This document shows, in pieces, positions 1-64,000 of a DNA stretch of 64,000 nt; within the stretch, counting starts at the first letter, position 1, and every line of letters begins with the position of its first letter. The translations under genes were made by a program, and so were the position numbers. The notes under the pieces were generated by a model. It did no database searches. It was not told the DNA's origin and saw only the letters and a list, made by a program, of their open reading frames with translations. The DNA is from Penicillus capitatus (taxonomy: Eukaryota; Plantae; Chlorophyta). The DNA is taken from positions 973,101 to 1,037,100 of the forward strand of contig OZ287696.1 of NCBI GenBank assembly GCA_965649825.1, read 5' to 3'.

Positions 1-1230
1 GGACGCCTCTAACGAGCTCCTCGGTGCGAATCTCCTAGCAGATCAACGTCCGTTGATGAGGAGCTCCAGGTGTACCGGTATCATTGCCCGACGACAGCTT
101 CGACGGTCGGTTTACGGCATCTTGTAGCGTGCTTCCCTAAACGGAGACAGTGTTCACTCGGTGTCCAAGTGCCAAACAAATGATGCATGAATACTGTTCA
201 ACGTATCTCTATGCGGTGCTGCCGGCGTTGGGCGGATTCATCGGTTTAGCGACCGAAGGCTGGAATGGCTCGCTCGGAGGCGGTGTCGGTTCTGGCGCCG
301 TGCACAATCTTCCTGCGCACATCAGTCTGCTCTCATACCGTGCCGGGGAGCAGTGGAAGACAGGAACAGTCGGCAGAGGAATCGACACCAGCCACGCCAT
401 CGGCAGGTCTTGCACGACATGCTCACCGCGATCGATCTATCCCAGGTGCCGTCGACGAGCGAGACGAACGCTCCCGCTCCGAGTGCGCCTGAGCCGACAG
501 GTAAGGTTTGGTACAAGGAGTACGCTCGTGTCCCATCTGCATCCGTTCCGCAGAGCTGTGCCGCAATGGAAAGAGAACGGACTGGAAGTTATAATGGCGC
601 CGTCGTTTGCATAAGGCGTGTACGCGTCGACACGCCACCGGGTATAAAGTAGATGAATGACCAGTCTCGGCGTTCACACACACCGAGGCAACGGAATGCG
701 CAACAGCTCCCCTTTCGTGCATCTCTTTCGTCGCGACATTACGCAGATGGTCTTTTATCGAGATGCGCAACATCAGAGGCAGGCAGAAAACGCTCTTTGC
801 GATCTACCACAGATCCGCCTGACTGTAGCAGGCGTTTCCACAGGAGTAAGGGCAATTCGCGTGCCAGTTTCGCGTCGGACAAATCTAAGTCTGTATCAGC
901 ATGACAAAGACCATAGAGAAACGCTACAAAGCAGACAGGCTGGCACTTGTAGAAATGTCGATTCTGACGTCGAATGGGATGCCGCACACGTTTCGCATTC
1001 TTCCCGCGCACAAGCGACTGTCCAACACATCTCGACTTGTAACACAGTGTTCGATGAAATCCTGATGCCAGCGGTGTCAATCGGTCCGCTCCCAAGCACG
1101 CCGCCAACCAGGACCTCAGAACCGCTAGAGCACTACTGCACAGATAAACGAATAAACGAATACGGCGACTCCACCTTGCGTCTCTTGCAGATCTCTAACC
1201 AGTTCGGCGGGACACTACTTCCCCGCGTTT
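1..1230 (-). pseudogene. Decayed copy 1 of an unknown gene ('gene X'), paralogous to ~10075-10930
   Basis: 1-150 aligns by eye to 10080-10230 (e.g. ctctaacga.ctcctcggtg.gaat; gagctccaggtgta) with patchy similarity to ~900. The shared reading frame VNRPSK.SS..D..TPGA.HQRT.IC is interrupted by a stop here. Right boundary is approximate. Confidence 0.35.
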
Positions 1231-1449
1231 AATTCGCCGCTGAAGCGCGACGAGCTCGAAATTGAGAAACGATGCTGCAGTATGGACTGACTGGAACGTG
1301 GTTTCTTCGCGATCACCACCTCTAGGCCTTTCGCTGCGTTTCTATCCTGTCGCCTTCCCCGCAGCACGAGCTCCAAACGCTCGGGATATCTGCCCATCTT
1401 TCCTCTGTCGTTTGGATGGTGGCTTGGAAGTCATCGTCTCCATCTTATG

Positions 1450-2190
1450 CGACAAAGCGGTGCCAGGATAGATAACGAGGCCGTTGCGCAGCGACACTCT
1501 AAGCCGACCATCGGCACGCCGCCGCAGGACCGATCCGTTGCTAGACAACTTCCGTTCGGTCCGCTCTCCGCAGCATGCACCTCCAGAGTCGTCTGCGGTG
1601 CTGCAGAGGACATCTCAACGCGACACAGGGAGCTGCCGGACAGACTACTAGCCGCTCAAGAGCATGAAACGGTAACACCGCGGTCTGAGGACAAGTTCGG
1701 CCATATCTGAATCTCCCGGGAACGCAAACCCAAATCCGTCTTCACCTCATGGCGGTCTATAGAAGAGAGGCCGTCTTCTTCGTGTGTCTGTGCCGCTTTC
1801 AGCGTGTCGACAAACATCACATGGCGGCGGCAACGCACAGGGCCGAGTGCCAGACGCGAGGCGAGGCGGAGATCAAGTCGAGATTGAAGCTCTCACATAT
1901 CGCCCAGCTCTACACGCGTATCACACTGCCAGTAGACCTGCCGCAAGATATGCGAGGTCGGCATTTGCTTCCAGTAGGAACCCAGGATCAATGTGGACGG
2001 CCGCGATTTGATCTCGAAGACGCGTTCCTCCAAAGAGATGTGCGAGTATCGATCCAAACGTGTTCAGCTGCCGTGCCGAGGTCAGAAAGAGAGAATCCAG
2101 CTCGAACGGGTCTTCGACCACCCGTGGGTCGAGAGACATGCGGATCCCTCGCGGCTTCTGCGACTCAAGGATATCTATAGAACTAGGAGA
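1450..2190 (+). pseudogene. Aurora kinase pseudogene, an internally deleted duplicate of 15044-16321
   Basis: Matches to the intact gene include aagttcgg.ca, cccgggaacgcaa..ccaaat, gagtgcca.a..cgacgcgagg, gatgtggacggcc..gat.tgatctcgaag and gaccacccgtgggt.ga.agacatgcggatcc. The HRD/DFG/APE region is missing, and there are frameshifts and stops. Confidence 0.75.
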
Positions 2191-2289
2191 GCGTCGACCG
2201 GCTTGAATTCATCGAAGACACGTGGATGCAGTCCTGACGTCGGTGGTCCCTTGTGCCGAGTCAAGAACGAAACGTTTTTTGTCTTGTGA

Positions 2290-3480
2290 CAAGTTTTGTT
2301 AGGGGTGGTAGTGTCCGTCAGCAGACAGCGCCTTCGGTCGATGCTCATTCGGCCTCTATGTTGGCGGGGTCTCCGACGTCAGAGACGTCCACCATCCAGG
2401 AGGCCTCTCGGCGTTGTACCTCTGCGACAGCTCTTCAATGTCTACGGAGTCTTGTCGAGTCACTCCCATCGCTCGCGGCAGCTTCGTCGTCCCTTGCTGT
2501 CTCCGACGATTGATGCATCGGTTCCACCAAAGAATGTGCTGCGCACGAAGGATGCTGTGGAGCAGACGCATCTTCCAGTTGAGTCGAGTGACCGGCAGGG
2601 ACGTCAGAGAAGAGCACAGGGCAAAGGCCTTGACTGGTGAACAGCGCCGTCGCGAAACGCCATTTTTTACCGTTCTTGCTTCCAAGGCAATCGGAGGATA
2701 CCTGCTAGACTGAGATGCCCCTCACTGTCAGAGACCGAATCGTCTGATGCTTCACGGTCCGCGTTGCTTGCTCGACGTTCCGTGGTTCTGTCCTCCGTCG
2801 AGGCATCTCTATGTATCACGTCTTCGGTCAATGCAATCAGGTCAGCTTCCCTTGCGATTTCAAGCACCAGATAGTCGGCTGAGTTATCAGCGCTCTCACT
2901 TCTAGGAAAACTACTCGAACGATGCCGCAGTGGACCGACAGTCGACGAGTCTTCCATAAGCGCCATAACCCTCTCGTCGTGCTGTGCGACTGCGACCGTG
3001 AATGGATGTGCCTTTCGACACGAGTCGTCGTTCCGTGTAAACAAACACTATTACATGACGGTACGTATATAGAAAGCCGATGCCCCACAAAATCCCTCTC
3101 CGCCAAAAGCGTCGAATCCAGCATACAGACGCGGGGTTCCCCGGAGAAACACACCTCCAGTAACTCTGTCGGCAGCGGCTTTCGTCACGTGACAATGCAT
3201 CGTCACTTGAGGCGAACGCGTCCGAAAGAGGACAGCACATGCTAGATGCCACAGAATCTTCCTCTAAAGACGGCTGCCGGTCCGAGAACTGCAACACCGA
3301 CTGCAGTCGAGAACAGACTCGATCTGGCCTACTTTAGCTTCGCCGCACACGTCCTTCGGCCAGAGAGAGACATCTGACCGCTTCACCTGCGTACAGTCGT
3401 CAGTCGACCGTGATCGTCCGAACTCTCTGTCATCCGGCTTGCGTTCGGCGCAATTCGCTGGCTGAAGCACCACAGCTGGA
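2290..3480 (-). pseudogene. Decayed duplicate of the 3' part of the C2CD3-like gene (16487-17300)
   Basis: Shared peptides: DSVDI(D/E)EL...YN(V/A)ERRPGWW.SL.SETP and DLEI/DISKTADL...TE.VIHRD. The ORF is broken into pieces (2356-2685, 2667-3044). Similarity is weak beyond ~3100. Confidence 0.65.
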
Positions 3481-4201
3481 TCCAGATCTCTAGAAGCACT
3501 CTTTTCAAGGATCCGTCGTTTCTCATACTTTTTGTCAGAAATAGTCGTCAGTGGCTACACAGACAGACGAGTCTGTGAGGCCGATGTAAGACGCGATAGG
3601 ATTTCGTTTGCCGGAGCGACCGGCGACTTCCGAAACACTCGACGCTTTGCGCGAACGCGAACTGAAACGGCGACTCCGCCGCCGACTGGTTGTCGCAGAA
3701 GGCCGGCCGTTCTGTTCCGCCTTCCATGTTCGAGGGAGTTAGGGCCAACGGCAACTCTTCGAACCGATTCGCGTTACACCGCGAAGAACGCTCTCTCGAC
3801 GGCGTTTGCGACGGAAACGCCCGAAACAGACGGCCGTCCAGACGCACAGTCCGTTCCGCTCCTGCGAAAGAGAACGCCCGCCGCGTTCCTCTGCTCAGGC
3901 AACGCGGAGCTGGCTCGAGCGGTTGGCCGTTCGGAGAATCGCGTCGGAACAGCCGCAGAGAACGCATGCGCGTTACACTCAGAGAGGTGCATGCCGACAA
4001 ACTATAAGGAATCTCCTCTGTAAAACACTTAGAAAAGCTTCCAGAAGTGCTCTCCCTTTCGCGACGCGCATCCCGACGACAGTACTCTGCGCTTCTAGAG
4101 GTCTGGCGGCCGATCGTTTGTCCGGCGGCGCATTCAGCGCCGCCAAACGGTCACGGTTCCCAGCCGCCACCCGCAGGCCGCGCTCGGCAACCGAGGCGGC
4201 C

Positions 4202-4207
4202 TATAAA
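4202..4207 (+). promoter_or_regulatory. Putative TATA box of the Pro-rich gene
   Basis: TATAAA in a GC-rich context, 86 nt upstream of the ATG at 4288. Confidence 0.45.
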
Positions 4208-4287
4208 GGTCCTGTCACAGACCCTTCCGCACTGTCGAGTTGTTCGAACTCCGTCGTGTTTTCCAGAGCTCAAGAGAAGAAGAAGAT

Positions 4288-5463
4288 ATGGCCGACGCAC
4301 GCATGTTCACAGAAGAGGACTACGGATATCCTGACAGACCGTAAGTCCTGCGGCCATTCGTCGACGCGTCGCGCGCTGCAGAGCCTTTCGACTGCGGCTG
4401 GACACTCTCCATGAACACGCATGTGTCCGGCTGCAGTCGAGAAGCTCTGCAGCGCGCGACGTTTCGACGAACTCTTCTTCGACTGATCTCTAACCATTTT
4501 GTGTTCCCAGCTTCGACCAGGTTACGTTAAGGGAGGTCCTGGGAAGTCACCCGCCCAGGGCCTTCGAGAGGTTGGACGAGGCCGCGCGTAGGGAGTTGTA
4601 TTGGGATTTAAAATCCCGATCAACTGCCCAGAGGGGTCAGGCGCACATCGATGCGCAGACCCCTCCTGTGCGGTTTGGACCCAATAGGGTCCAAACCCCA
4701 CAGCCGCGGCCTGTGCGGCGGGCGAGGGTCCTGTCCTCTGAGGACAGGAGAGCGCGGTTGGCCCAACAGGGCCAGCCTGCTGCTCCTCCGCCCCCTGCGC
4801 AGCCTGCACCTCCAACACCTGCAGTCTCCCAGACACAGGCATCGCCGCCGCCGCCGCCAGCCGAGGATCCAGTTGCTTCTCCACAGGGCCAGCCGGCCTC
4901 TCCGTCGCCAGCAGCATCCCAGACGAGCGTGCCGCCGCCCATGGAGTGGTCACCAGTGTCGCCAGCTGCTTCGCATGCCCACCCTGCTGCGCCGCCTCCG
5001 GCATCATCACAGCCGCCGAGCCCCGTCACCATGGAGTGGTCCGCCTGTCCCTGCCCTCAGCCATCCGCGACCATGTCCCATCCCAGCACCCAGCCCACCA
5101 AGCCGCCGCTCTTCCCCGCTCGCCCGCAGGTGTTTTGCATACCCGCGTCCCCTCCTCCTATCATCCCCTCCCGCCTGTTCAAGTTTTCCTTCCCGTTTTG
5201 CCCTCCTCCCTTCCCTCTACGCACTTCTGTGTTTTCTTTTCCCTCTCCACCTCCAATTCCCCCGCGGCCCTTCATCTTCTCTGTGAGGTATCCTGGCATA
5301 CCTCCCCGACCTTATTTCTTATCTGGCGAGTGTGTGAGACTGGGTCCTGCAATCCCTGAGCGACTTTTCTTCCTTTCGGGAGAATGTGTAAGTCACTTTA
5401 TTCTTCTTTCTCTCTCCTAACGAGTTCTCTGTGTAGGTTTATCTCAAAGATTGGTCAGTTTGA
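4288..5463 (+). CDS. Unknown proline-rich protein, 3 exons (4288-4340, 4511-5387, 5437-5463)
   Basis: Exon 1 MADARMFTEEDYGYPDRP splices in frame (GTAAGT...CTAAC...CCCAG, phase 2) into ORF 4572-5420. A second GTAAGT...CTAAC...TGTAG intron gives the C-terminus VYLKDWSV*. No recognisable domain. Confidence 0.65.
4357..4471. ncRNA. Long intronic inverted repeat (49-bp arms, 17-nt loop), pre-miRNA/hairpin-RNA-like
   Basis: 4357-4405 versus the reverse complement of 4423-4471 differ at 6 of 49 positions, and 3 of these are G-U compatible. The small-RNA identity is inference. Confidence 0.45.
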
Positions 5464-5500
5464 GGGCCTCTCTCTTTGATGCTGTTTTCTTTTGTGGGAC

Positions 5501-5530
5501 AAAAAATTAAAAAAAAAAAAAAAACAAAAA
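5501..5530 (+). repeat. A-rich homopolymeric tract just downstream of the Pro-rich gene
   Basis: aaaaaattaaaaaaaaaaaaaaaacaaaaa. Confidence 0.8.
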
Positions 5531-5739
5531 GATGTTGGGGCTGTTTTCCTTTCTTGCTGTTTTGCCATTCCACCTTCGCTTTGTTGTGGATGGCTGTGTT
5601 TGCTGTTTTCACATGGGCCGTCGTAAGATCATCAGTTTTTTGAAACATGGAGGGTGTTGTTTACTGATCTGCTGTTTTGGTCGCCCTGGGCTGGAGTATC
5701 CGATCTGCCGCGTCTGATTTGGTGTTTCATTGACAAGAG

Positions 5740-8700
5740 ACCGCTGCCCTGTCTCACCCGCTGCTGTGCTGACTGGAGGATGCCCTCTCTCACCTGGTGC
5801 TGTGCTACTGGAGCTTTCCTATCTCACCTGCTGCTATGCTCACTGGAGGCTGCCGTTTCTCACCTGCCGCTGTGCTGCCCGGAGGCTGCCATGTATCACC
5901 TGCTGCTGTGCTACTAGAGGCTGCCATATATCACCTGCTGCTGTGCCACTGGAGGCTGCCCTATCTCACCTGCTGCCTGACTGCCACTGGAGGATGCTCT
6001 AACTTACCTGCTGCCGTGCTACCGGAGGCTGCCCTGTCTCACCCGCTGCTGTGCTGACTGGAGGATGCCCTCTCTCACCTGGTGCTGTGCTACTGGAGCT
6101 TTCCTATCTCACCTGCTGCTATGCTCACTGGAGGCTGCCGTTTCTCACCTGCTGCTATGCTCACTGGAGGCTGCCGTTTCTCACCTGCCGCTGTGCTACT
6201 AGAGGCTGCCATATATCACCTGCTGCTGTGCCACTGGAGGCTGCCCTATCTCACCTGCTGCCTGACTGCCACTGGAGGATGCTCTAACTTACCTGCTGCT
6301 GTGCCACTGGAGGCTGCCCTATCTCACCTGCTGCCTGACTGCCACTGGAGGATGCCCTGTCTCACCTGCTGCCTGACTGCCACTGGAGGCTGCCCTATCT
6401 CACCTGCTGCCTGACTGCCACTGGAGGATGCCCTATCTCACCTGCTGCCGTGTTACCCGGAGGATGCCCTATCTCACCTGCTGCCGTGTTACCCGGAGGA
6501 TGCCCTGTCTCAGCTGCTGCCCGGAGGATGCCCTGTCTCACCTGCTTTCTGCTGCCCAGAAGATGCCATCTGTCGATCTTCCCGTGCGGAGCTGTCGTGT
6601 CCGATCTTCTTCTCTTACCGCCTGGAGACTGGAGCGTCCTAACATGCCGTCTGCTCATCGAACGCTACCGAGTCTCTCTACCTGGTTCCTTGCCGACTGG
6701 AGGCTGCAGTTCTTTCTTTCTACCGTCTGCTGCCTGGAGACTCCCTGGTTTGTCTACCTGCTGCGTGGTGTGGATGGAGGCCGCAGTCGATCTCGTTCTA
6801 CCTGCGACATCGCTGCCCAGAGGCCACAGTCGTTCTGCATGCTGCCTTGATGTGAATGGGGGGCGCAGTCGCCATACATGCCGCATTGCCGTAAAAGTCC
6901 GTGGTCGTTCTACCTGCTGCCGTACTGAACTGAAGATGAGGAGTCTGTCTACCTGGCGACTTACCATGGATGCAAGGTGACAGTCGCCTTCACTGTTGCC
7001 TTGCAGTCAGTGGATTCCGCAGTAATTCTACCTGCGACCGCGATGTTCGGAGGCCACAGTCGTTCTGCATGCTGCCTTGATGTGAATGGAGGCCGCAGTC
7101 TACCTACCTGCTGCCTTGCCGAGATGCGAGGCGGCTGTCGAAATACCTGCCATCGTGAAGACAACTGGAGGCGGCAAGCGCCCTACTTGCCGCAGGCGAT
7201 CACCAGGAGCCGCAGTCGCCATACTTGCGGCATCGTTCTCTGGACGACGCAATCGCCCTACTTGCTGCCTCGCCGTGGATGCGAGGCGGCTGTCGACATA
7301 CATGCCGCCTCGAAGACAACTGGAGGCGGCTATTGTCCTACTTGCCGCAGACGATCATCAGAAGCTGCAGTCGACATACCAGCCGCCTCGACGACAACTG
7401 GAGGCGGCTATTGTCCTACTTGCCGCAGACGATCATCAGAAGCTGCAGTCGACATACCTGCCTCCTCGAAGACAACTGGAGGCTGCAGTCGCCTATTGTG
7501 CTGCCTCGCCGTAAATGCGAGGCGGCGGATGCCATACCTGCCTACTCGACGACAACTGGAGGCGGCTCTCGTCCTACATGCCGCAGACGATCATTGGAGG
7601 CCGCAGTCGACCTACTTGCTGCCTCGCCGTGGATGCGAGGCGGCGGATGCCCTACCCTGCCTCCGTGACGACAACTGGAGGTGGCTATCTTTCTACCTGC
7701 CGCAAACGATCATCGGCGGCCGCAATCGCCCTACTTGCTGCCTCGCCGTGGATGCGAGGCGGCTGTCGACATACATGCCGCCTCAAAGACAACTGGAGGC
7801 GGCAGTCGACTTACTTGCCGCCCCGCCGTGGATGCGAGGCGGCGGACGACTTACCTGTTCTGTCGCCGCTATAAAGCCGCTGTCCCCCTACTTGCTGCCT
7901 CGCCGCATATGTGAGGCGGTGTATGCCTTGCCCTGCCTCCGTGAGGACAACTGGAGGCGGCAGGCGTCTAACTTGCCGCCTCGCCGTGGATGCGAGGCGG
8001 CTGACGCCTTACCCTGCCTCCGTAAACACAACTGGAGGCGGCAGGCGTCCTACTTGTTGCAGACGATCTCTGGAGGCCTCAGTCGACCTACTTGCCGCAT
8101 CGCCGTGGATGCGAGGCGGCGGATGCCTTACCTGCCTCATCGAAGACAACTAGAGGCGGCTGTCGTCTTACTTGCCACAGATGACAACTGGAGGCGTCAG
8201 ACGTCCTACTTGCCGCCTCGCCGTGGATGCGAGGCGGCAGATGCCTTACCTGCCGCAGACAACAACTGGAGGCGGCTCTCGTCCTACTTGCCGCAGTCGA
8301 TCTATCTGCTGCCTCGCCTTGGATGCAAGGTGGCTGTCGACTTACATGCCTCCATAAAGAAGACTGGAGGCTGCAGTCGTTGTACCTGCTGCCTCGCCGT
8401 GGATGCGAGGCGGCGGATGCCTTACTTGCCGCAGACGACTACTGGAGGCGGCAGGCGCCCTATTTGCCTTGACGATCATTGAAGGCCGCAGTCGCAATAC
8501 CTGCGGCATCGCTGCCTTGAGGACGCAGACGTCCACTTGCTGCCTCGCCGTGGATGCGAGGCGGCGGTCGTCCGACCTGTTGCGTCGCCGCCAAGATGCC
8601 TCAGTCGACTTACCTGCTGCCTCGCCGTGGATACGAGGCGGCGGATTCTCTAATTGCTGCCTCGACGACAACTCGAGTCGTCTCTCGTCCTTTCTGCTGC

Positions 8701-9262
8701 AGACGATCATCGGCAGCCGCCGTCGACCTACTTGCTGCCTCGCCTTGGATGCGAGGCGGCTGTCGACATACCTATTCCGTCGCCGCCAAGAAGCCGCAGT
8801 TGCTATACTTGCTGCCTCGCCTTAGATGCGAGGCGGCGGTCGTCCGACCTGTTCGGTCGCCGTCAAGATGCCGCAGTCGACTTACCTGCTGCCTCGCCGT
8901 GGATGCGAGGCGGCGGATTCTCTAATTGCTGCCTCGACGACAACTGGAGGCGGCAGGCGCCCTATTTGCCGCTGTCGCCTTACTCGCTGCCTCGCCGCAT
9001 ATGCGAGGCGGCGGATGCCTTACCTGCTGCTGCCTTGACGACAACTGGATGCGGCAGTCGTCTCCTTGCCGCAGACGATCATCGGCGGCCGTAATCGCCC
9101 TACTTGCTGCCTCGCCGTGGATGCGAGGCGGCGGATGCTCTACCTGCTGCCGTGAAGACAACTGGAGGCGGCAGGAGCCCTACCTGCCTCGAACACGATC
9201 ATTGGACGCTAAGGTCGTCCTACCCTGTCGCCTTGCCGAGATGCGAGGCGGCTGTGGCCGAC
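5740..9262. repeat. Complex ~35-40 bp GC-rich satellite with higher-order structure and palindromic monomers
   Basis: Left part: ctcacctgctgc.gtgc.actggaggctgcc.tat, with a 285-bp block repeated (5746 versus 6031). Right part: interleaved variants cctacttgctgcctcgccgtggatgcgaggcggc, ..tgccgcctcga.gacaactggaggcggc and cctacttgccgcagacgatcattggaggccgcagtcg. Confidence 0.9.
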
Positions 9263-9399
9263 TGCAAGTTCTCTTTTCGTGATTTTGCATCTCATTACTC
9301 TTTCTCTGCAGACTCTGTTGCGTGGTGCATTTTGTCCTTCGCGAATCACTGTTCTATCAGTGTTTCTATCGACATTACACTTTTTTAAAGGAATGAATG

Positions 9400-11228
9400 A
9401 CATTTTTACAAGCGTTGTAAACAGTCGAGTTCCATTCCTTTATCATTTATCGAGCGCGAGTTACGTTTTGACGACGGAACGTTATTTGTGGACGCCTTCC
9501 TGACTGTTGCCGAGAACGTTGTTCAGGCGCGTTTTGTTGTGAAGCTTGTTACCATCTGCTGGGAGATTCCTGGGGACAGACGAAGACGACGGCTACTCCG
9601 TTCAGGCACCGTCGACCTGGGTTCCGAAACTCAGCAAGCACATCGCACCGTGCGACCGCGATAAATTGCTCAACCCTATCGTGAGTCGCACTGCTGCCGG
9701 TCTGTAACACTGCGATGTTGCGCTTTTGCCGAGAAGCTTGCACTCGAGTACCTGGTGTTCGTACAGTGTCCGAAATCTTGAAGCGTGCCTGCTGATGTGA
9801 ATCGACTCGTGGCGGCTGCGTCGACGAAGTGGTGACGGGAGAGTGCAGACGAGAAGCCATTTGCTATGCCGGTCTCTTAAGCAATCACAACTCACCTTGT
9901 CAGCTTGCAAGTCGATTCGAACCGGCGCAGATCTGACGTCTATCAGTGCGAGCGATGATGGCACGGGCGCCCAAGGCAAAACAGAAGGCCGCTGCTGGTC
10001 GATATATAACGGGCGATGACTCGTCGAGGAAAGAGCTTCGCAAATCGCATATCTGTTTCTGTTCGAAAAATCTGTCCGAGATGTCTCTAACGACCTCCTC
10101 GGTGTGAATACCTTGGCAGATCGACGTCCGCTGATGAAAAGCTCCAGGTGTATCGACATCTTTGCTCGATGACGACTTCGACGGCCGATTCACGGCGTCT
10201 TGTGACGCGTGTTATTAGACGGAAGCAGTGTTCATTTGGTGTCACAGTCTCAAACGATGTATGTTTCCTCTAGGCCTCTGACGTATTACTATCTATTGAA
10301 ATCATCACAAGGTATGCAGTCTGTATTCATCGCCCGTCCGCTCTATCTGTTCCGACAGCCGTCGATCGAGAGAAAGAGTCGAAAAGCGTGTCGCAGGACT
10401 TGCGTCCCGTTCGGCATCGAATGGAGAATACAAGCGGTCGTCTTCGTCTTGGTTTCGTCTTTTGGCAAGGGGCCGCAAAGAACAAGGGTGTCTTCCACCG
10501 CGAGAGAACAGTTGAGAGTGTTAGACAGAAGCGTTATAGTTGGTTGTTGTTCTGCCCTCTGCGTTGGCTGGAGGTCGATCTGTGGCAAGCGGGATCCGTC
10601 TACGAGGTAGCCCATCTGTCCTCCATGCATCCAGACAACCAATTCAGCTCCACCTGAGCCCACGCGCTCGTCGTCCATGCGATGCTGTTGTCGGCTCAGA
10701 TCATTCTGCCACGTCGCATATCAAACTCTGCTTGTGCTTTCTCTTCGTCACGTTTCCGCAGAGCAGCTTCTCTGCCAAGACCAACTCGGCCCGCTCCACC
10801 AGATCCGACGCTTCGCTGTCGACAGATCTACTCGCCGGGACATGGAACGGCGTTTCCCCGCTTTCCCTCTGCCTCCGAACCCGGGGCGCGAATTTCTCTT
10901 CCGTGTACGTTTCGTTCGCGTCACCGATGACCCACTGATCCGGACAGCGCATCCAGGTTGGCTGTCTCGCCTTTCTCGTGACCCTCTTCTCTGGCGCCGC
11001 CGCGACGCCCAACGCGGTCGAAACGGCGCCATCCCTCTCTGCTGTCTCCACTGGACGCGATTTCGCATGGGCGCTGTCGGTGAACTCTACATCCTCGAAG
11101 AATCGACTCGCTTCCGCCAGCTCCATCAGCGATGTCACCATCTCCCTCTCTTCATCAGTGATGACCGCGACGGGAATCGGATCTTGCCGGAACATCTGAA
11201 GTCTAGCATCATGTGGGGTGGCAATCAT
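9400..11228 (-). pseudogene. Copy 2 of unknown 'gene X', the most ORF-like copy but apparently frameshifted
   Basis: ORF pieces 10701-11228, 10343-10678, 9900-10193 and 9549-9860. It shares LAE..DVE...AH with ORF 14699-15031 and C(D/E)VL(A/S)EFRN...G..V..(V/I)C with ~14100-14180. Confidence 0.4.
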
Positions 11229-11257
11229 TTAGAGACAGCGAACACTGTTCTTTCGAC

Positions 11258-12916
11258 ATGAAGGGTATTCAGTGCTTGGCCAGCGAAGAAATTGGATCGC
11301 CTTTCAGAGCGAGCAATCGATCTTCGGAAGAACAAGCATTTCATCCGCCAATTTGAAGATGTCGCATATCTCAAGAATTCCTCGTGTTCGGTCTGGAAGC
11401 TCTTCGAACTATCTGGAAAGCAGCATATCTGGAAAAATCTGGACGAACCATCCTCCTCGACCCTCTAAGCAACCAACAACAAAAGCTACTGGAGAAAAGT
11501 CCAGATGAAAGCTACAGTCAGCTTCGAGGGAGTCTCAGGAATCCAGATTCTGCATGGAAACATCCAAGGAGAACGAAGCCAGTTTCTTTATCATTAAGGG
11601 CATTCGGTACCAGCAGAGAACTGGATGGCCTCTGGGAGTTCTCGCCGAAAGAAGAGGCATGTCATCAGTCCGAAGATGCCACACCTGCCCTGAATCCAAA
11701 GTGCTATGCTGACTGGCACAATTCTGTTCGAATGTGTCAAGGAGCACATCTCAAGAAGCCTGGATGAAATGACAACATTCTTCACTTCACAGGTCAGTTC
11801 ATAGAAACGCCTTCCATTGCTGAATGATGTTTCTTAGGCCCTTTAGAAGATGGGGGATGTTGTTGAGGAGACAGTCGGACTTCTGTCAATACAAGACAAG
11901 GTCTATCAATCATCAAAGTCATTGGTCACGGCGACAATCTGGTGCTTCATGGAATGGCTTGTGGAACTCACATTGATCTGACCGCCGAGATACAGACAGA
12001 ATCTGCAGCATCCGTCTGTCTGTGATGGCGCCCAGTAAAACACTCATCTTCAATGAGGTCTCACCTGAAATCGTAGTTCTTGTCTGATCATGTTCTGACA
12101 GGCAGTGGAAAGACGTTCGTTGGAAAGAGACACGTCACTATCGACTGGAAGATAGTATTGAGTCTCAATCCCGTCAGGGATTGTCCACAAGATGTCGATG
12201 TGGTCTGCTGGACTATTTTCTGCAATTGGCAGGACTTATTCCCTCGACATCAATACCACTCACTGTAAGAGGGAAGTCAGTTTGTAGAGCGAGCTGTCAA
12301 ACGAAGCCAGTTCTGGAGTGCAGCTGCTGCAGGCCATCGAATCCGAGTCTGCCCGAGAGATCAACAGCGCCCACACAAAGGATGCATTCAACAGGTTAGT
12401 TCATTCTTTACAAGCTTTCTCCTAAACAAAGTCACAGCCCACAAAGATGAGACAAAGGACTCTCTGCTGAAGAGATGCGTCCAGACACAACATGGATGGA
12501 AACAGATCCGACTTTCAGGACTCCACAGTCATCCGAAGATCTACGCATTCCTCTTTGGACGAGTGGAAACATGGAGCATAGAAGCCGATTACCACTCAGG
12601 ACTGGAGAGACAATGTCTGGAAAGCTAACAGCACAAGTTCACCACTGGACGAAGAACATTGTCACTCGTTTTCTCCGTGCTGTCATGGACTCATGGTCAG
12701 TCCAGGTAATCTCATTCTGCACTTCTGTCTTCGGCACAGCCAGGAGACCTATCACCGAATCCTCTACACGAGAGTAAGACTACCCATCCATGTTTTTGTT
12801 TTCGACATATGGTTGAATAATAGATTCGGGATGGCAGACTGCAAAGCGCTCAGAGAACCCAGACATTTGGCCAACAACCAGCGAGAACTACCAACAACAT
12901 GGAGCATGATGCCTTA
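11258..12916 (+). pseudogene. Probable degraded multi-exon gene of unknown function
   Basis: Protein-like stretches (EFLVFGLEALRTIWKAAYLEKSG; HPKIYAFLFGRVETWSIE) and intron-like ~45-bp GT-AG segments, but in-frame stops and no family recognised. Confidence 0.25.
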
Positions 12917-13139
12917 AAGAACATCCGAGTCAACTCCCAGAGCACCGCAGAATCGCATCATCAAACCATCCATGTGTCGCTGCTTCTCCACCCCGAGGCA
13001 GCGGCGTCGACCACCCATCGCGGCACCAGCGGGTAGGGCCTTGGCGACCTGCCCGCCTTTCGGGGTCGCGCACATGAGGCAGGCGGGTGTACACTGTAGA
13101 TGAACGGTGGTAACGTGCCGCTCTCAAACACCCGGGACC

Positions 13140-13390
13140 GTGTCTTTTATCTCTCTTCCCTCCCGGGTGTCTCTTGTGTCTCCCCCTGCTTGCTTTTGTT
13201 ATCTATGCTTTTCCTGTTTTTCTCCTTGCTGTTTGCCTGTTTCATCCATTTTCCTTTCGTTTTAGATCCTGGTTTCTCTTTCCCTGCCTGTGTTTTCACC
13301 TGCATGTGTGTTCTGATGTGTTTTTGCTGTTTTTCTGTCGTTTTTTCCTTACTTGGGTCACCTTTCCTTCTTTTATGTCTGGACCCCTTA
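13140..13390. repeat. Low-complexity T/C-rich tract
   Basis: Runs of ctgtttt/tttcc motifs with very few purines other than isolated G. Confidence 0.6.
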
Positions 13391-13649
13391 CCTTCATGTC
13401 CGAGCTGCGCGTCGCTGCACCGAGAGTGGCACGACCTACCGCTAAGTAGTCGATCATCAGTTGCACTTCGTTCTCCTCGCGCACCCTGACTGGAATCGGT
13501 GCCAGCGTTCGTTCAAAGTGACCGCCCGCGCTGCACTGTGAGGCGCCGCTGGCCGACCGTGAGTCTTCTCATCTCAAACTCTCTGTTTCTTACTCTTTCA
13601 TTGCTTACAGACTTTGTGGCGGGGTGGACATCTCTTCTTGTTTGCTCCA

Positions 13650-13910
13650 CCACTCTAACACCTTTTCACTTGTCATCACACTGTTCAAAAGAGTGACTTT
13701 TTGCAAAATTCTTCGAGTTACCATTGTAATGCTTTTCTCTGCGTAATACATTTGTCTAACACTTTTTTGCATATTACACTTTCTAAAAGAGTGACATGTT
13801 ACAAGCATTCTTGAGCCACCATCGTAACACTTTTTCACTCTGCAGCACATTTTCTAACACTTTTTTCAAGACATCACACCTTTTAAAGAATGACATTTAC
13901 AAGCATTGTT
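13650..13910. repeat. Degenerate AT-rich ~100-bp tandem repeat, about 3 copies
   Basis: tctaacac.ttt...ca.cac..t..aaagagtgac..tt.caa..att at 13654, 13755 and 13853. A related partial unit lies at ~9370-9420. Confidence 0.65.
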
Positions 13911-15031
13911 TAAGTAGTCGATCTCCATTCCCGCTGTGTTGAATGCGAATTACGATAGGACGACAGAACACTAAATCTCGATCCCTTCCTGACTGTTGCG
14001 AATGTTTTCAGGACGCTTTTCATTGTAAAGCGCGTGTCTGCCGGTCGTTGATGTCTGGAATCTAGAGGTCTCTTCTTCGCATTCGCTTCCCCCGACAGAT
14101 AAGGAGGACGCCGGCTCCGATTATTTACTGCCGACTAGAGTTCCGAAATTCGCTAAGCACCTCGCAAGCACAGCGTTCCGTTACAGACCTAAACACGACG
14201 ACGTTATCGCGGTTGCGTCTTCAGCGATGCAAGACAGCGTCTGTTACAACATAAACATGTCACACATGAAGAAAGACTTAGGTGGTGGAGCTGTTGAACA
14301 TTTTCCATCGTCAGACAACTTCCTACATATCATAGATAATTGTATCTCCGACTTTGCTGGTAAACTACAGAGCAACGATGAGGTCACTGTTGTGAGTATG
14401 ATGTTACAGATTTCGACTCCCTTGTCGTCGACATTCAACACGCCTTTTCAGAACAGAGAACAGGGTCTCGACGATGTTAATAAATCCGTTCTTTCGCACG
14501 CATTCGTGATCCTTTAGACAATGCACTCTTGGAGCACCGTAACTCCTCCAGTTTGATGCTTTCCGAAGATGGACGCCAGACAGAAGAAACAGTCCGCTTC
14601 TCAAGATACGAGCATCGAAGCTACAGAACCCAGATTCGAGATCCACTGCATTTGCATTGTTGACAGCGCGCTGAGTGTTAATAGTTGCTTGATATTCTCT
14701 ATGCCTTCGTCCTTGTCCGTGACTTTGGAGTCACACTTCGGCTTATGGGTTTCGCCTCTTTGTTCTTGTCGACCTCAATCTCGATGACGGAGATGAGCTT
14801 CCGGTCACTCCTTCCGCCAAAGACCCACAACGCAGAAGGCAACCGGTTCTTCTGCGAGCACTCAACGGGACGGCGCTCGCGCGTCGACGTTCTCGAAGAA
14901 GGCCGCCGTCGATGGGCGATATTCTCGACATCAGTCGACTCCGCAAGGTCGGACGCCGCATGAATGTTGCTTGCATTTGATAGACCAGACGACTCCATCT
15001 GGACGCTCGAATTTCTGTCAGTCATCGTCAT
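13890..15031 (-). pseudogene. Copy 3 of unknown 'gene X', decayed
   Basis: 13890-14200 aligns to 9400-9700 (ccttcctgactgttgc, gttccgaaa.tc..caagcac.tcgca). It contains in-frame stops. Confidence 0.4.
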
Positions 15032-15043
15032 CGTCGCCGCTTC

Positions 15044-16321
15044 ATGGATCCAATCGACGCCGAGACAGAGAACGAGGCCGCAGCCCTGAGACCCTCGAAG
15101 GGGACCAATGCCTCGCCACCGCAGACCGAGCCCTTTCTCGGCAACTTTCGTTCGCCTCCGACCTCCGATAAAAACGACCTTCAGAGTCGTCTGTGGCGTT
15201 GCAGAGCGCGTCTCGACGCGACGCGGGACGCTTCCAGGGCAGCCTCTGGATCTCCCAGAAGACTACCGGCCGCTCAAGGAGCCTGGAATGATGACCCTTT
15301 TGGACTTTGAGATCGGCAAGCCATTGGCGGAAGGCAAGTTCGGACACGTTTACGTCGCCCGGGAACGCAAGTCCAAATTCATCGTCGCCCTCAAGGTGGT
15401 CATGAAAGAGAGGCCGTCTTGCTGCTAAGTCTGTGTTGTGTTCAGCGTATGGGCAAGCAGTACATGGTAGCACACAAGGCTGAGTGCCAACTGCGACGCG
15501 AGGTGGAGATCCAGTCACGGATGAAGCACCCACACGTCATCCAACTTTACACCTGGTTCCATGACAAGGCACTTACCGTTCCGCTCTCGTCCTACCGATA
15601 ACAGAGGAATGGACAGGACTCTGTCTACCTCGTTTTGGAGTACGCTCCGAAGGGCGATGTGTTCTCGGATCTCAGAAGGAATCGAACGTTCGGTCAGAGA
15701 AAGGCGGCTAAGTGAGCTGACTAGATATGAGGGGTGTGATGTCACTGGATGGATATCTGTGCACAGTTACATAATACAGGTATGCAGCGCACTGGTATTC
15801 TGCAAGGCCCAGCACGTCATCCATCGAGATCTGAAGCTGGAAAACCTGCTGATCGATGCACACGGGGAAGTGAAGCTGAGCGACTTTGGATGGTCGATCC
15901 ACTACAAGAAGTCTAAGAGGATGACGATGTGTGGCACCGTGGACTATCTGGCGCCGGAATTGGTGGAGAGGCGACCCTACAGCAACGAGGTGGACGCATG
16001 GGCTCTTGGCGTGCTGCTGTACGAGTTCCTCTACGGAAAAGCTCCATTCGCAGATCACACTCCACAATGGACTTACCACAGGATCCGCAAGGTTGACATC
16101 CGCTTTCCACAGGAACCCAAGGTCGATGTGGACGGCCAGGATCTGATCTCGAAGGTGTGTTTTTCCAAGAGATGAACAGATATCGATAGCTGCGTGTTCA
16201 GCTGCTGTGCAGGAACCAGGAAGAGAGAATGCAGCTCGAATGTGTCTTCGACCACCCATGGGTTGAAAGACATGCGGATCCATCACGGCTTCTACGACTC
16301 AAGGATCTCTCGAAGTCTTAA
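15044..16321 (+). CDS. AUR: Aurora-family Ser/Thr kinase, multi-exon, 5' end uncertain
   Basis: [65 protein letters not shown] and DHPWV. One GC-AG intron (15569-15616). Confidence 0.92.
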
Positions 16322-16486
16322 AAAGCGACAAGCCGCAAGAATCCATCGAAGACATCTACACGCAGTCTGCACACCAGAGATCCTGTTGTACTGAGACACG
16401 AACGAAACATCATCTTGTGACATGTGTTATTAAAGAAAGGTAGCGTCCGACAACAGACAGATAACGTTAACGCCTTTGATCGACTT

Positions 16487-19400
16487 TCATTCGGCTTCCT
16501 CTGTCGGTGGAGTTTCCGACATCAGGGATCGCCACCATCCAGGACGCCTCTCGACGTTGTACTTCTTCAACAGCTCATCAATGTCTACGGAGTCCTTCGA
16601 ATCACTCCCATCGCTTGCAGCCGCGTCATCATCCCTTGCTGTCTCCGATGGATCATGCATCAGTTCCTCCAAAGAATGTGATGTACGCGAAGAGTGATGC
16701 GGAGCAGACGTGTCCTCTAGGTGAGTCGAGTGACCAGTAGGGACGTCAGAGTAGAGTATAGGGGAAGGACTTGGACTAACGGGTAGAGTCGTCGTGAAGT
16801 GCCACTTCTCTTTAGTGTCTTTGCTTCCAAGGCAGTCCGAGGAAACCCGCTGGACTGAGATATCTCCCTCGGTATCGAAGATCGAGTCATCCGATGTTTC
16901 GCCATCCGCGTCGCCTGCTGGTAGTTCTGTGACGTTGTCGTCCGTCGGGTCATCTCGATGTATCACAGCTTCTGTGTCTGAAGTCAAGTCAGCTGTCTTT
17001 GAGATGTCAAGCATGAAATCGTCATCGCAGTAGAAAGGGTCGCAAATCACAGCTGCAGATGCCGGGGCAGAAGGCTCGATGACGGAACGGTTATGCTGAT
17101 CGAAATCTGTCGATTGCATCAAGAGGTCACAGAGTGCATCGATGCTGTCCGATCGTGGACTGAGGAGGTCCTCGTTCATTCCGCTGACGACAACATAGTT
17201 CTCATCGTCCGAACACGTTTGGAGGGGAATCGACGCTCCGGAGGTCTTCTCCGTACTTCCTGCTTGGCGGTTGTGCAAACCGCAGGTGTCATCAAAGATC
17301 TGTGCTTCAGCATCTAGTAGCCGCACGTCGATCTCCAGTTCGCCAGTCTTCTGCAATTGGCTGCTTAATATTCCCATCGGGCCACACACTCGACCGAATC
17401 TTAGAAGACATGACATCTCCAGATGCATCTCGCCATCGGTGCTTTCTGTTATGCCGCTTTCGGAGACGGACAGAACCTGAGGGCAAGCAGAAAGGTATGT
17501 ATAGGCCAATTCCATGCAGAAAGCTGCTGTACTTTGAAAACAAGTGACTGGTCGAACCACTCCTCTCTTCTCTCCTCGGGCACCATAAGAGAGAGTTGCA
17601 AAGAAACGGGAACACTTGCCGAAGCACGATCTGCCACGTGGACAACCGCACTCCTGTATTCTTTGTCAGCCTGTCTTTCCAAGGAACAGGTGACTACGTG
17701 GCCTGAAAGAAGGCGAAGGAAAATCAGAAGACACAGCCTTAGTCTCAGATGGCGTACGATGCATCGGTGTCGATAGCTTTAACGCAAGAACACGGATCTG
17801 TACAATCTCTTTGGATGTCGGTTCCTTGGTGATCGACGCACTGTCTTCTTGACATTGGACAGACCCTTCTGCTTTCTTGTCGTCTGCCTTTGCTAATTCG
17901 TTGGACTTCTTCGAAGCTGTTGCTCTGTTGGATGGACCAATGTCTGTTTGTGCGGCTCCACGTCCACTCTGTTCCGTTTCTTTGCTCGGTTGTTGTCGCA
18001 AACGCTGTTCTCTTGCCGGCATTCTCGCCGAGTGATCTTCATGTATGTACTTCATCTGTGGTGTCGCTTGTCTTTCTGTGTTCCTCCAGAAGCTCATTTC
18101 CATAGATCCTTTTGCTTCGCCGTCCAAACCAGTGATTGTATACACAGCATGCTTAGGCGTAGAATCTCCTGATGTCATAGGAATGCCAATCTTAACAATA
18201 CCCACGATGCATCCTGCGAAGGAGAACATGTAACACGATCGGGTTTTGCGGAGTGAACCTTTTGCGTTTTTCTTGTAGTTTGACCAAACTTCAACAACGA
18301 GATGAACAACAGCAGTTGTCGCTTCAAATGGGATGAGAAGCCCGGTCTCGTTCTGTAAGTCTTCATGTTCTAACCTCTTGGCAAAGGAGTTTGTCTTGAC
18401 AATGACACACGGTTCTGAACACTCGGCTTCCATATGCAACCGATGCAGGATGAGAGCAATCCAATTCACAGCCGCCTTTGCACCCACAGGCTTTCCAGCA
18501 CAGGCAGGGAGTCCACTTTTGCCTCCCCGTACACCGCTTGGACGATGCAGATCGCTTGCAGAAACGCAGGAATATCTGGATACGGGAGGAGGAGGATATT
18601 CTTGGAGCAGAAGGGCATCACATAAGACATCCTCTACGAGGACGTCTGGATCATCAGATAATCCCAATCCTCTTCGGCCACGATTTGAAATCAGTGATAG
18701 AGTTCCCTGATGACTCAAGACCAATGGCAATGTTCCAGGTGTGTCTTCTAGTGCTCTCTGTGAAGCTTGGAGTGTCTGAGCGCACGTCGACATATCCCTG
18801 ACAATTCCTTGACACTTTGATATTAAACCATCTAGTGCGGCTATTATGTTTTCTTGCTGACTCAGTGCTAAACAGAGACATTGCTTTTCAGAATTGGAAT
18901 TGGCTCTAAAGGTTTACCCTTCGGGGCACGTTCGATCGCATCGGTGTTTTTGGTCGCCGAAGAGGTGGCTGTATTCATGACATTCTGCAGGACATCGAGC
19001 TTTGTCGATTTCTCTTTCTGAGGCGGATTGGCCGATGGATTATCCACTGCAGGTGGCTCCGTCTGATTACTTTCTCCGGAGGTCGATTGAGCACTATCGT
19101 GTTGTGTTCTATGCTCCGAAGATGAGCGATCTTGCGTGAGGGAAGTGACGTCTTCGTTGTCAGCCCTTTGTTCCGCCGTTCGTCGTCCCTGTTCTGTAGT
19201 CAACGCATCTGAGGCATCTCTTTCGGCTGGGCGGTCGTAAAGGGTATTGGAGAGGAGTGCAGGATCGGATGGCAGTCTTCGTTGTGTTGGTTTGATTTTC
19301 AACACAGTTCGTATCTCCTAGACAAAAGCGCTCGGCTCCATGACAAGACAGGTATTATGCTGACTTCGAGGGTCCATGCATTCTGTTTGGGAAGCTCCAA

Positions 19401-20501
19401 GAAAAGAGTAACGAGTAAACAGCATTCATCGAATGCAATGCAGTCTGGAGCGCATCGTCTCAAATGCCCAATCTATGAAGCAAGATAGACAGGAGTTCGT
19501 AAACGCAAGGTATCATCATTTACCAATATCTTGGCATTGATTTCTGAATAGCGTTGTTGTTGATCTGGCTCGATTCTCGTCAAATCTCGGTATACAGCTT
19601 CGAATCTCAAAGTGACTGCCACTTCCATTTTGATGCCACTGCGGACACTCTGCATGGCTCGTTTGGCATTCCTGTGTCACACAGGAAGTTCCACACACGT
19701 GTAGAAACGATGGCTCAACTTGAATCTCTGATTGAATTCCGCAAAGGTAAAAATGCGTGATCCTTTCCAGTCGATCAAATCCCAGAACTGATTACGATGC
19801 ACAACCGGCACCGCACGATCCACATAACGATCAATTAGCGAAGTCATGTCTGCCACAGGCGTATTGAGTTTGTTACAGAAACGATAGACATCGATCAAAC
19901 GAATCCCTTGACTGCACAAACAAACATCGCACATGCACAATCCCCGCGGTACATACTTGGTCATTGTCTTCTCCAGAACATCAAAGACATCGGCAATGGA
20001 ATCAATCACTGTATCCGGGAGTCGATTGGTCACAACGCGTCGCCTTTTGTTGTTATCCATGACTATCCGTGAGGTTGGGACATCGGCCCAACACGCGATG
20101 TCGAGTGTACCCTTGACCTCTCTGAATTCATCGACCACGGATATTTTCTTAGCCAGGGCAGCACTTTGGGATTCGGGAAGGGGTAGAGCCATGTCGACGG
20201 TAGCTTTCCATACCACACTGCGTTTGCCCACTTCGAGTAAGAGGCCTTTTGCTTGACGGAGATACTCTTCGAAGAGCAACCAGTCCGTTACCACCGGACA
20301 AACGACTGTGCAGGATTCTCCTGCTTTCGGCACGCGGATGTGCGGGATGTCGTTTGTTGGTAGTCCCCATAGAACAATGCGGATCGTGTCAAATTGCTTT
20401 CCTTCCTCGAGAACGCAGTTTTTGAGGTGAATGTTGAAATAACCTTGAAGGCTGCCGACGACGCGCGGCGGCAGATTTGGTCCGCGAACGACAGCTTCCA
20501 T
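16487..20501 (-). CDS. C2CD3: C2CD3-like multi-C2-domain (centriolar) protein, multi-exon
   Basis: The N-terminus LPPRVVGSLQGYF...IRIVLWG...FEEYLRQAKGLLLEV...GTLDI resembles the C2CD3 N-terminal C2 domain. A further C2-like block lies in ORF 17666-18793. Joining ORFs 19677-20513, 18868-19305, 17666-18793 and 16487-17560 into one gene is inferred. Confidence 0.6.
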
Positions 20502-22800
20502 TCGACCAGTCAAATGAAACTGAGTGAGCGTGGCGCTGAATCCGCAAAGTCAGGCAGGCATTAACACAACGCCATCTACAATAAGAGGTAAATGATCCGC
20601 TCTACTATCTCCCCGGAAAACTGGGGAAGATCGGCGTATTCCATTCCTAGCAGAACATGCACTGCTGCTGTCAGATCGCGTTGGATTGTACCAACGAAGT
20701 GGAAGCTTGAAATGACGCATGCGACATCCGCTGCATAACAAGCCAAGAGAGAAGAACGTTGCCGGAATGCGATCTCCGTTAAACAGTCTATTCGCGACCC
20801 CTGTCGATCGCTTGTTTTGATGAGGGAGGGTGATGACTACGCCTAGATCTGATCGTCGATCGTAGAATTCGACGCTGTCGAGCGTCTCCAAAGGCGGGCC
20901 GAGAAGGGCTAGATTTCTGCACGATCGTTCAAACGTGCCGTCGTTGTCGACAGAACTCCGATCGGCGTCGTTTGTCGTCGCGATCGCAATGATTTATGCG
21001 ATCGTCTTCGAAAAAACGGTATGTAGTCGTCATATTGCTGCACAAGGCCTCGCGACAGCGGAAACGATTAATCGGAAGTAAGGACTGGATGATGATCGGA
21101 TGTACGATGTTAGATCGCTAGACTTTGAACGATGTATCGGCGAATCCTGTATATCCTCGTCGTACTCAGAGATTATCGATACTGCGATCAATCGTTTCAC
21201 CACGCTTTGCACACTTCAAAGAAAATGCTTGATAGCTGAAGATTCCGATTTCGAAGTCTAGCAAAACGCCGAACTGGTCAACAAACTTGATAACTGAGAT
21301 CTCTACACTGGGTCCGGAGATGTCGATTCACCTGTCCTTTGGTGTAAACTTGAGTACAATAACGGCCAAAGAGAATCTGCTCCTCGTCACATTGATCTCG
21401 TCGCGATACCACGAGAAGGTCGCGAAAAAAGAAAATTCCCTGCTACACAGAAAGGGAGCGTGAATCAGACAGCGATCAAGTCAACATTAAGAAGTGCAAA
21501 AACATCGAGTAAATTGAGCAGGTCATCATAACCAGAATCTTTTACAATTGAGAAGATTTCGGAAGCGAAACTGTTCTGCGCCGCTACCAAATCGGGCAGA
21601 AACGAACGCCGCTACGAATCGGCGGCCTCGATAACGATCGAATCGCCCGTGTCAACTAATGTGAGAAAACACAACAATCGATGACGCCCGATTCGCAAAA
21701 TTAAGATAAACCAGATAGATCGACAACGACTGGCAACAGGTGAACAAATCGAAATCGACGATCATCAATCGGACTCGTAGATATCAAACACGTTGAACTC
21801 GCTTAACACTGATCAACTAGAATCTCATCTCATTCGCCTCGCTGTGCCCATAGTCAATCCATACTTTGTTGTTCATGACAAAGAGTTTGATTATCAAGTT
21901 GATAAAGATAAGGGACACTGCACTTATCTCCAAATAACTAATAGCTCATTGACAAAGTTAAAGACATAAAAACTATCTTTTCTTCTTCCGATCATGTCGC
22001 TGTCGCAATATTTGACAAGAACATTTGACATTGTTGAAGTAGGCAGATCTGTCTACTATGGTGGTATCATTGTGAGAGTGATCAAACATGCTCTATTAGT
22101 AAATCGTACGTAGATCCAAACATATGACAGACGGTCGATCATCATCGATCGTCGATTAAGCGCGTTCGATCATCATCGATCATCAGCTATCGACTGTTTT
22201 GAGATTTAAGGCGACACCGATGTTTACATTTTTCGTCTAAGACAATTGTCGCTCATCATTACGATTGTATTACTCTTGGCCGCATCTTTAGTGGCGACGA
22301 ACTTTTGTCGATGAATATGAGCGGCTTCGATCAATTTACGTAGGCAACGATCGGGGTCGTAAAACTGGATTTCTATGCAGTACATGAAAACTACATATCT
22401 GAAAGCTACCTAACTGCCGGACACATCTTATGATCTGTAAGGTAACAACAGACGCCATCGATCAACGAACAGACGTTCGGGAATGCCTTTCTGGTTCAAG
22501 ATACAGAGGGGTATGTGTTGTCTGGCATTCTAATGTCTGCTAGTTCCGTGTGCCTGTCCTAATCGATGCTACATCTGTATACGCGAAGGACAATTTTTTA
22601 CGGATAGAGATCGACGTCATCAAGCGCGAGATTCGACAACAGAATTCACACAATCACGAACACTCGACACAGCCAACTTATATTTCTTAAGTGACTACAT
22701 AGAGATAGAACACCTCTCGGATCGTGAGCCCATGGTTGTCACATATCAATGCCATCATTGCTAGCCTCCATGCATCGGTTATCCATTCGACATGTTTCGC

Positions 22801-24735
22801 TCATGCATTTGTCCCTTCGTCCGAGGAATTCTCGTCAACACGCATTCCTCTCGTGATAAACCGTCTGCGTCGCAGAAAGCGTCTGAGTTCTGGATGGAAA
22901 TCTCTGACGATTGGCCGAACAGTGAGCGTGCGATCCGGCAGAGTCGCCACGATGGTATCCCCATCCTTCACTTCCAAATCTCGGCCATACTTTGTAAACA
23001 CCTTTCGCATCGATCTGAGCTTCAACTTTCTTCCCACCGTCAGATTGCAGCTGCGTTTCAGGATATAGACAAACCAATTAAGCTGCTGAAAATTGTCAGC
23101 CAGTGCATAGTACTCCAGCAATCCAATCGTCAGCCGATCGTAATACCGCACGATGTGCTCGACAGGCCAATGTGTAATGTAACCATTTCCAAAGGCTGTC
23201 CATGCGTTTCTTTTGGAAAACTTCACGAATTCATTCGCCAAGAAACACTCACGCAACTGAAGGGTTGGAATGTACAGCAGCGGGCGTAGCAGCAGTCTGC
23301 TTGTTTCGGCGATGGACGCCGGCATGTCAAAGGGAAGAAATTCGCGGCCGATCTCGTATCCAAGAAATGCTGCTCGATTCGAAGTGTCTCTGTGATTCGA
23401 GGCATGATGCACTTGGATACTTACGATCGTTGTATCCATTCGCATTCGTCGGAGTTGTGTGATGACGTCTGCCGCGACAGCGTTCGCTTCTGCCTCGTTG
23501 CCTCTGAGACCAATAAAGAATGACGCTCCACAACGGACAAAGCGCAGCATTCGTTCACTCGGCGGAGTAAAGGGTGCTGCGATTGGCCACTTGTGTGGTT
23601 TCTTGAAATCTGAGTAGGCATTTCGGTATATCTCCAGCCACTTGTCGAGGGTATCCAAGTAACAGTTGAGTAGGACAGGAGTGATGCCCATCTCTTTGGG
23701 TACAGCAACGAAGCTCTCAGGTTCAAGACCGAAGGTGCTGATGTACCCAATGTCAAGCACTTTGTACAGAAGCCGTTCGAAATGGGGATCCTGGATGCAT
23801 TGACAGGCAGCCTTTACCATTTCGAATCCTTTGAACTGCTGCAAGGCTACCGTCAAATCGACCACGATGTACCAGTCCATTCCAAGGATGTGGTTTCGGA
23901 GATTCCTCAGGGCGACTTGCCGACCACCTCCTGGACGAAACCCAAACGAAAAGCTGGAGAAACGCGGTTCGTAGATGGCATCCAACACCAATCGAATGCT
24001 GTCCAGCACGATCTCATCACGCGGAGACGGAATCGCATAGCGAACTTTCCTGCCGCTCGGTAATCGAAAAGATTGAAACTGTTCTGGCACGAAGGAAAAA
24101 TCTGGCGATCGAAGAAGTTTGCCCAGTTCGATGATCCATCTCTGATTGATGTCTTCTGTCTGAAGTCGACGTTGACGGGTCATGTACTTTGACAAACGGC
24201 TCACGCGTCGCTTTCTTTCCATGACACCACGAAAGAGGACAGACTCGTGCGCCAGCATACGCAGCAGGAAGTTGTTCGGCAGCTTGGGATGGTCTCTGTT
24301 CTTTCGAAAGAGGTCTTCCAACACAGGTACTCCGCAGAGAGGGGACGGAATCGATGCGTCGTCATCTGGCGCCGATGGCGTTGCGGAAATCGACGGGTGT
24401 TCGAATCGATCGAAGGGCGATACGGGCGCGGTCGATTGTGTGAGATGAAGATGGACAGCAAGGTTGTCGTGTCGCGGAAATTCCTGTAGCAAATCTTGCA
24501 ACTCATCGCCGAGAGTAGGCCCCTTGGCAAAGGCTTGTTTATGAAAAGCTGCGTCTCTCAGTACTGAGCGTAAACCGCACAGAAGTACAAGTTGACGTCG
24601 AGTGCTTCCAGATCGATGACGCAACATGAGAGGCCTTCGCCTACCGTAGAACGCGATTTGTGTCGTACATGTTAAAGGTATGCGTCGAAGAGACGTTTGT
24701 ACGGAACTGCACGCAAGAGGAGCCATCGTCCCCAT
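22801..24735 (-). CDS. Nuclear-encoded group II intron maturase-like protein (degenerate RT plus domain X, no endonuclease domain) with putative organellar targeting peptide
   Basis: Single 644-aa ORF with RT motifs YAIPSPRDEIV, IYEPRFSSFSFGFRPG, ITPVLLNCYLDTLD, FVRCGASFFIG (YADD lost) and FLGY. Domain X reads YYALADNFQQLNWFVYILKRSCNLTVGRKLKLRSMRKVFTKYG. The first 60 aa contain no D/E. Confidence 0.9.
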   Translation of the reverse strand: MGTMAPLACSSVQTSLRRIPLTCTTQIAFYGRRRPLMLRHRSGSTRRQLVLLCGLRSVLRDAAFHKQAFAKGPTLGDELQDLLQEFPRHDNLAVHLHLTQSTAPVSPFDRFEHPSISATPSAPDDDASIPSPLCGVPVLEDLFRKNRDHPKLPNNFLLRMLAHESVLFRGVMERKRRVSRLSKYMTRQRRLQTEDINQRWIIELGKLLRSPDFSFVPEQFQSFRLPSGRKVRYAIPSPRDEIVLDSIRLVLDAIYEPRFSSFSFGFRPGGGRQVALRNLRNHILGMDWYIVVDLTVALQQFKGFEMVKAACQCIQDPHFERLLYKVLDIGYISTFGLEPESFVAVPKEMGITPVLLNCYLDTLDKWLEIYRNAYSDFKKPHKWPIAAPFTPPSERMLRFVRCGASFFIGLRGNEAEANAVAADVITQLRRMRMDTTIVSIQVHHASNHRDTSNRAAFLGYEIGREFLPFDMPASIAETSRLLLRPLLYIPTLQLRECFLANEFVKFSKRNAWTAFGNGYITHWPVEHIVRYYDRLTIGLLEYYALADNFQQLNWFVYILKRSCNLTVGRKLKLRSMRKVFTKYGRDLEVKDGDTIVATLPDRTLTVRPIVRDFHPELRRFLRRRRFITRGMRVDENSSDEGTNA

Positions 24736-24989
24736 GCCAATTCCATCAGACGATATTCGAATTCTGTGATGCCTTGAGTGTCGTCGATGTTACATTTGGC
24801 GTCAGACAGACCGCATGTCGATCATGATCGATCGAGACTTTGTTCTTTTTCATCCGACGCTACGCCTCGGACAAAAAATGACGTTCGAAGATAGAGCAAG
24901 CATGATTTGACAGATGGGATGCCTTCATCGAGGTGGCGAAGAGTGCATCAGGGTGTTTTGAGCGAAGCCTTTTCTGATGCGTAATGTCC

Positions 24990-25472
24990 GAATGGAAACA
25001 ACACTTTGGACGGAGCTCTGTCAAGTGACGGACAGATTGGAGAGATTCCGGAATTGGGGAGTACCGCAGATCACTGGGAGTGTCTCGAACAACACCAGCT
25101 GAATGTCTTTCATCCTAACACGCTTTTCGGAGAATGCGATTCGCTCATCTTCATACCTGACGAAAATGGACTTCTGGGCAAACGATTGCGGTAAATCTGA
25201 TAGACGTGTTGGATGAAGAGGCTAAAGAACCGCATGCCCAACTATGTATACTGAGAGACGTCGTCGCGGCTTTAGTGTTACCGAAACCTTTTTCTGGTAT
25301 CCACGGCACACTCGATCTTGGGGTGCTTTCCCCGACGGCTATTCTCTTTTCGAGGAGAGATTGTGATTGGACATTAGAAAGGCTGCGACAGATGCAGACG
25401 TCGCTGACGTCCGTTGGAATGAACATACCTGTCGTTGCGGTTCGAGATGAGGTTCCTCAGATGACGAAACAT
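24990..25472 (-). CDS. Possible small unknown spliced gene
   Basis: ATG at 25472 (MFRHLRNLISNRND), followed by a clean GTATGT...CGCAG intron into ORF 25151-25426. The downstream structure and 3' end are unresolved. Confidence 0.2.
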
Positions 25473-25642
25473 TGACAGAAATCACACAAAAAGATGTTTA
25501 AAAGCCCCGTCTATCCATGACAGACGAAGCTTAAAATCGAATGTCTTCCAAAAAGGATGTCAAAATCGAGATCAAGCACAGGACATCATGGGATCTGCCA
25601 GCTACGCCTCTCTCGACGCTCGAATCGATCCTGTTCTCCATT

Positions 25643-26229
25643 TCAACCTCTGCCGAAGAATGACCACTTCTTCTGAGCAGGTTGCTTCGCAACGGGTTGT
25701 TTCACAGGAGGCTTCTTTGCAACGGGTTGTTTCACAGGAGGCTTCTTTGCAACGGGTTGTTTCACAGGAGGCTTCTTCGCAAAAAGAGGTTTCTTCGGAG
25801 GTGCTTTTCTGCCAACCGGCCTTGGAGCCGATCTTGGAGTGGCGGGTGCTGCTTTCCCGTCTTGCATCTTGGCAAGCTGCCGACTCGCTGGACCCGTGAT
25901 ATTGAACAGCACCCAGGCAATAGCAGGAACAAATAGAAACAGGACTGCTCCTAAACGTGTGTCTCCAGCTGCTATTGTCGCGAATTCTTGAGCGGCCTCG
26001 ACGGGCTGCGATGCTAATAGTGTCGATGAGACGGCAAGTCCGGCAATAGCCAACGGCGCCTACATAACGCACAGGTCTCACCACTTCACGGATCAAACCC
26101 GCACACATCAACGCCGGCTTCATTTTTGTGGTTTTGGATCCGCAGGGTATCTCGAACGCGGAGTGGCGTCAAACATGGGGCCGTTCTCAACGAGGTGCCA
26201 AACACGGATCTCTGCGTCACAGCCTTCAT
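25643..26229 (-). CDS. psbY: Photosystem II subunit PsbY precursor with Lys/Pro-rich C-terminal tail
   Basis: Transit peptide MKAVTQRSVFGTSLRTAP..., one 47-bp intron, a thylakoid signal ending VEA, and the PsbY core DTRLGAVLFLFVPAIAWVLFNITGPASRQLAKM. Confidence 0.85.
25684..25780. repeat. 30-bp coding tandem repeat x3 (KKPPVKQPVA) in PsbY
   Basis: gcttc(tt)tgcaacgggttgtttcacaggag repeated three times, nearly perfectly. Confidence 0.9.
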
Positions 26230-26843
26230 TTTCGATGTCTTGATACGAGCTCAAATCGAACGTGGCTAGACGAGAAAGCGACAGCGTTCGTTTCGCAGAT
26301 CCAGATCGACCCGTTAACGGATCATTATGTCCATTGACGAGATGTCACCGTCTCATGGACTAGAACCTGTTTAGCGCCCATTCTCTGCAGATTCCTGTAT
26401 TTCTATCGTCCTGCATACGTTTCATGCTAGATGTTAGAGATACGTGTCGATTTCTCACTGACCGTTATGTGAGAAGTGTGATGTGTTGCACGGATTGGAA
26501 TGCCGTGGAGAGATCAGGACGGTTTTGTCAGGTACGCTATCGCGGCGGCGTCGAATTTCGTAGAGTCTCTCCAATCGTCGATGTACCGTTGTCGAGTGCC
26601 CGTCTTGCGCTAAATGCTCTCAATCTGAGTCCACAGGCGTGTGGTCTATTACAAGATTGACATTATTGTCGCACGTGTGCTTGTCTGGCTCCAATTCTCT
26701 GCCTGAGGCCGAAGCAGTATTCGACGCCAGTCCCTCCGAAGCGACGGACGCGTGCACCTTCCGAACGGAAGAGGTATCCGCGGCGTACGATACAAACACC
26801 TCGCCCTAGACGACGCGAGATGCGTTATCGGTTAAACGCCGCG

Positions 26844-29618
26844 ATGGAAGGACCCTTAACGGACAGGCGACCGAATTCTTAGTGTATCGAACGTCCATGT
26901 GTGATGCAGTGGGCATTGGAGTGTCGGAGAGATGCCTCGTCACGATAGCCGTGGAACAAAAAAGCGAAAGCTGAAACGAGGCGGCGCTCGTTGCGGTAGG
27001 CGCCACGTCGGATGTGTTTTCTTGAGGAATCGAATGTCTAGGCGACGCTCTAAAACAACGCCTCGAGCAGCTGCGCACCGTTCCTTCCGAAAAGCACGTG
27101 GTCGGGCAGCGTGTCTGGGTGAAAGTGACATCCTACTGTGACTGGCCTGGAATTATTTGGAGCATTGACCTATGTCTAAAGAAGATCGTGCCTGAGCTCA
27201 TCAACTCCTACACACAAGGCATGGAATCGGTACATCGCTGATGATCGCATGATGGATGTGGTCATCTGTAGGGAGCATTCTAGTGAGGTTCTATGGGGAT
27301 CAAAGTAGTATGTTTTGCAAGAAATCCACGATCAAATTGATCGAGGATGAATACGAGCGACGTTACCGGGCATTGAAGTATTGGGGAAAGCAGGACAAGA
27401 AGCGTGATCAGAAGGCGACATGGGCACTGGAGGACCTCGATACTTCTTTGGCTGACTGTGAGGCCGAGGTCCAGAGAATGCTTCAGCTGCAGACCCACGT
27501 TCTGGGAAACAAGAGCGGCGATTGTATCCTCTGTGCTCTCTGTGAAGAGGACGGTGCTCAGATGAAGTGCAGAGTCTGTGAACGCTATCTCCATCCGCTG
27601 TGTTTGACACCTGCTGCCCTGACGCCAGATGACATTCCTGACGGCGGCCAATGGTTATGTCCCTCGTGTGGAGAAGAAAACCACGTAAGCACGAATGTCT
27701 ATGCATAACATACAAGACATGGCTTTCTCAGGTGCATCGGGATCCGGCAGATGTCGAAGAGGAAAAGATCGAGAGAATGGGGTTGACACCGGACTGGATC
27801 ATTCATGCAGGAGCTTTTCGCGTGTTTCAGCTCCAGGAACCTACACCCGACTTTCCTTACATCCGTGGACTCCTTGACCCATGCACCAACAGCAAGATTG
27901 CTCCCAATATTCCTGCAGAACGTTTGTTTGATAAGAACGATGATGGATTGAAGCTTTCCAATAAATGGAATGGTTACCACATTGTTCTCAACCCAGACTT
28001 CAAGGCTCATGTACTCGACGCTCTTTTTCGTTGTTCTGGTCTGTGAGTGCTGTGTGTGGATGTAGATCCAATGGAGATTTGTGAATCGAGCCATCGATGA
28101 AGTGGAGAATGATTCTGTGCCAGGTGTCCTGCTCATCTGTCGCAATTCGACGGACACCGCGTATTTTCAACGATTGATGCCCTATCCGAGAGTTCTCCTA
28201 CGCCGGAACAGCATTCGATTCAAGGACTATGACAAAACCCCAATCGGATTTGGGATTGTGGTGTTTTGCATTATTAAGCATGACTACCACACAGTAACGA
28301 AGAGATTCATGGAGAATTTTGCACCCTTCGGTGAACCCAATATCGTTATTGACAAGTGTAAGCGCATGCATGTATGATGTGACAGATGATGATGATCTCT
28401 ATGTATGCATCATAGCGTGGTTGCTGAGTGCATCCTTTGAGTCTCTGTTAAGCCGGCTGTATCAGTACGCAAATAGACACCATCGTGATCACTGGATACA
28501 ATGCTGTCAGTGCGAAAAGTGGAGAATCGTGTCGTACGAGGCTCTTCTCAATGCAAAAAACATGAACTGGGAATGCAAAGATCTCAAGTGCGATTCTGTC
28601 ATTGCGTTTTTCTGTGTGTATGACGCGTGGGTGGATGTACAGTCCACCGTACTCAAGCTGTGCCACCATCCAGACGAAGGCAGAATTGCATGGGGCGCGC
28701 TACGCTGTGTTATCAGAGGATAAAGGTTTCTTCGATGAGGCGCTGCCGGCAACATCACCCCATCAGTTTCAACCGGAGGGCTGCTCGGCAGACAGTCCTA
28801 TGGACGAACTGCCGCCCGTTCTGTCTCGGCTCCTTCAGACGCATGCCATTACTGGAATGGATACGGCCGGACAGAATTCTCAATGGCAGGCTTGTTCATA
28901 TACGCTGTCTGTCTCCGAAGGCATTCTTCCCGAAGGGAATGGCAAGATGCCGACAAAGCATCAGCTCAAAGCACTCAGTAATGTACTGACATCCAAGATC
29001 ACACAGTGTGCCCCCAATGTGAGACTGCCAAAGGAGGGATTCGTTATCAAGGCAGTGCTCGTGGACAGCGTCACATACAATACTGTCCTGCGCTGGATAC
29101 AACATCTGACAGTGCATTCTCCCATCAAGAATACAACACCCGTCAAGCGTTCGCTAGAGCACAGCCCCAATCACGGAATCCCCAAAAAAGCGAAACTCTT
29201 GTCCAGTAGTAGCCTTCGCAAGAAGATCAAGGCTCAGAATGGCGGTCAAGTCAAGTCTAGTCTAGAATTGGAGCGCGAGCTGAACAAGGCAGCGCATCGC
29301 CGAATGATGGATTATATGTGTTTAGAGTCTGGTCACAAGGAGAGCCTTTCGATGCAGAAGGCGGTGGCCCTTCAGGAAGCAGAGGGCGTGTTGGAAATGG
29401 CACGCGAACAGTTGAAGAACAAATGCTTGGATGAAGAACGCGTCATCGGCGAGAGAATAAAACTGGATACAGAACTCATGAAAAAGCGTCGTACATCCGA
29501 TGAAGAATACCTTCATGTAGAAGACACTCTAAGATCACTTCAATCTCAATTAGAACAGGTTCATGGAAGACAATCTTCCTCCATGCCATCAAACCTGGAG
29601 GCTGCGCAAGTTTCCTAA
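26844..29618 (+). CDS. Chromatin-reader-fused DNA N6-adenine methyltransferase (PWWP + PHD + phage-type Dam + zf-CW + coiled coil), start uncertain
   Basis: PWWP: RVWVKVTSYCDWPGII...VRFYGD. PHD: CALC...CRVCERYLHPLC...WLCPSC. Dam: LTPDWI...LDPC...DDGLKLSNKWNG...VLNPDF...RAIDE...LLICRNSTDTAYFQ. CW: WIQCCQCEKWR...WEC. Confidence 0.8.
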
Positions 29619-29639
29619 ATTCTTTGCCTCGCTGGGGGT

Positions 29640-30025
29640 TTAAGGATTATGAGAGCTCCAAAGAGCAGACTGTGTAGAAATTTTTGCTACGACTATTAGA
29701 ACGCATTTCTCCGCATTCATGTGCAATATCGTCGATCTCAATTGCCGTGTGTAGGGTGGTGATGTATGTGTCTTCAGTTCTTGAAATTCTGCTCTACCGC
29801 CCGTGCCACTATTGCACACACAGCTTACCCAAAAGATAGCCTCTGCACACGTCTGGACGGACGATGCCTTCCTCTCCGCGATATTGGAATGGCTGGACTC
29901 GAACAGGAAGATAGCAAAGGGCATACATATGCAACTGCTCTATCTGTGGAATTCAGTATCTTCTCCAACAGTCTAGCGTTTTCGTCACGAATTTCAAGGC
30001 AGCAAGGAGGAGCGGGGAAGCTCAT
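29640..30025 (-). CDS. Small spliced protein, weakly TFIIS-central-domain-like
   Basis: Intron-like segments join MSFPAPPCC... to AEAIFW...PYTRQLRSTILHM. The family call is weak. Confidence 0.2.
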
Positions 30026-30121
30026 GTTGGGTCATCGTCGTCTCTCGATCGACCGATCGATTGAATCGTCGGAAGCAAAACGGACGATTCTTACAATTGC
30101 TGCATCGCCACAGCTATCTGT

Positions 30122-31205
30122 TTACGCTCTCAATTTCGCCAGACTGATTCTCAGTGCTGGACCCATTGTCGAACAGAGGTAACACGTCTTCCAATAACCC
30201 CCCTTTGCACCAGTTGGCCTGTTAGCATCGATCGACACCTGCAGTCAACCTCAATCCTCAGCACTGACCAATGCTCCATACAACAATCCAACCTGAACGG
30301 CCTTGAGATTCTCGTAGATATCTTTAGCGCCAAAAGAAGCTTTGCCAATCGGAATGTGCAGGTTCCCATGCTTATCCAATCTGTACTCCACTTTCCCTCC
30401 CTTGAAATCTTTGATGGTCTAGAAACAGGATCTCGGAGTGGCACGACGTGAACGAGGGCGCATTGCATTGGCGAGATCTGTTGTCACAGTACCAGCTTTT
30501 GGATTGGGCATCAATCCCCTTGGACCCAGCACACGACCCAACTTCGCCACCTTGGGCATCATGTCTGGCGTGGCAATGGCCTTGTCAAAATCTATGAATC
30601 CTTCAGCGATCTCCGAAATCAATAGCTCTCCGCCAACAATATCCGCTCCGGCATCTTTGGCCTCCTGTTCCTTATCGCCAGGGCACAGAACAGCAATCCG
30701 CAGTTCCTTCCCTGTCCCCTTGGGCAAAGTGACTGCACGATCATGCCTCTGCAACATGGACGGATTGAGGAGACGTCTGACCTGTGGCTCTGAGTTGCTG
30801 ATCGGCGTAACGCGGATCCAAGTTCGTTTTGCCATGAAGCTCCACGGTCTCATCGAACTTCGCCGATGCCATCTCTTTGAGTGCATCGATCGCCTCGATG
30901 GGCGATAACTCTCCTGTCGGTTTGTTATTATCGAGTCCTTTGAATCGCCGCGATCGTTTCTTTGGGGACACGGCGACAGCGGGTTGCGATTTCTTGCGAG
31001 GGACGACGCTATCTGCGACGCCCGCCCCTTCCCCTTCGATCGAATCTTCAGCCGCTTCCGTCGCTGCCGCGTACACTCTCCATTGCCTCGGTCGCGTGGA
31101 TACCCATATCGCGTTACTTCGCACTGCCCGTCCGACAGAGCGTGTTGTCAGCGGTCGATGGCAGGGCGCGACGGAAACGCATGCGAGGCGAGCGCTGCGC
31201 GTCAT
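30122..31205 (-). CDS. rpl1: Plastid 50S ribosomal protein L1
   Basis: Transit peptide, KFDETVELH...[38 protein letters not shown] and STMGP. Three introns, one of them GC-AG. Confidence 0.95.
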
Positions 31206-31300
31206 CGTAATATTGATGATGATGATGGCGATGTTCATCCATCCAATCAACGCAATACGATTCCGTCCCATTCAACAACACCATTCCCGTCTGATCTCTG

Positions 31301-31893
31301 TCAATAGCGGCCGGCCCACAGTCCCTCCTCGCGCAACTCTTCCCAACGCTCGATCTGCGATTGCCGATAGACACCATCATCAAAAAGGGAAAGCGAAATG
31401 GAGCGACGGACCCATTCATCTGGACAAATGGATTCGTAACAGCGTTTGTAGAAGATGCATTCTTCACTGTCCTCGTCTTTCTCCAACTTGCATCTGCACA
31501 GGAGCACGAGCCAAGGTGAGATGACAGGTCGTCGCGGATCGATCGACTTGTAGAATTCGTTGTAACGTGTGTAACAAGTTCTGGCTTGGTTCACTGAACG
31601 AAAGCGCGGATCGATCGGAGGCGACCAGAACTGCAAAGCGGAATACGCGAATGTCGATCGAGCACACGTCACGATTGGCAACGACTTTTGGTTTCTTTGG
31701 ATAAGTGCGTGGAGTTTCCGCTGCCTCGGCTTCGGTTTCGACCTCGGCCTCCTGCACCGGGTTCTCTGCTGTCTCGGGGGTCGAATCCGTCGGCGGCTCC
31801 TAAACGCGGAAACCTTGTCGTGTGTCGCGTCACGTGTGCAGTGAGCGAAACCGCGACGGCGGTCGTATCACAGTGAGAGAGCGTGCTTCCCAT
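31301..31893 (-). CDS. COX6B: Cytochrome c oxidase subunit 6b, start uncertain
   Basis: PIDPRF..VNQARTCYTRYNEF.KC...EC...Y.SICPDEW.ERWEELREEG.WAG (twin CX9C-type motif). Confidence 0.9.
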
Positions 31894-31909
31894 CGTCAAC
31901 AATCGAGAA

Positions 31910-32798
31910 ATGCTCGTCATTCTGCGGCATCGTGGCGTAAATGACGACGACCTTGTGCATTGCCAGAGCGCCGAATGCGAATCCTCTGCACGTCGATTCC
32001 TCAAGGCGCGCCAATCGATCGGTAACTTGCGCTGCGATACCAGGTCCTGTAGACAGCACGGCCTCGCTGCGACACCGATGCGTTGCTCTGTAGAAAGCGA
32101 TGTGAAGGTTAAAGTGGGACGTGGTCCTCGCAACAGTCGATTCGTTTTTGCCAGTTTGGACGTCCGAGCGCCAATCGAAGTTCTCTGGACGAGTCTGACA
32201 GACTATGATCACCTGGACGAGTTCATTCCGAGTCTAGCTGAGAACGAATGTCTACAACGCAGACCCACAGGAGCCATTCTGCGTCAAGCACAGCTCCTCT
32301 CTGTATATATCCCTGTCCTCTGATCATCGCCTCTCTGTAGGTCGGACAACAGAACATCGCTCTGGGTGTCAAGTTCTGTGCTTCCGTCGTGCTGAAGATC
32401 GGTGAACATTTTGAAGGACTGAGCCGTGATCTGTGCTGGTCGGCGGCAAACGGAGTGGAATGGGATGAAGAGCGATGGTTTCCAGTTCCTGGACGCATCG
32501 AAGGTCCAGCACCTCGAGATATCACCTTTGAGTTGATTCGGGGCGATTTTCAGGTATGCGTCCAAGTTTGGATCACGTCTTGGGTAGTGCGTGCCATGGG
32601 GTATAGGCATTCAAGGGACTTTGGAGAATGCAGGAAGATGCACGGCGACCAGACATGTCCAAGTTGTCTTACAGTGTCTTTATTCGGCCTCAGTTATGGC
32701 TTCCAGTTGGACTGATTCAGGGACGTATCTCTACAGAAGCTAAGAACAATCTAAAAGCTGTGAAACGACACGCTGAACGAAACGCTGTAGTTTTATAA
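31910..32798 (+). CDS. START/polyketide-cyclase-like (SRPBCC) protein, likely plastid-targeted
   Basis: APIEVLWTSLTDYDHLDEFIPSL, QVGQQNIALG.KF, GDFQAFKGLWRM and LWLPVGLIQGRI. One GC-AG intron. Confidence 0.8.
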
Positions 32799-33411
32799 GC
32801 TAATAAAAAAACAGTGTCAACAACAGACAGACACAGCTGTAAACAGAGTCTCCGTGTGGAGTGTCTCGAATGATGGCGGTCCATTTGTGATCAAAGGTTC
32901 AGGAATGTAGTAGCATCGGAATGAGCAGGGAGGAAGAGATGGACTCTCGTTAGTTTGAAGAGCCTTTGCGTCTCTTGTAGTTAATTTAAGATTAGGTACA
33001 GATCGACAAACTGGATGTCTCACGGAATCAAATCGTCTCTTTCATTGAGTGACCTTGATTGAATCAGAGCAAATGCACTTAACTCTTTCATAGAGAATTG
33101 TCTGTATAAACAAGCAAATCCAGCATCGCCATAATTCAGGATGAACACACAAGAGACAGACGACTCACAGCACAAAACCAGAAACCGTTTGGGCACTTGT
33201 GTACCGCTCGGTGGTACTACATAGGCCGCTCAAAAGAATGATCACCCTACGAGAAAGATAATCGAGCAGGAACTCACAGTCTTTGCGATCATGCAGCTGA
33301 TGAGGCCGTATGTCGTCTTGTGACCCCAGCCCCGACTAATACCAGTTACCTACATCCATCATCACCACCGCCATCAACCACATTCCTGTCATGTCTTCAG
33401 GGCGTCGGTGC

Positions 33412-34532
33412 TTACAATGTCATTTCGTCCAGATCATCGCAGGAGGGTGTCCTACGAAGCTTTTCCATGTTGTGTGGCTCGGGTTTATTGTTCATGACTG
33501 CTTCAATCTTGTCTTCCTTCGACGCAATGGCTGGTGTTGGTTTACAATAGGTGTTGTGAAGCACGTCAAAATCTGCTTTGGCCCATGCCGTCAGCGCTAA
33601 TTTGACATCAAATGTGCTGGAAAATTCTTGCGTAAACTTGATTTCGCCAGGGCCTCTGTACTGAGAGTGGACACGTCGATCATTTTCCCAACGGACATCC
33701 CATCCGTCCGACGGATTGTGGACGACAAAGTGGGCTTTGCCTTGATTTATGGTGATCTCAACAACTGTCCCCTTGACAACAGGGCATCTAAAAGGAAGCT
33801 GGCTTCCGACAGTTATTTGCGAGCAAAAGCCAACGCAGAGAACGTTGTCCGTTTCAGCGAGGCACTTGTGCAATGCTTTTCTCCTCTCCTACACGCACCC
33901 AACCCTTCCCATCAGACACCAACCACCACCTATCCACCATCGTACACGATAGACACACCTGTAGCGATACAGGAACGACACCAAATTCGACAGCAGTGTT
34001 GCCTTTGACACGGAGCTTCCATTGCATAATACTTTGCCGACTGCTCGAGAGATCTGAAACGAGCATTTTTGGCCCAAGTCCAACGAGTTTGACTTGTTTT
34101 AAGCGGTTTGAGTTTTGATGTTTCTCAAACGCAAAACCCTCTCTTTCCCCCAACTCCATATCGAACCCCACTCCAGCGCTTTCGTAGTAAAGCAGCTCTT
34201 TCCATGATGGCTCCCTGCTCCACAGCAAAACGTCTTTCGAGAGGGTATGTTCGTTCGTTCACTTACCTCCACGAATAGTCCGGTCGCGCTCCATACTGTC
34301 GTTCATAGGCATCGCGTGCCGCCTGTTCTACGAGTCGCATGCCGCTGCCCGGGTGTCTCAGTCGCATGGCGCGTGACACGAGTTCAATGTGGACCATACT
34401 CTTCGGGTCGAGTTTACTCAAGATACTGACCAATACGTCGACGGGAAGGGCGAGAAGAGGGAAGACATTTTCCGCCGGTGTGTTCTCTTCAGATGTCTCC
34501 CCCATCGAAGATGAGAACCTTAAGGTTGCCAT
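33412..34532 (-). CDS. F-box protein with SPRY-like C-terminal region
   Basis: F-box LLALPVDVLVSILSKLDPKSM; WKLRVKGNTAVEFGVVP is SPRY-like. Confidence 0.65.
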
Positions 34533-34745
34533 GACCGAAGGCAAACGTCTTACGTGTTACGACGAAGCCGAAAGCGAAGGCGCACTGACGGCGAACGAGA
34601 TAGCAAACGACTGGCGACGGTAACTCAGACGAAAAGGTAAGGAAATAAGAGATGCTTGTAGCGTGCGCTTAAAGGAGTTTCAAAGCAGACGGCGCTTCTG
34701 AACAAAAGACGATGGCCGAGGTATCGACATTAAACCTCATTGCTC

Positions 34746-36026
34746 TTAATGGGACCATTCCTGACCGAGACGGTAACCCATGATGCCATTGCTGAAATGA
34801 CGCTCGAGGATGTCGAGCTTCACAAAGGCCTGAAGCAAAAACTTGTCGCCGACGGCATCGCTCTCTTCAAGCTGCTGCTGTGATAGGAAGTCGGATTGCG
34901 CTAAGGGCTGAGTGGAATGAAAGCGCTGGAAGGCATCATCGAGTCGCGCGTGTGAGATCGCGCTTCTTAAGTACTGTGGTAATGTGTTATATCGATCCAC
35001 CGAAATCCAGCGAGGGGCATTCTTGGCCGGTGATGTGAAGACGCTCTTCTGGGGCTGATTGTGTGGCGAGCGATACGGACTGCCGAATCGTATCTGATCG
35101 TCCGTGAACGAAAGACGCGGACTCTGGAGTGGCGTCGCTTCGCTTTTTGGAGTAAGGATCGGTAGAGGCACCTCGGAAATCATCACATCGCGAAATCCTG
35201 TCTCTCCTTCGCCTTCGTCGACGTCCATTTCGATCTCTTTCTCTTCTGCGACGCGAGGGCGAAACTCAAAAGAATCGCCATCGCAGCTTGGCAAAGGAGA
35301 GACCAAAAGCGTCTCTCGTTGCTCGTCTGGAGCCTCGACTGACGTGTACTTCTTCTTGAGTGCTAACGTCCCCGGTGAGCACTGCAGCGCGTCTTGCGAT
35401 AGAGTCGAGACACTACCGAACGTTGCACGTCTCTGCACGGCGGACGGATCTTGCGACAAAAGAAAACTGCTTGTGTCTTTTGCCGGCGGTGCGAGGCTTT
35501 GCGATATGAAGGAAGCTTGAGCCGATGCCAGAGGTGATTTATATTCATCGCCTTCTCTTACAGATCCCTACACATCGTCCGTCACAATCAACGAAAAGAT
35601 GAAAAGAGTGACCTCTATAGGCATGAGTGTAGCATATTTGGTGCTGTCAGGATTGATGTCCTGGACGAGAGTCATTGGATCGAACGGTGCTTTGTCTTCG
35701 ATGCCGTGTTGGTAACCATAGTTTCGCAAATGTGCTTCCAGAACGTCGAGTCCTGACACGGTCTCCTGATAAACGAGCAGACAGCTGTTGGTGAGTTCCG
35801 TCAACGACGTCCGATCGCTCGTGCGCGACTCCAGATCGATCATTGCGTTTTCGATGTCGTTGGCTTGGTGCTCGAGCTGTTTGAGCCGTTCCCGAAATTG
35901 ATGGGGTCCTAAAGAGTAACCATGTTCCAGACGGCGCTTCAGATTGGCGACGTCGTCATCGATGCGCTTGACAAAATCGCGAAACCCGAGAAAGAATCCA
36001 TCAATCGCTGCTTCCAAACCACTCAT
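34746..36026 (-). CDS. SKA3: Spindle and kinetochore-associated protein 3-like
   Basis: N-terminal coiled coil ending LEAHLRNYGY, an S/P-rich linker, and a C-terminal domain YNTLPQYLRS. One intron joins ORFs 35568-36026 and 34746-35459 in frame. Confidence 0.6.
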
Positions 36027-36109
36027 CGAGATTGAAACGACAGAAACGGCGGCACGACGGTATCGTATGTTCGTTCGCGTAGATTCGTGCGATTGCGTCC
36101 ATCGTAAAG

Positions 36110-36920
36110 ATGTCCGATTTCAACGTTCATACCGACGTCCAAGACGTTAGCTGGTACTCTTCCACCACCCACGGCACAGGAGTGGGCTATTCAGCGAGTA
36201 ACTATGCCCCGCCAACTGCCGCCTACGAAAACTTTGAAGAAGAGGCACCTCTACTCGAAGGTAACTCTTACTGGATTCGACGTCACACTATTCTCACTCA
36301 AAACACAGAGCTCGGAATCGACATCCCTGGTATCATCAAGAAGAGCAAAGCCATATTGCTTTTTCAGCTGCGCTCGCCAGACTTGGATGACTTGGATATG
36401 GGCGGCCCTCTGCTGTTGGCTGCCGCCTTGGGCTCCATTCATTTAGTGGTGCGGCTCTAAGCTCCCACACCGAAGGTAGTTTATTGAATGCTATCGATGT
36501 GCAAGATGGGAAAACTGCATTTTGGTGTGATTCTGGGATGGAGTGTTGTCGCCGCCTGTCTTCTGGCATTTGTCGTTAATCAATTGGCAGGAGACGGCAA
36601 TCCGGATAGCCCCAAACTGGCACTCTACAACGTCTGTTGTCTGCTTGGATACTGCCTTGTGCCCACCATCGTCCTCTCACTCTTCGTTCTCCTTGTCCCT
36701 GGGTAGAACCGCACTCCATCATGATCCGTCTTATATCTGTGACCGTATCAGGAAGAATGCTCTGCACTACTCTGTGGCTGCCATCTGCGTTGTCTGGTCG
36801 ACCTATCTGGCGGCGACGCTGTTTGTCCGAAGGTCGATCTGTTTGGAAGATGTTCGTGGATTGATTGCCTATCCCTGTTTTCTGGTCTATACGACATTTG
36901 CGTTGTTAGCCATTTACTGA
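36110..36920 (+). CDS. YIP1: Yip1-domain Golgi/ER membrane protein (YIPF5-like)
   Basis: EEAPLLEELGID, DMGGPLL, GKLHFGVILG, LLGYCLVP and LIAYPCFLVY. Confidence 0.9.
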
Positions 36921-37220
36921 CGAACACGGACGAGTGGTGGGTGTATCATGCGACGCATCTATCGTCTGCTATCGTGGTTTGTGGCTCTGCTTCTTGCGTG
37001 GTCCGTGGCAACGAGCCGCACGACAGGGACCTTACGTCTCGCCGTTCTCGTGGTAAGCCGAAACGCAAAAAACTAGAAAGTGTAACGCAAAGTGTGATAG
37101 AGTCCACTGCTTGGCCTTGTGGGATTTGGCCTGTATATGCTCTGTCTCCTGGTCATCGGTGTAGCCACTTTCCGAACAGTCCCGGAAGAAGCAGAGCGAT
37201 TGAAGCAGGTTCTTTTCCCG

Positions 37221-37721
37221 TCAGGCAGTCGCACATCGAGACACTTTCAACATGATAGGATATTCGCGAGGCCAGGGCAGATTTAATACGAAGAGGCGTT
37301 TTGGAATCGTCGTCTGCAGGTGACCAAGGATAAGAGGCCATTGAAAACAATCCATCCATGTTAGGGACTGTCTTTGTTTACCATCAAGGAAACACACGAC
37401 TCCATTGCATCCACACGTGATCATGAAACATCGATCTGCAACGCAGAGATCGACACTTTACGATCGTCGAGGGGCTGCTATCGGAATACCTGCTGAGATT
37501 CGCAGGAGCAGGAAAGGAAGTCGAAGACAGAGCGTCGGGATGGGCAAGGGTATGTAGTCTCTGGCGTTGCTTGTGCTAAGAGGCAGCGTCGGTGTCGATG
37601 GACGGCGGCACGGTATGAGATCGACCTTTGGATTTTTGCTGCAGTAGATGTAGAAACGCCCTTTGCGTCGCTTCACTTTGCAGAATTCGCAGAGTCGTTT
37701 GATCGACGAACGCACCTTCAT
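37221..37721 (-). CDS. MRPL36: Ribosomal protein bL36, probably mitochondrial, 3' end uncertain
   Basis: MKVRSSIKRLCEFCKVKRRKGRFYIYCSKNPK|HKQRQ; no transit peptide, C-terminal extension. Confidence 0.85.
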
Positions 37722-37758
37722 TTTTTCGATCCGACGTCGTCGAATCCGAAGAGCGCCG

Positions 37759-38404
37759 ATGAGACATCGCATCGCCCAGAGGAAACTGGGCAGGACATCG
37801 GAGCATCGTCTGGCCATGCTCAAGTGATGCATCGTTTCGCCTATCGACGTTTGACACCGTCGACAGAACCATGGTGACGCAGCTCATCAGACATGAAAGG
37901 ATCGAGACGACACTCCAAAAGGCAAAAGAGCTTCGCAAAGTCGCCGATCGAGTGGTGACCTATGCAAAGAAGGTCAGTGGCACGAGACCATGCTGTCGTT
38001 CTAGGGCGTTTCTGGCAACAGAACACGGATCGTTCACGGGAATTGGCAGCGGAGATTGTCCGTGGAGACGATGAAGTCTTCAAGCTCTTCACAGAGATGG
38101 CCCATCGGTATCAATTTCGTCAGGGTGGCTACACGCGGATCATCCGATCACGAGTGCGTCTGATCGACGCCGCGCAACTCGCCTATATCGAGTCCAATGT
38201 CTTTCCCTTACCTCTCTCTAGACACCCTCGCTCTCTAGGTTCGTCGATCGCGTCGGTGAACTGCGTCCCACTCGACCGCCTTTAAAATCGTTCATGCCGC
38301 GATCAGCCGAGGTTATGGCAGAGTTAACATCGACATCGGCTCAGCAGAGTGAGACAAATGAGGAGGAACCATCGACAGCTCCCGAATCCAAGAGCGCTGT
38401 TTAA
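37759..38404 (+). CDS. MRPL17: Ribosomal protein bL17, probably mitochondrial
   Basis: [45 protein letters not shown]...RQGGYTRII. Confidence 0.9.
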
Positions 38405-38741
38405 TCTTCTTGATACACCATTCTCTAGAAGCTCTCTTCGAAATCGCTCTTGCGTATCGACTGTTGCCGAATATCTTGTTGAAACGACGCGATTTCGTTT
38501 CGCATTGCCTCCTGTACCTCTAGAAACGCCATTCCATCGATCGAATCATCAGCGGACTCGGAGGGAGACCATTTGACGGAGTGATTTTCATCTTCCGCAG
38601 TTTATTTCGTTGTCGCGTTCGTTCCTGCCGCAATCGCCCCGCCAACTTGGCCTGAATAAAAAGGTGATCTTGATCTCACAATGCACTTAAGTACTAGATC
38701 ATAGATGAGTTTATCTGCATCTTCTCTGAGCTGCTTTAGAG

Positions 38742-39478
38742 ATGTCCTCGCCTGATTCCTGCGATTGTATCGTTTAGTCGAGCCGCAGACTCGGACGAGA
38801 CATACACTAGCATTTCTTCAGACGAAGGGTCCTTCTTAAGCTTCAACCAAAGTAGCTGATGAACGAAGAGCTAAAGGCAGAGCTGTCAGCCAGAGGGATG
38901 TCGTCTAAAAACGATGGGCTACTCGATAGTCTTTCTTTAGAACAGAGAGTCGCGATTTGCTCATCGCCACAGGCGATTTAAGGGCACGACTAGCACTGCT
39001 ACTCGCTTCTTCAGACATGAACAGGAAAACGTACAGACAGGCTTCTTGATTTGACAGGTCGACATACTCCAGTTAGCATCCGCGACGGCGTGTCTGGCTC
39101 GTCATCGATCTCCACTCGACTCCGTGTTACTCCGCGATGCCCGATCGTTACGATTGCCTCCGATCGCGATCGACTCCGTGTTCCTCCGCATTCGCTATCG
39201 ATTGTCACCGACCGTGAAGATTAATCGACAGATGCGTGTCATTGCGTAGGAGTAAATACTTGTTGGATGACATGGAGACCGACACTATACCACAACCTGT
39301 CTTTAGAAAGGCCGAGAAGATAAATCGCAACCGTCGCTCGTGCCCAAGGTCTTGTAAAGCGAACTGGAGATGCACGTTTTTTAATCGATCCATAGATCGA
39401 TGCATTCTATCGTCTAAGAAGAACTGGAACACGAAAAAACATCAAAAACGACAAAAAACGCAAGAAAACCTCCATTGA
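38742..39478 (+). CDS. Possible small gene with a SAP-like motif
   Basis: EELKAELSARGMS...DLRARL if a 44-bp intron is removed. Exon structure and boundaries are unresolved. Confidence 0.2.
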
Positions 39479-39604
39479 TTGTCGCTGTGCGCGATTATTA
39501 TGCCTCTAACGCCGATACCATTTGACTTGGATGATGATCACGCACGTGCTGTTGATTTGGCAGATGTCCTTCTTGCTTTTTAGAATGACGTCTTTAACAC
39601 ATGA

Positions 39605-40657
39605 CTATGCAGAAGATACAAGAATAAGAACGGTTACTACCAAGATTAGACCGATCACAGTAATTGTCAGGCACTGGGCTTTTCTATGAGAAATGGATGC
39701 CGGGACACTTCGAATGGTGTCGTTTCTTGGACAAACCCACTCGAGCTCTCTCCAAATTAATGAAGTGACAACAACGGCCAAAAACATGTCGATGGAATAA
39801 TGGTGGTGCTCCAGAACAGTGCGTACGGCTGTTTGACACAGCGCTGCCCAGAGAAGCCAACAGCATTGGCCTCGGTAATAGGCATGATAGAGCAATGGTG
39901 TCAATGTCCACAGATTACAATGGCCACTGCAAAATAGATGGAATGAGATGAGATGTGTAAGAAAGAGCGATACCTGAAGATGAGATCATTGCAACCACCT
40001 CTTCCCATCATTTCTCGGAATCCGGCGCGAATGAACTCTGTCCATGATGACGGAACAGGAGGAAAACGTCGCAGATAACATCCAGGCTTCGGACTCGGAA
40101 GCACGGTGAGCATGAAACAGACAATTCGGACAGTGCGGCTGAGGACAAGTGTCAGAACAAACCGTGACATCATACGAAATCCAGAATAGGGCACCTACAC
40201 GAAAGATACTTTAAAGTCGTCAGAGCAACCCGTCTGACCTGTTCCCATAGAACGGAGAGGCCGATGAGAATGGAGGATGACAGGAATTGCAGTGTGTGCA
40301 CCCAAGGAAAGGAAACCAGACGATGTGCAACTGGATACTGAGATGCTATGTAAAGCACAGCGATCTCGAGATTATCTTGAAGAGGTGCAATCCTTTTCAT
40401 CCGCTTTCGATCGGTTGCAGATACCACCCTAAACACAGACCCGATGCACTCGTGTCTTGTCGATCCTATGGCTAGACCAGACAAAGAAATTCTCAGTTGT
40501 CAATTCCAACGTCAAAAGCAAAGCATAGACGAAGAACGTCTTGACATGCGGCACTTCATCTCCCCATCTTCCAAAACGAAGCAGTTTCCAACAGGTGATC
40601 AGCACACCTAAACGTCCCATCACGATCATATCGACGTTCGATCGAACAGATCGCCAT
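39605..40657 (-). CDS. Sphingomyelin synthase / inositol phosphorylceramide synthase family (PAP2_C)
   Basis: LTVLPSP..GC, GGCNDLIFSGH (spliced) and HHHYSIDMFLA. Confidence 0.85.
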
Positions 40658-40969
40658 GCCGATGAGCAGGAGAGGGAGAAAAGCGATTCGCGTTATCGGG
40701 GCGATTTGGTATAGGGAGGCACCGATGAAGATGATGCGACAGGTCCAAGCGAGTAACGTCGGTTGTGTTCTACAGCGACGTCAGTCATGACACATCTGGC
40801 CTCACACGTCTCGCATCACAGACAGACGTATACGCTGTCTTGTCAGCAGAAGTCACTCCATTTCTGTCTCCCATCTCCAACGGCGCCTGGTGTTTTTGTC
40901 GACGATGCCAGGGAGAGATTCTTCGCCACATCGCGACACACTGGTACGGCACTATGTGATCATCGATCG

Positions 40970-43004
40970 ATGTCTTCCATTTCGTCATCTCGTCAAATGT
41001 CGCGCTCGTCTCGTTACACGTCGTTATCGCGCTTCGTGGAGGTGGAGTACGCACATGATGTCGAAGAGAAAGAAGCCTCAGCGATTCGGCTTCCTGTGGG
41101 AATCCGTTTTGTGCAGAAGTGTATTGGCAGACGGATAGGTTACGACGCCCACAAATATCTGGTCTTCCGATACCATTCCAGTCACATCATACAGAGATTG
41201 TCCATATTGCAGGCATTGGTTCTCACTTTTCTGATCTATGCGACGTATCATGCCTCGAGACGACCTCTGAATGTCGTGAAGCCGTAGAATCTATGCAGTA
41301 ATCCTGCAATGATTGCATGGAGAAAAGTTCTGTAGTCTTCTGTCGCCTTATGATGAGGTCTCTGCACACGTCAAAAGCTGTTCGGGGCATGGAGAGCACA
41401 GTACGACATCAAACCACACCACGAAGGGTTGGGAGCCTTTCATCGGCAAATCCGGAGAGGTCTGTCGATTTAGCCAAGGCATATGAGATGATTCTTCTTC
41501 ACTGTAGAAACTCCTTGTCGGACTTGATTTCACTTTTCTGTTTTCTTATGCAATTGGCGTGATCCTTGCTGGTCGAATTGCTGATCGGAGCAACTTGAGG
41601 CATTACTTGCTCTGGGGTACTGTTCCTGATCCAGTTGAGATACAGCATAGCTCAAAGGCTGTGCGTGTCGTTTAGGAATGGTCGGGAGTGGAGTCGTCAC
41701 AGCAGCGTTCGGCCTAGTACCCTCCGTATCCACCTCGCCCGAGACATAGATTTCTTTTAGGGTTATTTCTGGGGTATCCATTCCTATGCCTTCTACTTGA
41801 TTCTGCAAGTGCGTGTGAGAGCATGGTCATGTGCGCCGTGATGATGAGATGGATGGATGCCTGTATCAGATGGCGACTGGATTGTTTCAAGCATCGGGAT
41901 GGCCAGCCGTCATCGCCATTGTGGCCCAATGGTTCGGCAAAGACCATCTGGGACTTGTTATGGGGATTTGGAATGCCCATGCTTCGGTTGGAAACAGTGT
42001 GGGTTCTGCCTTGTCGGCATCTGTGGTGCATTATGGCTGGGGTAGTGCTTTCTTACTCCTCGGCAGCTTCATTGCAGCTACCGGCATTCTCCTTTGGTTC
42101 TTCATTGTCCCTCAGCCAATCGATGCAGGATACTGTCATCCCGCAAAAAGAGAAGCCAGAGAGCAGCAGCACACCTCCAGAACGACTGACAGTCTGGCGC
42201 ATTCCTCGGTGATGAATGACAACAGAAGAGTAAAGATTCTCAGTGTTGCTGTAGGGGGAAGCCGTTCCTTCTGAAGAGAGAAGGAGCATCACATGGATGG
42301 CCGCTCTTTCCATTCCTGGCGTGATCCCGTTCTCCATTGCCCTCTTTTTCAGCAAGTTCGTTGCCTACACCTTCCTCTTTTGGCTGCCGTACTACATTGC
42401 ATCCATCTGCATCAATGGCCACGAGCTATCTGCAGAGCAAGCAGGCGATTTCAGTATTCTCTTTGACATTGGAGGCATTGTCGGAGGTGCGATTGCTGGA
42501 ATTCTGTACGATATGAGTCATACAGGAGCTGTCATCTCTGCCGTCTATGGTCTCTGTTCGATACCTCTCCTGCTGATCTACAATCAACTGGGGCGGCATT
42601 CCATTCCTGGTAACATGACGTTGCTGTTCTTTTGTGGCTTCTGCGTCAATGGACCCTATGCTCTCATCACCACAGCCGTTTCTGCCACACTTGGCACCCA
42701 CGAGTCCATTGCTGGAAATGAACGAGCGTTGTCCACCGTGGCTGCTATCATTGACGGAATGGGATCTCTGGGGGCGGCACTGGGCCCAACGCTCACCGGA
42801 GAGATTCTCTCTGGCTCTGCCAGAAGCGGCGGCGGCGGCGGTTCTTTCAACCATGTCTTTGTCATGCTAACACTGGCATCGCTCTTTATGGTGTTGACTC
42901 TTGCACGTGTAGCCTGGATTGAAATCAAGACCAAGAAACGCATCGTTGCCGGTCCAGAGACCATCGAAATGGAAAAACTTGTGCGGAAATCCACTTCGGG
43001 TTGA
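40970..43004 (+). CDS. Glycerol-3-phosphate / sugar-phosphate permease (SLC37, MFS)
   Basis: LTFLIYATYHASRRP, GWEPF, FQASGWP, GIWNAHASVGN, FLFWLPYY, NGPYALITTAVSA and AIIDGMGSLGAALGP. Confidence 0.92.
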
Positions 43005-43310
43005 GATTCTAATAAACAACGGATACTATCTCCTCTGCTGTACAAAAAATGTTCATCTGTTCGGATGACTCCCCATGACCTCGATCATGAGTTCCACAAA
43101 CAGAATCTTTCCCTCTCAAACATATAGTATACATGACTCCACTCCACGAATGCCTAGAAGCCCAGTGGTTTCATCAACAGATGAAGGAAAAAGCCGTTCA
43201 TCAGCAAAGAACAAGCCGCCACGAGCATTGGCATTCATTTGAATTCGATCCACAAACGATCGACCCTCTGCTATAGCATAAGAATATGAATATTGGTACA
43301 GATGGATATG

Positions 43311-44493
43311 TCAGTTGTCCAAGTATGATGGGGACAGTGGCGGCCTCACAGACAAAGCATCTGACTTGAAAGGGGAAAAAACGGGCAGGTGCTTTGGATC
43401 TGCCGTCAGTGCCGTCTCCAATCTTTGCACAACGTCCGACATACGTTCGCCCTGATGCTCGATCCCATGAATCATATCTTTCTCATACGTTCCTGTCATG
43501 CGTCGAAAAGAGAGCATTTTGGCATACGAGCGTACGGATTTGACAGCTCCTTTGCCTTCTTGAAGAATTGATTTTGTAAATCTCCTCTGTTTTTCTACAC
43601 TTTGGTGCGCACGGATCACGTCTCGATACTGTTCCATTGCGGACAACAATAGCCCCCTCGTTTCTCTAACGATTTCCATCTCTTCAGGAGATAGGGTCGA
43701 CGCAGGAGGGTCTGAAGAGGGAAGGGAGAGAAGGAATAGCCCAACAATGTCCATCTTTGCATCGATGATCGGAAAAAGAGCGCAGCTGCGCGCAGGAAGC
43801 ATCACCATCTCATTCTCTCTTAAGTACGTAGTGGTGTCGACATGGGCTGGACTGCAGCAGCTTGTGTCTGTGAGCAGGAGAGTGGTGTCGGTAAAGTGTG
43901 CTGCATCGGAAGCACTAGGACCCAGACCCATGCCTTCCATCAGCAGATCCATATTTGCCACCAACTCAAATTTCAATTGTTTGCCTCCATTGGGCGAAGT
44001 CGTCGTCGCCGTCGCCGTTTCTGGAACGCGACAGTAGATGGCGCCATCCACACGGGACCACTGACGTTTTAACGTCATGCGTAATAGACGTAGCGCTGAA
44101 GTGCACAAGTCGTGCAATCGTTGCCAATCCTGCACGCCGAGACACGTCGCGTGACGTCAACGGGTCCATCAGAGTACCGGTGTCCGGGTGGCCTCTCTCA
44201 AGGCAGTCGTTTCATGACAGGCGAACTTCGATGCCAACGGGAGACTGTCAATTTCCGTCTGCTCTGAAAGACACAGAGATGTTTGTACGTGCGCCTCTGT
44301 GGCAATGCATCGTGTTGCCTTTCACCCAGTTCTTTGTCGAGGCAGGGGTTAGGGTTTTTCTGGCGGCGGTCGACGAAACGCAACGAACGACAGGAGTGTG
44401 ACGTAGACGTGGCAATGCAATGACAAAAGGCAGACGCCTGCACCGACGACGACAGACAGAACCTGTCGATACCGATGACACGCGGCTCAACAT
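43311..44493 (-). CDS. CSK: Chloroplast sensor kinase-like protein (GAF-like + degenerate HisKA, no ATPase domain seen)
   Basis: Transit peptide MLSRVSSVSTG..., and KSVRSYAKMLS...DMIHGIEHQGERMSDVVQRLE resembles the CSK/Hik2 DHp helices. Two introns, the first GC-AG. Confidence 0.65.
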
Positions 44494-44561
44494 GGCGGAT
44501 GGTACCAAAGATCCAGAAACGCCGACCATTAACAAAGAATGAAGTCCAATAACAAGATCCA

Positions 44562-45684
44562 TTAGAGAAGAGCATTGGCCTGTGGCAGTAGCAGGGAAGG
44601 ATTCTCTGCATACTTCTGAATAATGGCTTTGGTTCCACGCAGATCGTGGGTCTCTTGATGTTGCAGTTCTCCATTCAATGCATCTTCATAGACGTCCTTG
44701 TAATGAAATGAGCATTTGGTCGTATAGTGGCTCTTCTGGCGATTTTCGGCCATTTCGTGAATGAGCCACTCGGCAAGATCGGCAGGGAAGACGTCATAGA
44801 GCGCCTGGATGAGTTTTGACCCTTCTCGGCCTTTCTTGATATCGTATGGTACAAAGCGTATCTTCTGAACCGTGACAGGATCGAGCCACGATTTCACAAG
44901 CCTCCAGAGACCTTCGAAAATGAATGGGGCATCGATGACGAGATAGAGACCGAGACGTTCGGGATAGTGCACAGCAGATAGTCGCACAAACTGCTGTGCC
45001 ATTCCTGGATGCATATCTCCTGTCGAAAACCCGAAGAAATCGGATACCCAAACCCACTGCTCGACACCTTGAGGCATCATACGAATGGCCTAAACGCAGA
45101 GAAGGCGTTAGATAGGGAGAGGCGTCCTCTGTCAGAAGGGCATGGATGTATGTGTGCTCTGCTGTCCGACGCACCTGTTCAAATCGATTGATTAAGTGCG
45201 TCTTTCCTGCCTCCACTTCTTTGCAACGCGAGAGCTTCATGCAACTGTAGAACACGGGCCTCTGCAGCTTGCAATACCCGATGACGTTCATGTAATGCAG
45301 ACTGTATGCAAGAGGGTGCGGCACGGCACATAAGGACGGCGGCGTTACCCTGGATTTTTGGCACAGGTGTGGCATGCCAGTTTCTCGGGCTGCACTTCCA
45401 GGCGCCACTTTACCGAATCCTCAACGCGTGCTGCCGCCTGATGACACGATGCTGACGAGGAGCCAAGTCGAATCGAGTGATATCATTACCTTGTGCACGT
45501 CGCCTGCCGTCGCGCGTAGATATCTGTTAGCCATGGCATCGTCACAGACGCGGCGAGCCTCCTCCGTCAACAAATTCTGAAGCTGTGCTATCTGCATGGC
45601 CGTGTCCTTCATCGAATAAATGTCGTACAAATTCTTGCTCGGTTCTTCCTTTTGGCGACCAGCTTCCCCGCGACCATTCGTCAT
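44562..45684 (-). CDS. CRAL-TRIO / Sec14-like lipid-binding protein
   Basis: DDAMANRYLRAT.GDV.K, WVWVSDF.GF, HYPERLG and DAPFIFEGLWRLVKSWLDPVTVQKIRF. Confidence 0.9.
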
Positions 45685-45939
45685 AATGACGTCATTAGCT
45701 GCGAGCCCCTGGACCAGACCTTTTCGACCAACAAGGCCCTTTACTGTGGTTTATCTTGTCGATGCTATCGAGCCGTCGAATGGCATTCAGCCAATCGGCG
45801 ATCGAATTCGATGCAGAGTGGCGTGGCGCCATCCATCGAGGCAGAAATGAAGGCATCCGTATCTGATTGTCCCGCGGAACACGTGCGCATGTAAGGCGCA
45901 GCTTTGCCGTACGGATGACCATTCTGTTGGTTTTTACCA

Positions 45940-48193
45940 ATGTCTACCGCTACCGGCTCAACGACTTCCAATGTCGCAAGTTTGCTCCTGGAACGCGAGA
46001 CGGGAAATGCCTTTCCCAGAAGCGGTGCCAAGTCCTGGACGATGCGTGAACGTGAGAAGGGACTTCAGGAGTGGGTGACGAACGAAGCTTCACGTCACTG
46101 GCACAGCGAAAGCTGCACACTCAACAACACTCCACGTTCGACCATCGCTGCAACGATTAACAGAGACGGCTCTCTCATCGCCTCGACTCAGTGAGTGTCA
46201 CCCTCTTGGAAGCCATCACGGTGTTGACGACGCGGTTCTCTGTGCTGTTTGTTCGTTCGTGCAGTGGAGACCATACGGTGAAGCTTATCGACTTTGCGAC
46301 GGGTACTTACGTAAAGGATCTTTCAGGACATCGACGCACTCCTTGGACGGTAGGCATCGCATCACCTGTGTTACGGATGAAAGCGATGGCCTGCGTCATG
46401 GCTACAGGTCAAATTCCATCCTTTGCATCCAAACCTCCTTGTGAGCGGGTCGCTCGATTATGAGATCAAGTTATGGGATACGGATCATGGTGTCTGTCTA
46501 CAGACCAAAGATTTCGGTGCGTTACGAAGTTTACGAGAAATGTACTGTGATGTGACGTTTCTATTGGATACAGGACGTCAGATTTCGTCGGTGTCGTTTC
46601 ACCCCACTGGCAATGCTCTCGCAATTGCTGCAGGACACAAAGTAGCCTTTCTGCACAGCATCTGCGCGTCAGGAGATGAGATGGTGTGTTCAGTTGCATC
46701 TGTGGGAATTTGATGAGAACGAAGGGAGATTTGGAAAATCGAGCTGCATCTTCCGCACAACACGTACGATCCGTACGGTGCATTTCAGCCCCGGCAGAGG
46801 AAACATGATTATGGTATCCGAGCGCGTGGAGCCTCCGTCTGTGCAAGCCGAGATTCCACGACCCGGGACTCGATCGGCAGATTACGTCCCTGTGATGCAA
46901 CATCCACCTCATGTGCCATGGAACGACTTTCCACAGGATCCATGGGTGAGAGGAGCACAGGGTACGCCGCCAGCAACACATACAGGGAACGGTATGATGT
47001 TCTCTGTCCGTGACAATGCCTCTTTTGCTGCCAATTCCGCTGAACCACCACCACCAACGCCGCCGCTGCCCCATTCTGCAAACATGGCCCCGAGTTATCT
47101 TCCATTTGTCAGTACTTCGGCCGCCGCCGCCGCCGCTGCAGCTGCTGGAACAGAATCGCGAACCAGCAATGCGATTCTGAGACAGATTGGACAGTTTCCT
47201 CCACCGATGTTACCGTTCCCTTCGCTGGAGATGCTGCCGTCTGTCCAACGTCCGGGTCCTTCCGAAGACACCCTGCATCAGTTTCCAGATCCGCAGCGAT
47301 TGCCGCCAGTACAGAATCCGCTCTTTCCATCTGGATCCTTCTCTGGCAGAGTACGTAGTGGCAATCCACGACCATTGCACATTACCCATCCACAGACGCT
47401 TCCTATTCTATCGCTGATGCCAGCGAATAATGGGAATGTGGAGATAACGCGGACGGGACAGCCGAGTGAATTGCCACGTCCGCCGCCACGATTGTGGAAT
47501 CAGCATCCGAATACAATGATGCCTGTCCCTCCTGTCCATGGCAGCAATGATCAGCCACATGTCACGAAACTGTTGCTGCACAAATTTGATATCGATAAGC
47601 CGCATGTGGCTCTTACTCAAGAACTCATGAAGATTGACAACGCTGTCATCTGTAGTGAGATGGGCACACATATCTCGCCCTGTGGACGTATGATGGTGGT
47701 ATGTGTTGCTTCTCCGAGCCTTGATAAGCGTACGACTGGACTTCTTGCATTTCTTTATGAATTGCGCGTGATTTCACTGGAAAAACAGAACTTTGGCGAG
47801 ATCCTGCGCTCCCGTCAGATCAGCGCAGGTCATTGCCTGACTTCGGTTCAGTTCTCTCCCGGATCCGATATGATTCTTCTGTCATACGGAAAAAAGCACG
47901 CCTCTTTACTGAGAAGCGTCGAAATGAATGGTGCAACCGTCGCTCAAATTCACACCTTGCTGGAGCTGTACTCCGCCAGAACGCTGGCATTGGTGAGAGT
48001 GATGCATAGTGTTGAAGACGAGGCGAACACCGCATCTTTTCATCCCTATGCTGGTGAAGGGATCGTCTATGGCACGAAGAATGGCAAGCTCAAAATTCTG
48101 AGACACAAACGAACGCATACATGTGGTGACGGGGCAGAGATCAAAGACTATGAAAATGAGCTGTTGGAAGTGCTAGAAGATGAGATGAACTGA
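45940..48193 (+). CDS. AMBRA1: AMBRA1-like WD40 protein (split WD40 with low-complexity insert)
   Basis: RSTIAA..NRDGSLIASTHGDHTVKLID, GHRRTPWTVKFHP, SGSLDYEIKLWD, CSEMGTHISPCGR and YGTKNGKLKIL. Confidence 0.8.
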
Positions 48194-48508
48194 TTTCGGC
48201 ATAAGAGACCACCCATACAGAGCGGTGTTTCGCCTTGTCTGACTTCATTTCATCAGCAATTTCATGCCTGTTGGTTTTGAGCGGCTCTTTTTCATGGCAA
48301 AGTCAAGGCTACGCTTCAAAAAGCAACCCTGATGATGACGACGACCCGTTGTCGATGTATATCTATCTGAGGCATTCTAAAGCAAGGTAATGGCTAGATT
48401 GTCCATTCTTGTATTTGCTTCCATAGCGATTGTTATTCCAATATCAATTTTCGTAGAAAATTTTGACTGGATTCGAGTGAAGTACTCTTGTCAATGCGAG
48501 GAATGACA

Positions 48509-51210
48509 TCACAAGGGTTGTAGCGTGGTTCTTTCGACAGTGATCGTTAAGAAACCACTTCTGATGACAGCTTTGTTCTTGGATGTGAACTTAATCAAAG
48601 TCGCTTCCTTGCCAATGTCCGGAACAAAAACAGAATCGCCGATTGATGGGACCCAGTCAGCTGGAATCGTTCCAGTGCTCTTCTTCTCAATCGCTGCTGC
48701 GCCATCACTCTCTTGTCGATCACGATCAGGGCAGGCATCATCGCTCGATGCGCGCTGTATCGATTTCCTCGCAGCTTCTTGACTGCTCTTATGTTTGAGA
48801 AGCTGCAGAGAAGCTAAGCCTCGATCGTGGGCATGTCGATAATCGTCTGCCTCTTGTGCTGCGATTTGGTAATCCATTGTCGCCATCCGCCTCTCTGCCT
48901 CGTGCTTCTTTTGCTTGACATCTTCCATCTTCTTCTCTAGCGCTTCGATTTCATCGGCAATGCGTTCCAATCCTTCTTGCTCACCCTAGACGTGCGGATG
49001 TGTGTGCAACGACGGTTAAGATGCATACGTGCCTGTATTCTGGAGATGAGCATGTTCTCCGAAAGGTGCTGTCGGCCGAGAAGCTGCCTAGCAGCTCCGA
49101 TGATTCTCAGATCCATTCCCAGCCGCGAGGCAATGTTCAATGCATTGCTCTGACCAGGAATGCCCATGATCAGCCGATAGGTCGGCGCCAAGGCTTCGTC
49201 ATCGAACTCCATCGATGCATTCTCGAAAGGAGAATACGCTGTCCCATCCTCTCTTTCAAACTGCTGTTCATAGGCCAAGCTTTTCAGCAGGCCATGATGC
49301 GTCGTCACAACCGTCGTGAGTCCTGCTCCTTCGCCCGGTCGAACCAAAGCCTTCAACAAAGCGGCCCCTGTAAGGCATCCATGATATCAATCAGAGCATG
49401 CATTTGCGCACCTAAGGCGGCGCCCTCTTTCGGATCAGTGCCTGTGCCCAACTCATCCAACAGAATAAGACACTTGCCATCCGCAACCGATCGAAGATTC
49501 TGTATCCGATGCAAGTGGCCACTGAAGGTTGACAGACTGGCCGTTAAACTTTGCTCGTCTCCGATGTCTGCGAGGATTGAGCTGTAGAAGGGGATCCAGA
49601 CGGGTTGCTTTGCCGGGACGCCCAGACCTGCTTTGGCCATGAGGGCACAAAGCCCCAAGCTCTTGAGCAACGTCGTCTTGCCTCCCAGGTTCGACCCAGT
49701 GATCACCAATGCCTTTGTCTGGGGCGTTAAGATCACATCGTTCGGAATGGGAGGGGCCAAAACGGAGGCGTCTTTTAATCTCTGACGAGCGTTCATCTCC
49801 TCGCGGATCAGAGACTGTCCCATCAATAAAGGATGTCTCAGATTGATCAGCGAGACCAAGAGCTTTGTCTTCTCAGCCTTGGATGCTCCATCTGCTTCCT
49901 CATCTCCTGCGAAGGAGAACTGTGGAAAGGCTCCATCGATCCATGCCGTATATCGGTATCTTGCACAAGCTGTGTCCAGATCGACGACCAACTGTCACAT
50001 CATCGACAGATCAGCACTGGATCCGGAGGAATAGCATGGTGCATCTCTTCCTCACCTGAAGCAGATGTGAGAAATGATTGACTTGGTCGACGACCTGAGA
50101 AGTCAAATTCCAAAGAACCGTTTCTTCGGCGTTCTTCATTTCAGCGTAGGCCACGGCGAGATTGTTGTTCAGTGTTAAAGCTGAACGTGGCTCACAGTAC
50201 ACCTTCCCACTGGCACCGGCATCCAATACCAACACGCCACCAGGGACGTCTCCACCTTTGGGTATGGCCACACACAGTCTACCCTCGTACAGACAAGGAT
50301 GGTGCCGGATGGAATGCGAAGAGACACGTGCCTTCCGGAACGTTCCGCGATCTCTCCGGGAAATGACTGAAGCAACTGTTCCAGTCTCTTCCAGATCTGC
50401 TTGTAACGTCCACGTGCGCTCATCAGATCCCGAGAAGCGGAATCTGTCAATGAGCCGTCTTCTTCTATCGCAGAGGCAATCAGATCAACAAACGTCATAT
50501 CAATTTCTGTCTCCGACCAAGGACGCACGACGATGTCGGCCATCTGTCTCAGTTCACGATAGAGATCTCTCTTGCGAAATGGACGCGTGATTGCACTTCT
50601 CAGCATCTAGAAAGAGTGAGAAATGAAATCTCACACTATGAGAGCATCCACAACCTGAGAGACAGAGAGAAGCGTCGCGAGTGCTTTCAGTTGTAAGCCC
50701 GAGAGCATGCCTCCTCGGCTGCATCGATTCAGAGCCCGCATCACAGCGTCTGTCGAGAGCGAGCCGAAATCGAGTTCCACTTTCAGCTGCGCGATCAACA
50801 CTCCGATGGCTGACGTCTCTGCTTGGAGAATTAGAGCTTCCTCGCAGCTTCGCCCTTTCTTTAGACGTCGACATCCTTTCTTCCCTGCCGTCGTCGTGGC
50901 AAATCGACTCACATGTGTGCACAGTTCATCCCACTCCAATAGACGCTCCGTGCACCTAACAAAGCACCTCCATATCATTTAGCCTTTCTACCTGACCCTA
51001 CGATTCGGGGTCTTCCGCCTTGGCACGTGTCGTAAGAGCGGTCAATGCGTGAGAGACGCGCGCCCATCCCAGGGGTCGTTGAGTGATCTCCCGCTGTTTC
51101 TGCCTGTATGGACTGTGACGCCATCCATCGACAAGACGACGGGTCGTTCGCAAATGTCGTCCACGCGCGTAAGGCAATGGCGCAAGATCAAGCGAAAGGG
51201 TTGTCCGCAT
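48509..51210 (-). CDS. MUTS2: MutS2-family ATPase, plastid-type, ending after a KOW-like domain
   Basis: LEWDELC, HPLL, ITGSNLGGKTTLLK, ADIGDEQSLTASLSTFSGH, LLDELGTGTDPKEGAAL, TTHH and GIPGQSNAL.IA.RLG. Confidence 0.92.
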
Positions 51211-51313
51211 GGTAATGTACGACAAAGATAGAAAGGTTGGCGACAAAATACTGTTCCCTCAGTCAAAGCGTTTAAAATAGCGACGTTAAACGAGACCTCG
51301 CGCAACTGGGTCT

Positions 51314-51730
51314 CTATTTTCTCTTCTGCAGAAGGGCTGGATGCAGATTGGGCAGAACCCCACCGCTACGGATCGTCACATGACTCAACAACCTCGCGAG
51401 CTCTTCATCCTTGCGCACTGCCAACTGAATGTGGCGTGGCGTAATTCTGCACAGCAGACGGGTCGCTCAGCCTCCTTCCTTTACGAAGGGCACACAAACG
51501 CACTTCTTTCGACTGTTGTCCTTTGCTGCCTTGCCACTGAGTTCGAGTATCTCGGCACAGAGGTACTCGAGCACAGCTGCCAGAAAAATCGGTGCTGAAA
51601 GAGCGAGACGTTGCGAATAGCGTCCTTGTTTGAGGTAGCGCCCAATGCGCCCGACAGGAAAGTGAAGACCGGCTCGCGCCGATTTCGTTTGGCGGCCTGG
51701 TGGCCTAAGAGATTTTCCACGCCCACTCAT
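51314..51730 (-). CDS. H2A: Divergent intron-containing histone H2A variant
   Basis: [50 protein letters not shown] and [12 protein letters not shown]. Confidence 0.93.
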
Positions 51731-51989
51731 AAAACTTTTGTTGCCACGATCAACGTCCGTCGGAATGACGACAAAATGAAACGATTCGCCACAGCGCATC
51801 ACATTTAACGACCATTTCCGCCATTTCGCTCAACGCGGCAGAGAAAAAACAGTGAGTGGGTTATCGGGGCCTGTTGTTACACTGGAGGGAACGAAGGGCA
51901 GTCCTGTCAGTATATTGACAAAGGAAAATTTGCTTAATGTTCTCTAATGGATGGATGGATGGATGTGTGAGACTCGATCGCTTGTGCGC

Positions 51990-54900
51990 CTACAATTTGG
52001 AAAGCACAATGAGGAAGGCAAGGGCACTGAACACAGATCCAAAAAAGATGAGACTGCGAGCAGTGAGTCCCAATTTGTGCTTATTCTCGTTTTCTTCATC
52101 AGCTCCTGTCTCATTCGTTTCTCCATTGAGTCCCACCAATTCTCTGTTAACTTCGATGCTCTGCATAAAGGCATCGATCTGTTTTCGCGTGCTGTTGTTT
52201 GCAAGTCTATTGAGACGGCTGTGCGTTCGAGAGAGAAAAAGAATGATTTCTGAAATGAGTGAATCGTCCTGATTCTGAACTTGGTCGATGGTCTTCAGTG
52301 CGTCACCGAGGATATCTGTTGCCTTGGTGAGGTCTCTCTTTCGAGCAGATTCCATCGACTGATCCACTGCTTTGATAGCAATGGGCTTGATCTTCCTGCG
52401 TTCTTTGATGACATTTTTGGGCGCCCGCTTTACGCGAAGCATGGAGACTGGTGTCTTGAACCATCGACGTTTCTGAGTGTGGAAGAAGGAGAAGGAGTAC
52501 TCGAAGAGATCGGCATCGCCCTTCCATTCATCCAGCGACAACTTCAGCTTCACGGAGTGACTGGATCCAGGTTTCATATCGGGAAGAGCTGCTGTCCATG
52601 TAGGAAAGCTCTCGATGCGCCAGCCATTGGATTTGATATCGATCGACGTATTCATCCAGGACGACGGCGAGATGTGCAGTCGCACACCCTGAAGCACGAT
52701 ACCCTTGAGCCCCTTGACCACGTCTTCTACCGCACTGTCCATTTCCTCTAGGGAGTTGATGAGATACTTGGCCCCACTCGTCAAACTCGAGATCGGATCT
52801 GTCTTGCTGGCTTCTGTCGGACCGACGATGAATGTCATGACCTTGACAGGTGCAATGGGATGTGTAATGTATGGAGCCAACAGTTCATCGTAGCGCGGAT
52901 CTTTCACCATGCAGACCGAGAAAGCAGCAGAGAAGAGCAGGATAAGACGATCGGATCCGTTCGTCACCTCTTCCATCTGTTCCAATCCAGCACGGAGACT
53001 GGAGTAAAGATCTGCTGGTTGGCCTGAACTGGCAATGCTCTCTAGGAAAGGCTGCACATCTTGCACGGTCGATGCATCGACTTCGATGGCAGGGAGTGTC
53101 TTTGTATCGCCGTCTCTGCTGACCACCGTGATCAGTGTGACGGTGTATCCGTCGTCCAAGACAAGCTTCTTTATGATCTCCGTCGTCGTCATGGCCTGTG
53201 TTAGAAGGATAGGCACTTCACGTTCGATGAGTGTCGTGTAATCGACAGCATCCAATACAGCGACAATTGTCAGATGGTGTGGTTTCGCTGGCCTGTAAGG
53301 AGAGCGAGCAGTGATGGTGAGCTCAGGATGGTAATGCACTTCCTCTTCAAGAACGGACTGCGGTTTGTGCTTAATGGACGCCAATTGTCCATGATCCGAG
53401 ATGTGTTCTTCGTCAGGCTCCAATGTACCGATGGTCTCGGCCACGAGTTGAGCCGCAGAGAATTGTTTTCTGTCCTCCACGAGATTCGTCAGATAGTGTT
53501 CGATTTTGGCATGTTTGGATATGATTTCTTTGATCGGCGACTGCTGGGCAACACTCGAGTACTCAGATAGAATTCTGAACTTCGTCGTTTCGACCAAGGC
53601 ATCGCCAACTGCATTCTTGCCTAGATGCAGCATGCTGGCGTGGACGGACTCTTCCATCATGTCCAGCAAGAAATCGATCTCCTTGACGACCTTCTCCTTT
53701 GTGCGGGTGGTTGAAACGGTGGAGCTGAACTTCTTGCTCTTTCCTGCACGGAGACTGTAATAATGCCCCGAAACTTTCATGAAATCTGTCACATCAATCA
53801 TCTGCGCTTTCGCCGACTCCAAGGCCGCTGATCCAAGAGACAGCACAAAACGAATATCCAGATGGTCTCCATACTTAAGAGATGGCATACTGACACCTGA
53901 GCCCGTGAAGTGGGCTTCTCCATGAACACTACTGATTTCTTTGAGGGTCGCTCCGCCCAGAAGCGTCGCATTGATATCAATCTTCTTACAGAAAGTCGTA
54001 TCGATCCAGAGAACGGCTTTGCGAGCAGCATCGCCAATATCACTGTCCCTTTTCTCTTTCGTCTCGCCCTCCACGCTGTCCAGCTGCGCATGGTGTCCAC
54101 CACTGAGCTGACTAACACTTGAGATCACTTTCTTCGAAGCTTCATCGAGGCCTGAACTGAAAGTGAAGATTGTCAACGGCGATGCGCCATCCTTCAGTTG
54201 CGTTTGTGCTGTCTCTTCTAAGGCGACAGTATCCTCTCCTTCCTGGAGTGTGCTCGTCACCACCCAGAACAGAACAGAAACGGTGACGTTCGGTGTTTGA
54301 CTCTCTGTGATGCCATCTTCCAGAACAAGGCTATAGTCTGCAGTACCTGATGCTTCCGTTTCTTCAATTGCTTTCATAACATCTGGAATCTGTTCTTTGT
54401 CAAAATCTTCACTGCTATAGATTGGCGTCAATTTCTCACTCCAGATATAGATACTGACACTGCGAGTACCTCTTCTGCTAGCAACGAGTGAGAGCAGTGC
54501 TTTTGCAATTTTCTGAGTAATCTCGGCGTCGGCAGTTGCTGAAGCGTCAAGGATGATCGTCACGTGGGCATCGATCAAATGTCCTGTGGGTTTCGGACTG
54601 CCGAGTGTCATCTTGACCGTCACATACGTATCGGATGCGTTGACGATGGGCGGTTGATCGAAATCCACCTCAAGCACTTCTTCAGGAACAACTGGCCTCT
54701 CTAGCAGTTCCTCTTCCTTCTCAGCTACAAACAGACACAGATGCACCTGTCAGTCACAGACACATCACTCTTTCCAACACGATCTCACTTTTTCTCTGCG
54801 ACATGACAGGTTTCTCTGTTGCTGCAAAGAAAAGAGAAGTCCGTTAGTTTTGTGGGGCAAGAGAAGCGTCGCTCACTTTTGACGGCCGTCGGGGCAACGT

Positions 54901-57900
54901 AGGCAGGGACATCCAATTTCTTACGGACCTGACGGATATGTTTGACCACACGGTGTTTCGTTTCTTCGCCGATGTAGAGAGAGTAGATCATACGCACGAG
55001 GTCTTCCATATCTTGGACGACTTCATGGATCACCACATCTTCTTTCTCGATGCGAATGATGACGGAAATGTTGAAGGCCAGTTTGGAAAGAGCGTCGTCC
55101 AGTTTGTCATCGCGGATCAACTTTTCGATGTCCTTCAGCGTGTCATCTGTCGAGTTGCGTACATCGATCCTCTGCTGCAGCATCTCGGGCTCGACTCTGC
55201 TGACCACGAAGGGCACGAGTTGTTTGTCCCACGTGAAGAAGGACCGCATGTCATAGTACTTAAAGGATGCGCTGAAGACGATTTGGGCGTACATATGTTC
55301 ATCCATCTCGAAGACCATATCAAGGACCAGTCCTTCGCCGTAATGCACATCGGGAAGATCGTATTGACCCTTTGGATTTGGAGCTTGGCCGGCGACGCTT
55401 GTCAAGGACACGTGGTCACTTTCCTGGACTTCGATCTGGACTCTCTTGGCGGCTGTGTAGAAACAGGCGCGTTCGATGCGACGTGCACCGTCTGTCCAGT
55501 CCTTCTGTTCGGGTACCGTCGAGAGACGGGATTTCACCCAAGGCTGGTAGCGATCAAAATACGCTGCCGGAGATTCCTTGTCCATGAGAAGAGGGACAAA
55601 TGTCAATGGATAGTCCAGACGACGCATCTGGTCGTCAAACAGCTTGGCATCTTCCTCAGCTGTCTCGATCTTCAATGATTTTCCCACCAGGCAGATCATG
55701 GCCAGATCGTGTTGCTCTGAAATATCTTCCAGAATGGCGAAGCCTTCGATCACGGCAGCGATGAAACTTCCTTCGCCGCCCGGCGTAATCGCGTCAAAGA
55801 TGCTTTCGATCTGTTCGGCTGTCACATCAGAAAAGAGTGATTTCTCGAGAGTGACGGTGACCTCCACTCCATAGACAACGATGGAAATGTAGGCACTCTT
55901 GAATACGTCTGATTTCTCATAGCGTTTCCATGTATGCACCACAATGGTCTTCATTGTTGTTAACTGCTCAGCTGTCACTGTCTCAGATCCATCCACAATG
56001 AAGACAACAGAGGTCGGCGTTGCGGCGGCTGGCAATGGAATGGGTTCCAGTGCAAGACTGACGTTAAACGTCTGAGGGGCAGATGAGATTTCTTGTGGAG
56101 CTTTGCGGTAACTCGCCGTAAAGACATCGTCTACCGGACGCGTCGGAATCTTCTCGATCGTGTCGACGAACTCTTTTCGGCTTTGCTCTCTCGAATCCGT
56201 ATCGTAATACTTCTCGATGCGGAACACGCGTCCCCTTGTTCCCTTGGATCTTTGAGTGACGAGCAAATCTCTCAAGCTCTCGAGCTTCAGACATGCGTCT
56301 CTGAGCGAGGTGTCTCCTGCCTGGACGTCCTCCAGCGCGGTACGCACAGAAATCAAATCCGAAAGCAGGTCTGCTTTGAAATCGCCCTTCTTATACGTGG
56401 ACTGAGCGACAACATCGATCGCCTTCGACACGATATCGATGACGGCCGCCACACTTTTTTCACTCATACATTGCTTCGATGCCTTGCGGAACATCTCGGC
56501 GACTTCTTTCTCCAGCATGCGCTTCGTGGTCGTTGCGGAGGTCTTCTTGCTGACGACGTGGTAATCGGTCAGACGATGTGTCTCGCATGTAATGGCATCG
56601 AAGTAAGAAACATCCACATTGAGAAGTTTGCTGAGCTCTATGTCTTTCGGCGCCTTTAGTGTCAAGAGGACTTCTCGACTCTCGTCTTTGAACATATCTA
56701 CAAACGAGACAGCGGCGTAATGGCCTGAGAGTGCGTCTGCCATAGGAAAGACGTTTTGGATCGTGATGTTCTTGATTGCCGTATCGATCTCGATCTTCAC
56801 CTTCTTCGCCGCCACACTTAACAGACCACCAGCTGCGTCGCCAAAACTCGATGCAATGTCGGATTCGTCACGGAGGATGTAGAGTTGTCCTTTGCCAGCT
56901 TCGGCGATCTCTTTCAGCAGTTTATCATCGAAATCGCCCAGACCAAAGGTGTAGACGGAGACAGGGTACTCGGATGCGGACAGCATCTGTTTAAGCTCCT
57001 TTACGATGGTGTCGCGGCCGGAGCTCGGAACGCCATCGGTCAGCAGGAAAACGACTTGCGTTCCTCCGCATTTGGGATGGGCGATCTGCTCCTCGATGCC
57101 TTTCTGAAGACCCGACCAAAGCTGCGTTCCGCCGTCTGCAACCACGTTATCCAACTGCTTTTTCAGATCAGCGACGTCGATGTCGGACGCTTTCTTTAAC
57201 TTCTGAAGCGTCACGACATCATTCGAAAAAAGAATCACACCGAGGGAGATCTTGGAATTTTTCTGAGCTAAGAGCCAGTCAATCATGTGCTTCTGTGTCT
57301 GGATCATAAGATCAAAAGGATCGCCGTACATCGAACCGGACTTGTCCAACACGGACGTCACATAGAGTGGCGGCTGCTCTTGTTTGAGATTCGGAGCATG
57401 AATTTTGAGCAGCACTTCGATTTCGTTATAGTCGTCATGTTCAACAATGTCACTCACGGCATAGGTAAATTTCATTTGGAATTTTGATTTGACTTCGCTA
57501 GGCAACACCCTCTGCTTCGCCTCCTTCTGTGTCTTGAGCTGCGACATGGTCGTCGTGGCTTCAACGGTTTCGTACTTGGCGTCTGTCAAACCCGTTCTCT
57601 GTTTCTTAACGGCGTCAATAACGCCATCCAATGTGGCTCTTCCCTCGACTGTCACCTCTGGCGAATTCTCGAGCTGTTTCCGCACCGTTTCCATGTCTTT
57701 CCGCACCGATTCGAGATAAGGAACCTTGGTGTAGCCGCCTTTAACAACGTAGAGTTCTGTGTCTTCGATCTTCTGAACACATGTCGGCAGATCGTCCTGT
57801 GCGAGACTCGTTGCCGCGACTTCGAGCCGATCGGCAACATCATAACGAACAGCTTGCACGGCGACCGGTGTGAGCTCTGTACGCACTGTCGGTACCGTTC

Positions 57901-58988
57901 CGTTTCGCTGGACGACGTCGGTGTTCACATTTCGAGTGACCTCTTCGAAACTGGATGCATCGACAAACGATTCCTGGATCTCGAGGGCATCGCCTTCTTC
58001 GCATGTGTTGCTCAATCGCATTTCGATGACGATATCGCGATGCTCTTGCATAAACAAGTCACCCAGATATAACACCGTACCGTCATCTGTCTCGTCCACT
58101 TTACCTCCACTGCGGACGGCCGTCACTTTTGCATTGCCTGTCGGTTTTATCCAGTAATGCATGTTGAATGCCACCGAGGTCAGCAGCCCTACACCCAAGT
58201 CACTTCACATCTGCGCAGGCCGCGGCCGTCGTCTTACCGCCGAGCGCGGAACCGAATGCCTTAGGAACGTCGACTTCATCGGAGAGAATATACAAGACGC
58301 CTTTGCCGACGTCGGCGATTTCGTTGAGCAAATCGAAATCGAGGTCTTCGCCAAATCCGAAGGTGTAAATCGCAACGGTCTCTTTTGCCGCGGCTACCAT
58401 CCGCTGAACCGCGGCCGTAATGTGATTCGAGTCTCTCTCGCCGCGCGTCGGTCTGCCATCGGTGAAAACGAACACGACGCGAACATAGTTCCCCTGTTCA
58501 TCCGACGTCTGCTGTTGGATGCCGGCCTGGATGCCAGCCAATAGGTTCGTTAGACCTTCTGCTGTCGTCGCATTGATTTCTTTCTGAATCTCCGTCTTCG
58601 TTTCGTCCGTCAATTCTTGAAGCGGCGTCAATTCCTGAGCTTTGGTGCTGAAGATAACGGAACCGAATTTGTGTCCGACCGTTTCGCGCGAGAGTCGCTC
58701 AACGAGATAGTTATTCGTCGCCTGAAGCAGCTGGAGCTTCGACTCAACCATAGAACCGGACACATCCATGACGGACGTCAGCGACAGCACGGGACGCGCG
58801 TCGCGATTTCCGGCGGCAGCGATGCGGAGAACCGCCGTCGCCTTTTGGGCCTCACAGCTGTAGTCCGTATACTCATACTCAAGCGATGTTTTAATAGGGG
58901 GTTCGTCATTCGCTGCCAAACTGGCTGTCCATAAAAGAAGGCAGGCGATGTTCAGCAAAAGTAAGCAGGGCAGAAACGCAAAAGACAT
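51990..58988 (-). CDS. ~2276-aa type I membrane protein with five tandem VWA modules
   Basis: Signal peptide MSFAFLPCLLLLNIACLLLWTASLA. Three introns (49, 55 and 64 bp) join the three large ORFs in frame. VWA beta1 motifs MDVSGSM, LDKSGSM, VDGSETV, LDASATA and LDAVDYT. C-terminal hydrophobic segment. Confidence 0.8.
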
Positions 58989-59209
58989 GATGAAGAATGC
59001 TGAGACCGGTGTAATCTGACCCGATTTTATATCCACTTAATGTCGCCATTATACATGGCTGCGTGCATTTTCGGCCGTTCTGTCTGTCGCGCCTGTTGGC
59101 TCATCCGCGACTTTTTTATGTTTCGAATCTCGACCGTATCTCTTTTGCCTTCATTGAGTAGTGACGTCCCTCTCGCGTCTCGCTCCCCATCTCTGTTCGC
59201 GCTTCGAAC

Positions 59210-62200
59210 ATGGCGACGCGTCTCAAGAACCGTATGGGGGATGAATTGGAACGCCTGATAAAAGCGATAGGCGACTGCAAGTCCAAATCGGAAGAAGATC
59301 GCATCTTGTATCGGGCCATGGAGTCGACCAAGGCATCCGTCAAAAGCGGAAAAGTTGACAAGCAACGGACACGGGATTTCTTGATAAAGCTCCTGTATTT
59401 TGAAATGCTTGGACACGATGCGTCGTTTGGACATTTCTTGGCCGTCCAAGCCTGTGGCTCCAACTCCATCCTGACGAAACTCGTAACAGCACGACGCTTT
59501 GTTTGACGGTGTGGTGATACAGGAGATGTCTGACCAGGTGGGTTATCTCTCGGTCGCTCAGTTTCTGGACTCCTCTGACAGTTTGATCCTTCTCTTGGTC
59601 AACACGTGGAGATCAGACCTTCAAAACGACAACCATATTATCGGTTCGTCTGGCAATGTCTGAGAAGTCTATGCGATTCATCGAAGCTGTTGTGTATCAG
59701 TCTGCGCAGCGCTGACGGCTGTTTGCAAACTGGTGAACAGCGATGCCGTCGGTGCCCTGGTCGAACAGGTGGTGACCCTGACGTCGCATGCCAAGGAGGG
59801 TGTGCGCAAGAAGGCCATCATGGCACTCCACAGGTTCTGTCAAATGGACCCCACAGCAGAGGGCGGCTTGAGTGGTATCGATGTCAATGGTATACTTCGC
59901 AAGACGCTGTGCGACAAGGTAGGCTCAGAATAAAAAACCGCATTATACAGGATGAGAATCCTACTGATGTGTAGGATCCTTCTGTTATGGGTGCGACCCT
60001 TTGTGCTCTCTACGAATTGGCAAAGCACGATCCCTACCCTTACCGTAATCTCATTCCCAGCTTGTCCGCCATCATTAAACAAGTTATCGAGCATCGTTTG
60101 AGCAAGACCTACGAATACCACCACTGTCCAGCTCCGTTTATACAGGTCTGCTGCATTACGCGTAGATTCGGTTACTCTTTTCATTTGTGTGATGCAGATT
60201 CGCTTGTTGAGACTGATAGGACTGCTGGGAAAGGGCGACAAGCCATCGACGGACAACATGCGCAACATCTTGCTGAGTGTTGTTCGACATGCCAATCCGC
60301 GCAACACCATTGGATTTGCTGTTCTCTTTGAATGCATCCATACAATCACAACGGTCAGCCCAGACAGCACCCTCCTCGAAGCAGGTCTGCCTCCTTTGTC
60401 CCCGATAAGACATCGCAGACGACGCGTTGATGTGACAGCTGCGAAAGCAATCTATACGTTTCTCCGTTCCGAGAATTCTCACAATCTAAAGTATATGGGG
60501 CTCGATGCATTGGGTGGCATTGTCAGCATCAACCCACGTCAAGCCCAGGAACACCAGACGGCTGTGATGGACTGTTTAGAAGACCCGGATGACACACTTA
60601 AATTAAAAACACTTGAACTTCTTTACAAAATGACGACGGCATCGAATGTAGAGGTATGTGTGCTGACATCGCCGTGGCGTGACTTGGAGAATGGTGTGTG
60701 TATTAGACGGTCGTTCAGAAGTTGCTTCAGTATTTGCATACGTGTTCGGATGAGCACACGATGAACGACATCTGTCAGAAAGTGAGTTATTTGGCAGAGA
60801 CCTATGCACCGTCAACGCTTTGGTATGTGGAAACCATGATTGAAATGTTTGAAGCTGCGGGAGACGCTATCCCTGTCCATGCCGAACACAATCTCATGAA
60901 ACTTGTGGCAGCTCAGGAAGAAGACTTGCATCAATCGGTCGTCGAAATCTGCCTCTCTGTCATCGACAAGCCAAAACTGCCACAGTCGTTGCTCAAGGTA
61001 ACAGACCTACGGCATTCCTATGGCAGCCTTTAGGAATACCTGCGTTTCCAGGTTATCTGCTGGATACTGGGAGAATACGGGACACTTGTGGAGCAGCTGC
61101 CCGACAGTGATATCTCATTGCTCCAAGTCCAAGAAAAAATGTGTGAGCTCATTCAGATCTCCAATCCGGATGAAGTGCTGCAAGGATATATCCTGACGGC
61201 TGTGCTCAAATTGACAGCCAGTAGAGGCGGGGGTCTCGCGTTGGATACAGAGGAGCTCCTTCGCAAATCGTTGACATCCAAGTCCATTGAGTTACAGCAG
61301 AGAGCTCGTGAGCTACAGTCCTTTATGACAGAAACAGCAGAAGCAGCGCGTCACGTGCTTCCCTTTGACGCCTCTTGTGAAGACCTCTCAGATCAGCTTC
61401 CTGAGCTGCAGACCCTTTCTTTTATGAATAGCTATGTGCAAGAGGCATTGGGCAACGGAGCCGTCGGATATGTCCCTGAATCTGAACGTGACGAATTTGG
61501 CGTGTCGTTAACTGTCGTGTCCGACATTCCTGATGCTGGTCTGCGATATGACCCCTATCAGACACCCGTTGCGCCAGAGGTGCCCGTTGGAATGGCTTCC
61601 GTCCCAGCAGAAGTGCCAGAAACGCAACCGGATGTTCCTATGACGGTCTTTACACAGGGGTCCTCGCATCTGACACTCCCAGTCAAGTCCAGGAGATGGG
61701 GACCTGCTGAACCAGAAGTGCGAGAACCTCCCGTCCTGCGGATCGAGAACGTCAACAGACTGGAGTACTCGCAGCCAGAACAGGAAATACCGATTTCACT
61801 GGGCAGCAGCGAACCGATGAACGGAACGACGGAGCCAAACGAGAGAGACCTCCTCAAAGCTTCCCTCTTCGGCGATGGGACACCTTCCTCATCGCAAAGC
61901 AGAAAGTGCATTCATCAGCGATCTCTCTCGTCATCTGCTCACTCCTATGCTTTCCCAGGACTGCGGATCAAAGCAGAAAGAACTCAGAGGGCAAGCTCAA
62001 GACGACAGCCCCTCAAGTGAAAAAAGCAGATCCCGTTGCTGATATGGATCTCCTTGATCTTTCGGATCCTCACGATGCGGCTGCACCATCCAACCAACCA
62101 CCATCAGGTCTATTTTTTCTGACTGTTGGAGATGGTGACGGATCTGTTTGTAGATCCCTTTGAACATGTAGATTTGTTGAGTGGCGGAACAAACGGCGTT

Positions 62201-62446
62201 GCACAAATGGCCACTGTTCCGCCGCCAGCTGCCCAGGCGGCGGCTCCCAATATGCTCGATTTGGATGCTCTGTACGGGAGTTCCTCTACAAATGTCATGC
62301 ACAAGGCCCCTCCTCCTGTCCACCATGCTCCGCACATGGGTGCTCCCAGTTTAGGCATCAAGACAGGAATGGCCCCTGCTATGCCCGCCCTCAAAAAACC
62401 TGCCACAGCGACAAAGGACGATCCATTTAAGGACTTGCTAGGCTAA
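59210..62446 (+). CDS. AP4E1: AP-4 complex epsilon adaptin
   Basis: [63 protein letters not shown] and [15 protein letters not shown]. Confidence 0.93.
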
Positions 62447-62645
62447 GAAAATGATCCTGCACTCAGAGACTCGTTGTTTCGGAACCTGTCTTTGACGGAT
62501 ATTTATGCACGAGCGACATGGCAGGTTTGTACGCTCTCAACTACAATTGCATGGCATTATTGTCAAATGTAATGTCCAGCAGATCGCTTCAGATGAGGTC
62601 ATCGTCGTTGCATTCGCCTGCTCTGGATCACACCCATCGCGCACA

Positions 62646-63305
62646 ATGTTGCCTTCGTCTCTGAGCCAAATCTCACGCCCCTCTCTCCTGTGCCCAATGG
62701 GTGGCGCCAAACCTTCTGCTGCGACGCGGCGTTCTTCCTACGCGTTGCGACACGCACACGGAACACCTATCTTGGTGACAGAGAGGCCGTGGCAGAGACA
62801 CGTAGCAGTGTATGCACGACCAGATGACAGTGGAGCCGGCGTCGCCGATAAGACCGTTCCTACGGCACGTACGCTGTGCCATGCCATTGTGGAGATTCTC
62901 GGAGGGTATGGTCTGTCACAGCATTTAAGGCGAAGGATGTGACGGATGCTAATTGGGAGGATGAAGTGCTAAAGAGCCCTGTACCTGTATTCGTTGATTT
63001 TTGGGCTCCTTGGTGTGGCCCTTGTCGAATGATCGGCCCAACGATCGATGAACTCATCGACGAACTGGGAGACAAATTCAAAGCGGTCTCTCTCATTCCT
63101 GCCTTCTTCCCATCTCACTCTTCTCACACATGATCACTTCTAGGTGAAACTGAATACAGACAAGAGCCCAGGGATTGCAACGGAGTACGGCATTCGCAGT
63201 ATTCCGACGTGCATGATATTCAAGGATGGCCAAAAAGTGGACACCATTATTGGCGCCGTTAAGAAACCCATTCTAAAAAGCAGCATCGAGAAATTCTTGA
63301 CATAA
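62646..63305 (+). CDS. TRXm: Plastid thioredoxin, m-type
   Basis: Transit peptide, [18 protein letters not shown] and [20 protein letters not shown]. Confidence 0.92.
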
Positions 63306-63499
63306 GGGCGAAGAATGGCAGGACGCTGTGTTTGACTGCATACACCCTTTCGTTTTCACGGGTGTGAATGGAGCTTTTAATAACATTGTTTTTGACAGGC
63401 ATCATTCTCATGGCTTTACCATTTAGCGCATCAATTCCAGATGCGTCATCGGTCTATTGTTTCTGTCGGATAGCTGGAATTGACCCTTTCGCGCAACGA

Positions 63500-64000
63500 A
63501 GATATTGGCGAACGACTTCTGTTGCCGTCATTCTTGATTCTTCATTCATTTCGCATGCAATCGTCGCCGCGAAGCGTCACGACGACATCCACGTCGTCCT
63601 CGAATGACAGTTCCAGGTGCGTCTCTTCATGCACTCCGTGTACCAGTACGCCCTCCTGCTGTTAGTCCACTGGACGATCGATTGCATGCACTGACCCAGT
63701 CGCCCTCGGACGACGAACTGCCGCAGATTTATGGCGTCCGCGTCCTTGGCGATGGCCCCGACGCTGGACTCTACCAAATTTCTGTTACTGGCTGCGACGG
63801 GGTATCTATTTGTTTGGGATGCTCAAATGGCATCGAAAAGGCGTCCGAAATCTATGACATGGTCACACTCGGACTGCACGGAGGAGACACCGGTCTTAAT
63901 TTCTCACCAAGGCGTTATCACATTGAAGTGTACCTCAACGTTTTGCTCACGTTTCAGAAGCTCTTTCCCGGGAACCTCTTCTGGATGGCCGTCAAGCGCG
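63500..64000 (-). other. Possible 3' part of a spliced gene entering from the right window edge
   Basis: Intron-like GT-AG segments and short open frames; I could not build a consistent model. Confidence 0.15.

Follow-up and report, generated by a model that had tools for sequence, protein, structure and literature searches.

A stretch of 64,000 nucleotides (the window), part of an 844,522-bp contig, contains a nuclear gene whose product is probably (we place the probability near 0.65) a reverse transcriptase (RT)-dead maturase that is imported into an organelle and aids group II intron splicing in trans. The gene is a true free-standing nuclear gene; nuclear maturases (nMATs) are already known from land plants, and what is new is an algal member of the nMAT-like kind.

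The maturase-like gene occupies 22801..24735 on the minus strand and was delimited from the list of open reading frames (ORFs) and from matches to Intron_maturas2, TIGR04416 and LtrA. It is a complete ORF of 644 aa running from an ATG to a TGA stop codon at 22801-22803. As the initial annotation had proposed, the ORF is intronless in the window, a description that does not extend to the whole family, as a 46-nt intron interrupts one AT-rich ortholog fragment. Pfam identified Intron_maturas2 (PF01348) at aa 500-594 (E=1.9e-14; 54.3 bits against a 20.8-bit cut-off) but reported no RVT_1 match in the 644-aa protein. The NCBIfam model group_II_RT_mat (TIGR04416) aligned to aa 226-463 with 61.6 bits, far short of the 300 bits set as the model's cut-off, indicating that the RT domain is degenerate. 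A phmmer search against the PDB matched LtrA (E=1e-28) over two stretches (aa 212-368 and aa 380-573), and the best fold match of the AF2 model in Foldseek was also LtrA (8h2h_D, E=3e-19, 538 columns), with a pLDDT of about 90 for both the RT-like core and domain X. RT0-RT7 and the thumb of the window protein align with LtrA. Judged by sequence and predicted fold, the 644-aa protein is a group II intron maturase homolog, with LtrA as its nearest solved relative.

The RT-like fingers/palm domain (RT0-RT7; aa 134-480; 23296..24336, minus strand), delimited from TIGR04416, LtrA, the AF2 core and the fold match, is predicted to be catalytically dead while retaining its scaffold. We read its active-site columns against 153 relatives. 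The RT5 block FVRCGASFFIG (aa 399-409; 23509..23541, minus strand) matches the YxRYADDFxIG of intact relatives column for column, placing CGAS at 23521-23532 in the position of YADD, as the initial annotation had claimed. The corresponding residues in the four complete orthologs are CGSS, CGSS, YAGT and HGVN, and YADD, present in the intact relatives, is absent from every family member whose sequence reaches that site. In the RT3 block WYIVVDLTVALQQF (aa 288-301; 23833..23874, minus strand) the CFD of the consensus W.IEGDI.KCFD is replaced, and the Asp itself is gone in three orthologs. The window family has furthermore lost the RT1 TLDG motif and presents a shortened RT4-RT5 linker, a deletion that other maturases do not have.

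Domain X, or thumb (aa 481-606, including LKRSCNLTVGRKLKLRSMRKVFTKYGRDL; 22918..23295, minus strand), the maturase domain defined by PF01348, its low dN/dS and its confident model, fits the consensus ILK.SCALTLASKL.L.T..KVF.KFG of its relatives. After it comes a short C-terminal tail, basic and disordered (aa 607-644, PELRRFLRRRRFITR...; 22804..22917, minus strand), identified from the alignment and the AF2 model, which stands in place of the D/En domain. The HNH/En block CxxCG..HH..NRKQ..C..CH, which P0009, P0016, P0010 and P0003 possess, is missing after domain X in the window protein, where the alignment stops ahead of it. Pfam matched no HNH family in the window protein and, among the relatives compared, matched AI2M-like_HNH solely in P0009. 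Domain X has therefore been kept with no endonuclease after it, and the proposal that the protein had lost mobility is upheld by a dead RT site, an absent endonuclease and a retained domain X.

The maturase core (RT0) begins near aa 125-134, and the AF2 model shows no structure for residues 1-125. Codons 1-36 (MGTMAPLACSS...RRRPL; 24628..24735, minus strand) are open only in the window genome, as revealed by comparison with a sister genome (L001), in which a TGA stands opposite Q26, the frame changes farther upstream of it and no more than 10 codons are open ahead of a conserved ATG. These codons appear to be either a lineage-specific N-terminal extension or a 5' leader. The first D/E of the window protein is residue 61, but with residues 1-36 being non-coding in the sister genome, the D/E-free stretch of 60 residues described in the initial annotation may partly be 5' leader. 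The ATG of M37 and the segment MLRHRSGS.RRQLVLLC are common to both genomes, and M37 is the conserved start of a presequence-like segment (aa 37-75, MLRHRSGSTRRQLVLLCGLRSVLRD...; 24511..24627, minus strand) that constitutes a candidate targeting peptide. The N-terminal segment has 8 R+K against 1 D+E in 40 residues. A hydrophobic-moment scan gave no support for an amphipathic presequence: its top 18-residue windows all start at aa 71-75, in the acidic ELQDLLQEF, and none falls within the aa 37-60 presequence region.

The alignment of five orthologs further defines a family-specific N-terminal region (aa 76-133; 24337..24510, minus strand), with the motif ELQDLLQEFPRHDNL and a second element, IPSPLCGVPVLEDLF, leading into RT0; the orthologs share L.D.F.E.PEFD.L and IPSPL.GVP.LE.LF in this region. 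The N-terminus ahead of it is not conserved in the other orthologs. In those of L002 and L004 the open frame contains no ATG, and an upstream exon seems to be required, which inspection by eye did not identify.

The ortholog of the sister genome lies at the same locus and shows 83% amino acid identity. Besides it, the family has four further members, of which three are complete, all in nuclear-type contexts, with neighbors such as VDE, Tra1, Mnd1 and CTLH. The ORF is intact in five genomes and remains so at 41-62% identity despite saturated dS. Against L001, dN/dS is 0.23 over the whole gene (bootstrap CI 0.17-0.30), and the gene is under purifying selection, as the reading of the initial annotation required. 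By part, dN/dS is 0.11 for RT1-4, 0.15 for domain X, 0.22 for aa 76-133 and 0.32 for aa 37-75. An exhaustive HMMER search returned only five clusters above 40% identity, with all else at about 30% or lower. Among about 15 billion proteins, members of the family come from no more than six to seven genomes or samples, and a profile scan of JGI metagenomes yielded none, its matches all being ordinary group II RTs (24-32% identity); the family is therefore taxonomically narrow.

The gene lies between ORFs encoding PsbY (PF06298; 25643-26053) and C2CD3_N (19677-20513), with PHD, rpL1, MutS and VWA genes as further neighbors. Neighboring genes contain 49- and 64-nt GT-AG introns, and the GC (0.51) and GC3 (0.54) of the maturase ORF are like those of its neighbors, substantiating the nuclear setting first suggested for it. 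One non-GT intron donor was also seen. Collinearity of the locus with a contig of 797 kb from the sister genome extends over window positions 14935-34603, and the maturase ORF is single copy in the window. Rfam searches for group II intron RNA returned nothing at gathering score over the whole window and nothing relevant at E<=10 over positions 19500-28000, consistent with the earlier statement that no intron RNA flanks the ORF. The non-GT donor and the GC values had raised the possibility of a dinoflagellate host, which we reject: the plastid rpL1 of the window nests among chlorophytes in a phylogenetic tree, consistent with a chlorophyte-type host, and drew no hit named as Symbiodiniaceae, no DinoSL relic was found and the genes of the window lie on both strands. 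The rpL1 ORF itself has a hydrophobic in-frame N-terminal stretch that is conserved in L001 and may bear on the possibility of a secondary-plastid host.

The nearest intact relatives of the window protein, at about 30% identity, are mitochondrial cox1-intron ORFs, the nearest being P0009, from a fungal mtDNA. The RT-dead relatives P0077 and P0073 are also cox1-intron ORFs, from protist mtDNAs. These affinities agree with the proposed origin of the nuclear gene from a mitochondrial-lineage group II intron protein. In a neighbor-joining (NJ) tree, the window family is sister to an RT-dead nuclear group formed by P0022/P0278 and Ostreobium P0025 (81/100 bootstraps). The Ostreobium quekettii gene model (P0025) and the metagenomic P0022/P0278 are likewise RT-dead (YGAN / YGGN), lack En and lie in nuclear-type contexts, and they share with the window family H/N-W..EIV[KR][FY][FY]D and the loss of RT1 TLDG. 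They nonetheless show only 23-27% identity to it, retain an RVT_1 domain still found by Pfam and lack its N-terminal motif. Their grouping with the window family could be a long-branch attraction of two degenerate lineages. With a second nuclear RT-dead group as its nearest neighbor, the window family is probably not isolated.

Taken together, these data suggest that a group II intron-encoded protein of the mitochondrial lineage moved to the nucleus, where it would have lost its intron RNA, its RT chemistry (through the change of YADD to CGAS and the degradation of RT1 and RT3) and its HNH endonuclease, while its thumb (domain X) and the fingers/palm scaffold that binds RNA were retained. Cytosolic translation, probably starting at the conserved M37, would be followed by import of the protein into an organelle by means of its arginine-rich N-terminus. 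There it would bind group II intron RNAs that have no maturase of their own and stabilize their catalytic fold, acting as a trans-acting splicing factor as type-I nMAT1/nMAT2 do in land plants. We infer both the import and the splicing role, and the mitochondrion is slightly favored as the putative target organelle by ancestry and by the look of the presequence. Of the domesticated splicing factor portrayed in the initial annotation, the nuclear location, lost mobility, retained domain X and purifying selection stand; the first 36 codons are not conserved, the targeting peptide stays a candidate, and the data speak neither for nor against the plastid targeting suggested there as possible.

More tentatively, and with the odds in our view against it, the window family and Ostreobium/P0022 might form an old green-algal clade of nuclear RT-dead maturases, independent of the nMATs and serving organellar, possibly plastid, ORF-less group II introns; none of the Ostreobium plastid group II introns has an intron-encoded protein (PMC5888179). 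A stranger variant, also compatible with the evidence, is that the organelles of the host have no group II introns and that the protein now performs some novel role involving RNA.

A domesticated maturase scaffold might instead have taken on a non-splicing role, as an organellar RNA chaperone or processing factor or as a cytosolic or nuclear RNA-binding protein, in which case its conservation would reflect RNA binding and not intron maturation. The poorly conserved N-terminus and uncertain start codon would fit such a role, as would the family-specific N-terminal motif and the RT4-RT5 deletion, absent from other maturases, and RT-derived proteins have been recruited elsewhere, as in Prp8 (PMC8393795). 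We consider it rather unlikely, however, given that selection is strongest on the RT fingers and domain X, the parts that touch intron RNA in LtrA, that the predicted fold superposes on intron-bound LtrA, and that all characterized free-standing RT-dead maturases (nMAT1-4, MatK, MatR) act on group II introns (PMC3927076). Still less probable is that the gene has the same function but is orthologous to an nMAT lineage of land plants, both going back to a shared green ancestor. Its architecture is that of the type-I nMATs, RT-dead with X kept and no En (PMC3927076), but the literature traces nMAT1/2 to a mitochondrial maturase like mat-Mpo1 of Marchantia and nMAT3/4 to one like mat-cobi84, with each of these transfers placed within land plants (PMC3927076; PMC10012718). 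The gap in identity between the five clusters of the HMMER search and everything beyond them, and the algal nuclear neighbors (P0022 and Ostreobium P0025) in the NJ tree, also speak against such orthology. For the presumed independence of the window gene from nMAT1-4 we rely on this published dating of the nMAT transfers to the land-plant lineage (PMC3927076, PMC10012718).

The homology to organellar intron ORFs would also be expected of a decaying organellar insertion (NUMT/NUPT), an assembly chimera or a still-mobile retroelement, explanations that we regard as highly improbable. The 644-codon ORF is intact and selectively constrained, the locus and its neighbors recur in an independent assembly, and orthologs occupy other nuclear loci. 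The distance to even the nearest organellar relative speaks against a recent transfer, as the initial annotation had also held, and the gene is nuclear-like in composition, single copy in the window and devoid of intron RNA, YADD and En.

To our knowledge, the conversion of a mobile-intron protein into a host-encoded trans splicing factor has been characterized only for land-plant nuclear maturases. Such a conversion is also a frequent model for the origin of the spliceosome. Reviews treat the domestication of nuclear maturases as a plant event (PMC4424553, PMC8393795), and nuclear maturases serving ORF-less introns appear only as speculation in papers on algal organelle genomes (PMC5088586; bioRxiv 10.1101/2021.09.24.461685). 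[quoted passage not shown] If the independent algal clade is real, splicing factors that derive from introns and are encoded by the host would have arisen a second time, by convergence. The concept itself is left unchanged by a putative function and a narrow family.

Among known systems, LtrA (Lactococcus lactis Ll.LtrB) and the yeast aI1/aI2-type cox1-intron ORFs share RT0-RT7 and the thumb with the window protein. In contrast to them, the window gene lies outside any intron and has CGAS for YADD, lost RT1/RT3 motifs and no HNH, indicating that its product is neither a reverse transcriptase nor mobile. MatK and MatR resemble the window protein in their conserved X, degenerate RT, absent En and presumed trans action on several introns (PMC3927076), but they are organelle-encoded, inside the trnK and nad1 introns, whereas the window gene is nuclear and has no surrounding intron. 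[quoted passage not shown] Like the window gene, the type I members nMAT1/nMAT2 are free-standing and nuclear, originate from the mitochondrial lineage, have an N-terminal extension before the RT, and combine a conserved X with a degenerate RT and no D/En (PMC3927076). The window gene differs from them in that its host is a chlorophyte-type alga and not an embryophyte, in its family's own N-terminal motif and shortened RT4-RT5 linker, and in an import and splicing role that is only predicted.

The maturase-like ORF occupies 22801-24735 on the minus strand and runs unbroken for 644 codons from ATG to TGA, and the overlapping ORFs in the other frames and on the opposite strand are all short, with nothing that marks them as genes. 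A check of the encoded protein against both RVT_1 and Intron_maturas2 had been proposed; Intron_maturas2 (domain X) was found as its sole Pfam family (aa 500-594, E=1.9e-14), and no Pfam match to RVT_1 was reported. The NCBIfam group II RT/maturase model scored 61.6 bits over aa 226-463, below its 300-bit cut-off. Among solved structures, the top sequence match was LtrA (5g2x_C, E=1e-28), in two segments corresponding to RT1-4 and RT5-X. An AlphaFold2 model based on an alignment of 32 sequences has high confidence at aa 130-606 and is disordered at aa 1-125 and 607-644, and Foldseek searches with this model returned intron-bound LtrA as the top match (8h2h_D, E=3e-19, 538 columns), followed by other group II RTs.

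In an alignment of the protein with 152 relatives, FVRCGASFFIG (aa 399-409) shares its column with Y.RYADDF.IG, and YADD is therefore replaced by CGAS; in the same alignment, the RT3 block reads WYIVVDLTVALQQF against a relatives' consensus of W.IEGDI.KCFD. All four complete orthologues also lack YADD, presenting CGSS, CGSS, YAGT and HGVN. After domain X, where intact relatives carry a CxxCG...HH...NRKQ..C..CH endonuclease, the protein has a short basic tail. Rfam yielded zero RNA families over the entire window at gathering score and no match related to group II introns in 19500-28000 at E<=10, and tblastn with five maturases matched a single locus in the window, the gene itself. The initial annotation of the ORF holds in each of its elements: the ORF, domain X, a dead RT motif, no endonuclease and no flanking intron RNA. 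Across the 153-sequence alignment, the DD of YADD is absent in 44 of the closest maturase homologues, including several cox1-intron ORFs of protist mitochondria in which the RT3 CFD is also swapped for Q-rich residues; judged from these sequences, RT-dead maturases are common among the organellar relatives.

The locus is conserved in a sister genome, in which L001, a 797-kb contig from an independent assembly, is collinear with window positions 14935-34603 at 82-89% DNA identity and carries an orthologue (P0001, 83% amino acid identity) at the matching place. Comparison of the two genes gives dN=0.094, dS=0.411 and dN/dS=0.23 (bootstrap 95% interval 0.17-0.30), which is not neutral, with minima of 0.11 in RT1-4 and 0.15 in X. 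HMMER, run exhaustively against 1.84 billion cluster representatives, revealed only four further family clusters (P0002, 62% identity; P0006/P0156, 56%; P0008, a fragment, 52%; P0007, 41%), identity falling to ~30% for every remaining match. The P0002, P0156 and P0007 ORFs are unbroken despite saturated synonymous sites, and the genes around them are eukaryotic (e.g. VDE, Tra1, aldehyde dehydrogenases, Mnd1 and CTLH). An orthologue fragment in Logan (L092, SRR23287135, 1469 bp; 52% amino acid identity) contains a GT-AG intron of 46 nt and, past the ...NYL codons, probably another, and ends shortly before the YADD position; its contig has a GC content of 26.5%, so the family spans nuclear genomes from ~26% to 51% GC.

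Within its parent contig of 844,522 bp (P0237), the maturase ORF resembles adjacent coding ORFs in GC (0.51) and GC3 (0.54). A PsbY exon lies upstream on the same, minus strand (25643-26053; PF06298, E=2.6e-9) and C2CD3 downstream (19677-20513; PF25339); genes for PHD-finger, plastid-type ribosomal protein L1 (rpL1), MutS-domain and VWA-domain proteins are also nearby. The PsbY-containing ORF has a lysine/proline-rich terminal tail (25685-25782, minus-strand coding) in which a 30-nt unit is repeated 3.3 times in tandem at 97% identity, giving PPVKQPVAKK repeats in the protein, with weak Pfam matches to HC2 and extensin-like low-complexity families. The MutS-family gene (49353-49991, minus strand) encodes MutS domain V (E=6.5e-20). 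Three long minus-strand ORFs (918, 1137 and 278 aa; 51990-59036) are separated by tiny gaps, with the VWA domain in the middle ORF, and the gap at 54747-54784 falls inside a 64-nt GT-AG intron. The rpL1 gene (30419-31271, minus strand; L001 3112-3899) contains a GT-AG intron of 49 nt and, probably, another of ~50 nt whose donor is GC; introns of such small size seem to be usual in the host's compact genome.

The rpL1 protein is most similar to green-lineage proteins (64-70% identity) and, in a neighbour-joining tree that was not bootstrapped, nests among chlorophytes, with trebouxiophytes as the nearest named group and streptophytes and cyanobacteria outside. Nuclear PsbY is compatible with a green-type plastid, and a dinoflagellate spliced-leader relic was looked for and was absent. 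The rpL1 ORF opens with an in-frame hydrophobic stretch followed by a transit-peptide-like segment; the stretch is kept in L001, where a 3-nt indel is in frame, and could be a signal peptide, hinting at a complex plastid, or else a 5' leader.

Taken together, these data support the identification of the gene as a domesticated nuclear maturase, dead as an RT and under selection. They contradict each of four other readings: a pseudogene, a recent insertion of organellar DNA, a misassembly and a retroelement that is still active.

Regarding ancestry, the closest intact relative (P0009, 31% identity; RVT_1, X and an AI2M-like HNH) is a cox1-intron ORF of a fungal mitochondrial genome that also carries VAR1 and LAGLIDADG ORFs, and P0077 and P0073, likewise close, are cox1-intron ORFs with degenerate RTs from gene-rich protist mitochondrial genomes. 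The X-domain signature agrees with the consensus of such relatives, which together place the gene in the mitochondrial-like lineage, as first proposed. In a neighbour-joining tree (153 sequences, 462 columns), all five family members form a single clade in 100/100 bootstrap replicates, and its sister (81/100) is a pair (100/100) formed by P0025, an Ostreobium quekettii nuclear gene model from EukProt, and P0022, which adjoins DEAD-helicase exons on a contig rich in introns. Both lack YADD (YGAN, YGGN) and the endonuclease, and share with the family H/N-W..EIV[KR][FY][FY]D and the loss of RT1 TLDG. The grouping hints at a nuclear clade of broader extent in algae; long-branch attraction is possible, as a distance method was used and both lineages are degenerate. 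The P0025 model (EP00803, scf_116:65647-71826; 1047 aa) joins DUF1818 (aa 134-212) to the RT-dead maturase (aa 525-1023) and may be two neighbouring genes fused by the annotation pipeline. P0007 and P0022 come from adjacent run accessions (L003, SRR23272282, and L007, SRR23272284, respectively), so one organism or close relatives may hold both paralogue types.

The 60-residue N-terminal peptide devoid of D/E is present as initially read, but L001 has a TGA at the Q26 codon and a frame shift farther upstream, and only the M37 ATG and the following MLRHRSGS.RRQLVLLC are conserved there. From M37, the first 24 residues include no acidic ones and the first 40 include 8 R/K, a composition resembling an organellar presequence; this segment did not stand out in a hydrophobic-moment scan of the protein. 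In P0002 and P0156, the open frame contains no ATG ahead of the conserved L.D.F.E.PEFD.L motif, and an exon farther upstream is probable for both genes. Residues 76-133 form a family-specific stretch that is conserved (dN/dS 0.22) and runs into RT0. Organelle targeting is plausible, and mitochondrial ancestry points weakly to mitochondria as the destination.

Selection acts most strongly on RT1-4 and domain X of the gene, regions that in LtrA make contact with intron RNA. Together with an architecture like that of type I nMATs, this pattern favours a mechanism in which the protein would be imported into an organelle and act in trans as a maturase on ORF-less group II introns, the best-supported reading, with a probability of about 0.65. 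The land-plant nMAT1-4 are free-standing nuclear proteins with conserved X and deviant RT; type I members have lost the endonuclease, and in type II it is defective. They carry N-terminal mitochondrial signals and are needed for splicing mitochondrial group II introns (PMC3927076). nMAT1/2 and nMAT3/4 derived from Marchantia-like mitochondrial maturases by transfers within land plants (PMC3927076 section 12; PMC10012718), and reviews describe nuclear maturases from plants only (PMC4424553, PMC8393795), those of algae appearing as a hypothesis or in passing (PMC5088586; bioRxiv 10.1101/2021.09.24.461685). On this literature, we infer that an independent algal origin is likely, and the gene is an algal addition to the nuclear domesticated maturases known from land plants.

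Follow-up and report, generated by a model that had tools for sequence, protein, structure and literature searches.

A Probable Chlorophyte-type Dam Protein with PWWP, PHD, and CW Modules in Penicillus capitatus

Introduction

It is still disputed whether AMT1, an MT-A70 enzyme, is the only writer of DNA N6-methyladenine (6mA) in eukaryotes, and the chlorophyte-type Dam clade is the clearest candidate for a non-AMT1 writer, being ancient in green algae, fused to histone readers, and tightly constrained. A gene of this appearance lies in a 64-kb window of Penicillus capitatus DNA (the whole stretch analyzed). The original prediction, made from the letters of the window, took it for a spliced PWWP-PHD-Dam-CW fusion with a variant catalytic motif, either a chromatin-guided 6mA writer or a catalytically altered scaffold. 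The locus raises the question of whether a single gene carries all of these domains, to which methyltransferases its core is related, and whether the variant motif is the mark of a lineage or of decay.

Gene Structure and Splicing

The gene occupies positions 26932-29618 of the + strand, on which all of the features described below also lie, and its seven exons give one open frame of 790 codons (790 amino acids) after removal of introns of 46-58 bp. Exon 1 (26932-26995) begins with the ATG at 26932 and encodes the basic N terminus MPRHDSRGTKKRKLKRGGARC; its start and junction are kept in two orthologous loci, the near-identical L005 and the more distant L002, and all six intron positions are common to these two loci. 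Exon 2 (27042-27218) holds the first half of the PWWP domain and exon 3 (27272-27684) the second half, followed by a linker and the PHD finger. The N-terminal half of the methyltransferase core is encoded by exon 4 (27732-28010), with the last residues ...NPDFKAH, and the C-terminal half by exon 5 (28066-28357). Exon 6 (28416-28587) contributes a helical linker and the first part of the zf-CW domain, and exon 7 (28643-29618) contains the end of zf-CW, a poorly conserved tail, a long helix, and the TAA stop codon. A nuclear PsbY gene adjoins this gene, and a search for rRNA and tRNA genes within the 64-kb window found none.

The start at 26844 given in the original prediction was abandoned in favor of the conserved ATG at 26932 because it would need an intron of 28 bp, shorter than all other introns here (39-58 bp), and because L005 has TTG in place of this ATG and an indel within the would-be intron. 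Intron 2 (27219-27271) is of the GC-AG type with the donor GCATGG. This junction is demanded by orthologous PWWP domains, with which the window domain can be aligned and 13 of which back it, and a GT donor is present at the same position in both L005 and L002. An alternative GT donor at 27174, leading to a 775-amino acid model, removes a segment that is kept in these 13 domains and was rejected.

The prediction that the domains form a single fusion protein stands, and the alternative that two adjacent genes, one for a PWWP-PHD reader and one for a Dam-CW protein, were falsely joined by in silico splicing is very improbable. In favor of a false joining, the junction between them is read from genomic sequence, and an exact-sequence look-up of four candidate full-length products in a collection of 15 billion proteins found none on record. 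An in-frame ATG occurs at 27651, 5' of exon 4, and the MMETSP transcript P0007, from the clade with NPPY, codes for Dam-CW only. Against a false joining, the gap from the PHD exon to the Dam exon is just 47 bp with canonical GT-AG ends, the PHD-Dam junction is kept in both L002 and L005, and the synonymous-only divergence described below continues across it. PHD and Dam also occur in one protein in independent Astrephomene, Trebouxia, and EukProt genome models, and the PWWP-PHD-Dam-CW order recurs in many full-length relatives, with Dam-CW present in nearly all.

The gene is intact and under very strong purifying selection. Comparison with L005 over residues 1-480 shows 72 synonymous and 2 non-synonymous differences (dN/dS 0.006), of which the core alone accounts for 34 and 1 (dN/dS 0.007), and the tail has a dN/dS of 0.15. 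Compared with L002 the domains have a pN of 0.06-0.08 and a pS of about 0.78; synonymous sites are saturated in this pair, and the dN/dS estimates come from L005.

Reader Domains and the C-terminal Helix

An HMM scan with PF00855, PF00628, and PF07496 matched all three of the expected reader modules in the one spliced protein, each above its Pfam gathering cut-off. The PWWP domain (27104-27375, residues 43-115) spans intron 2, has the motif DWPG, and matches PF00855 with E = 2.7e-8 and 34.7 bits against a cut-off of 25.6 bits. The PHD finger (27532-27669, residues 168-213) matches PF00628 with E = 7.6e-6. The zf-CW domain (28490-28673, residues 434-476) spans intron 6, matches PF07496 with E = 4.3e-7, and aligns with the CW domains of ASHH2 and MORC3 with the three tryptophans retained.

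The solved structures nearest to the PHD finger are those of PHF21A/BHC80, WSTF, DPF3, CHD4, and AIRE. The PHD fingers of these proteins bind H3K4 in its unmethylated and not its methylated state, and the statement of the original prediction that PWWP, PHD, and CW domains read methylated H3K36/H3K4 needs changing for this finger. Since the finger is most like the H3K4me0 readers, a targeting similar to that of DNMT3 is suggested by analogy.

The C-terminal region contains a long α-helix (29346-29573, residues 701-776) that is predicted from the single sequence by AlphaFold2 as 76 unbroken residues with pLDDT 70-93, whereas the tail outside this helix is of low confidence in the predicted model. 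The helix is a candidate coiled coil.

Motifs of the Methyltransferase Core

The Dam-like, PF05869-related core (27774-28450) comprises residues 233-420, its coding sequence is interrupted by introns 4 and 5, and its assignment is supported by the phrog_111 match, hhalign, and Foldseek results given below. The strings TPDWI, LLDPC, DDGL...W.G, and STDTAYFQ, which had been quoted in support of a methyltransferase, are all found in the sequence. The equivalent of motif I is LLDPCTN (27870-27890), whose DPC is shared by 97% or more of the family sequences; the motif aligns with LDPFSS in an Alteromonas phage enzyme and, by eye, with DLDAAAS in phage T1 Dam. The CRNSTDTAYFQRL block (28138-28176) is among the most conserved of the family and aligns to ADNSTAWF of T1 Dam. 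Motif IV reads NPDF at 27990-28001, as first proposed, with the codons AAC CCA GAC TTC, and aligns to NPPY of T1 Dam.

The third residue of motif IV is the one that sets NPDF apart, as an acidic residue in this position is unusual among characterized amino-methyltransferases. The family pattern is N-P-x-[Y/F], and in 33 full domains the asparagine is near-invariant, at least 90% have the first proline, and an aromatic residue closes the motif in every case. At the third position, E occurs in 11 domains, P in 10, D in 7, S in 3, and A in 1, with one further domain reading NAPF. The window protein lacks the canonical two-proline form of the motif, (D/N/S)PP(Y/F/W), keeping the asparagine, the first proline, and the aromatic residue, and its second proline is replaced as it is in 22 of the 33 relatives. 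D or E at this position is typical of the clade with PWWP and PHD domains, so the motif is no oddity of this copy. On the family alignment, NPDF is a clade signature, neither a private lesion nor decay.

These data bear on the alternative that the core is catalytically dead and, as part of a multivalent chromatin reader, binds SAM, a flipped base, or 6mA-DNA, possibly as the partner of another enzyme in the manner of METTL14 or AMT6/7. The change of the second proline to D or E throughout the PWWP-PHD clade would fit such a loss, as would a sequence too diverged for a direct PF05869 match, and inactive paralogues that are still under selection are known in METTL14, AMT6/7, and DAMT2 with its EPPH motif. 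Set against this, the asparagine, proline, and aromatic of motif IV and the DPC of motif I are conserved family-wide, and the substitution affects the position that varies most, with proline in about a third of relatives and a phage member reading NHPF. The constraint on the core, 34 synonymous against 1 non-synonymous difference, weakens the altered scaffold of the original prediction; it fits an enzyme, though it is also compatible with a binding module. We consider a dead core unlikely.

Relationship of the Core to Phage T1-type Dam

The assignment of the core to Dam rests on remote homology because there is no direct Pfam match. The PF05869 model does not match the window protein at E ≤ 1, and NCBIfam and Pfam scans of the core matched no methyltransferase family. 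PF05869 is matched by only 5 of 25 relatives (best E = 8.6e-4). The profile of PHROG 111 (phrog_111) matches the window core with E = 2.4e-7 and 16 of the 25 family members with a best E of 2.1e-11. Phage T1 Dam itself belongs to both PF05869 (1.7e-70) and phrog_111 (3.9e-86). In hhalign comparisons the family profile aligns to T1 Dam with a probability of 75.7% and motif IV in register, and to ORF140 of Alteromonas phage PT11-V22, which is itself a PF05869 protein above cut-off, with 94.6%, E = 6.8e-8, over 134 columns. The phage relatives were reached through tblastn against phage genomes; when the family profile was used in a second, word-indexed search, it found nothing outside the eukaryotic family. 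The prediction of a phage-type Dam core is thus upheld by remote homology (phrog_111, hhalign, and Foldseek) and not by a direct PF05869 match, and the core appears to descend, at some distance, from phage Dam proteins of the T1 type (PF05869/PHROG 111).

The fold was modeled with AlphaFold2 for the Astrephomene orthologue (67% identical), using the exon peptides of the window as alignment rows. The model has alternating strands and helices with pLDDT 84 and pTM 0.78, and for this orthologue, rather than for the window sequence, predicts a Rossmann-type SAM-dependent methyltransferase fold. The core of the window protein has ~190 residues. The top Foldseek matches are phage methyltransferases, some annotated as DNA N-6-adenine methyltransferases, with eight matches at E ≤ 1e-3, the best at 1.4e-7, and TM values of 0.42-0.61. 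PCIF1-like giant-virus proteins are also retrieved (E from 6e-4 to 4e-2). Matches in the PDB are weak, with Escherichia coli Dam (probability 0.90, TM 0.34) equaled by the RNA methyltransferases METTL5 and METTL16. When PDB sequences were searched with the family profile, the one match was due to chance and no close solved structure emerged, and no solved relative of T1 Dam was found either.

Other methyltransferase families were compared in the same way. The MT-A70 domain PF05063 is matched by neither the window protein nor any of the 25 relatives, in agreement with the proposal that the core is distinct from MT-A70 enzymes. MethyltransfD12 (PF02086, alpha-class Dam/DpnM) is matched by no family member, and the features of alpha-class Dam are lacking, with LLDPCTN in place of FxGxG at motif I and no domain inserted before motif IV, whereas alpha-class enzymes have a target-recognition domain between motifs III and IV. 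Where Iyer et al. (PMC4738411) relate the clade to DpnM-type prokaryotic enzymes, the link detectable here is to PF05869. The non-specific adenine methyltransferases Hia5/Hin1523, considered as possible kin of PF05869, were dropped because their published FxGxG and DPPY motifs are those of alpha-class Dam-like enzymes (PMC3299994). Phytophthora DAMT1-3 were likewise rejected as relatives, being N6-adenineMlase (PF10237) proteins.

Family Assignment

Homology searches returned 69 homologues at E ≤ 1e-3 with identities of 47-74% and E values down to 4.9e-85, and those with names (Astrephomene, Trebouxia, and Ostreobium) are chlorophytes. Representative sequences number 2,699 at E ≤ 1e-3, of which 84 reach E ≤ 1e-30 (best 1.5e-88), and the best 150 of the 2,699 are all eukaryote-like. 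The closest relatives come from ENA and Logan assemblies.

Reader-fused Dam-like proteins of chlorophytes had been said to be noted computationally before, and this family is indeed described by Iyer, Zhang, and Aravind (BioEssays 2016, PMC4738411). In that article, family 1 of the "chlorophyte-type Dam" is fused to PWWP and ZfCW/PHD modules, the proteins are usually single-copy, and the clade, first listed in a 2011 survey by the same authors, is grouped with PCIF1. The window protein has the homologous core, the PWWP domain (PF00855), and the ZfCW/PHD fusion (PF07496, PF00628) of family 1, and by these sequence features it is with little doubt a member of it, encoded by a nuclear green-algal gene. 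The gene is not of a new kind, as publications of 2011 and 2016 already covered both the family and its domain arrangement. Text searches of Iyer et al. (PMC4738411) found no discussion of an NP[D/E][Y/F] motif IV or of its tie to the PWWP-PHD clade. The original prediction knew of no biochemical test of the clade, and a full-text literature search gave only Iyer et al. 2016.

Discussion

The best explanation overall, to which we give an even chance, is a chromatin-docked chlorophyte-type Dam that would transfer methyl groups to DNA adenine N6. The three histone readers would dock the protein on nucleosomes with a particular state of the H3 tail, the core would use S-adenosylmethionine to methylate adenines of the neighboring DNA at their exocyclic N6, and the terminal helix may mediate oligomerization. 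We infer catalysis, DNA adenine as the substrate, the histone marks read, and coiled-coil formation; activity as a DNA 6mA writer, judged from sequence, falls slightly short of an even chance. Points against this explanation are the lack of a direct PF05869 or NCBIfam match, the absence of a close solved structure, and the acidic third residue of motif IV.

The substrate is the point on which this explanation meets another rival, that the core is an active amino-methyltransferase acting on something other than DNA adenine. This could be an amino group of a protein, or nascent RNA that would receive m6A or m6Am co-transcriptionally, the chromatin readers bringing the enzyme to transcribed genes. 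Motifs of the (D/N)PP(Y/F) type also occur in enzymes whose substrates are RNA and proteins (PMC3299994), so the motif does not fix the substrate. The grouping with PCIF1 in Iyer et al. (PMC4738411), the PCIF1-like giant-virus proteins among the Foldseek matches, and the equally weak matches of METTL5, METTL16, and E. coli Dam in the PDB point the same way. Robust 6mA is found only in species that encode AMT1, and every chlorophyte sampled encodes it (Nat Genet 2025, PMC12695648); Algal 6mA is currently credited to AMT1, and no 6mA signal is attributed to the chlorophyte-type Dam family. On the other side, sequence profiles place phage DNA adenine methyltransferases (PF05869/phrog_111) closest to the core, and the Pfam scan of the window protein shows no RNA-binding domain. 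A non-DNA substrate is judged improbable, to the same degree as a dead core.

If the chromatin-docked DNA methyltransferase is taken further, green algae may have a second, AMT1-independent pathway of adenine methylation, in which a phage-derived Dam-like enzyme would be steered in the manner of DNMT3 (PWWP for H3K36 methylation, an H3K4me0-type PHD, and a CW finger) and sent to gene bodies, with the NP[D/E][Y/F] loop giving its own sequence or substrate preference. This extension is unlikely. If true, the target would be gene bodies and not the zone that follows transcription start sites and is flanked by H3K4me3, and the preference of the NP[D/E][Y/F] loop would differ from that of every characterized amino-methyltransferase. 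The locus adds to the published family a clean gene model, resolved throughout and accompanied by two orthologous loci, the placing of NPDF as a clade signature rather than decay, and a targeting hypothesis built on the H3K4me0-type PHD plus PWWP.

Comparison with Known Systems

Compared with chlorophyte-type Dam family 1, the window protein has the same core, host group, and PWWP and ZfCW/PHD fusion, and no essential difference is seen. Phage T1-type Dam has the same order of motifs, and profile homology extends over nearly the whole domain. T1 Dam (NPPY) and ORF140 (NHPF) share with the window core the TP.. N terminus, the (L)DP.. of motif I, and the N-x-x-aromatic of motif IV, and the likeness to T1 Dam includes the ..L...W.G.. 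stretch, the FV..AI.E.E helix, and the ..NST..WF block. Identity is about 24-32%, under the Pfam threshold, and in contrast to the phage enzymes the window gene is eukaryotic, intron-bearing, and reader-fused, with D at the third position of motif IV. T1 Dam methylates GATC.

PCIF1, a cap-adjacent m6Am RNA methyltransferase, falls in the same broad group in Iyer et al. (PMC4738411), and viral PCIF1-like proteins are among the weaker Foldseek matches. The window protein differs in having no WW domain, no sequence-profile match to PCIF1, and another motif IV context, and PCIF1 is more distant than PF05869.

AMT1/MTA1 (MT-A70) is the established eukaryotic 6mA writer; the window protein would set the mark that AMT1 sets, in organisms that also have AMT1, and both systems are tied to the state of chromatin, 6mA being located in linkers between H3K4me3 nucleosomes (PMC12695648). 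AMT1 belongs to another methyltransferase family, works with the partners AMT6/7 and p1/p2, is without PWWP, PHD, and CW domains, and is experimentally supported (PMC12695648), whereas the activity of chlorophyte-type Dam is predicted.

DNMT3A/B, cytosine-5 methyltransferases with PWWP and ADD/PHD-like readers, also combine a PWWP domain and a PHD-type finger of the H3K4me0 kind with a DNA methyltransferase, giving the same targeting logic. Their catalytic domain is unrelated and their target base is a different one, so the resemblance is an architectural analogy only and not enzyme homology.

Gene structure and divergence

In the region 26844–29618, short open frames change phase at GT...AG boundaries in the manner of a eukaryotic gene, and in-silico splicing gives a forward-strand coding sequence of 2,373 nt (790 codons) from seven exons (26932–26995, 27042–27218, 27272–27684, 27732–28010, 28066–28357, 28416–28587 and 28643–29618) separated by six introns of 46–58 bp. 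The original prediction placed the start at ATG 26844, which requires a 28-bp intron compared with 39–58 bp in the gene and its orthologues. In the near-identical orthologous locus L005 this ATG is TTG and the putative 28-bp intron carries a 1-bp indel; ATG 26932 and the sequence downstream are kept, and the start codon is best placed there, correcting 26844. Intron 2 (27219–27271) uses a GC donor at 27219 (GCATGG) that keeps the PWWP domain intact and is frame-compatible, and none of the GT donors is frame-compatible with PWWP left intact. The GT donor at 27174 was rejected, as it would remove "CLKKIVPELINSYTQ", a segment found in 13 orthologous PWWP domains. The donor in the orthologous loci is GT (GTTTGG in L005 and GTAGGA in L002, a second orthologous locus), and intron 5 of L002 (10621–10666) has the GC donor GCAAGC compared with GTAAGC in the window. 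Because window intron 2 and L002 intron 5 both use GC donors, GC-AG introns are seemingly tolerated in this lineage, whose introns are very short (39–58 bp). With these two coordinate corrections, to the start codon and intron 2, the observation is confirmed. None of the four candidate gene models looked up has its exact product in a 15-billion-protein collection. The 5' leader contains a 12-codon upstream open frame at 26844–26882 (MEGPLTDRRPNS then stop), which is not conserved since its ATG is TTG in L005; the 5' flank (26700–26931) is ~92% identical to L005.

L002, from a Logan assembly, is ~79% identical over the PWWP-to-core region (residues 81–312) and has NPDF and seven exons as in the window, with all six introns at identical codon positions. 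Synonymous sites are saturated (pS ~0.78), and non-synonymous divergence stays at 0.06–0.08 across the four domains but reaches 0.37 in the tail. Alongside this shared structure, a mis-joining of neighbouring genes is very improbable. L005, from an ENA assembly, is much closer and syntenic with the window, an intron-maturase-like gene adjoining the Dam orthologue, with site differences of 2–10% in exons and 11–38% in introns. Residues 1–480 differ by 72 synonymous and 2 non-synonymous changes (dN/dS 0.006), the core by 34 and 1 (dN/dS 0.007) and the tail by 59 and 36 (dN/dS 0.15). This divergence pattern confirms the predicted exon model, and on such evidence the Dam-like gene is real and strongly constrained.

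Neighbouring genes

A PsbY-like gene (PF06298, E 2.6e-9) lies at 25646–26053 on the reverse strand. A tandem repeat at 25685–25782 (30-bp unit, 3.3 copies) codes for the C-terminal tail of its product, which is rich in lysine and proline (KKPPVKQPVA); PsbY adjoins the Dam orthologue in L002 too. A single-exon ORF of 644 amino acids (22804–24735, reverse strand) matches the type II intron maturase domain (PF01348, E 1.9e-14) as its sole domain, with no reverse-transcriptase match, and looks like a nuclear nMAT-type gene; its orthologues are 83% (L005) and 60% (L002 assembly) identical. A bacterial-type ribosomal protein L1 exon (30422–30886, reverse strand; PF00687, E 3.7e-32), presumably organelle-targeted, is downstream of the Dam gene in the window and on the far side of PsbY in L002, and this difference in position therefore indicates a local rearrangement. 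The basal-body protein C2CD3 is represented by an exon for its N-terminal C2 domain (19680–20513, reverse strand), which suggests a flagellated alga. Two large adjacent ORFs with von Willebrand A domains occupy 54788–59036 on the reverse strand. In a GC-rich tandem-repeat block (5743–9252), 21.6 copies of a 36-bp unit are followed by interleaved arrays of 40, 78 and 118 bp; a 501-amino acid ORF (6977–8482) with no Pfam match overlaps the block.

Reader domains and tail

The three reader domains originally named are all recovered in the spliced protein, with Pfam matches to PWWP (residues 43–115, E 2.7e-8), PHD (residues 168–213, E 7.6e-6) and zf-CW (residues 434–476, E 4.3e-7) that each exceed the curated cut-off. 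The closest solved relatives of the PHD finger are those of PHF21A/BHC80 (E 7e-6), WSTF, DPF3, CHD4 and AIRE, which bind unmethylated H3K4. The CW domain is alignable to those of ASHH2 and MORC3 with three tryptophans retained. The PWWP domain aligns only weakly, to NSD2, and retains the Y..W...Y positions, which by eye against LEDGF we take to be the aromatic cage. The PWWP-PHD cassette is duplicated in two family proteins (P0074 and P0075). Of the tail, only the final ~80 residues can reasonably be called coiled coil: single-sequence AlphaFold2, run on exon 7, predicts an unbroken helix there (residues 701–776, pLDDT 70–93) and has low confidence for the remainder.

Methyltransferase core

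Every motif string quoted in the original prediction is present in the spliced protein, and its assignment of the core to PF05869 holds as remote homology (PHROG 111, hhalign and Foldseek) but not as a direct Pfam match. The core has no match to PF05869 at E ≤ 1 and none in NCBIfam, and the family profile finds none among solved-structure sequences. It matches PHROG 111 "DNA methyltransferase" (E 2.4e-7), as do 16 of 25 relatives (best 2.1e-11); five of the 25 reach PF05869 (best E 8.6e-4) and none PF02086 or PF05063. Phage T1 Dam, taken as a yardstick, matches PF05869 at 1.7e-70 and PHROG 111 at 3.9e-86; hhalign aligns it to the family profile with 75.7% probability, pairing LNPEF with LNPPY, VNRAIDEVE with VKKAIEQME and CRNST with ADNST (family/T1 Dam). 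A tblastn search of 50,697 phage genomes with the core gives one protein, ORF140 of Alteromonas phage vB_AmeM_PT11-V22 (493–1014 of its locus, 173 amino acids), a PF05869 member above cut-off (33.3 bits versus 28.1). It aligns to the family profile with an hhalign probability of 94.6% (E 6.8e-8) over 134 columns that start at motif I and reach the C-terminal GE..P; no phage protein closer to the algal family was found. By Pfam's own rule the core is too divergent for PF05869 membership.

The fold was modeled on the Astrephomene orthologue (67% identical, NPEF) rather than the window's own protein, and its AlphaFold2 model (pLDDT 84, pTM 0.78) has alternating strands and helices. Foldseek against predicted viral structures gives phage methyltransferases, several annotated as DNA N-6-adenine methyltransferases (eight at E ≤ 1e-3, best 1.4e-7, TM 0.42–0.61), with PCIF1-like giant-virus proteins as weaker matches. 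No close structure is found in the PDB, where E. coli Dam (probability 0.90, TM 0.34) is on par with METTL5 and METTL16. An active enzyme with a substrate other than DNA is improbable, DNA adenine methyltransferases being the nearest relatives. The core is an amino-methyltransferase of the Rossmann fold, and the nearest relatives that could be detected for it are the T1-type Dam enzymes of phages.

Motif IV

NPDF is present at 27990–28001 (AAC CCA GAC TTC). It had been regarded as a special variant, but the third position varies through the family and the acidic residue appears to be a clade trait. The first 69 homologues have NPDF, NPDY, NPEF, NPEY, KPEY, NPPY, NPPF, NPSY and NPAY, and in 33 full-length domains the third residue is E (11), P (10), D (7), S (3) or A (1), with one NAPF; N is present in at least 97%, P in at least 90% and Y/F at the fourth position in all. 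In a rough neighbour-joining tree with no support values, NP(D/E)(Y/F) falls in the clade bearing PWWP and PHD, and NPPY/NPSY in proteins with only Dam-CW detected. Because ORF140 has NHPF instead of NPPY, some flexibility in the motif is evident among phage members too. As in M.TaqI-type enzymes, the target amino group and base would probably be touched by the first motif IV residue, the first-proline carbonyl and the aromatic ring, and not by the third residue. Two further stretches hardly vary in the family, the DPC of the motif I equivalent and the block CRNSTDT.YFQRL.PYPR. That the core is catalytically dead and serves as a binding module is unlikely alongside its catalytic and SAM-site signatures, which are retained.

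Relation to known families and proposed function

The gene adds a member to the "chlorophyte-type Dam" clade, a family known from earlier computational work. Iyer, Zhang and Aravind (BioEssays 2016, PMC4738411) define the clade, note the Dam-like/reader fusions, as the original prediction stated, and propose it as a possible source of inter-nucleosomal 6mA. A full-text search for the clade name returns that paper alone and no functional study was found in the literature searched, in line with the earlier statement that no biochemical test was known. Robust 6mA is restricted to species encoding the MT-A70 enzyme AMT1, present in every chlorophyte sampled (Chlamydomonas, Micromonas, Ostreococcus and Chlorella) (Nat Genet 2025, PMC12695648), and any contribution of chlorophyte-type Dam is therefore confounded. 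Two sets of enzymes were rejected as relatives, the Phytophthora DAMT enzymes (a different family, PF10237) and the non-specific methyltransferases Hia5 and Hin1523 (alpha-class Dam-like, FxGxG and DPPY).

The original interpretation is partly supported; a second eukaryotic 6mA writer is a real question that this locus alone does not answer. One polypeptide combines three histone-reader folds with a conserved methyltransferase core, and in the most likely reading the PWWP, PHD and CW readers would dock the enzyme on nucleosomes, where the core would methylate adenine N6 in the adjacent DNA. DNMT3A/B likewise use the targeting logic of a PWWP and an H3K4me0-type PHD, a combination that, by analogy, would be expected to steer the enzyme to gene bodies and away from H3K4me3.
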